34,598 bases of DNA. Origin: Bdellovibrionota bacterium. GTDB taxonomy: Bacteria; Bdellovibrionota_C; UBA2361; JBGSMV01. This document shows, one piece after another, positions 1 through 34,598 of the stretch. Both the position numbers and the translations under genes were made by a program. Positions within the stretch are counted from its first letter, which is position 1; each line of letters begins with the position of its first letter. The stretch lies in contig JBGSMV010000072.1 of the NCBI GenBank assembly GCA_041739995.1, positions 1-34,598 on the forward strand. The letters run 5' to 3'. The notes under the pieces are model-generated. The model worked only from the letters and a program-made list of their open reading frames with translations. It made no database searches and was not told where the DNA came from.

Positions 1-129
1 GTGGTAAGATCCTGAAATGTTGCTACTTATGAGCCTCTTGGGTAGGCTCGGCAATGCAGCGGCTACGGAATTTGGTGCGCTGTTTTTCGCTTCTGGCTAC
101 TAATTGTTAGCGAATTGTAAGGTTTACAT

Positions 130-2988
130 ATGGCTGTTGAGCGAGGTGCGGTGAGCGCCCAAAAGTCTAAAGCATCTGATGCAAAGAACGGGACGGTGCC
201 GGCTGGGCCTTTTGCTGAATTTGGACAGAATCAGGGCTATGTCGAAGAGCTCTACAAGTTATTTCTTGCTGACCCATCGCTGGTAGGTGATTCCTGGGCG
301 CACTATTTTTCAAACATGCCGGGATTAGGGACTTCTTCCGCTGCGGTTACTTCTAACGGAGTGAGTCATGAAGTGACTCGGTCTGAAGTTCAGTCGCGTA
401 TCGGTGCCCGTGACCTAGATAGCCTGCTCGCCTTACAAGAGAGCGCCACTCGCTTGGTGTTCGCCTATCGTGAACGTGGGCATCTTGGCGCCAAAATTAA
501 TCCGCTTACACAAGGAGTCTCGGCTCTTCCCACTTGGCCGAATTTGAATCCGCAGGTCTTAGGCATTGGTTCGAACGATCTTTCCGCAGAAGTTCAGTGC
601 GCGGGGTTTGCCGGAAAGCATTCGATGCCACTGGGCGAGCTGATTGAGAGTCTGCAACAGACCTATTGCGGCTCGATTGGATTCGAGTTGGGGCACGTCT
701 TCGAGGCGGAAGAGCGTGATTGGTTGCAGCGCAAAGTCGAGCAAGATTTCGTGGCGCGTGGGTGGTTCTCAACTGAAGACAAGAAGATTTTCTTTCGAAG
801 GCTTCATGAGGCTGAGGCCATGGAGTCGGAGCTTCATCGCAGGTACGTGGGCTCTAAGCGCTTCTCACTTCAAGGTGGAGACACGCTACTGCCGATGCTC
901 GAGGTGCTCCTTTATGACGCAGGCGAGTGCGGCATTGAGCATGTCGTGATTGGCATGGCGCACCGCGGCCGCCTAAACGTACTCGCCAATATCACGGACA
1001 AACCGCTGCATCAGATTTTTACTGAGTTTGAAGACATTAGCATGGCGTCAGTTATTGGCGCTGGTGACGTGAAGTACCACCTCGGTGCTTCGAATCCGGT
1101 CAAGACTCGCGGTGGCAAGGAGCTCCTAGTGACTCTCGCTCCCAACCCTTCGCATCTTGAGATCGTCAACCCGGTGGTAACCGGCATCACTCGCGCCATT
1201 CAAGACGATATTCTCGAGAGGGACAGACAGAAGGCAGTAGCGTTACTTATACACGGGGACGCCGCGTTTATTGGGCAAGGTGTGGTTCCAGAGACTCTGA
1301 ACCTGGCGAACACGGCGGCTCACACAGTCGGCGGCACAGTACATTTGGTAATTAATAACCAAGTTGGTTTTACCACCGACGTGGCGGAGTCTCGTTCCAC
1401 CACTTACTGTACCGATGTTGCCAAGATCTGTAGTGCCCCGGTGTTGCATGTGAACTCTGAGGATGTTGAAGCCTGTTGCTGGGCTACGCGCATAGCTCTT
1501 GAGTATCGAAACAAGTTTGGAAAGGACGTAGTTCTTGACCTCTACTGCTACCGTAAATATGGGCATAATGAAGGAGATGATCCCACCTTCACTCAGCCCC
1601 TCATGTACGAAGAAATCAAACGTAAGCAGCCGCTTGCGGAAATGTACGCGGAAACCCTGATCGAACAAGGAATCATCTCAGCCGACGAACGCGGCGCCAT
1701 TGAAGAAGAGTATAGCTCAGAGTTTAAGGCGGCCGCCGAGACTTTGAAATTCAGCTCCAACATAGGAGAAGCGTGCGCGTTGTATGGCAAGCTCGCCGTA
1801 CCGTTTGAGTCGACAGCGGTAAAGCGCGAGGTTCTGGATGTTGTTGCGAATTCCTTGATAACCTTCCCTGCGCATTTCACACCGCATCCGAAGCTCAAGA
1901 CGATTCTTGAAAAGCGCGTGCAGTCCTACACAGAAGATAAGGGCATGGACTGGGGTATGGCCGAAGCGCTTGCCTTTGGTTCCATCCTTCTGAGTGGCAC
2001 CTCGATTCGCATGACTGGACAAGATGTTGGCCGTGGTACTTTTAGCCACCGCCACCTTGAATTACGCGACCACGAATCTCCGGCCCGTTTTTATCCACTG
2101 CGCGAGCTGGTGAAAGGGAACAGCGAGCAAACAGGAACGTCAGAAGAGGTGACGTTCGAGCTATATAACAGCACTCTCTCAGAAGAGGCGGTGATGGGCT
2201 TTGAGTTCGGCTACGCGGCGACTCATCCAAGTGCCTTAGTACTTTGGGAAGGTCAGTTCGGTGACTTCGCTAACGGTGCTCAAGTTATTATCGATCAGTT
2301 CTTGGCGGCTTCAGAAGTAAAATGGGGGCAACGTTCGGGCCTAGTGTTACTGCTGCCGCACGGCTACGAGGGACAAGGGCCGGAACACTCGAGCGCGCGT
2401 CTTGAAAGGTTCTTGCAATTATGCGCCGAGGGCAACATGAGCGTGATGTATCCCACTACGCCGGCTCAGTACTTTCACTTGTTGCGCACGCAAGCTCTCG
2501 CAGCGGTGCGCAGACCTTTAATCGTAATGACTCCGAAGAGTCTTTTGAGATCTCCGGATGCCACCTCGTACGTAAGCGATCTTACTGAAGGCCGCTTCGA
2601 GCCTGTGCTCACGGATGTGGTGGGAACTCCCAAGGCGGGAGGTCCGCTTTTCTTGATGAGCGGCAAAATCTTCTATGATGTCAGAAACGCGCTGGTTAAA
2701 AGTGAAAGCTCGGCCAGATTGGCGCGGGTCGAGGAGCTATACCCATTCCCTGAAAAGCAGCTAATGAAACTTGCTGAGGGCAAGGTGCCTTCAAAGGTCA
2801 TCTGGGTCCAAGAAGAGCCCCAGAATATGGGCGCATGGAATTTTGTCTGCCCGAAACTTGGCAAGATATTTGGAAAGGAGCTGCACTACGTAGGGCGCCC
2901 TGAGGGGTCGAGCACCGCTTGCGGATCGTCCAAGTGGCATGCGATTGAGCTTAAGCGCATATTAGAGGAAGTCCACGGGTTGCTTTAG
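130..2988 (+). CDS. sucA: 2-oxoglutarate dehydrogenase E1 component
   Basis: 952 aa with SucA motifs KRFSLQGGD, GMAHRGRLN, GDVKYHLG, ThDP-binding HGDAAF...NN, WEGQFGDFANGAQ, LLPHGYEGQGPEHSSARLERFLQ and WVQEEPQNMGAW. Confidence 0.97.
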   Translation: MAVERGAVSAQKSKASDAKNGTVPAGPFAEFGQNQGYVEELYKLFLADPSLVGDSWAHYFSNMPGLGTSSAAVTSNGVSHEVTRSEVQSRIGARDLDSLLALQESATRLVFAYRERGHLGAKINPLTQGVSALPTWPNLNPQVLGIGSNDLSAEVQCAGFAGKHSMPLGELIESLQQTYCGSIGFELGHVFEAEERDWLQRKVEQDFVARGWFSTEDKKIFFRRLHEAEAMESELHRRYVGSKRFSLQGGDTLLPMLEVLLYDAGECGIEHVVIGMAHRGRLNVLANITDKPLHQIFTEFEDISMASVIGAGDVKYHLGASNPVKTRGGKELLVTLAPNPSHLEIVNPVVTGITRAIQDDILERDRQKAVALLIHGDAAFIGQGVVPETLNLANTAAHTVGGTVHLVINNQVGFTTDVAESRSTTYCTDVAKICSAPVLHVNSEDVEACCWATRIALEYRNKFGKDVVLDLYCYRKYGHNEGDDPTFTQPLMYEEIKRKQPLAEMYAETLIEQGIISADERGAIEEEYSSEFKAAAETLKFSSNIGEACALYGKLAVPFESTAVKREVLDVVANSLITFPAHFTPHPKLKTILEKRVQSYTEDKGMDWGMAEALAFGSILLSGTSIRMTGQDVGRGTFSHRHLELRDHESPARFYPLRELVKGNSEQTGTSEEVTFELYNSTLSEEAVMGFEFGYAATHPSALVLWEGQFGDFANGAQVIIDQFLAASEVKWGQRSGLVLLLPHGYEGQGPEHSSARLERFLQLCAEGNMSVMYPTTPAQYFHLLRTQALAAVRRPLIVMTPKSLLRSPDATSYVSDLTEGRFEPVLTDVVGTPKAGGPLFLMSGKIFYDVRNALVKSESSARLARVEELYPFPEKQLMKLAEGKVPSKVIWVQEEPQNMGAWNFVCPKLGKIFGKELHYVGRPEGSSTACGSSKWHAIELKRILEEVHGLL

Positions 2989-3094
2989 CGGGGCCCGGCT
3001 GGGAATGCGCGGTTCCGATCTCAGAGATCGGCCGGCCTGGCCTGATCCCGATGTTCCTAGCGGATTTTTGACTGCAGGCTCAAGATTACTCCAG

Positions 3095-3116
3095 AGCATC
3101 CCGTCAGGGATGCTTT
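3095..3116 (+). terminator. possible intrinsic terminator after sucA
   Basis: Perfect 8-bp stem AGCATCCC-gtca-GGGATGCT about 100 bp after the sucA stop. The U-tract is short. Confidence 0.4.
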
Positions 3117-3256
3117 CCGGCATCTCGATCCCTTGCTACTAATCAACTCTCGATTCGTTATACTATCTTCTACCCGAAGGGAGTGGGGCGCCTTTCATGG
3201 GACGCCCGCTGAGGGAGCGTTGACGCAAACAGAAAATGGCTGGTTGAGAGTCTGAA

Positions 3257-6200
3257 GTGGCACAAAAAGAAAATCGCAATGAGTCTGGTAAGGATGACTG
3301 TTCAACAGAGGAGGGTGGTCGCGAAAAGAAACCGGAGCTGAACACCACATTTGCCGATCACTTTGAGCCTAGCGAGAGAGAGTCAGCGCTTTATCAGCTG
3401 TGGGAGAAAAGCGGCGCTTTTTCGTTTGATGCGCCAGTAAGCGAAGAGAGCGGGAGTTCTACTAAAGATCCATTCGTAATCTGCATGCCTCCTCCGAACG
3501 CCAATGGTGAGCTTCACCTTGGCCATTCGTATGGCTACTCAATCATGGATACGCTTGGGCGTTACCACCGTGCTCAAGCGCGCCCCGTACTACTTTTGCC
3601 TGGAAAGGATCACGCGGGAATTCAAACTCAAGTGGTTTTTGAAAATCGTCTGCGTGCTACGGGGAGAGATCTTAGCACCAGCACTCGTGAACAGCTTTAT
3701 GATGAGTGCTATGCGTTTTGCATGGATCGCGCTCAGTACATGCGCGCTCAAGAAAAGCAGCTCGGGCTTTCTGCGGATTGGGAAAGAGAATTCTTTACGC
3801 TAGATCCACGACTTTCGAACGTGGTGTTCGAGACTTTCGTACGACTTTGGGATGACGGTCTCATATATCGCGGCAAACGTATCGTGAACTGGTCGGTGCT
3901 TTCAGGTACGGCGATTTCCGATGTGGAAGTTGACCGCAAAGAAGTCGAGGGTACGCTTACCTATATTCGCTATCCCTTTGCCAGTCCGGTGACTGCGCCA
4001 AAGTTTAAAGAGATCGACCTTCCAGAAGGCAGTCAACTCTTGTCAGCAGGAGGAGGTTTGTGGGTTGTAGTAGGTCGCCAAGAAATTACCGCGGCCACCG
4101 TTCTTCGACAAGGCGAAGGCGTCGATAGTTCTCTCATCTGCGTCGAAGCGGCGAAGCTTTCTAAAGACAGCGCGGTCAAGAAAGTACTTTCTGAGCTCTC
4201 CGTGCCGGACGAGGCGCTACAGGTTGCACAGGCGCTGTCGCAGTGCGTGGCAGCTGGTGGCGGCTTCATCGCTACTCTTGTGGCTCAGTTTGATCCATCA
4301 GAAGGCCTGGTCACTGCCACTACTCGACCTGAAACCATGCTCGGCGATACTGCCCTTGCGGTGCATCCAAAAGATCCACGCTATGCGCATGTGGTGGGGG
4401 CTGCGGTGGTCGTTCCACTGATTGAGCGCGAAGTTAAAGTGATTGCTGACAATCGCGTGGAGATCGCGTTTGGTGCAGGTGTGGTGAAGGTGACGCCTGC
4501 CCATGATTTCCTTGACTTCGATATCGGAGAGACTCACGGATTGCCGGTGATTCAGGTCATCGGAACCGACGGTCGCATGACCGAAGAGGCGGGGGCCTAC
4601 AAGGGACTCGAGGCGCGCGAGTGCAGAAAACGAGTGGTTGCCGATCTTGAGGCCAAAGGCCTGGTGGAGAAGATTGAGAAGATCGTGCACAAAGTTCCCA
4701 TCGCTGAGCGCAGCAAAGACATTATTGAGCCCCTTATTTCTGAGCAATGGTTCGTCGCGGTCGACGATAAAAAGCACAGTTTAAAGGGTCGGGCTCTGGA
4801 GCTGCTCCAGTCCGGTAAGATAGACATCCACCCGCCGCACTTCAGGAAGGAATTCGAGCATTGGCTAAAGAATCTTCGTGATTGGAATATCTCGCGGCAG
4901 CTGTGGTGGGGACACCGGCTGCCTGTTTGGTATCGCGATCAAGCTGGAGAGATGGAGACCAAAGTTTCCATAGAAGTTCCTTCGGGCGATGGCTGGAGGC
5001 AAGAAACTGATACCTTCGACACCTGGTTCTCTTCCGGACAATGGGCTTTTACGACACTGGCTGCTTGTGGCGAGTTAGACATGCAGACTGGTAAAGCAGC
5101 CAAAGGCGCTTTCCCGTCCGAGTGCATGGTGATGGGACGCGACATTTTGTTCTTTTGGGCCTGTCGCATGTTGCTCCTGACTGCCTATCGCATGGATGAA
5201 GTTCCATGGAAGAGCATCTATTTTACCGGGCTCATTCGAGATGAACATGGCCAGAAGATGTCTAAGTCTAAGGGCAACGGCATCGAACCAGGCGAGATAA
5301 TCAAAAAATTTGGATCTGATGCTCTGCGAGTCGGGCTTTTGTTTGGAACGACTCCAGGCAATGACGTCAACATGGGCGAAGGTAAGATCTCGGGGTACTC
5401 AAAGTTCATCAATAAACTCTGGAATGCTGCAAAGCTTCTGCAGATGCGAACACTTGGTGACTGCCAGAGTGCCTGTCCACCACCAGCACAGATACGCTCC
5501 GATGCTGCTGTCTGGATTGTGGCAGAGGTTTGTCGCGTAAGAGCGCACGTACGGCATTTGATGGACACCTATCAACTTGGGCAGGCTTTGAGCGAACTGT
5601 ATGGCTTTACCTGGGATACCTACTGCGATTGGTATCTTGAAGTGGTGAAGGTGCTCACGAAAGAGTCTGCTTCGCCTGATACTGCTGCTTTGGCAGAACT
5701 ACGCTGGGCTGCGCAGTACAGTTTTGGAAGCCTGCTCGAAATGCTGCATCCGTTTTTGCCGTTTCTCACTGAGGAGATCTACCAACAGCTCCCTGGCTTA
5801 GGCACTGCCCCCACGCTTTGTCAGGCGGCATGGCGCCCAGATCCGAAGCAAGTCTCCTTTGAAAGTGCGAGTGGCCAGCGTTCGACAGACGCGATGGTGC
5901 GGGTAATTGAAGTAGTAAAGGCTATTCGCTCGAGCAAGGTGTCACTTGGGGGACTAGGATCCGGCATTCGAGTGGCATTGAATACCGATCCGTTAAGCGA
6001 AGAAGGTGAGAGGCTGGTGCAGGAGCTTGGTCGTGTTCAGTTGGTCAAACCTGCGGAAATTTCAGCTGATCGCGCCGTGGCCCAGGTCTTTGCTCGTGGA
6101 GTGATTCTCTTTGATCACCCCGATCGTGCCGGATTTGCGACGAAGCTTTCAAAGGAAGCCACCTCGCTCGAAGAAAATATTGAGCGACTTGAGAAGCGAC

Positions 6201-6322
6201 TTGCTTCGGATTTTGCTGCACGCGCAAAGCCTGAGGTTGTGGCGGTTGAGCGAGAGAAGCTTCAAGTAGCCAAGCAAACGCTTTCTCGTTTATCTGAGGA
6301 GCTTAAGGCGCTGGCTCGCTAG
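3257..6322 (+). CDS. valS: valine--tRNA ligase
   Basis: PPPNANGELHLGH (HIGH), DHAGIQTQ, ATTRPETMLGDTALAVHP, DWNISRQLWWGHR, DTFDTWFSS, KMSKS and a C-terminal coiled-coil arm. The GTG start is uncertain. Confidence 0.97.
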   Translation: MAQKENRNESGKDDCSTEEGGREKKPELNTTFADHFEPSERESALYQLWEKSGAFSFDAPVSEESGSSTKDPFVICMPPPNANGELHLGHSYGYSIMDTLGRYHRAQARPVLLLPGKDHAGIQTQVVFENRLRATGRDLSTSTREQLYDECYAFCMDRAQYMRAQEKQLGLSADWEREFFTLDPRLSNVVFETFVRLWDDGLIYRGKRIVNWSVLSGTAISDVEVDRKEVEGTLTYIRYPFASPVTAPKFKEIDLPEGSQLLSAGGGLWVVVGRQEITAATVLRQGEGVDSSLICVEAAKLSKDSAVKKVLSELSVPDEALQVAQALSQCVAAGGGFIATLVAQFDPSEGLVTATTRPETMLGDTALAVHPKDPRYAHVVGAAVVVPLIEREVKVIADNRVEIAFGAGVVKVTPAHDFLDFDIGETHGLPVIQVIGTDGRMTEEAGAYKGLEARECRKRVVADLEAKGLVEKIEKIVHKVPIAERSKDIIEPLISEQWFVAVDDKKHSLKGRALELLQSGKIDIHPPHFRKEFEHWLKNLRDWNISRQLWWGHRLPVWYRDQAGEMETKVSIEVPSGDGWRQETDTFDTWFSSGQWAFTTLAACGELDMQTGKAAKGAFPSECMVMGRDILFFWACRMLLLTAYRMDEVPWKSIYFTGLIRDEHGQKMSKSKGNGIEPGEIIKKFGSDALRVGLLFGTTPGNDVNMGEGKISGYSKFINKLWNAAKLLQMRTLGDCQSACPPPAQIRSDAAVWIVAEVCRVRAHVRHLMDTYQLGQALSELYGFTWDTYCDWYLEVVKVLTKESASPDTAALAELRWAAQYSFGSLLEMLHPFLPFLTEEIYQQLPGLGTAPTLCQAAWRPDPKQVSFESASGQRSTDAMVRVIEVVKAIRSSKVSLGGLGSGIRVALNTDPLSEEGERLVQELGRVQLVKPAEISADRAVAQVFARGVILFDHPDRAGFATKLSKEATSLEENIERLEKRLASDFAARAKPEVVAVEREKLQVAKQTLSRLSEELKALAR

Positions 6323-6346
6323 TAGGGAGAATCTGAAAGACTAAAT

Positions 6347-6437
6347 CTTAGTGGTCTTGGTGCTCCTAGTGGTGCATTCAAACTTTCGAAATTGCCGTAG
6401 ATTTGGTTACACCACGAAGATCACAAAGAGCACGAAG
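6347..6437. repeat. intergenic inverted repeat built from 9-bp CACNAAGAN units
   Basis: 6347-6374 (cttagtggtcttggtgctcctagtggtg) and 6410-6437 (caccacgaagatcacaaagagcacgaag) are reverse complements at 22/28 positions. Each arm holds about three 9-bp units. Confidence 0.7.
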
Positions 6438-6495
6438 TTAGAGATGCGGGTTATTCGGGGGTTCCTTCGGTTGACTAAATTTAAGTGAGGCAGCA

Positions 6496-8016
6496 GTGAA
6501 GGCAATCTTCTTTGACCTAGAGACTTCTGACAAAGAACCCATTGGGCAGATAATCAACTATTCGTTTATCGCAGTGAACGAGCAGCTCGAGCCGATTGGC
6601 GAGTGCTCCGGCGACGTGCGGCTTTCCCGGCTGCAGTTTCCAAGCCCGGACGCTATTCTCAAGAATCGAGTTGACGTACAAGCTCTGCAGGCCAGTGACG
6701 CTCCTTCAGAACCGGTCGCTATGCAGCGTATTATTGATTTCGTAACATCGATTCAAGGCCGCGATCGTGAGCCGCCAGTTTTGATTGGCTTCAACTCAAA
6801 CCGCTTCGATGTTCCGCGGCTTCGAACCTGCATGATGCGCAACGGCATCAATCCGTATTTTAGTGGTCGTATCATCTACCGGGATGCGCTGTATGGGGTT
6901 CGCAAGCTTTCGGTCTCGCGTGAAGATTTCCCAAGACCGGTCAAGAAAGATGCCGAGGGGGGTAAGAAACTTTCACTCTCCCTAGAAGACGTGACCCGCG
7001 CGCTTGGGCTGCTGGACGGCGCCCAGTCCCATCATTCGCGAGACGATGTGCTTCTGACCATTGAGTTGGCGAGGGCGCTTCGTAGTCGCTTTGACTTTGA
7101 CCTGCTGACCTATAATCCCTTTGAGATTCAAGCCGAGGTACTCGAGCTCGGCAAAAGCAAGGTGGCGCAAGGGCTGTTCTGGGGGCTACGTCCTGAGTAC
7201 GACCTCTCCTCTGGGGAGCAGGCGGTGAAGATCCCGTTCGTGCTGTTAACCGCAAACCATCGCTACGTACTGCTCGTAGACCTTGAGGCCTACCTTGACG
7301 GTAAGGGCAGGGAGAGCATTCGTTGGTTTAATATGAGTGCCGGGAGCTTCTTCTCGGGAGGAAGCTTGTCCGAAACTCAAGTGGTCGAGATCGGAGGCAA
7401 GTCTGAGACGGTAGGAGCCTTGAGTCAGCGGGCAAAGGAAGAGTTTGCCAAAGTCACGCTGGATAACTTCTTTCAAAAGAGCACCTGCGACATTGAGCAG
7501 GACATTTACCGGGTAGATTCCAAGGGGGTAGCGGTACTTCAGAGGGCTATCTTCCAAGGTGATGACCGAGAGCTTAAAGCTTCCAAGAATCGTGACCTCA
7601 AGGTTCTATGGGTGAGGTATCGACTGCGGGCGGCCGAAGAGCTTGATACTGAGGGGCAGGGGCGGCTTAAGAGCTATGCCCTTCATCGTTATACTGGGCA
7701 GCTTCAGCTACTTAAGCAGCCTAGGGTCAAGTCGTTATCCAATACCGTGACTGCTGAAGTGGGAGGTGGTGGGGTCGAAAGGGAAAAACCTCCAGAAGGT
7801 TGCCACGAGACCCTCGCTTCCTATCTCAAACGCATCAATGAACTCGAGGCAGTGGTTGACGGGTCAGTGACCAAAGAGGATAAGGCCCTTTTGCGGAGCC
7901 TAAGGGAATTTTATCTTACCTCAGAGATGGCGCAGATTGCCGGGGAGGAGCTTCTAGGTGACTCGGGGTTAGTTTCAGATCAATCCGGTTCGGGCAGCCA
8001 AGTGGTGGGCATATAA
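6496..8016 (+). CDS. DEDDh (DnaQ-like) 3'-5' exonuclease, exonuclease I (SbcB)-like N-terminal domain
   Basis: ExoI FFDLETS, ExoII IGFNSNRFD and ExoIII HHSRDDV motifs. The C-terminal ~300 aa is not recognised. Confidence 0.8.
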   Translation: MKAIFFDLETSDKEPIGQIINYSFIAVNEQLEPIGECSGDVRLSRLQFPSPDAILKNRVDVQALQASDAPSEPVAMQRIIDFVTSIQGRDREPPVLIGFNSNRFDVPRLRTCMMRNGINPYFSGRIIYRDALYGVRKLSVSREDFPRPVKKDAEGGKKLSLSLEDVTRALGLLDGAQSHHSRDDVLLTIELARALRSRFDFDLLTYNPFEIQAEVLELGKSKVAQGLFWGLRPEYDLSSGEQAVKIPFVLLTANHRYVLLVDLEAYLDGKGRESIRWFNMSAGSFFSGGSLSETQVVEIGGKSETVGALSQRAKEEFAKVTLDNFFQKSTCDIEQDIYRVDSKGVAVLQRAIFQGDDRELKASKNRDLKVLWVRYRLRAAEELDTEGQGRLKSYALHRYTGQLQLLKQPRVKSLSNTVTAEVGGGGVEREKPPEGCHETLASYLKRINELEAVVDGSVTKEDKALLRSLREFYLTSEMAQIAGEELLGDSGLVSDQSGSGSQVVGI

Positions 8017-8284
8017 GTAATGGGTGGGGGATAGTCGAACCTTTCAGTCTTTTTCGGAGTACGAATCCCAGAAGGTGGCGTTGATAACGTTTTCCGTGCC
8101 ACATTCTAGTGCCCTCCAAGATCGAAGATTTGGAGACCAGTGGCTTCGGGTCGGGGTGCCGATCGATGGTACGGGCAGGGGGTAGCCCAAGAAATTCCTT
8201 GCACTGGGAGTAGATGTTCCGCATCATGATTTGGTAATGCTTAGGAAGTCGCGTTCTCATCGGGATAAGGAGACCTTTAATTCT

Positions 8285-9736
8285 ATGTCGCAAACAAATG
8301 TGGGAGCCCCAAGTGTGGCCACCCCAGTCTCGGCTGAGCCTTCTTCGCCGAGCGATCTTGGTTCCGCAAGTGAAGATTCAGAGCCTCCGGGTAGTGAGTC
8401 GTTAACCAAAAAGTCCCCCCGCTCTCGTTCGCGAAGTGACCCAGATTTGAAAGATGGCTCTGGTGTCGCCGCTAAACAAAGAATTTCTAGCGCGCCCCGA
8501 CAGACGCTAGTTCCAGTGAGCGATCTCAGCGTCGCAAGTTCCCCACAGAAGGAGATTCCCAAAAAGCAAAGACTCGACTTTGTTAAGGCCAGTCCGCGCT
8601 CTAAGGAATTCTTAAGGCAGCATTTCCCTAATTTAAGCCTTGTTGAATGGAACGACTGGCACTGGCAAGTGCGTGCGCGTTATCGCCAGGCTGAAGAGCT
8701 TGGGAAGATTCTTAAGTTGTCCCGCGAAGAGCGCGAAGCCATTACGCGTCGCTCTGGTTCTCTGCCGGTGGGAATTACTCCCTATTACGCGAGTTTGCTC
8801 GATCCAGAAAACCCCATGCAGCCATTGCGCAGAACTGTGGTGCCGGTAACTGACGAGTTCGTCGAATCGGCCGGAGAGGCGCGGGATCCTTTGGGTGAAG
8901 ACGGAGATGCCGCAGTGCCAGGAGTGGTGCATCGCTATCCGGATAGAGTGCTCTTTCTCGTATCTGCATTTTGCTCGGTGTATTGCCGCTACTGCACACG
9001 CTCTCGTGTAGTTGGAAACTTCGATGAGTATCATTTTACTCGCGGCCAGTGGGAGAAGGGCTTGCAGTACATTGAAGCCAATAAGGACATTCGTGATGTG
9101 TTGGTGTCAGGTGGGGATCCCCTCGATCTTTCAGACGACCGACTCGAATGGTTGCTCACTCGGCTTAGAAAAATTAAGCACGTGGAATTTTTGCGAATTG
9201 GTACCAAGGTGCCGGCGGTGTTGCCGCAGCGCGTGACTCATTCGCTTACTCGTATTTTAAAAAAGCTTCATCCCTTGTGGATGAGCCTTCACTTTACGCA
9301 TCCTGATGAAGTGAGCCCTGAGACTGCCGAAGCCTGTGAAAGATTGGCTGATGCGGGGATTCCTTTGGGAAGTCAGACAGTGTTGCTCAAAGGGGTCAAC
9401 GACAATGTTCCGACGCTCAAAGAGTTGTTTCATCAACTTTTGAAAGTGCGCGTTCGGCCATATTACCTGTATCAGTGCGATCCTATCATTGGCTCGGCAC
9501 ATTTTCGTACCTCGGTAGAGAAGGGGCTCGAGATGATAGAAGGTCTTCGTGGCCACACCACCGGTTATGCGGTGCCGCACTACGTCATCGACGGACCGGG
9601 AGGGGGAGGCAAGATTCCGTTGCTACCGCAGTACTTCATGGGTCGAGACGGGGATGATGTTATTTTGCGAAATTTTGAAGGGCAGACTTTTCGTTATCCC
9701 GATCCATTCGGCAATCCCGATCGAAAGCCCTCGTAA
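8285..9736 (+). CDS. KamA-family radical SAM protein (lysine 2,3-aminomutase-like)
   Basis: HRYPDRVL, CSVYCRYC (CxxxCxxC), SGGDPL, RPYYLYQCD and the PLP-lysine motif PGGGGKIP. Start placed at ATG 8285, behind AAGGAG at 8267-8272. About 100 aa of Ser/Pro-rich N-terminal extension. Confidence 0.92.
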   Translation: MSQTNVGAPSVATPVSAEPSSPSDLGSASEDSEPPGSESLTKKSPRSRSRSDPDLKDGSGVAAKQRISSAPRQTLVPVSDLSVASSPQKEIPKKQRLDFVKASPRSKEFLRQHFPNLSLVEWNDWHWQVRARYRQAEELGKILKLSREEREAITRRSGSLPVGITPYYASLLDPENPMQPLRRTVVPVTDEFVESAGEARDPLGEDGDAAVPGVVHRYPDRVLFLVSAFCSVYCRYCTRSRVVGNFDEYHFTRGQWEKGLQYIEANKDIRDVLVSGGDPLDLSDDRLEWLLTRLRKIKHVEFLRIGTKVPAVLPQRVTHSLTRILKKLHPLWMSLHFTHPDEVSPETAEACERLADAGIPLGSQTVLLKGVNDNVPTLKELFHQLLKVRVRPYYLYQCDPIIGSAHFRTSVEKGLEMIEGLRGHTTGYAVPHYVIDGPGGGGKIPLLPQYFMGRDGDDVILRNFEGQTFRYPDPFGNPDRKPS

Positions 9737-9773
9737 CCGCAGGGGCTCGTAACGTTGTGTCGAGTGAAATCTT

Positions 9774-10763
9774 GTGAGCCGCATAATCGTTCTGCATGGC
9801 GAGATTTCACGTGATGCTGCGCCTGATGAGCAAGACACTCTCGTCCAGGTGCGGGCCGTTTGTGAGGCCTTGCGTGCGCTGAATCATTCTGTCGAAACAT
9901 TTTCGGTTTCCCTAGACCTCAGCACCCTCATTGAGTGTATGCGAACTCGTGCGCCAGACCTGGTGTTCAATCTGGTTGAGACTCTGGGCGGCTCCATGAG
10001 TTTTACGTCATGGGTGCCGGCTATCCTTGAGCAGCAAGGGATTCCGTGCAGTGGCTGCTCGTCGCGGGCGCTATCGGATACCACTGATAAGTGTCTGGCG
10101 AAGCAGCTCCTTGCGGGAAGCGGGATCTCAACGCCGGGCTGGTGGGACCCTCGATTTCCCTCCTTAGACTCTCTTAGCCTGCCGACGCGGGTTATCATTA
10201 AATCCGTTCATGAGGAGGGCTCGATTGGCCTCACTGACAAGAGTGTGGCGCTCTTTAGCGAAGTCGAGGCCATTGCAACGGAAGTTCAAATCGCGACGGA
10301 GAAATATGCCGGACATTGGTTCGCCGAAGAGTTTATGGACGGCAGAGAATTTAATATTTCCTTGCTAGAGCGCACTGATGGAATGCCGCAGGTATTGCCG
10401 ATCGCTGAGATTGATTTTGGAGCACTGCCCGCGGACAGACCGAAGATCGTGGGGTACGCAGCAAAGTGGGATGAGGAATCGGTGGAATTCAAGAACACCA
10501 CTCCGAAATTTGCAAGTGCGGAAGGAGATTCGGAGACGCTAAAAATACTTGAGAGCGTGGCGCTACGGTGCTGGCAAGCATTCGCACTTTCGGGCTACGC
10601 GCGCGTTGATATTCGGCTCTCGAGTGCGGGGGTGCCGCATGTCTTGGAGGTTAACGCCAACCCTTGTATTGCTCCGGGCGCAGGGTTTTGTAAGGCGGCG
10701 GCCGAGGCAGGACTTTCTTATGTAGAGATGATTCAGGCAATCATCTCATCGGCGAAATTGTAG
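9774..10763 (+). CDS. D-Ala-D-Ala ligase-like ATP-grasp protein
   Basis: FNLVE, DK..AK, IIKSVHEEGSIG, EEFMDGREF, YARVDIR and LEVNANP. The N-terminus lacks the GGxSxE motif of true Ddl. Confidence 0.88.
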   Translation: MSRIIVLHGEISRDAAPDEQDTLVQVRAVCEALRALNHSVETFSVSLDLSTLIECMRTRAPDLVFNLVETLGGSMSFTSWVPAILEQQGIPCSGCSSRALSDTTDKCLAKQLLAGSGISTPGWWDPRFPSLDSLSLPTRVIIKSVHEEGSIGLTDKSVALFSEVEAIATEVQIATEKYAGHWFAEEFMDGREFNISLLERTDGMPQVLPIAEIDFGALPADRPKIVGYAAKWDEESVEFKNTTPKFASAEGDSETLKILESVALRCWQAFALSGYARVDIRLSSAGVPHVLEVNANPCIAPGAGFCKAAAEAGLSYVEMIQAIISSAKL

Positions 10764-10769
10764 AGGCAT

Positions 10770-11306
10770 ATGGGAGACCCGACGAAATCAGTGAAGGGAG
10801 CATCGGGTGGCTCGCCTGTTGAACATGAAGTTCGTCAAGAGGTCCGGGCCTCTGATGTCGAAGCGGTAAGATCGATTGTTCGTGCGACCGGATTCTTTAG
10901 CGATGACGAGGTGTCCATTGCCGCCGAGCTTGTTGAAGAGCGGCTACGAGATGGATTGGCAAGCGGCTACGAGTTTTTATTTGCCGATAGAGACGGGAAG
11001 GTTCAAGGGTACTCCTGCTTTGGAGAGGTTCCAGGAACGAGCGGTAGTTACGACCTGTATTGGATTGCAGTGGGCCCAAGCTGTCAGGGGGCAGGCCTAG
11101 GAACTTACCTAATGCAATGCACCGAAGCCATTTTGTGCGAGCGTGGAGCAAGAAGAGTCTTCGCTGAGACTTCAGGTCGTGCGCAGTATGCCCCGACGCG
11201 CAAGTTTTATCTTCGCTGCGGCTATGCGCTTGAAGCAACGCTCGCGGATTTTTATGCGTCTGGTGACGACAAGCTTATTTTTGGCAAAGAGCTTCAAGCC
11301 ATTTAG
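10770..11306 (+). CDS. GNAT family N-acetyltransferase
   Basis: LYWIAVGPSCQGAGLG (acetyl-CoA motif A) and TRKFYLRCGY. Confidence 0.9.
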   Translation: MGDPTKSVKGASGGSPVEHEVRQEVRASDVEAVRSIVRATGFFSDDEVSIAAELVEERLRDGLASGYEFLFADRDGKVQGYSCFGEVPGTSGSYDLYWIAVGPSCQGAGLGTYLMQCTEAILCERGARRVFAETSGRAQYAPTRKFYLRCGYALEATLADFYASGDDKLIFGKELQAI

Positions 11307-11345
11307 TGCCACCCGCTTCGCCTTTCGAGCAGCGGATAGCTTGGT

Positions 11346-12365
11346 TTAAACCTGCCGCTTTAGTGCGGTTTCCACCAAGAGTCTCAAGAGTTTGCGGTAG
11401 TCCATTCGAGCAGCCCTTGCCGCCAAAGGAAGGTACGACGTCGTGGAGTGTTCGGGAGGAATGAGTCCTGCCGGAGAGTTCGCCTCTAGCACGTAGGGCG
11501 TTTCTTTCTCATCACAGCGAATATCGATTCGACACCAGTCACGAATGCCAAGTGCTCCCCATGTGGCAAGACAGAGATTTCGAACCTTCTTCTCTAGAGC
11601 GACGCTCATCTTCGCCGGACAGCGTAAATGGTGCCCGTCTCCTTCCTCCTCAAAAAACCATTTTACTTCGAGAGAGTCTATGCGCTCCATGTCTGGCGGA
11701 AGCAAATCGTGTCGTGCTTCGATGATCGGAAAAATTCTTGGAGGATTTCCCACCATCCCAATAGAGAATTCTCGTCCGGTCAGCAGAGGCTCGATCAACG
11801 AATCTTGACCGAAGGACTTTTTTACCCAACGCACTTGTCTTCTCAATTCACGCTCTGAGCGCACGACACTCTGGTTCGTTATTCCCGCACTTGAACCTTG
11901 CGATTTTGGTTTTACGATCATTGGAAATTTGAGAGCGCGAACGATCGGTTCCTTGTCACTGCGGATAACCTGGAAGGGTAAAGTGGAAACTCCGTTGGCG
12001 ATTAGTACTTCTTTGGTCTTTGCCTTATCGAGAATGAGAGCTGCGGCTAGTGGGGGACAACCCAGATAAGGAATTTGCAGCATCTCTAACATAGCGGGGA
12101 GATGGCATTCGCGATCGAGTCCGTAAATTCCTTCTGAATAGTTAAAAGCCAGATCTATTTTGTTCTTATTCTTGAGGAGTTTCCCGTAGGCTTTTTCGTT
12201 CGCCTCGATGGGGATAACGTCATACCCACAGCCTCTTAGGTGGCTGGTCAGTGTTCGAATGACCGCGGGATCGTCAAAATCAGTTTCAAGTTGCGTGCGC
12301 GGATCATGTGGGTCTGGATATTGATGGCGAACGTTGTAGAGAAAAGCGATTCGTGTGCGGGCCAT
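11346..12365 (-). CDS. second D-Ala-D-Ala ligase-like ATP-grasp protein
   Basis: AFNYSEG, LEMLQIPY, DKAKTK, IVKPKSQGSSAG, GREFSIG, WCRIDIR and LEANSPAG. Convergent with the kamA-like operon. Confidence 0.88.
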   Translation of the reverse strand: MARTRIAFLYNVRHQYPDPHDPRTQLETDFDDPAVIRTLTSHLRGCGYDVIPIEANEKAYGKLLKNKNKIDLAFNYSEGIYGLDRECHLPAMLEMLQIPYLGCPPLAAALILDKAKTKEVLIANGVSTLPFQVIRSDKEPIVRALKFPMIVKPKSQGSSAGITNQSVVRSERELRRQVRWVKKSFGQDSLIEPLLTGREFSIGMVGNPPRIFPIIEARHDLLPPDMERIDSLEVKWFFEEEGDGHHLRCPAKMSVALEKKVRNLCLATWGALGIRDWCRIDIRCDEKETPYVLEANSPAGLIPPEHSTTSYLPLAARAARMDYRKLLRLLVETALKRQV

Positions 12366-12771
12366 GTCATTCCGGGAAACGAGTGTTAGTGGGAAGTTCT
12401 AACGCAAGGGTAGCGCAGTGCAAGGGGGGAGGGCGACCATAGAAGGTGAGGAGGCTTCCAATGCTATTTTATAAGGGTGTTTCCTGGGATTTGGCATAGT
12501 TAGAACAGGAGTATTGATAGCTTCAAATAGGTTCACAGCCCGGCTCGCAAGGTCATTGAGCGGTCTGTTTTTTAAGGCGGGAGGCACGGAGGGCGCGGAG
12601 AGGACATTCTCTGGCCCACTTGGACTGAGTCTGAAGGGAGGGCTATCAGGCTGGAAACGGCCATATTCCCCTTAAAGTTCTCTCCAAAATATCATCTTCA
12701 AAGACCGCTTAAGCGCATGTTAGGGTGCTGCCGTCCTCTTGGTTATGCCCTAGGAATGATAAAGGGCGATA

Positions 12772-13515
12772 ATGGAGTCTGTCATGCGCATTCTTTCTTC
12801 GTTCGTAGCCTCTATGCTTGCGGTAGTAAGCCTCACTCTGGTTGATTTGAAGGTGGCAGAGGCTCAGACCTGCAATGCGGGCTGTGTCAAGGGCAAGCGT
12901 GGAAGTCTCGTCGTCCGGCCCAAAGGCGTGGTAGGAATTAAATCTTCGGGACAATTCGTCGAACGGTCGAACGCTCGATCGTTTCGTAGAGCTTCGGATG
13001 CCCGAGCCAATGGCTATACGGACTATGTCCCCCCGACGCCGACCGCAACTCCGGCGCCGACCACAACGCCAGCGCTTCCTAGTTATCAGGGACGATACAC
13101 GACAACCAATGATGCGCTGCTAGAGATGGCGGCCAGTGTGGCGACTTGTAACCCCACGGTGTTTCCTCAAGCGACTTCTGTGGCAATGGACTTGATCGTT
13201 TTCCATGAAGATGACGGCACTATCGTGAGAGCGGAAGAGCCAAGTACCTATCCCACACCCTCGGGCACTCCGACCCCGACTCCTCCTGGAGCGCGCTACT
13301 GGGGAGGAATCTTCGAAGGTGGCTTCTTGGTTGAGGATACCTTCGCGACCAGCGACGCTTGTGGCAATCCTGTCCGTAACCGAACTTTTGCGTTCGGCGA
13401 TGTGACCGAGACGACTGCTTCGGTATCGCGTACCGATCGCTTGGTCTGCCAAGGGAGTGTCCCAGTAATCGACTGTCAGCAGGTCTGGATTGGGAACGTA
13501 AATCGAGCCAACTAG
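12772..13515 (+). CDS. secreted hypothetical protein with Pro/Thr-rich linkers
   Basis: Signal-peptide-like N-terminus (...VAEA/Q), PTPTATP and PTPSGTPTPTP tracts, and several Cys. Confidence 0.7.
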   Translation: MESVMRILSSFVASMLAVVSLTLVDLKVAEAQTCNAGCVKGKRGSLVVRPKGVVGIKSSGQFVERSNARSFRRASDARANGYTDYVPPTPTATPAPTTTPALPSYQGRYTTTNDALLEMAASVATCNPTVFPQATSVAMDLIVFHEDDGTIVRAEEPSTYPTPSGTPTPTPPGARYWGGIFEGGFLVEDTFATSDACGNPVRNRTFAFGDVTETTASVSRTDRLVCQGSVPVIDCQQVWIGNVNRAN

Positions 13516-13585
13516 AAAGGAGCTCGGCGTCGTGATGATTCTGCAGCTTGGAAGGGGCTGCGGATCAACTCGTCTGCTCGGCCTT

Positions 13586-15478
13586 TCAGTCGAGAACGAG
13601 CCCCATGAGCACCAGACATTCTCTGATATCGAATCCGAGCAGTCCGCTGGCGTCGCCAAGTGCGCCGGCATTTATTGTAAACTTCTTCCACAAAGCTTCT
13701 TTACGGAAGCTCGGAACTGACTCATAAGCAGCCAAGGCAGACCGAGCATCGGCAATTTTTGAATTAGTCGAAGCGTGTTTTTCCACGATACCAAGCTTTC
13801 GTTCATAGGCTTGAGGGGTATTCCCTGCAGAGTTGCTTCCCCATGCTTCACCGAACATGCGCTTGACTTCATGCACTCCCGCCCTAATGGCACGGCTTCC
13901 GAACAACATCAGCAGAGCGAGATCGTCGTCCTCACATAGAGTAATAACTGCGGCGCGTGTCACTGGCGATAGGCGGTCAATAACCTCTAGGCTTTTAGAC
14001 GTCGCAAGTGCATGCGGCCATTCGGAGTTTACCGCTGCGAATCCCATAAGCTCGAGCAGGGCATCGGAGCTCAGCAAATTAGCAAATGGACTGGCGGATT
14101 CCGGATCCATCGCAAGGAGAAACGAATAGCTTTTTCGTTTTTCTACGGCGTGAGCCACTCCTCGAGCGAGAGTGTCGCGGGTTTTCCCAAGCGCTATGAA
14201 TTTTGGATCTTCAAGGACGCTTTCATCCTCGCCAAACGCGGACTCCGCCGAATCAAGTGCTTCGCTCAATGCCACCACGAGTGGCGCGCAGTCCTGGGTG
14301 GACACCATATCGCCAAAGAACAGTTCGAGGTCCTCTGGATTCGAAGACAGCTTTTGCAGCGCCTGAGTGAAATCTCCAAGATTGAGTTGTAGGGTCAATA
14401 CGGGATCGAGTTTCTGCTTGTCGGCAGGAGAAGCTTTGCCTAGTTTTGCAAGGCGCTCCGGCAACGCTTCGCTCTCGGAACGTAGAGTCTTGTTATCAGC
14501 AAGGAGGCTGTCTCTAGGCGCGCCTGCCACATCGCGCTTCGCGAGCTGTTCACTCATCTCTCGACAGAGAGTCGCTAGGCGAGCCACTTCTGCTTCGGAG
14601 GCCATAACTTTCTCATTCGCAAGGGCAAGTTGTTTTGAAGTTGCTTTCTCGGCGCTGAGCGCGCTGGTGAGTTCGCGCTGATGGCGCTCTTCGATTGTTC
14701 CTTCCCGCTCTAAAGACGCTTGGACGCTCTGTTCTAGGGCCAGGATCTTTTTCCCCTGACCTCTGGAGGTAATTTGGAGCTCATCCAGTCGAGTATTGCG
14801 AGCTTTGATTTTTTCTCTCACTTCTACCCAGGTGCTTTCAATATTGCTGAGGCCATCTGAGAGGCCCTTCACGCGCTGTTCCATCGACTCAGACTTTGAC
14901 GCACGCTTTCCTTTCACATGAACCGCAGCGAGTTGTGACCCTACAAACCTTTCAACCACCTCAAGCAAGGGGAGTAGTTGGTCAAAATCTGCTGCCCGCT
15001 CAGCAAGTGGGGTGATTGTGTCAACGTCGATGCGGGTGAGTGTCCTCTCGGCATTTCGAGCTCGTTCACTTTGTCTTTGAACTTCTTTTCTAAGCTCGCC
15101 AATCGTTTCGGTTCCGTATTCAGCTTCTCTTTGGCGCAAGGCTCTCTCTAGCTCGATCCTCCCTAAAGCTTCTTTGGCTTCTGCTTCGAGCCGGCTCACA
15201 CGTTGTGCAAGCGCTTGCACCTCCTTGAGGAGGCGTTGTTCCTCAGGGGTATGCTCTGAATTGTTGGTCTTTCGTTTTGAGAGAGTTCCATTGCTACTAG
15301 GGTGTCCATTGTCGGACTTAGTAGTAGCTTCGGAAGCGAGGCTTGTTAGGCGAGGGGGAAGCTCTAAAGAGTCGAGCGTCCCCGCATCGGACTGAGCGGG
15401 CGGTGTGCCTCCTGACTGAGCGTGCGACTCCGACGGGGGCTTACTCGGATCCGGATTTCGAGCGGCGGTATCAGGCAT
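13586..15478 (-). CDS. hypothetical long coiled-coil protein
   Basis: 630-aa ORF with a disordered N-terminus, an extended heptad-like E/L/R/A-rich region and a helical C-terminus. No motif recognised. Confidence 0.7.
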   Translation of the reverse strand: MPDTAARNPDPSKPPSESHAQSGGTPPAQSDAGTLDSLELPPRLTSLASEATTKSDNGHPSSNGTLSKRKTNNSEHTPEEQRLLKEVQALAQRVSRLEAEAKEALGRIELERALRQREAEYGTETIGELRKEVQRQSERARNAERTLTRIDVDTITPLAERAADFDQLLPLLEVVERFVGSQLAAVHVKGKRASKSESMEQRVKGLSDGLSNIESTWVEVREKIKARNTRLDELQITSRGQGKKILALEQSVQASLEREGTIEERHQRELTSALSAEKATSKQLALANEKVMASEAEVARLATLCREMSEQLAKRDVAGAPRDSLLADNKTLRSESEALPERLAKLGKASPADKQKLDPVLTLQLNLGDFTQALQKLSSNPEDLELFFGDMVSTQDCAPLVVALSEALDSAESAFGEDESVLEDPKFIALGKTRDTLARGVAHAVEKRKSYSFLLAMDPESASPFANLLSSDALLELMGFAAVNSEWPHALATSKSLEVIDRLSPVTRAAVITLCEDDDLALLMLFGSRAIRAGVHEVKRMFGEAWGSNSAGNTPQAYERKLGIVEKHASTNSKIADARSALAAYESVPSFRKEALWKKFTINAGALGDASGLLGFDIRECLVLMGLVLD

Positions 15479-15588
15479 GGTGCTAACTCGTTACTGCTCA
15501 GCTTGCAGTTGCGAGATGGTACTACGGGAAAGAGCCTTAACCTACTGTGGCGACGAGATTTTTCCGTAGTTTCCTCGCTAACATAGCA

Positions 15589-15813
15589 CTAACTATCCGA
15601 ATGTTCAGTCGGCTTGCAAGCGGTTGGAGACGACGAGGGTGCGGGATTGGACCCGGTCTCTGAACTTGGACGGCAGGAGTCGTCGAGAAGTGCCCTTAAT
15701 GGCGGAGTCTTTAGGTCTTTAAACTGCCCATTACGCACGGCCCACAGATAAGCCGCGGCGCCGACTGCGCCGAGTAGAACCGAGAGTGGTAACAGTACGA
15801 ATATAATATTCAT
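15589..15813 (-). CDS. ccoS: cbb3-type oxidase maturation protein CcoS/FixS
   Basis: One TM segment followed by WAVRNGQFKDL..P..R.LLDD. Lies directly after ccoI. Confidence 0.9.
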   Translation of the reverse strand: MNIIFVLLPLSVLLGAVGAAAYLWAVRNGQFKDLKTPPLRALLDDSCRPSSETGSNPAPSSSPTACKPTEHSDS

Positions 15814-15824
15814 TTGGGCTTTGT

Positions 15825-18287
15825 TTAATCTGGTTTGGCCGGAAACGTTTCTCGAAAATGAGAATTTGCTAAAACAGTCAGTGAACTGATTGGCATCAAG
15901 AGTGCCGCTAACAGGGGATCAATTTTTCCTGCGATGGCAAGAGCAGCGCCGACTACATTGTATATGAGAGAGATCGCCAGATTCTCCCGTACTACACGCA
16001 CCACCCGTTTGGACCCACGCAGTAGCGCTTCAACACCTTCGATCCCACTGTCTACTAACGCCACATCGCTACTTTCGAGGCAGCGGAGCGCGTCGCCACG
16101 TACCGCCACTCCCACATCTGCCGCACCCAGCGCGGCGGCATCATTGATCCCATCTCCCACCATCATGGCGCCACTACCGGCTTCTCGAACAATCTTCAGC
16201 TTCCCTTCCGGCGACGCTTCAGCGATGATCGACGTTTTTGAAAAGCCGAGTTCAGTACCAATCGAAGTAACAGTGGCAATGCTATCACCGGAGAGGAGCG
16301 TTAGCTCATATCCACTGTCGCGTAGCGACTGAAGGGTGGTGCGTGTGCTCAGCGGAATTGTGTCAGAGAGTTCGAATTCTGCGGCGAGTTTTTGGTCAAT
16401 GGAAAGAAAAACGCGCGAGTAAGAATTGTTCAAGGTTGGTTCGGTCGGAGCGAGAAGCGCAAAGCGCTCATTTCCCAAGCGCCACTCGTGCCCTTCGTCA
16501 TCGCTGAAGCGTACTCCCGCGCCTGCTATTACCTGAGTTTGAGAGTCTGGCACCTCTTCGGCGATAGGCTGGCGTTGTCTCGCTAAGTGACTCCGAATTG
16601 CGCTTGATGCCGGATGTGACGCGCCTGCCACAGACAGTCGCCACGCAATATTTGGTGCGGTGGAGCTAAACTCAGGGCTAAACTGTGCTTGAGCAACGGA
16701 GAGCTGTCCGGAAGTCACCGTGCCTGTTTTGTCAAAAAAGATGCGCCGAATTCGCGCAGATCTCTCGATCACTTCCGCCCGTCGAATGAGTATTCCGGCA
16801 GCAGCAGCGCGTCGCACCCCTGAAGCGAGTGCCAGAGGAGTGGCAAGCGCCAAGGCGCAAGGACAGCAAATTACCAAGAGCGACACAACCGCATCCAGCG
16901 TTGCTTGAACGCCGTAGGGTATCCAAATAAGCAGAGTGGCCACTGCTGCGCAAAGAACTGCTGCAACAAACCACCCCAAAATTTTGTCCGCGCTCTCTAC
17001 CAGCGGAGTTCTTTGCATGGCTCCGTCGTTAAGGAGTTTTAAGAGCTTGTTGAGGCGCGTGTCCTCGGCGTTGCCTGATGGCCGCACTGAAACTTCGCGC
17101 TCCAAGTTAAGGTACCCGGCATACACCGCATCAGATTGGCGCAGTGCCTGAGGCAGGGATTCTCCAGTCATGACCGCAGTATTGAACGAAGACTCCCCAG
17201 CTTCGAGAATGCCGTCAATCGGGACTCTCGCCCCAACTGGGACGAGCACTGTATCCGAAGCTCGAATGTCCCATTGCGGCACGTTTATCAGCGTACCTTC
17301 TCTGCGCACTTTGGCCGACATCGGTAAGAGCTCAAGCTCATCGAGAAGCGAGCGTCGTGCGCGACTCAAAGCCTTGTGTTGGAAGAAGCGACCCAAGAGT
17401 AGCAAGAACACCAGAGCGCACACCGAGTCGAAGTACACACGCTCGGCACCAATAAAAGTATTCCACAAACTGTAACTAAGAATAGTGATGATGCCGATCG
17501 CGATCGGCACATCCATGTGCAGACGTTTGGTTCGAATCGAGGTGGCTAAACTCTGAAAGAACGGCCTGCCGGCATACAGCACTACCGGGAAAGAAATCAG
17601 CAAAGAGACCCAGTGCAGAAAGTTCCGAATCTCTTGGTCAATGCCGGTGAAGTATCCCTGATAGAGGGACGCAGCTATCACCATTGTGTTTCCAAAGCCA
17701 AATGCGGCAACGCCGATGCGGAGCAAAAACTCTTTGTCTTCTTGTTGTTCTCTCTCGATACGGTCTGCACTGGTGCAGGGGCGCGCTGCGTAGCCAAGTT
17801 GCGAAAGAAGTAGTGCGAGCTGTGAAAGCTTGACCGAGTTCGGGTCGAATTCTACTAAGAGCACGCCGTCTGAGAATGAAAGCTCGACGTTTCGTATGCC
17901 GTTGAGCAGATGAGGAAGTTGATCCAGTACCCAGACGCAACCGACGCAGTGTATGCCGTGCAGCAGCAGTCTCACCCTGGAGACTTCCTCGGAAACCTGC
18001 TCAACATGTTTCGATGAGAAAGCTTCCGTATCAAAGAGTGACGCGTCTATCGCCTGCTCAGTGACCTTTACTCCTTGAATGCGAGATTCAGAGCGTAGCG
18101 AATAAAAGCTTCCCAGGCCCAAAGTGTGGAGTGTTTGATAGGTGGTGGCGCAGCCAGGGCAACAAAAACGGGATGATTCGTATTGAACCGAAGAGAGTAG
18201 GGGGCCACCGCAGTGCTCACATGCACCTAGTCCCGCGGTGCTCGGTGCAGGCGAGGCGATAAAGTTTTCAGCAGCGGATAGATTCAT
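15825..18287 (-). CDS. ccoI: P1B-type copper ATPase CcoI/FixI
   Basis: N-terminal CEHCG...FCCPGC, HMA CVGC, TGES, CPC, DKTGT and MVGDGINDA. Start taken as ATG 18287 (the ORF extends to TTG 18374). Confidence 0.9.
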   Translation of the reverse strand: MNLSAAENFIASPAPSTAGLGACEHCGGPLLSSVQYESSRFCCPGCATTYQTLHTLGLGSFYSLRSESRIQGVKVTEQAIDASLFDTEAFSSKHVEQVSEEVSRVRLLLHGIHCVGCVWVLDQLPHLLNGIRNVELSFSDGVLLVEFDPNSVKLSQLALLLSQLGYAARPCTSADRIEREQQEDKEFLLRIGVAAFGFGNTMVIAASLYQGYFTGIDQEIRNFLHWVSLLISFPVVLYAGRPFFQSLATSIRTKRLHMDVPIAIGIITILSYSLWNTFIGAERVYFDSVCALVFLLLLGRFFQHKALSRARRSLLDELELLPMSAKVRREGTLINVPQWDIRASDTVLVPVGARVPIDGILEAGESSFNTAVMTGESLPQALRQSDAVYAGYLNLEREVSVRPSGNAEDTRLNKLLKLLNDGAMQRTPLVESADKILGWFVAAVLCAAVATLLIWIPYGVQATLDAVVSLLVICCPCALALATPLALASGVRRAAAAGILIRRAEVIERSARIRRIFFDKTGTVTSGQLSVAQAQFSPEFSSTAPNIAWRLSVAGASHPASSAIRSHLARQRQPIAEEVPDSQTQVIAGAGVRFSDDEGHEWRLGNERFALLAPTEPTLNNSYSRVFLSIDQKLAAEFELSDTIPLSTRTTLQSLRDSGYELTLLSGDSIATVTSIGTELGFSKTSIIAEASPEGKLKIVREAGSGAMMVGDGINDAAALGAADVGVAVRGDALRCLESSDVALVDSGIEGVEALLRGSKRVVRVVRENLAISLIYNVVGAALAIAGKIDPLLAALLMPISSLTVLANSHFRETFPAKPD

Positions 18288-18554
18288 GGAAACTCTAAGC
18301 GACACGTTGCGCAAGACCATTCGTAGTGCGCCTTGCAAGCCAGAGAGAAGTTTGTAACTTCTCTCTCGATCCAAACCCCTTATCTTAAATGGAGCCCAAT
18401 TTTACTATAGGGGCGATCAAGCTTGCGCGCGAACTACCTTCACCAAACGGGTGACATGAGTGATACTCAAAACAGTAGTGGGTGCGCAAACTTGCCCCCT
18501 CTATTTTAACTCCACTGCTCTTTTTAGGTTTATCAAGGCAGGATAGCGCTCATT

Positions 18555-19292
18555 ATGTCCTTCATGGCAGTGCTCATCGCAAGTCTTCTGGGAAGTGGCC
18601 ACTGCGCGGGCATGTGTGGCGGCGTAGTGCTTGCCTACTCAGGATTGACGCGCAGGCCTCACTTGGCTCACGTGTCTTACCATTTCGGGCGCCTGACTAC
18701 CTACGCTTTGCTTGGACTGCTGGGAGGTTTAGTGGGGGAGAGGGCTAACCTTCTTATTCAACCAGCGGGCATTCAATCCATTGCAGCCCTCGTCATGGGA
18801 ATAGCACTCATCCTGTGGGGCAGTGTGATGTTGTTCAGCCCGGCCAGTTTTCTGCTGCACGGAGTGCGTGCCCTTGCGCTTAAACTTGGCAGCGTACTTG
18901 GGGGCCCGCTGCGCTGGTGTATGCGCGGCAAAGGGCAGCATTGTTCGGTGGAACTACGCGCTCTGCTGCTAGGATTGTGCACTGCTTTTCTACCATGTGG
19001 CTGGCTCTATAGCTTTGTGGCGGTTGCGGTGGCGAGTGCCGATCCGCTTTGGGGGGTGGGGATCATGACGGCATTTTGGTTAGGAACTTTGCCGATTTTG
19101 ACTTCTCTAGGGCTATTGGCGCAGTTCGCCACGGCGAAATTTCGCGCGTTACTCCCGAGGATTTCGGCGGCTCTTATGCTCTTAGCGGGAGTTGCTGCTC
19201 TGCTGGGCCATGTCTATAGCTTCCCGTTTTCTGCGCACTCACACGCCCGGTTACAAGAAAATGGCGCGGGCCAGGTACTGTGCATTCCTTAA
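18555..19292 (+). CDS. sulfite exporter TauE/SafE (DsbD_2-like) membrane protein, cbb3 accessory
   Basis: GSGHCAGMCG, YHFGRLTTY, LPCGWLY and FWLGTLP motifs in a multi-TM protein. This family is common in cco clusters. Confidence 0.85.
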   Translation: MSFMAVLIASLLGSGHCAGMCGGVVLAYSGLTRRPHLAHVSYHFGRLTTYALLGLLGGLVGERANLLIQPAGIQSIAALVMGIALILWGSVMLFSPASFLLHGVRALALKLGSVLGGPLRWCMRGKGQHCSVELRALLLGLCTAFLPCGWLYSFVAVAVASADPLWGVGIMTAFWLGTLPILTSLGLLAQFATAKFRALLPRISAALMLLAGVAALLGHVYSFPFSAHSHARLQENGAGQVLCIP

Positions 19293-19479
19293 GCCGATTA
19301 CCTCACCTCGAGCCCTGAATTCAGTTAAATTCCAGAAATAAACAGGATTCACCCCTTCCTCCCCGCCGCGGCGCCCTGCTATAAAACATAATGAAATCGA
19401 TTAGTTAACTTGAGCGCCGCATTCAAGATTGATTTGGTCAGTTTTGGGCGGAGCGTGTGTCTGCGCGAAGGATTTTGTG

Positions 19480-21690
19480 ATGAGTACAAGCGTTGAGACC
19501 ATTCGGTACGACGATCGCATTGTCAGGCTTTTCGTTCTTGCGACCCTGATTTGGGGGGCGGTGGGGATGTTGGTCGGGGTGATAATCGCCGCGCAGCTCG
19601 CCTATTGGCCACTGAATGGAGGCGTCTCCTTTCTTTCCTTTGGCCGCCTGCGTCCCATTCACACCAATGCGGTGATCTTTGCCTTTGCGGGGAACGCAAT
19701 TTTTGCTGCCGTTTACTATTCAACGCAGCGCCTGATGCGCGCGCGCATGTTCTCCGATTTGCTAAGTAAGATTCATTTCTGGGGCTGGCAAGCGATCATT
19801 GTCTCGGCCGCAGTGACTCTCGCCGCGGGCATCACCGTGTCGAAAGAGTACGCCGAACTTGAGTGGCCAATCGACATCGCAATCGCGGTCGTGTGGGTAG
19901 TATTTGGCGCAAATCTTTTTGGCACGATTCTGCAGCGCCGAGAGAAGCACATTTACGTGTCAATTTGGTTCTATATTGCCACTGTCATCACAGTCGCCAT
20001 GCTTCACATTGTTAATTCTCTGGCGTTGCCGGTATCGCTCTTTAAGAGCTACCCCGTGTTTGCGGGCATCCAAGATGCCCTGGTTCAATGGTGGTATGGC
20101 CACAATGCGGTAGCGTTCTTTCTCACCACGCCGTTCTTGGGCCTGATGTACTACTTTATGCCGAAGGCCGCGGGTCGACCGGTATATTCCTATCGACTTT
20201 CAATCATTCATTTTTGGTCGCTTATATTTATTTATATTTGGGCCGGCCCCCATCACTTACTTAACACCTCGTTGCCCGAGTGGGCACAAACTGCGGGAGC
20301 GGTGTTTTCTATAATGCTGATTGCTCCGTCTTGGGGTGGCATGATCAATGGCCTTCTCACTCTACGTGGCGCTTGGGACAAGCTGCGAGAAGATCCGATT
20401 CTCAAGTTCTTCGTTGCCGGAATCACTTTCTACGGCATGTCTACCTTCGAAGGGCCTATGATGTCGCTGCGCAGTGTCAATGCGCTGTCACACTACACCG
20501 ACTGGACTATCGGACATGTGCACGGCGGAGCGCTGGGTTGGAACGGATTTTTGGCCTTTGGCATGATCTATTGGCTCATCCCGCATCTCTGGAAAGTTCC
20601 GGTGTGGAGCAAGAAGCTCATGATGGCGCACTTCTGGCTCGCCACTATTGGAATCGTGCTCTACATGACCTCGATGTGGACCGCGGGCATTACTCAAGGG
20701 TTGATGTGGCGGGCGTTTAATGAAGACGGGATGCTGCGCTACCCAGAATTCATCGAGACCGTTACCCAGCTTATTTCATTCTACTGGATTCGCCTGCTGG
20801 GTGGACTCATGTACATCTCTGGACTCTTCTTGATGCTGTACAACCTCAAGCAAACCGTAGCGGCATCCCGGCGAGCCGATGCAGATCTTTCCGATGTTCC
20901 GGTACAAGTGCCCGCTCGAATTCAGCACACCAAGAATCCAAGCGCATCAGCCGCTGCTGAGGGTGGGTGGCTTCGACGAATGCACCACAACCTTGAAGGT
21001 CGGCCCGTACTGTTTGCGGTGCTCACGTTGTTTGCTGTTCTGATCGGCGGCGCGGTGGAAATTATTCCACTGGTGGCGGTGCAGAGTAATGTCCCGTCCA
21101 TCGCCTCGGTTCGACCGTACACACCGCTAGAGCTCGAGGGACGAGATATTTATGTCCGGGAGGGCTGTTATACCTGCCACTCGCAGATGGTACGCCCGTT
21201 TCGGGACGAACTGGTTCGTTATGGTGAGTACTCCAAGCCGGGAGAATTCGTTTACGATCGGCCCTTCCAGTTTGGTTCTAAGCGCACGGGCCCTGACTTG
21301 CATCGTGTTGGGAAAAAGTACCCAGACCTCTGGCATTGGCGGCATATGCTTGACCCACGCTCGACGAGCCCAGGTTCTATAATGCCGGCCTACCCCTGGC
21401 TCTATTCTGATGATCTTAGTGTCTCTTTGACCGAGGCCAAGCTCGCTGCCATGAAGACTTTGGGGGTTCCCTACAGTGAACAGGAAGTTCGAGATGCGGT
21501 TGCGACGTTGAGGCTCCAGGCTTCCCAAATTGCAAATGGTCTCGTGGCTCAAGGTATGGCAGATGCGCAAGGGAGTGAGAGTAAGGAGATTATTGCGATG
21601 ATTGCTTACTTGCAGCGCCTTGGAACCGACATAAAAGCAGTGGCGCCAGTTGTTGCAGACATTTCTGCCGAGGACGGAAGCAATGGGTAG
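19480..21690 (+). CDS. ccoN: cbb3-type cytochrome c oxidase fused subunits I+II (CcoNO)
   Basis: CcoN motifs [36 protein letters not shown] and WTIGHVH, then in-frame CcoO motifs [13 protein letters not shown] and [12 protein letters not shown] 19480 follows AAGGA. Confidence 0.96.
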
Positions 21691-21850
21691 ACTTCTTGAA
21701 GGACTGGTGGACACTTCGGCCGCAGGCGTGCTGCTGGTGCTGTTTATCGTTTTATTTGCGCTGATCTTGATGTGGGTTTATCGCCCATTTGGACGGGCGG
21801 GGTACGAGGAGGCCTCGCGTGTGCCGCTCAAGGATGATCCAATCAAGTAG
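21683..21850 (+). CDS. ccoQ: cbb3-type oxidase subunit CcoQ
   Basis: 55 aa, one TM, C-terminal [12 protein letters not shown] overlaps the end of ccoNO. Confidence 0.85.
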
Positions 21851-21904
21851 TTTGACCGGAACGGAAAAATGTAGCGCCTTTGTGCGAGCGAAGTTGGTGA
21901 GGAT

Positions 21905-22486
21905 ATGACGGAAGAAAAAAAACCCAACCAAGATGAGTTACTCGACAGTAACTACGATGGGATTGAGGAGTACGACAATGATCTCCCACGTTGGTGGGTC
22001 TGGTTGTTTTATCTTACTATTTTCATGGCGCCTGTATATGTGTGGTATTTTCATTTCGGACCAGGGATGCTTCCGCATGCCCAGCTTGAGGCCGATATGC
22101 AAGAGCTGGCTCAGATTCGAGCTAACTTCGCTGGCGAAATGAATGAGGCCAGCGGAGCCGATACTCAAGCTGCGCTGCTTACATTCATTGCCGATCAGGG
22201 AAACATAGCAGCCGGCGCGAAACTATTTGCTGAAAAATGTATGCCGTGCCACGGCGTCAAGGGAGAAGGGGTGATCGGGCCGAATCTTACCGATAGTAAT
22301 TGGATTCACGGAGGATCCCCAGCAGAGATTCAGCATGTTATTCGAGAGGGAGTTCCGGCCAAAGGAATGATCGCATGGAAGGAGATGATGAAGCGCGAAG
22401 AGATCGATCAGACTGTGGCATTCATTTGGTCCATTCGCAATACGAACGTTCCTGGCAAGGCACCAGAAGGTGAACCGGTGACGTAG
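21905..22486 (+). CDS. ccoP: cbb3-type oxidase subunit III CcoP (single heme motif)
   Basis: YDGIEEYDNDLPRWW, one CMPCH, GPNLTD..WIHGG and KGMIAW. Confidence 0.93.
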   Translation: MTEEKKPNQDELLDSNYDGIEEYDNDLPRWWVWLFYLTIFMAPVYVWYFHFGPGMLPHAQLEADMQELAQIRANFAGEMNEASGADTQAALLTFIADQGNIAAGAKLFAEKCMPCHGVKGEGVIGPNLTDSNWIHGGSPAEIQHVIREGVPAKGMIAWKEMMKREEIDQTVAFIWSIRNTNVPGKAPEGEPVT

Positions 22487-22499
22487 GAAAGATTTTATC

Positions 22500-24050
22500 A
22501 TGTCGGATGAAGGTTCTTCAGATTGCGCGTCTCCAGCGGGTTGTTGTGGCAATCCAGATTGCAAAGATAAAAGAAAGTCGCCGCTGCCCGCAGACGCACA
22601 TGCTGTGGTCGCCAGTCCAAAGGGAAAGCGCTCGAATGAGACCGCCCCCGAACTCGACTTTCGGGAGCAACTCTACACCCTAACCAAAGACGGTCGGCGC
22701 AAATGGGTGTATGCGGCTCTGGTCAAGGGAGCGATCTTCAATCGTCGAATAGTCGTCGTGACTATGCTTCTGGTAATATACCTCGGGCTCCCTTGGCTTA
22801 CTATTGGAGGTGAGCAGGCGGTAATGCTCAATATTGAATCCCGGAAGTTCGCATTTTTCGGCACGGTCTTTTATCCCACTGATACTGCCCTCTTGTTCGT
22901 TATATTAGCGAGTCTTGGACTTACCCTGTTTCTTGCCTCAGCCTTGCTGGGACGTATGTGGTGCGGATGGGCTTGCCCTCAGACTGTTTTCCTTGAGTTC
23001 GTATTTCGTCCCTTGGAGCGCTTGATCGAAGGCGGCCCCGCACAACGTCTGCGATTGGATCAACATCCTTATTCGAATGAGTGGTTTCTTAAGAAGGGGC
23101 TTAAGTGGATCGGCTTTGTCCTTATCGCCTGGATACTCGCGAGTACCGCGCTCGCATACTTTTGGGGGCGCGAAAATCTAATTGGGATGATGTCGCGCGC
23201 CCCGAGTGACAATTTTCTTCCGTTCGTTTTAACCCTTAGCTTCATGACCCTCGTACTGTTCGAGTTTGGATGGTTTCGAGAGCAATTTTGTACCTTGGTA
23301 TGTCCCTACGCGCGATTCCAGTCAGTTTTGATTGACCAGGATTCCTTGATTGTGGGCTATGATCCCGTTCGAGGCGAGCCGCGCGGAAAGCCGGGAAAGG
23401 TAGAGGGTGACTGCGTCGATTGCGGACTGTGCGTACGAGTGTGTCCAACTGGAATCGATATTAGAAACGGTCTGCAACTTGAGTGCGTGCAGTGCGCGGC
23501 TTGCATCGATGCCTGTGATTCGATCATGGTGAAAGTTGGGCGCGCACCCGGGTTAATTCGCTACGATAGCGAGAAGAATCTGCTACGACGCGAAGGGACG
23601 CGTTGGTTTCGTCCGCGAGTGTTCTTGTATTCTGCCTTGCTGCTTGCGCTGGGCGTTGCTTTTTTTTCGTTGTTAGCGACTCGTTCGCTCATTGATTTTA
23701 AAGTTGTGCGTGGTGGTGCCGATGTACCTTTTACGGTCTTAGCGGACGGTAGAGTGACCAATCATCTGCACGCACGCATTGGGAACAAGGGAAATCGGAT
23801 CGAGGCCTATGAGGTGCGGCTAGTGGGCTTTCCTCAAGGCACTCTCGTGGTGCCGCAGAGCCCTTTCCCGGTAGGACCTGGGGAGCAAAAGACGTTGCCG
23901 TTGTTTGTTACTTTTCCACGAGAGGTGCTCCCTAGTGGTCTTGGTAATGCAGGAATTGAGCTCGTTGCACCAGACGGAAGAACGTCGACGTCACTGATTA
24001 CGTTAATCGGTCCGCAGGGCAACATAGCAGATGCGGAGTCAAATCCGTGA
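22500..24050 (+). CDS. ccoG: cytochrome c oxidase accessory 4Fe-4S protein CcoG/FixG
   Basis: GRMWCGWACPQTVF, CPYARFQS, CVDCGLCVRVCPTGIDIRNGLQLECVQCAACIDAC. Confidence 0.95.
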   Translation: MSDEGSSDCASPAGCCGNPDCKDKRKSPLPADAHAVVASPKGKRSNETAPELDFREQLYTLTKDGRRKWVYAALVKGAIFNRRIVVVTMLLVIYLGLPWLTIGGEQAVMLNIESRKFAFFGTVFYPTDTALLFVILASLGLTLFLASALLGRMWCGWACPQTVFLEFVFRPLERLIEGGPAQRLRLDQHPYSNEWFLKKGLKWIGFVLIAWILASTALAYFWGRENLIGMMSRAPSDNFLPFVLTLSFMTLVLFEFGWFREQFCTLVCPYARFQSVLIDQDSLIVGYDPVRGEPRGKPGKVEGDCVDCGLCVRVCPTGIDIRNGLQLECVQCAACIDACDSIMVKVGRAPGLIRYDSEKNLLRREGTRWFRPRVFLYSALLLALGVAFFSLLATRSLIDFKVVRGGADVPFTVLADGRVTNHLHARIGNKGNRIEAYEVRLVGFPQGTLVVPQSPFPVGPGEQKTLPLFVTFPREVLPSGLGNAGIELVAPDGRTSTSLITLIGPQGNIADAESNP

Positions 24051-24571
24051 GCGACGGTGGGGGACAGATGTCTGGAGCAGGGGAGGTTGCGGTGAGCAGG
24101 CAAGCGCGTGTTGAGTTCTCCCCGTGGCCCTACGGCATCATGATTTTCTTCGTACTTCTGTTTGCTGGCGGCATTGCGTTGTACCTTGTTGCAGTTTCTG
24201 GCCCGTCAAAATGGCTCGAAGGCAATCCGTATGAAGATGGCATGCGATATCAGCAAGTCATTGAACAAGAGCAGCGCTTTCTCGCGCTTGGTTGGCTGGC
24301 ACAGACTGAAACATCTTCCGATGGTGCTCTCGTAGTGTCTCTGAGTGCACCAGACAATCAACCAGTCACCGGACGGGCGTTGTCCGTTTACCTCATGCGT
24401 CCCGGCGACAGCACTCTCGATCGGCGGCTGGTGATGACAGAGGACTCGAGTTTGAATGGCAGATATTTTGACCCTCACCACATTCCGCTGGCATCGGGCC
24501 TTTGGATCGTTGATTTGCAGATCCTTACAGACCAGGGCATGGCCCGTTCCAGGGCTCGTTTCGTCCGGTGA
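24047..24571 (+). CDS. fixH: FixH/CcoH family protein
   Basis: WP+TM segment, YEDGMRYQQ, RP.DSTLD and G.W motifs. GTG overlaps the ccoG stop. Confidence 0.8.
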   Translation: MSDGGGQMSGAGEVAVSRQARVEFSPWPYGIMIFFVLLFAGGIALYLVAVSGPSKWLEGNPYEDGMRYQQVIEQEQRFLALGWLAQTETSSDGALVVSLSAPDNQPVTGRALSVYLMRPGDSTLDRRLVMTEDSSLNGRYFDPHHIPLASGLWIVDLQILTDQGMARSRARFVR

Positions 24572-24671
24572 CCCAGAACCCCTATAGCGCCTCCTACTCT
24601 TTAGAAAACCAGAACTAGAAAACTGGTTTCCTTAATAGGGGTCTCAGGGTACTCTTTCCCGTATTAGGACT

Positions 24672-24757
24672 TCTGTGTCCCTCTGTGTCCCTCTGTGCTC
24701 CTCTGTGGTGAGTCCTCCTTTTTGATTCACCACGGAGGTTCACAGAGGTACACAGAG
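24672..24757. repeat. inverted repeat of tandem 10-bp CTCTGTG-containing units directly upstream of the recombinase
   Basis: Four units at 24672-24711 (ctctgtgtcc-like, ending ctctgtggtga) face 24727-24757 (tcaccacggaggttcacagaggtacacagag), giving a long potential hairpin. Confidence 0.85.
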
Positions 24758-24777
24758 AAATTCTTGGAGCGTCTCTC

Positions 24778-25878
24778 GTGGCACGGAATGTCGAGAAGAA
24801 TTCCCCTTCTGTAATTGCACGCGAATCTTTCGCCGATTCTTCTCACGAGGTCTGGCTGCGCATCACCGCCTTTCTTTCTCTCAAAGCACCACTTACTCAA
24901 GAAACTTACAAAGGCGTCCTGACCGAATGGTGCAAGTTCCTTAAAACTGAGCCCGGCACTCCGGAATCTGCCGCTGCCATGGTAAAGGCCAAAGACCTGC
25001 ACGCCATTGCGTTCCGCAGCTACCTCGACAAACGGCCCGGCGAGCGTCCCAGAAACCAGTCGAGTACCTCTAAGAGTGACGCTATTGATGTCCGCCGCGG
25101 CTTACGTAAAGAGAAACGCACCGGACTCGAGTCGACGCAGTCGAACGCAACTATCGCCAAGAAGTTCGCCGTTCTTAGACGTATATATCGGGTCTTAATG
25201 GCTGCGAATTTAGGAATCATTCAAAATCCTTTTGATAGCGATCTTGTACCGCCACCACCAAAGGAATCAGGCCGAAAGCGTCCCACGAAGATGCTTGATT
25301 TCTCGGTAGTGAAAAAAGTAATTGCACAGAGCGATGATTCAACACCCAAAGGTTTACGCGACAAAGCAATTCTGTGCGCGTTGTTCGGCGGCGCGCTGCG
25401 CCGTGGCGAAGTTATTTCGCTGCGTGTTGGTGACGTACAAAGAACCCCTTCTGGAACATCGTTCTTTTATCTGCGCGCAACCAAAGCAAAGCGTGATGCG
25501 CAGCAAGCATTACCGAAATGGGCCGCGGAAGTTATCGAGCGTCTCGTGAAGCAGCGTGTCAAAGAGGGTGCCCTTGCCGGTGACAGATTGTTCGTGAGCT
25601 ATACCGGCCGCGGTGGAAAAGTCGCGACCAAGTCCCCTATTTCTCCTTCTGGTATTTACTCGCTCTTTCGCCGCGTGTGCGACGCAGCCGGCGCCGGCGA
25701 GCATCTATCCCCCCACTCCGCTCGTGCAACTGCGATTACCAGGCTGTTAGCCGAAGGTGTGCCGCATAGAGAAGTGCAGGAGTTCTCCAGGCACTCGAGT
25801 ATTCAGATGGTTGAGCTTTATGATAAGCGCAGGATTGGGGTGGATGAGAATGTTGGACGGGGGTTGGATTACGATTGA
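24778..25878 (+). CDS. tyrosine recombinase/integrase (XerC/D-like)
   Basis: Full catalytic set: R (GALRRGEV), K (ATKAK), HxxR (PHSARAT), H (SRHSS) and Y (VELYD). N-terminal core-binding domain ends ATIAKKFAVLRRIY. Confidence 0.93.
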   Translation: MARNVEKNSPSVIARESFADSSHEVWLRITAFLSLKAPLTQETYKGVLTEWCKFLKTEPGTPESAAAMVKAKDLHAIAFRSYLDKRPGERPRNQSSTSKSDAIDVRRGLRKEKRTGLESTQSNATIAKKFAVLRRIYRVLMAANLGIIQNPFDSDLVPPPPKESGRKRPTKMLDFSVVKKVIAQSDDSTPKGLRDKAILCALFGGALRRGEVISLRVGDVQRTPSGTSFFYLRATKAKRDAQQALPKWAAEVIERLVKQRVKEGALAGDRLFVSYTGRGGKVATKSPISPSGIYSLFRRVCDAAGAGEHLSPHSARATAITRLLAEGVPHREVQEFSRHSSIQMVELYDKRRIGVDENVGRGLDYD

Positions 25879-25913
25879 CCTTCAATCGTCAGATCTGATT
25901 TAGCCTAGGGCAA

Positions 25914-26216
25914 TCAAGCTACAGCGGTCTCGGCAGGTTCGATCTTCTTCAAGATTGGCTCAATTTTTCGCTCTGCAATTCTAAGATCGTACTCTTGCTG
26001 TAGGTTAAGCCACACCTTAGGGCCGGTTTTAAGATACACACCAAGGCGCAGGGCTGTGTCAGGGGTAATAGCTCTCTTTCCCTGCACGATGCTATTGATG
26101 CGACGCACGTCTACGCCTATCGCGATGCTCAATCGATTTTGACTGATGCCGAGGGGAGCCATGAAATCCTCACGAAGAATAAACCCCGGATGAATTGGTT
26201 TTAACTTCCCTTTCAT
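25914..26216 (-). CDS. higA: HigA family addiction-module antitoxin (HTH)
   Basis: PIHPGFILREDFM, RINSIVQGKRAITPDTALRL and WLNLQ..YDL. Confidence 0.92.
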   Translation of the reverse strand: MKGKLKPIHPGFILREDFMAPLGISQNRLSIAIGVDVRRINSIVQGKRAITPDTALRLGVYLKTGPKVWLNLQQEYDLRIAERKIEPILKKIEPAETAVA

Positions 26217-26225
26217 AGCGCCTCA

Positions 26226-26504
26226 CTAATGATAATCAACAATCTCAACATCGTAAGCGTCGCCATTCATCCACTTGAAGCAGATGCGCCATTGCTGGTT
26301 GATGCGAAAACTAAACTGTCCCTTCCTGTCACCCCGTAGCGCTTCAAGACGGCTACCTGGAAAAGCACCCACAACCTGTAACGACTCCGCTGCGTGCAGG
26401 TAAAGAAGTTTTTTCCTCGCCTGCTTCTCAATCGAGTGAAAACGAGCTACGCGCTTATCGCGAAAAAGTTTCTCTGTGTCTCTACAGAGGAAGGACCTGA
26501 TCAT
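26226..26504 (-). CDS. higB: HigB family RelE-like toxin
   Basis: MIRSF...TEKLF, RLEALRGDRKGQFSFRINQQWRICFKW and VEIVDYH. Toxin gene lies upstream of the antitoxin gene. Confidence 0.92.
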   Translation of the reverse strand: MIRSFLCRDTEKLFRDKRVARFHSIEKQARKKLLYLHAAESLQVVGAFPGSRLEALRGDRKGQFSFRINQQWRICFKWMNGDAYDVEIVDYH

Positions 26505-26743
26505 AAGAATATAGCATTATACGCTTAGCATCAAACGCAATAGTCGATATGCATTGATTTCAATGTGTTGTAGCGAATTATCGTAGTCTCATTTCGCGTG
26601 TGCCCGCTGCAGCTCGGCGTTCCACTAAGGGGCGCGTAAGTCGGCGACGAACGATTATCGGAGAGCTCGGCCGGAAAGTTTCCTGGGGATGGTACCCCAA
26701 TGCCAATTGCCCTACCCTCGGAGACCCTGGGGTCGGGAACAGA

Positions 26744-26768
26744 GTTGTTCAGTCGACAAAGTTAGCGG
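26744..26768 (+). repeat. repeat C, copy 1 (copy 2 at 31320-31344)
   Basis: gttgttcagtcgacaaagttagcgg vs gctattcagtcgacaaagctatcgg, 21/25 identical. Confidence 0.7.
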
Positions 26769-26783
26769 GGGGTCCCGCCATAT

Positions 26784-26854
26784 ATGAATATGATAACCTG
26801 ATGAACCTGATGAATTTATAGAATTATCAAAGTAGCCCGGCTCCATATCGTAAA
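26784..26854 (+). repeat. repeat B, copy 1 (copy 2 at 32461-32522)
   Basis: atgaatatgataacc...aaagtagcccggct..atcgtaaa. 53/62 identical to copy 2 after removing a 9-bp tandem duplication (cctgatgaa) in this copy. Confidence 0.85.
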
Positions 26855-26858
26855 AACG

Positions 26859-29800
26859 TCAGCGATACTCGCCACCGACCTTCGGCTCTTTCCCAATAAG
26901 CTGATCGAGTTGACCTCTTAAATTTTCGAGCTCAATAAACAATTTTCCTCTAGGGAACAGCCCCAGAGAGCCGGACTGCTTCGGTGTGTTCGGCGACCAA
27001 GCGTTTCCATCGTCCAGGCGAATGAGTATGAGCCCTCCCCTTTCTCCCAACGCTTGAACTGAAGCGCTCGCGAAACCGACCGGAGTAATGCGCTTTATGA
27101 ATGTCCGGGCTTTCATAATCTCGGCATCAATTTCCTGAATGCGTGCGCGAAGTTCTTCTTCTGTGGCTACGTCCCGCAGGACATCTTGAGCGACCGGTAA
27201 GACAAACGGAGCAACCGACCCCTGCTCACCACTCCACGAAAGCGTGCCTTGCTCGACAAGCTTTGAACCGGAGAGTGCATTCAACTCGAGGCCTGTCTGT
27301 ACTCCCTCGGCGAATAAGTTGAGATTCATCAGAGTCGCACGGAGGTTTACGGAATCTACCTGAGGCCCTTGTTGAGTTTGGCCATTTGATCTTTCACCCG
27401 CAAACGCTGCTCTTAACTCTCGAATCGCCTCCGCCGGTGCATTGCCTCGCAACTCATCAAGAATTTTAGGATTAACCACCAGAGCCCGTGCAAGCTGGGT
27501 CATTCTTTCCCCATAGTGGCGCGGATAAAGGTCAGCCAAAATCGATTTTTCCAAAAAGAAGTCTTGGAGCGGAATTGTCTTTGCCAACCTCCTATATTGA
27601 TCCCCAGAGTTCTTGCGCGCCTCTAAAATAACTTTATCGTCGACTACTTTGTATGCGCCAGAAACGGTGGCTTCCCGTGCACCCTCTTCCGCTGTCCACG
27701 ACTCATTGAGCAAGGTATTCAGCAACGTCGGAATGTCCGTACCTTTCCAGGCGGCATTGAAATGGGCTGGAGAGCGAAGTCCTCCGGGGTGGCGATCATA
27801 ATCGTAGCTCCAGTAGGGTGGAACCCAGTTGCCAGTCGAAGGCCCCCTGCCCCAGAGGCCATCCTTCTTGTAGCTCTCCAAATCCAAGCATGGAAATGTC
27901 GAATAGTTCGAAACGTACGCACTCCCATTTGCAAACTCTGGAGCCGCGGCTCCATCGGGAAGAAATCTGCCCTCATCAAACGAACGGCGGTAAAGCGGAA
28001 TCGTCTCAGGGAGCAGTTTCGCCAACGCTCCCGTAGGATCGAGTTCATTCAGACGGTTCTGATCAATAACAATCGAGACGTTCGTGGTGAGTACGAGATG
28101 TCGCCCTTTAAAATTGGCGTTAAACATCTTGCCGTCCGCCGACATCGATGCGGAAATGTGAGCCACTCCCATCGCAAGCAACGACTTCGCTTCGTTTGGA
28201 ATACGATCGGCTTCGATTTGAATATCTGCGCGTGTTCTCTGATCACCATGAGAGACGACGGGAGAGTTTATCTCGGTTGGAGCCATATGGTGCGAAGCGA
28301 GCAAGTCAATCGCCTCAGCCTCATGCCCAGGCTGCACCGGCGCAGATAAGGGGTGCTCTTCGCGCGTAAGGGCGGCCTCGAGGTGGGCTTTAATGCGTGC
28401 CCACGAAGTTTCATAGGCCGCGAGACTCACCTCAGCTAAAGCCGGCGTGCGGACATAGTCTTCCGTGAGTAGAATAGAATCGATTATGGGAAGAATGGGC
28501 TCAAGGTCCTCCGTGTTCAGCATCATCCTGTCCGGACTTCCTCTCAGCAGCGCGACCAGAGCTGAGCCGGCGTCAAGAACTTCTTGTGGATTGTGTAAGT
28601 TGGCAGGGAGGCCGCTAATCCAATTTACGTGCGCTTCAGGAGGCGGGGCTAGTATTAAGCTCAAGCCTTTCGGGCCAAGCAGATCGGACAGAGAACCAAA
28701 CCGCTCTACGATCAGTCGATCGTCCCACGGCCCCTGCGATCGCCCTCCGTACTGGATAACATCTTCGACATTGAACCCACTCCCACTGAAGAAGCCTCTC
28801 CCGGAATACTCAACCACGTGGTCAATCAGATCAGATCTGAGTTTTTCGTAGCTTTCAAGCGGAACTAAGTTGCCAGTACCGGGATCAATCGTTCGATCAT
28901 TGAAACTGAGGCGAAGAGCGGTTCGATAGTCAGGCAAGTTGAGCCCCGCCTCGGCGGCGAGTACCGGCAGTTCAAGTACCGAGCTTCTACGTTCGAGTCG
29001 CTCAAATCGATTTCGAAAGCGCGCCTGTTCGACGATTTCGCGATATAGGTCCACATGTATTCTATGGATACGAACATCGAGCGCGCCAAGGTCACGATTG
29101 ATACCCGCTCGCAGATCGTTGAGATTGTCTTTGAGCGCTTCGAATTCATTGTCAATGTTGCCCGCGAGTTCTTCCACTTGGCGGCTGACCATTCGAATCA
29201 AATCCGCATTCTGAGTGATGGCCTGCAGGATAATTTTCTGATTTGCAATGATTGTTCCTTGGCGCTGATAAATGAGTTCCTCAATGCTTGGCCCATGATC
29301 GCCGCCTCCGAAAATCGACGAGAAAATGTTTGCTACCCCTGAAGCAATCCCGCCGATTCCGGTGAAGTCACCACCGCATACTCGAGCTATTCCGAACGCG
29401 AGATTGGCCCCACCCTCTAATCCAAGCGCGACTCGGTCTATGGTTCGGGCAGTGTCAGGATCGAAGTAGCCAACAATTTGGGCCACTGCGCTCGCCGTTT
29501 GTGCCGAGGTTTCCAAAGTTTTCCCGGCTGTTTCGGCATAGGCTGCAAAATCCTTCGCGGATATCTCACCTCTCTCAAGTTCGCGCCCCTTCTTAACGAG
29601 CTCTTCTTGGGTCGCGCCTGACCTAGCGGTGACAATCGCCAGAAGACGTTCAGTCTGCTCGGGAGTGAGGTAAATCTCGACCTGATTTTCGACACCGCCT
29701 GCCTCACCGGATGCGGTTTTCTCTTCAGGAGAGATTCCAGAGCTCGGGGAGTCTGAAGTTGGAGACGGGTTCCCCACGAGTCGCATTATTCGCTCCACCG

Positions 29801-31073
29801 CTGATGCCGTCTTTAGTGCGGTGTCAGGGTCCTGAGTTTCCAATTGGTGGAGGAGTTCGTCAGTGGCGGCGGTCAGCGCGGCCTGCTTATTCAGAGTGCT
29901 TTCTCCCGACGCGATATTGCGCGAGTACTCGAGTAGCCGCTCGCGCAGCGCCTTCAACTCAGGCGTCCGCAGGACGCTCAAATCCTTCCGGATTTGCTCT
30001 GCTTCATTAGCCAGCCGCGTGTTAGATGTTTGGTTAACGGGCTGCGCAAGTTGAGCCATTAGCTCCTGCGCATCAGCAGAAACTGCTTGGATGTACCGAT
30101 CAAAACCATGCTCCTCAAGCGCGAGCTTGCTCCAATCAATCGGCTCCTCGAAAGAAAGTTTTGCAACGGGATCGCCCGGATTTCGGTTGGTGATAACACG
30201 CACTCCATTCGCGAATCGGTCGGTTGGCATGGGCGATCCAGCGGTAAGCACCGCGATGTTGGCGAGATATGTACTTGCTTGAACTCTAGTGATTTCGCCC
30301 TTCTTAACTCGATCGTTCAGCTCCTCCTGATATCGCCTAGTGGCATCTGCTGCATTGATTGCACCCTGACTGTGCCCTAGGAGAAGAAACGTCTTCCCAT
30401 TTTCAACGGTGCCCTTCATGAGCAGCAGCAACGTGTCAGTGGCGCGTTCGCTGTTGAATCTTGGTGAAACAAATCGACCGCCGGAGGCATCGAATAGATC
30501 CTCGAAAATACCGGTAGTCGAGTCCGCTCCATCGAATGCACGACCGACAAACCCTCCCATTCGTTCTCGCAAGCTGGTGGCGGGATCGATAGGAAGTAGT
30601 CCCGGGGTCGGAAACACTGGCCCCAAGAAATCTTCAATCGGGCCCTTAAGATTACGCCGTGTCCAGTCTTGGTTACGTCCCACCCCGGACTCATTGTATA
30701 CGGGGATTATCGGCAGCCGTATTCGATCCGCGAGCTGTTGGGACGTCGAATTCAGAATATCGAGCGGGGTGTTGATGCCGTTCGTATATGCGGCAGTAAC
30801 TCGTTCGTGCAGTGGCGCCAGCACACGAGGTTGATAAGGAACTCCCGCGTTCCCATCCACAAGTAATGAATTGAGGAGCTGCCGGTTTAAGCGTTCATCA
30901 TTTTCAACCCACTCTCCAAAACGCCCAGGAGCGTCTGGTTGCGGCCCAACAGCTGGCACTGGCGGAAGAGAGGCTTCCTGCCCCTGAACGGATGGCAGGC
31001 TTCCAAACCCGACGGCAAGACTTGCGGTAAGTAATTGGGTTTTCGTAGCTAGCGAGCGCATACACAACTCCAT
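26859..31073 (-). CDS. large secreted protein: alpha/beta-hydrolase domain plus toxin-like hydrophobic hairpin and coiled coil
   Basis: Signal-peptide-like N-terminus (start may be 31061). GHSQG at 30363-30377, then TAGSP, GDPV and EHGF. A Gly-rich hydrophobic stretch (GANLAFGIARVCGGDFTGIGGIASGVANIFSSIFGG) is followed by heptads. Confidence 0.7.
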   Translation of the reverse strand: MELCMRSLATKTQLLTASLAVGFGSLPSVQGQEASLPPVPAVGPQPDAPGRFGEWVENDERLNRQLLNSLLVDGNAGVPYQPRVLAPLHERVTAAYTNGINTPLDILNSTSQQLADRIRLPIIPVYNESGVGRNQDWTRRNLKGPIEDFLGPVFPTPGLLPIDPATSLRERMGGFVGRAFDGADSTTGIFEDLFDASGGRFVSPRFNSERATDTLLLLMKGTVENGKTFLLLGHSQGAINAADATRRYQEELNDRVKKGEITRVQASTYLANIAVLTAGSPMPTDRFANGVRVITNRNPGDPVAKLSFEEPIDWSKLALEEHGFDRYIQAVSADAQELMAQLAQPVNQTSNTRLANEAEQIRKDLSVLRTPELKALRERLLEYSRNIASGESTLNKQAALTAATDELLHQLETQDPDTALKTASAVERIMRLVGNPSPTSDSPSSGISPEEKTASGEAGGVENQVEIYLTPEQTERLLAIVTARSGATQEELVKKGRELERGEISAKDFAAYAETAGKTLETSAQTASAVAQIVGYFDPDTARTIDRVALGLEGGANLAFGIARVCGGDFTGIGGIASGVANIFSSIFGGGDHGPSIEELIYQRQGTIIANQKIILQAITQNADLIRMVSRQVEELAGNIDNEFEALKDNLNDLRAGINRDLGALDVRIHRIHVDLYREIVEQARFRNRFERLERRSSVLELPVLAAEAGLNLPDYRTALRLSFNDRTIDPGTGNLVPLESYEKLRSDLIDHVVEYSGRGFFSGSGFNVEDVIQYGGRSQGPWDDRLIVERFGSLSDLLGPKGLSLILAPPPEAHVNWISGLPANLHNPQEVLDAGSALVALLRGSPDRMMLNTEDLEPILPIIDSILLTEDYVRTPALAEVSLAAYETSWARIKAHLEAALTREEHPLSAPVQPGHEAEAIDLLASHHMAPTEINSPVVSHGDQRTRADIQIEADRIPNEAKSLLAMGVAHISASMSADGKMFNANFKGRHLVLTTNVSIVIDQNRLNELDPTGALAKLLPETIPLYRRSFDEGRFLPDGAAAPEFANGSAYVSNYSTFPCLDLESYKKDGLWGRGPSTGNWVPPYWSYDYDRHPGGLRSPAHFNAAWKGTDIPTLLNTLLNESWTAEEGAREATVSGAYKVVDDKVILEARKNSGDQYRRLAKTIPLQDFFLEKSILADLYPRHYGERMTQLARALVVNPKILDELRGNAPAEAIRELRAAFAGERSNGQTQQGPQVDSVNLRATLMNLNLFAEGVQTGLELNALSGSKLVEQGTLSWSGEQGSVAPFVLPVAQDVLRDVATEEELRARIQEIDAEIMKARTFIKRITPVGFASASVQALGERGGLILIRLDDGNAWSPNTPKQSGSLGLFPRGKLFIELENLRGQLDQLIGKEPKVGGEYR

Positions 31074-31283
31074 CTTCTAGCGGTAAAGCCGATCGAGAGT
31101 TTTATATACTCTGACCGGATTTGGAATGGCATCGCAGAGTCGCGAAGAAAGTCAATGAGTTAAGGGTGACAGGGTGAGTACTGCCCGGGCTTCTCCGTAG
31201 AGACCAACGCCACTTAGTAAGTTGCTAAGTGATTGCGTGCGCTCTACCTGCGCTATACCAACTGCATCAAAACCGCCCTGCTC

Positions 31284-31383
31284 CTTCGGAAATGTTGGCA
31301 TGTACCAATGAGGAGCCAGGCTATTCAGTCGACAAAGCTATCGGTGTGCCCTCTTTCGGGAATGTTGACATGTACCAATGAGG
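31284..31383 (+). repeat. repeat A copies 1 and 2 (30-bp site) around a 40-bp spacer
   Basis: 31284-31313 is CTTCGGAAATGTTGGCATGTACCAATGAGG. 31354-31383 is tTTCGGgAATGTTGaCATGTACCAATGAGG and ends 7 bp from the mrr stop codon. Confidence 0.95.
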
Positions 31384-31390
31384 TCCGTCT

Positions 31391-32293
31391 CTATTCCTCA
31401 ATAAAATAATCCGAATCAATCCGCTTCACGGAATAACTCGCGACATCCGCCACGCCCAATCCAAAGTCGATCATATAGTTAGCAAGTTGCTCGCCGTCGA
31501 TCAGAACGATCTTTGCTTCGACCTTACTAGCAAATTCGAGCGCCTCGGCGGAGAACCGAGACGAAGAAATGAATACTCCCTTCTTTGCGCGCTGGCCTTG
31601 CAGAGCGCCTGCAAACTTCTGAATTTCTGGGCGTGAAACAACCCCCTCCCAGCGCTGTGCCTGAATGTAGATAACATCGAGACCAAGGCGGTCTTCCTTG
31701 ATGATACCGTCGATGCCTTCGTCTCCAGACCTGCCGATGGCCTGGCCGGCGTCGAGTCGCGAGCCGCCGTAACCCATTTGTACTAGAAGGTCGACAACGA
31801 GTTTTTCAAAGCGCTCTGGAGACATTTCTTTAACCTTCGCTAGCAGCTCGTCCGCTAGAGCGCTGCGAATTGTGCGGTAGCTGCTTTCGAGCGTTTCTTC
31901 TGGCGTTTGATTGGACTCAATCTCTGGCTCGCTTACCGGTTGGTCGGATGTAGTAGATCTGTTCTGAAACTTTTTAAAGTCAGGGAATTGATGAAGGAAC
32001 TTCGTCCGAATGTCGGCATCGGTGCCAAGCGCTTCTTTGCCCTTCTGGGTAATCTTAACAAAGCCGCGTCGAGGCGATTCAACTAGCCCGGCCATTTTGA
32101 GGTACGTCTTGGCCCATCCTACGCGATTATCAAGCAACGACTGTGTGCCGGTGGGGATGCGCAGAGCGCGGTCCGCAGAGGTCAGCTTAAAACGTACAGC
32201 CATCGCCTCGTACATATCCTTAACAGCTAGCTCCTTCTCGTTTGAAAGGAGCGCAAGTAAGGGACGCATGAATGTTTGGTAGTCAGGGACCAT
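31391..32293 (-). CDS. mrr: Mrr family type IV restriction endonuclease (catalytic Lys appears replaced by Gln)
   Basis: Mrr_N (PDYQTFMRPLL...NRVGWAKTYLKMAGL) plus Mrr_cat (FEKLVVDLL..MGYG, GDEGIDGII, YIQAQR, LIDGEQLA). Confidence 0.93.
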   Translation of the reverse strand: MVPDYQTFMRPLLALLSNEKELAVKDMYEAMAVRFKLTSADRALRIPTGTQSLLDNRVGWAKTYLKMAGLVESPRRGFVKITQKGKEALGTDADIRTKFLHQFPDFKKFQNRSTTSDQPVSEPEIESNQTPEETLESSYRTIRSALADELLAKVKEMSPERFEKLVVDLLVQMGYGGSRLDAGQAIGRSGDEGIDGIIKEDRLGLDVIYIQAQRWEGVVSRPEIQKFAGALQGQRAKKGVFISSSRFSAEALEFASKVEAKIVLIDGEQLANYMIDFGLGVADVASYSVKRIDSDYFIEE

Positions 32294-32460
32294 GGGGGGA
32301 TTCTATCTCGATGAGTCCATCGTGAATATAGGCGGGTCGATCCAGCTCCCGTAAAAGCCCGATCCTTAAGAACCCCCCGCGCCACTGGAGAGCTTAGGAC
32401 CCGGGCCACTCTGGGGGAGCCGAAGGAGCGGGACGATCAGTAGCGGAGCTCTCTTCATAA

Positions 32461-32522
32461 ATGAATATGATAACCCCATGAATCTATGGAGTTATTAAAG
32501 TAGCCCGGCTTCGAATCGTAAA
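32461..32522 (+). repeat. repeat B, copy 2
   Basis: See 26784-26854. Confidence 0.85.
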
Positions 32523-32540
32523 TTGTGTCGTGAAGAGGTG

Positions 32541-32603
32541 GTGCAGATCGGGCGGGTCAGGGCGGCCGTCGGAAATGTTTCGGCCTTCGGAAATGTTGGC
32601 ATG
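32541..32603 (+). repeat. repeat D, a partial repeat A, and the left half of a repeat A interrupted by the IS
   Basis: gtgcagatcgggcgggtcagggcggcc resembles 34312-34338. It is followed by gtcggaaatgtt (partial A) and CTTCGGAAATGTTGGCATG (32585-32603), which is fused to the IS end. Confidence 0.9.
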
Positions 32604-32951
32604 TGTATGGTCCCGTCCTGTCAATCTCCTTGTGAGCGTTTGCCTGATGCCTCAGAGTAAAAGCAGGAGCGCTTGTGTATCCGGCTTCCGGAAGAGTGTC
32701 GTCTTCCTGAGCCATGATGGAATGCGCGACAACTCCAGACGACCTGATTGCACCACCGGCGTTTTCCGCCTCATACCAACGCAGGGTCCGCAGGAGTAGT
32801 TAAGCTACTTTCTTGCCATCAGCACCAATCTATTCAGTCCCACAAGGTTTGACGATATCTGTTACGCAGCAAGCTTTTCCTCCGTAATCGGAGATGGGCG
32901 AAACTGCTCATCGGGTTTCACCAGCAAGTGCCAAATTACCCGAGCGTTCTT
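32602..32951 (-). mobile_element. IS110-family (IS1111-type) remnant: transposase C-terminus, 3' non-coding region and right end
   Basis: Minus strand 32951-32862 encodes KNARVIWHLLVKPDEQFRPSPITEEKLAA*, the typical IS110 C-terminal KxARxxWxLL motif. About 260 bp of non-coding DNA follows and ends TTGACAGGACGGGACCATACA, with an outward-facing TTGACA at 32624-32619. Confidence 0.88.
32665..32825 (-). ncRNA. predicted IS1111-type bridge RNA (seekRNA); ends approximate
   Basis: Two stem-loops with internal loops. Target loop: CCUG-CGUUGGUAUGA-GGCG(GAAAA)CGCC-GGUGGUGCAAU-CAGG. Donor loop: CGC-GCAUUCCAUCAU-GGCU...AGCC-GGAUACACAA-GCG. The guide segments match the flanking target and the IS end. Confidence 0.8.
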
Positions 32952-32979
32952 TCGGAAATGTTGGCATGTACCAATGAGG
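32950..32979 (+). repeat. repeat A, intact copy at the IS truncation point
   Basis: tTTCGGAAATGTTGGCATGTACCAATGAGG directly abuts the transposase fragment. Confidence 0.95.
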
Positions 32980-33087
32980 TTACGAAAATCCTGGCCGGGG
33001 CTTGGAGTATGAGTGAATCGCTTTTAGGGGCAATTTAGAAATACCCTAAAAGCCCCTGAAATTTCTTGAAGTGTCCTAAACCGCCAA

Positions 33088-33543
33088 TTAAGCGGCTAGT
33101 TTTCGAGCATCCACCTCGACTTCAGTTGATCTTCCACTGTCCATGACGTTCTCGAGAAAGGTATATAGATCAACAAGTTCAGAACACTTGGAAGTTAGCT
33201 TATGTAGAACAAAAAGCCTGATATCCTTCTCGGTCGCCCAGTTTACATCAGTGGATTTATTCTTCATGTTTTCCCACTTCATAACAGCAGGGTGAGTCAC
33301 TCCGAATCTTTTCGCGAACTGCTGAAGGGTCATCTCGAAATGTTGCCTGATAAAACGGACTTCACTGCCAGTGAGTTTACTATTTTTTTCGCAGAGCTCC
33401 TTCAGAACAACTTCAGCAAGCAAATTATAATTGATTGCTGGAGTCCATTTGCCCCTGATTCTTGTCATGGGAACATTCAGAAGCTTGACTGGAAAACCAA
33501 ATCCAAGATCAATGTGAGATCTCTTAAATTTTTGTTCCATCAT
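33088..33543 (-). CDS. Xre-type HTH protein, MqsA-like antitoxin
   Basis: LTGSEVRFIRQHFEMTLQQFAKRFGVTHPAVMKWE HTH. Start overlaps the upstream gene stop (ATGA). Confidence 0.8.
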   Translation of the reverse strand: MMEQKFKRSHIDLGFGFPVKLLNVPMTRIRGKWTPAINYNLLAEVVLKELCEKNSKLTGSEVRFIRQHFEMTLQQFAKRFGVTHPAVMKWENMKNKSTDVNWATEKDIRLFVLHKLTSKCSELVDLYTFLENVMDSGRSTEVEVDARKLAA

Positions 33544-33848
33544 CTTTGCTCCAATTCAATAGCCGTAATGATCAGCATGTTATTTTCATCAAACGAGATG
33601 ATTACTCGAACATCTCGCTTATCAACCGTCTTGCCCCTAATGGCGTAGTTCCAGGCTTTATATCGATCTTGATACTGATCTTTACTTTTCTCATGTCTTC
33701 CATTCTTCAATACATAGAGAATTTCGGGTCTATGAATCATTCTCTCCGATTGCCTATCTGTCGCATGCCTCGTATCAAGATAAAGTCCATGGTCTATACA
33801 GTGCCGCACTCGTTCAAGGACGTTTGGTATTTTTTCTCTCTTGAACAC
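33540..33848 (-). CDS. DUF4258-like putative TA toxin (RelE-like fold)
   Basis: TRHATDRQSER.I...EILYVLKNG, YAIRGKTVD.RDVRVIISF and IITAI. Translationally coupled to the HTH gene. Confidence 0.75.
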   Translation of the reverse strand: MFKREKIPNVLERVRHCIDHGLYLDTRHATDRQSERMIHRPEILYVLKNGRHEKSKDQYQDRYKAWNYAIRGKTVDKRDVRVIISFDENNMLIITAIELEQR

Positions 33849-33856
33849 GCATTGTA

Positions 33857-33885
33857 ATTGTAACTGAGTTACAATGAGGTTTCAA
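33857..33885 (-). promoter_or_regulatory. sigma70-like promoter overlapped by a palindromic operator
   Basis: Minus strand TTGAAA (33885-33880)-N17-TACAAT (33862-33857). Perfect inverted repeat ATTGTAACT-G-AGTTACAAT at 33857-33875. Confidence 0.75.
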
Positions 33886-34206
33886 GCAACTTTTTTGCTG
33901 GACAACACGCGGACGTAAGAGATTACGAAAAAATTTGCACAGGAATCCATATAACTAGCTGAGCTTATTAATAATTGCCAGGCTACTAGCTGACGGCGCA
34001 CGACTGTCCGGTTAGCTAGCAAGTGCCAATCTTCATGCACGTCAGATAGTTACGTGACTGGCCCGGCTCGGAGGAAACTTTTCGTGCGCCCCGCCGATAA
34101 GACCGACTCCTGGCCCAAAAATAAACGGAGAATTATCACCAATGAAGTCAGCATCAGAAACAATTCGAACAACCCCCCTACTGGTCGGCCTCTACCATGA
34201 AGTGGC

Positions 34207-34367
34207 CTTCGGAAATGTTGGCATGTACCAATGAGGCTACATAAAGGGGCTCAACAAACAGGTAGAAGATATAAGCGAGGCTTCGAAATGTTGGCATGTA
34301 CCAATGAGGCTGTGCTGATCGGGCGGGTCAGAGAGGCCTTCGGAAATGTTGGCATGTACCAATGAGG
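34207..34367 (+). repeat. three tandem copies of repeat A with 44- and 28-bp spacers
   Basis: Copies at 34207-34236, 34281-34309 (one G missing) and 34338-34367. The second spacer contains repeat D. Confidence 0.95.
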
Positions 34368-34370
34368 CTA

Positions 34371-34598
34371 ACGCGCCCGCACGGGGCGCGACCCCCCGCC
34401 TTTTGCTGCTCCGCTTGAAGGTAGAGTTTCAATCCACGCGCCCGCACGGGGCGCGACAGGAAACCTCGCCGACATCAAATGGGTTTATAGTGTTTCAATC
34501 CACGCGCCCGCACGGGGCGCGACTTGCTTGTGTTGGGGACTTATTGACGCAGCAGCAGGTTTCAATCCACGCGCCCGCACGGGGCGCGACTCACGACA
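34371..34598 (-). CRISPR. type I-C-like CRISPR array, probable trailer end (continues beyond the window)
   Basis: 32-bp repeat GTCGCGCCCCGTGCGGGCGCGTGGATTGAAAC (minus strand) at 34426-34457, 34492-34523 and 34559-34590, plus a truncated copy at 34371-34392. Spacers are 33, 34 and 35 bp. No cas genes in the window. Confidence 0.96.

Follow-up and report, generated by a model that had tools for sequence, protein, structure and literature searches.

Repeat A, a 31-base sequence clustered beside a CRISPR array in the window (the whole stretch of DNA analysed, 34,598 nucleotides), adds a further member to an already known class of elements, the REP-like repeats. The reading that we favor, with a probability of somewhat less than one half (about 0.45), is that it is the REP-type repeat of a RAYT-like family of Y1-HUH proteins and that the junctions at its borders are products of cleavage immediately beyond the palindrome followed by strand transfer. 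The data show the repeat family, its association with Y1-HUH genes in sister genomes, the insertion of an IS element into one copy, and the positions of the junctions.

Distribution and structure of Repeat A

Seven full copies and one half copy are present genome-wide, every one on the same strand, and seven of these eight fall within 31283-34367, beside the CRISPR array (Table 1). A search with a 29-nt pattern, allowing up to 3 mismatches, returned six forward-strand matches and no others in the window, against 0.00 expected from 100 shuffles; in the whole genome, it returned seven forward and no reverse matches, six on this contig and one on contig C80. The half copy was added by a profile search, which placed it at 32582-32604 (E = 1.8e-4), which gave no more matches at E < 0.5. 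With 8 copies per 3.8 Mb, 7 of them inside 3.1 kb, the copy number is neither high nor dispersed. Close copies are spaced 58 to 73 bp apart, and after linker Z at 32535-32579 comes a short stretch in which the start of Repeat A is partly duplicated.

The 31-bp unit is centered on TTGG-CATGTA-CCAA with variable outer pairs, giving a stem of 4 to 6 bp, the outer part of which is conserved in just three of the eight copies. The predicted DNA hairpins had fold z-scores from -1.24 to +0.58, none significantly better than those of shuffled sequences. The tetranucleotide GTAG/CGTC, which tags the palindrome foot of classical REPs, is absent. The dinucleotide CT stands immediately 5' of T(T)CGG in seven of the eight copies and immediately 3' of GAGG in three of the seven full ones. 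A terminal redundancy, (GA)GGC before and GAGGC after the repeat, had been described for several copies in an earlier reading made from sequence alone (the sequence-only reading); it was found at 34208, 34281, and 34339, i.e., in three of the eight copies. These flanking bases equally fit a short inverted repeat, namely, GCCT...AGGC, or GCTCCT...AGGAGC at 31285.

The 26-nt pattern, with up to 3 mismatches, matched in none of 60 relatives, and the exact sequence was found at 0 loci in the searched genome contigs and 0 in metagenome contigs, so that there is no second direct-repeat array to compare. An Rfam scan of 24000-34598 (E up to 1) left Repeat A unmatched. On a separate palindrome, at 24680-24758, Rfam gave weak CRISPR-DR9 and microRNA-like matches only.

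The island that holds the cluster is pieced together from mobile modules (HigBA, Mrr, toxin-antitoxin), and the genes between the copies of Repeat A lie on one common strand, each then followed by a copy.

TABLE 1 Repeat A copies and neighboring features (window positions, except for the copy on contig C80)
Feature	Position	Strand	Remark
Tyrosine recombinase	24778..25878	+	Border of housekeeping genes and island; candidate rival actor
Repeat A, full	31283..31313	+	Flanks GCTCCT...AGGAGC
Linker repeat X	31324..31351	+	Second copy at 26748-26775, 82% identical
Repeat A, 2 mismatches	31353..31383	+	Ends 7 nt short of the intact Mrr gene's stop codon
Mrr-type restriction endonuclease gene, complete	31391..32293	-	Mrr_N + Mrr_cat
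Linker repeat Y	32445..32522	+	Second copy at 26768-26854, 78-82% identical
Linker repeat Z	32535..32579	+	Second copy at 34306-34350, 87% identical
Repeat A, left half	32584..32607	+	Conserved through ...TTGGCATGT, IS end thereafter
IS110/IS1111-type right end and 257-nt non-coding region	32608..32864	-	Compared with intact copies of G040 and G097
IS transposase remnant, last 29 codons and stop	32865..32951	-	Broken at left edge of next repeat copy
Repeat A, full	32949..32979	+	First 3 bases also transposase K codon
Toxin-antitoxin module, DUF4258 protein and HTH/MqsA-like antitoxin	33088..33878	-	With operator palindrome
Putative ORF, 30 codons	34142..34234	+	Ends at TGA within Repeat A; candidate gene only
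Repeat A, full	34206..34236	+	
Repeat A, 1-nt deletion	34279..34309	+	
Repeat A, full	34337..34367	+	Linker Z precedes it
Trailer-end CRISPR repeat	34371..34392	-	22/32 nt; final 10 nt, by direction of transcription, missing
Type I-C CRISPR repeats, three full	34426..34590	-	
Repeat A copy on contig C80	2438-2466		204-aa ORF runs into it

An IS110/IS1111-type element at two copies of Repeat A

The minus strand at 32865-32951 translates to KNARVIWHLLVKPDEQFRPSPITEEKLAA, followed by a stop. It was identified as an IS remnant by a six-frame search of the phylum; in BLASTP, its residues 1 to 15 aligned with residues 319 to 333 of a 341-aa IS110-family transposase of a relative (G040), with 11 of 15 identical (E = 7e-6), and the matched ORF carries PF01548 and PF02371, which places the remnant by homology among the DEDD transposases. 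The remnant itself had no match in Pfam or NCBIfam at E up to 10, in a tblastn search of plasmids, or in a DNA search of 123 other genomes. Only the final 343 bp of the element remain here. According to PMC11187229, the non-coding region of the IS1111 group lies downstream of tnp, as it does in the remnant.

Homology starts at the K codon (32949-32951), whose bases overlap those at the start of Repeat A, and hence the break lies 0 to 3 nt from the left edge of the repeat. The junction reads ...GTTCT/TTCGG (slash at the joint) and allows at most 3 nt (CTT) of microhomology. The sequence-only reading, which had the transposase cut down to about 29 codons at an intact copy, was thus correct on this point; its addition that the element has no left end also stands, with the qualification that the opposite end is retained, joined at 32607/32608 to the half copy. 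In the intact copies of G040 and G097, as well as in the remnant here (G000), the right IS end joins the same position of a REP-like target, directly after ...TGGCATGT, and this flank is identical in the three genomes, as expected of insertion at a fixed position; two further rows of the comparison, for G110 and G105, had wrong coordinates and were left out. Judged from these alignments, the half copy at 32586-32607 is a Repeat A split by an IS110/IS1111-type element. REPs are described as insertion targets of such elements in PMC12288879 and PMC11187229. Regeneration of the site after IS disruption, which had been proposed, was not seen; the disrupted copy (32586-32607) remains half.

For a seekRNA guide, comparison of the IS non-coding region with Repeat A gave six 6-mer matches against a shuffle mean of 4.2, a number equaled or exceeded in 544 of 2,000 shuffles and not significant. 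The hexamers TTTCCG, CCTCAT, and ACCAAC lie adjacent to one another at 32763-32781 in this region.

Other sequences truncated at Repeat A

The trailer-end CRISPR repeat begins 3 nt past the copy of Repeat A ending at 34367 and occupies 34371-34392, as had been noted together with its loss of 10 nt. The array extends onto contig C19, where a leader is followed by cas2-cas1-cas4-cas7-cas8c-cas5-cas3, a full operon; the array of 32-nt repeats, the leader, and the gene set cas3-cas5-cas8c-cas7-cas4-cas1-cas2 identify the system as type I-C.

On contig C80, a sialidase-like ORF of 204 aa, which encodes a signal peptide and three BNR blades, extends into the Repeat A copy at 2438-2466. Homologous proteins have at least 380 aa; about half of the gene is present, and no further piece of it was found in the assembly. 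The break was placed to within ~60 nt only, and an edge junction for this gene is plausible; mapping by homology at the nucleotide level applies to one junction only, that of the IS.

The putative ORF at 34142 reads as had been stated, with its stop at the TGA at 34234 inside the repeat; just 21 of its codons lie outside Repeat A, and Pfam and NCBIfam gave no match. Truncated DNA is found at both edges of the repeat, with the IS and the C80 gene on the left and the CRISPR array on the right, and the proposal that the breakpoints lie at the edges rather than at the center of Repeat A is upheld by the IS remnant (0 to 3 nt) and the CRISPR repeat (3 nt).

Look-alike repeats and Y1-HUH genes in sister genomes

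The core GTTGGCATGTACCAATG was found again in sister genomes with 1 to 4 changes. G003 has inverted doublets with GTTGGTATGTACCAATG, and G004 carries GGTGGTATGTACCAG; a 16-nt pattern gave 58 hits in G004 versus 20 for the reversed control, and 44 versus 25 in G001. Such sites are more numerous in relatives than Repeat A is here. Clusters of one to four look-alike sites adjoin a Y1 homologue in 6 of the 12 loci examined (C7, C57, and C33 of G004; C140, C84, and C29 of G001), and the sites on the two sides are inverted wherever both flanks have them (G004 C7 and C57; G001 C140 and C84). The other six loci showed no look-alike sites.

The Y1-HUH proteins of the sister genomes have ~330 aa and a conserved C-terminal extension. 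An alignment of nine Y1-HUH proteins displays an H-x-H motif with an invariant second histidine (H62) and the motif Y-x-x-x-N-P (Y121, N125, and P126). The best match of their profile to a solved structure was 4ER8, TnpArep of E. coli (E = 4.9e-6), versus E = 0.2 for ISDra2 TnpA, and Pfam assigned Y1_Tnp to two of the three proteins scanned. The only complete homologue in the present genome, on contig C68, is 26 to 33% identical to most of the relatives' proteins and up to 42% identical to one copy of G002; no Repeat A-like site was detected within 1.5 kb of it. No Y1 gene or remnant was found on contigs C20, C80, and C19, nor beside the Repeat A cluster. The multicopy Y1 gene of this genome has another repeat on its flanks, GTAGCCCCGGTACAG, which is present in 26 copies and does carry the classical REP tag GTAG/CGTC. 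An IS91-type transposase was considered for the C70/C68 region and dropped, as Pfam lent it no support.

Origin of the junctions

In our model, Repeat A would be a lineage-specific REP-type repeat recognized by a family of RAYT-like single-strand DNA transposases (REP-associated, Y1-HUH), surviving here as a small BIME-like mosaic of copies and linkers X, Y, and Z that is lodged in a defence/toxin-antitoxin island at the trailer end of the type I-C CRISPR array. An IS110/IS1111-type element, from a family known to home to REPs, split one copy. A cut at the repeat border may have been joined to some distant site of low sequence specificity, and such joining could delete or capture DNA while the repeat is kept intact, which would account for the ends of the IS transposase, the C80 sialidase-like gene, and the last CRISPR repeat at repeat edges. 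PMC3333891 describes that E. coli TnpArep binds REP and cleaves upstream and downstream of it, with a CT dinucleotide as the sole need at the cut, and that its strand transfer gives rise to tandem BIMEs. Since enzymes of the TnpArep class cut outside the palindrome, edge junctions would follow directly, and the location of eight of eight copies on one strand is what would be expected of a strand-specific single-strand process. We infer an HUH enzyme as the maker of the junctions, and likewise its identity and the timing of the events.

Several observations speak against this model. The cluster has no adjacent Y1-HUH gene, the C68 homologue has no sites nearby, and the multicopy Y1 gene here is flanked by GTAGCCCCGGTACAG instead. 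Repeat A has no GTAG/CGTC tag, its copies number only 8, with 7 confined to a single 3-kb stretch, and these copies are direct, whereas the REP doublets of relatives and of the literature are inverted. Moreover, the predicted hairpin is weak, with the outer stem in three of eight copies; 6 of the 12 Y1 loci are free of sites; and the CT preceding TCGG may be just a part of the repeat sequence.

It is also conceivable, if unlikely, that Repeat A is REP-like and the truncations are passive, stemming from imported fragments or from fragile or recombination-prone spots with no dedicated enzyme, through illegitimate recombination or replication slippage at a small palindrome. REPs are hot spots of rearrangement. 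Consistent with a passive origin are the lack of a cognate enzyme gene beside the cluster, the patchwork of mobile modules in the island, and the slippage-like partial tandem duplication of the start of Repeat A at 32565-32590; yet unguided breakage would hardly give three junctions at or near the border (0 to 3 nt, 3 nt, and, for C80, mapped only to within ~60 nt) with the repeat intact, microhomology does not exceed 3 nt, and the weak hairpin would make a poor slippage or fragile site. The CTT at the IS junction, being at most 3 nt, also tells against the microhomology-mediated capture or deletion suggested in the sequence-only reading, and its further suggestion, templated addition at DNA ends, found no support.

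The tyrosine recombinase 5.4 kb away, at the island border, could alternatively be a Xer-like enzyme with Repeat A as its 11-6-11 core site (GGAAATGTTGG CATGTA CCAATGAGGCT), in which case the cluster would represent serially integrated modules, comparable to IMEX at dif or to the pdif modules of Acinetobacter plasmids. This is improbable. The copies are all direct, as serial integration leaves them, the intervening genes have the common strand and following copy described above, the recombinase is single-copy, with conserved counterparts in 79 of the phylum's 123 other genomes, and this genome has no canonical XerD reaching the cut-off; a crossover in the core, however, cannot set an intact site against a truncated gene, and the sole apparent "hybrid" site (32586) is accounted for by the IS insertion. 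The recombinase scores 68 bits versus Xer cut-offs of ~330, and 22.8 versus 265 for the integron integrase. At the recombinase loci of 19 relatives, there was neither a conserved dif-like site nor shared synteny, and no Repeat A-like site within 1.5 kb of the recombinase save one weak match in G003. Instead of a single conserved Xer/dif site, the relatives have multicopy look-alikes in both orientations, beside Y1-HUH genes rather than the recombinase. No evidence was found that connects the recombinase at 24778-25878 with Repeat A.

Little weight can be given to a third possibility, that Repeat A is one end of an as yet unrecognized transposon (DDE or rolling-circle) and that the truncations are adjacent deletions or products of one-ended transposition. 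Adjacent deletion classically leaves junctions that run precisely to the edge of a terminal repeat while keeping it intact, the 58- to 73-bp spacing recalls multiple subterminal transposase-binding sites, and the look-alikes of G004 lie in inverted clusters around a gene, resembling transposon ends. Against this, neither a partner copy in inverted orientation nor any transposase gene beyond the unrelated IS remnant was found in the window or the genome, the flanks are not conserved among copies except for linkers X and Z, and truncated DNA is found on both edges.

We likewise consider it doubtful that the array is a working cassette system served by a Y1-HUH (RAYT-like) enzyme in trans, i.e., an integron-like capture device with HUH chemistry. 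Single-strand cuts at the borders would release and insert units of "repeat plus cargo," and a second cut that went astray to a minimal CT site would truncate local DNA. The toxin-antitoxin module at 33088-33878 is the sole "cassette" part common to other genomes (10 of 123); its homology to G004 and G057 is bounded by positions 33088 and 33878, and the surroundings of the homologues in these two genomes showed no REP-like sites.

An assembly artefact, in which unrelated contigs were fused at a shared 31-mer, is very improbable: the repeat length of 31 bp is a common k-mer length, the coverage is low (depth 2 to 6), and one Logan contig (run X2) joins 34205 to 31283 via the repeat, but contigs of four runs bridge the 32951 copy with at least 30 nt on each side, further contigs span the half copy, the pair of copies at 31285/31355, and 34204-34364, and substitutions and an indel distinguish the copies while the linkers have diverged, which an artefact would not produce. 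The four runs belong to one study, perhaps including the source sample, so that their support is not independent; they bridge most junctions, and the chimeras that the sequence-only reading had raised were not seen beyond k=31 effects. For the junction between the copy at 34339 and the CRISPR repeat, there was no bridging contig among those listed. The X2 joint was also considered as a circle junction; it is explained by missing branches in the k=31 graph and is evidence neither way, as are stretches that the contigs leave uncovered.

Implications

This locus bears on the spread of REPs and on the cellular role of RAYT enzymes, as it forms a natural record of the positions of cuts, with three junctions at which truncated but identifiable DNA (an IS gene, a CRISPR repeat, and a sialidase-like gene) borders a REP-like repeat that is itself intact. 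It adds a REP family with unusually large (~330-aa) RAYT-like proteins from an uncultured hot-spring lineage, together with an IS1111-type element homing there. If an HUH enzyme did cut here, REP borders would be sites of deletion and capture in a defence island, including the loss of the old end of the CRISPR array. If the truncations were passive, the locus would be ordinary island debris; if the array worked as a cassette system, the device would also erode the neighboring CRISPR array and offer a route to the birth of cassettes.

Comparison with known systems

Among known systems, dif/pdif sites and IMEX share with Repeat A the site length of 28 to 31 bp, the small inverted core with a 6-bp center, and the small modules between sites, often toxin-antitoxin genes. 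The orientation of pdif sites alternates, however, recombination in the core leaves the edge truncations unexplained, and the multicopy look-alikes of the relatives differ from the single conserved dif. Integron arrays and CALINs, which are attC clusters lacking an integrase, are alike in their direct repeats on one strand after gene 3' ends, their toxin-antitoxin and defence content, the attC crossover at the site edge, and the targeting of their sites by IS1111-type elements. They differ in that the R''/R' boxes (RYYYAAC/GTTRRRY) are missing in and around Repeat A, which has half the minimal attC length, and in that the nearby recombinase reaches 22.8 bits versus the cut-off of 265 for TIGR02249.

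The ends of IS200/IS605 elements and of their miniature derivatives, PATEs, resemble the repeat in Y1-HUH chemistry, in left- and right-end hairpins that are direct and on one strand, and in cleavage away from the hairpin, which gives sharp ends; the pairs of Repeat A 58 to 73 bp apart could correspond to end-only mini elements. Unlike in IS200/IS605, the left flanks of Repeat A have no conserved tetranucleotide target, no TnpA or TnpB lies between the copies, and the gene-flanking clusters of the relatives are inverted. The IS remnant agrees with the IS110/IS1111 elements homing to REPs (IS621, ISPpu9, and ISPa11) in its DEDD transposase C terminus, the long non-coding region downstream of tnp, the terminal inverted repeats of intact relatives, and the one fixed REP-like position; it deviates in consisting of the last 343 bp, with candidate guide matches not above chance.

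REP/BIME repeats with RAYT (TnpArep) Y1-HUH transposases are described for E. coli and Pseudomonas (PMC3333891, PMC2817692, and PMC3116915). Repeat A departs from them in having no GTAG/CGTC tag, eight direct copies with seven in one island, a stem of 4 to 6 bp, and no cognate gene adjacent to the cluster in this genome, and the ~330-aa proteins, with their conserved C-terminal extension, are twice as long as the 165-aa chain of E. coli. It corresponds to them as a short, putatively palindromic repeat of ~31 bp in a mosaic with diverged linkers, with near-identical cores that lie next to sister-genome Y1-HUH genes at 6 of 12 loci, in inverted clusters where both flanks carry them, and with a profile of the Y1-HUH proteins that is closest to TnpArep, in being targeted by IS110-type elements, and in junctions that lie outside the palindrome, as does cleavage by TnpArep.

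RESULTS

In the window, the 31-base Repeat A occurs in six copies, all on the plus strand (29-nt pattern, up to 3 mismatches), against none in 100 shuffles; genome-wide there are seven forward and no reverse copies, the seventh lying on the 2.8-kb contig C80. A profile search of the genome added one half copy, matched at 32582 to 32604, and beyond it no further Repeat A match at E < 0.5. Conservation covers the unit C(C/T)TTCGGAAATGTTGGCATGTACCAATGAGG, to which some copies add CT(A). Since diverged linker repeats X, Y, and Z (78 to 87% identity) lie between or beside the copies, the locus is a mosaic, not a simple array. As a single strand, Repeat A is predicted to form a hairpin with an outer stem, a 7-nt bulge, and an inner TTGG/CCAA stem, a prediction no better than that for shuffled sequence. 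One frame of Repeat A reads (A/S)FGNVGMYQ and then a stop, so that the same peptide ends several chance ORFs; no sign of its use was found.

The metagenome-assembled genome comprises 3.8 Mb in 81 contigs, the window being the entire contig C20, and public runs holding the stretch carry hot-spring and biofilm metagenome labels. All island genes lie on the minus strand, the tyrosine recombinase being the sole exception. The CRISPR array at the contig end runs on into contig C19, where the leader lies together with a complete type I-C operon; transcription of the array hence proceeds leftwards, with the Repeat A cluster at its trailer end. An 80-nt imperfect palindrome of CTCTGTG/CACAGAG repeats between fixH and the recombinase gene, which attracts spurious microRNA matches in Rfam, may be an island border or a terminator. 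The 1404-aa protein looks secreted and had no match in Pfam or NCBIfam.

Features of the window and of other contigs discussed in the text
Feature	Contig	Position	Strand	Content
Housekeeping genes	C20	1-24571		sucA, valS, cco/fix operon
Imperfect palindrome	C20	24672-24760		
Variable island	C20	24778 onwards		tyrosine recombinase, HigBA, 1404-aa orphan, Mrr endonuclease, DUF4258/HTH toxin-antitoxin pair
Tyrosine recombinase	C20	24778-25878		Xer-like
1404-aa protein	C20	26859-31073	-	
Repeat A half copy	C20	32586-32607		
6-mers in IS non-coding region	C20	32763-32781		TTTCCG, CCTCAT, ACCAAC
IS remnant	C20	32865-32951	-	KNARVIWHLLVKPDEQFRPSPITEEKLAA*
Last homologous codon of remnant	C20	32949-32951	-	K
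Peptide frame of Repeat A	C20	34208-34236 and other copies		(A/S)FGNVGMYQ, stop
Last CRISPR repeat	C20	34371-34392		final 22 of 32 nt
Orphan IS110 fragment	C58	51304-51435		aa 53-96
RAYT-like gene and Bac_transf fragment (L094)	C68	1677-3183		
Truncated IS of a relative (L014)	G105:C42	~1162-1560	-	

The sequence-only reading held that an IS transposase, a short ORF, and a CRISPR repeat are each cut off where a Repeat A copy sits. A six-frame search of 124 phylum genomes with the IS remnant gave weak matches in six others, all of one genus, two of the matches falling at the ends of 352-aa open frames. The homologous ORF of relative G040 carries the domains DEDD_Tnp_IS110 and Transposase_20, and BLASTP aligns the first 15 residues of the remnant with residues 319 to 333 of its 341. 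Because the last homologous codon overlaps the first bases of Repeat A, the IS break lies 0 to 3 nt from the repeat edge, as had been claimed. The ORF at 34142 reads as it was given, with just 21 codons outside Repeat A, and the last CRISPR repeat is indeed short, beginning 3 nt past the copy that ends at 34367. In a further case on C80, whose break position is roughly mapped, an ORF for a secreted, BNR/sialidase-like protein of three blades continues into Repeat A; its homologues have at least 380 aa, one aligning from its N terminus, and the missing half of the gene was found nowhere in the assembly. The earlier observation is largely right, and its placing of breakpoints at the edges, not the centre, is sound for the mapped junctions.

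The half copy keeps Repeat A as far as TTGGCATGT, beyond which its place is taken by the right end of an IS, a 257-nt non-coding stretch reaching to the transposase stop codon. Intact related copies in relatives G040 and G097 are bounded by terminal inverted repeats of 12 nt, and there the same end meets a REP-like target at "...CCTGGCATGT|", within two distinct flanking contexts. This shared junction indicates that a Repeat A copy was hit, at a fixed position, by the insertion of an IS110/IS1111-type element. Insertion of this sort is an established trait of the family: REPs house ISPpu9 (PMC12288879) and are the target of ISPa11, other members going to attC (PMC11187229; see also PMC1525189). 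The insertion takes away the main ground for explaining the half copy by crossover within a 6-bp core. The IS non-coding region has candidate guides matching Repeat A, at a level not above chance in shuffles; three 6-mers of the reverse complement of Repeat A are adjacent there, with ACCAAT 45 nt further on, and may be seekRNA guides, though not significantly so by shuffle. C58 carries a further orphan piece of an IS110 transposase (43% identity with the G040 copy) in an in-frame fusion with a thioredoxin/DsbA-like tail; no Repeat A is nearby. In relative G105, the transposase gene of an IS of the same type is truncated internally, from ...GARIALRY on, and both arms of a palindrome (GGTACAGGGT ... 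ACCCTGTACC) lie in the IS flanks.

The exact Repeat A sequence was absent from 60 relatives, genome_contigs, and metagenome_contigs. Its 20-nt core gave 11 matches in 9 of the 60 relatives versus 4 for the reversed control. A count of the 16-nt core in five chosen genomes showed enrichment over the control in the three that belong to the same family (G004, 58 versus 20; G002, 38 versus 13; G001, 44 versus 25) and no enrichment in G042 (13 versus 12) or G017 (24 versus 18). Look-alike sites in relative G003 (GTTGGTATGTACCAATG) are inverted doublets about 110 nt apart, and those of G004 and G001 form clusters of one to four copies adjoining genes for ~330-aa proteins. Sites stand beside such genes in 6 of 12 loci examined, inverted where both flanks have them; the other six, including the genome's own homologue on C68, have none. 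Nine aligned proteins keep the motifs H-x-H (second His invariant) and Y-x-x-x-N-P, and the top solved match of the protein profile is E. coli TnpArep (4ER8, E 4.9e-6), above ISDra2 TnpA. Given these sites beside RAYT-like genes and the TnpArep match, the class that fits Repeat A best, judged by sequence, is that of a REP-type repeat belonging to a RAYT-like family.

At loci L054 and L081 of G004 (contig C7), four look-alike sites at 22- to 31-bp spacing precede a promoter-like block (ACGCAACTTTT...CACGATAAG) that also occurs upstream of the Y1-HUH gene, an arrangement resembling a single portable unit of sites plus promoter. On C68, after the complete RAYT-like gene, comes a sugar transferase (Bac_transf) represented by its C-terminal 88 residues, another truncated gene adjoining a Y1-HUH gene. 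A second repeat family of the genome, GTAGCCCCGGTACAG (26 copies when up to 2 mismatches are allowed), is seen at the C42 end, the C55 and C23 starts, and on 12 other contigs. It flanks a Y1-HUH gene that is itself multicopy and at which the assembly breaks, and the two look like a classical GTAG-tagged REP/RAYT pair.

DISCUSSION

According to PMC3333891, E. coli TnpArep binds REP in its folded form and cuts single-stranded DNA on both its upstream and its downstream side; the cut requires only CT, and strand transfer can build tandem BIMEs. By analogy with this enzyme and with the sister genomes, we infer that a TnpArep-like enzyme would cut at the edge of an intact Repeat A, and that this edge would be joined to a loosely specified site elsewhere, setting an intact repeat directly against a truncated gene, a junction that a central-core crossover cannot yield. 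CT lies directly 5' of T(T)CGG in seven of eight copies, the IS junction included (GTTCT|TTCGG), and after GAGG in three of the seven full copies. These positions, and the consistent placement of all copies on one strand, fit such cutting in a suggestive way only, because CT may belong to Repeat A itself. No Y1-HUH gene lies beside the cluster, so the actor works in trans, was lost, or never acted here. Passive breakage at imported REPs is, in our view, a less likely origin of the edges.

Repeat A could also be the site of the neighbouring Xer-like tyrosine recombinase, which we consider improbable: among 19 loci of its relatives, one weak match apart, no Repeat A-like site lies within 1.5 kb of the gene, its neighbours vary, and its scores fall well short of the Xer and IntI cut-offs. 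Being single-copy and conserved (50 to 75% identical in 79 of 123 other phylum genomes), it is probably a housekeeping gene; no canonical XerD in the genome reaches the cut-off, and the recombinase may be the lineage's chromosome-dimer resolvase. Sharp edges would suit the end of a transposon with adjacent deletions, but neither a partner end nor a gene was found, and we give this little credence. Misassembly at Repeat A is unlikely, as Logan contigs from four runs (one study, possibly the source) bridge the 32951 copy, the half copy, the 31285/31355 pair, and 34204 to 34364, and a single odd joint is the expected outcome of a k=31 graph where branches lack cover; the junction of the 34339 copy with the CRISPR repeat is unbridged among the contigs listed. 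That joint is one contig of run X2 in which the left flank of copy 34208 (34205) leads straight into the flank on the right of copy 31285 (31283), as expected of an excised circle or duplication and also of a k=31 artefact at low cover.

The cassette-like direct arrangement of Repeat A had no match elsewhere in any search made. Compared with classical REPs, Repeat A lacks the GTAG tag, has few copies, and is directly oriented; as a REP-like repeat hit by an IS110-type element, the locus is a known kind of thing.
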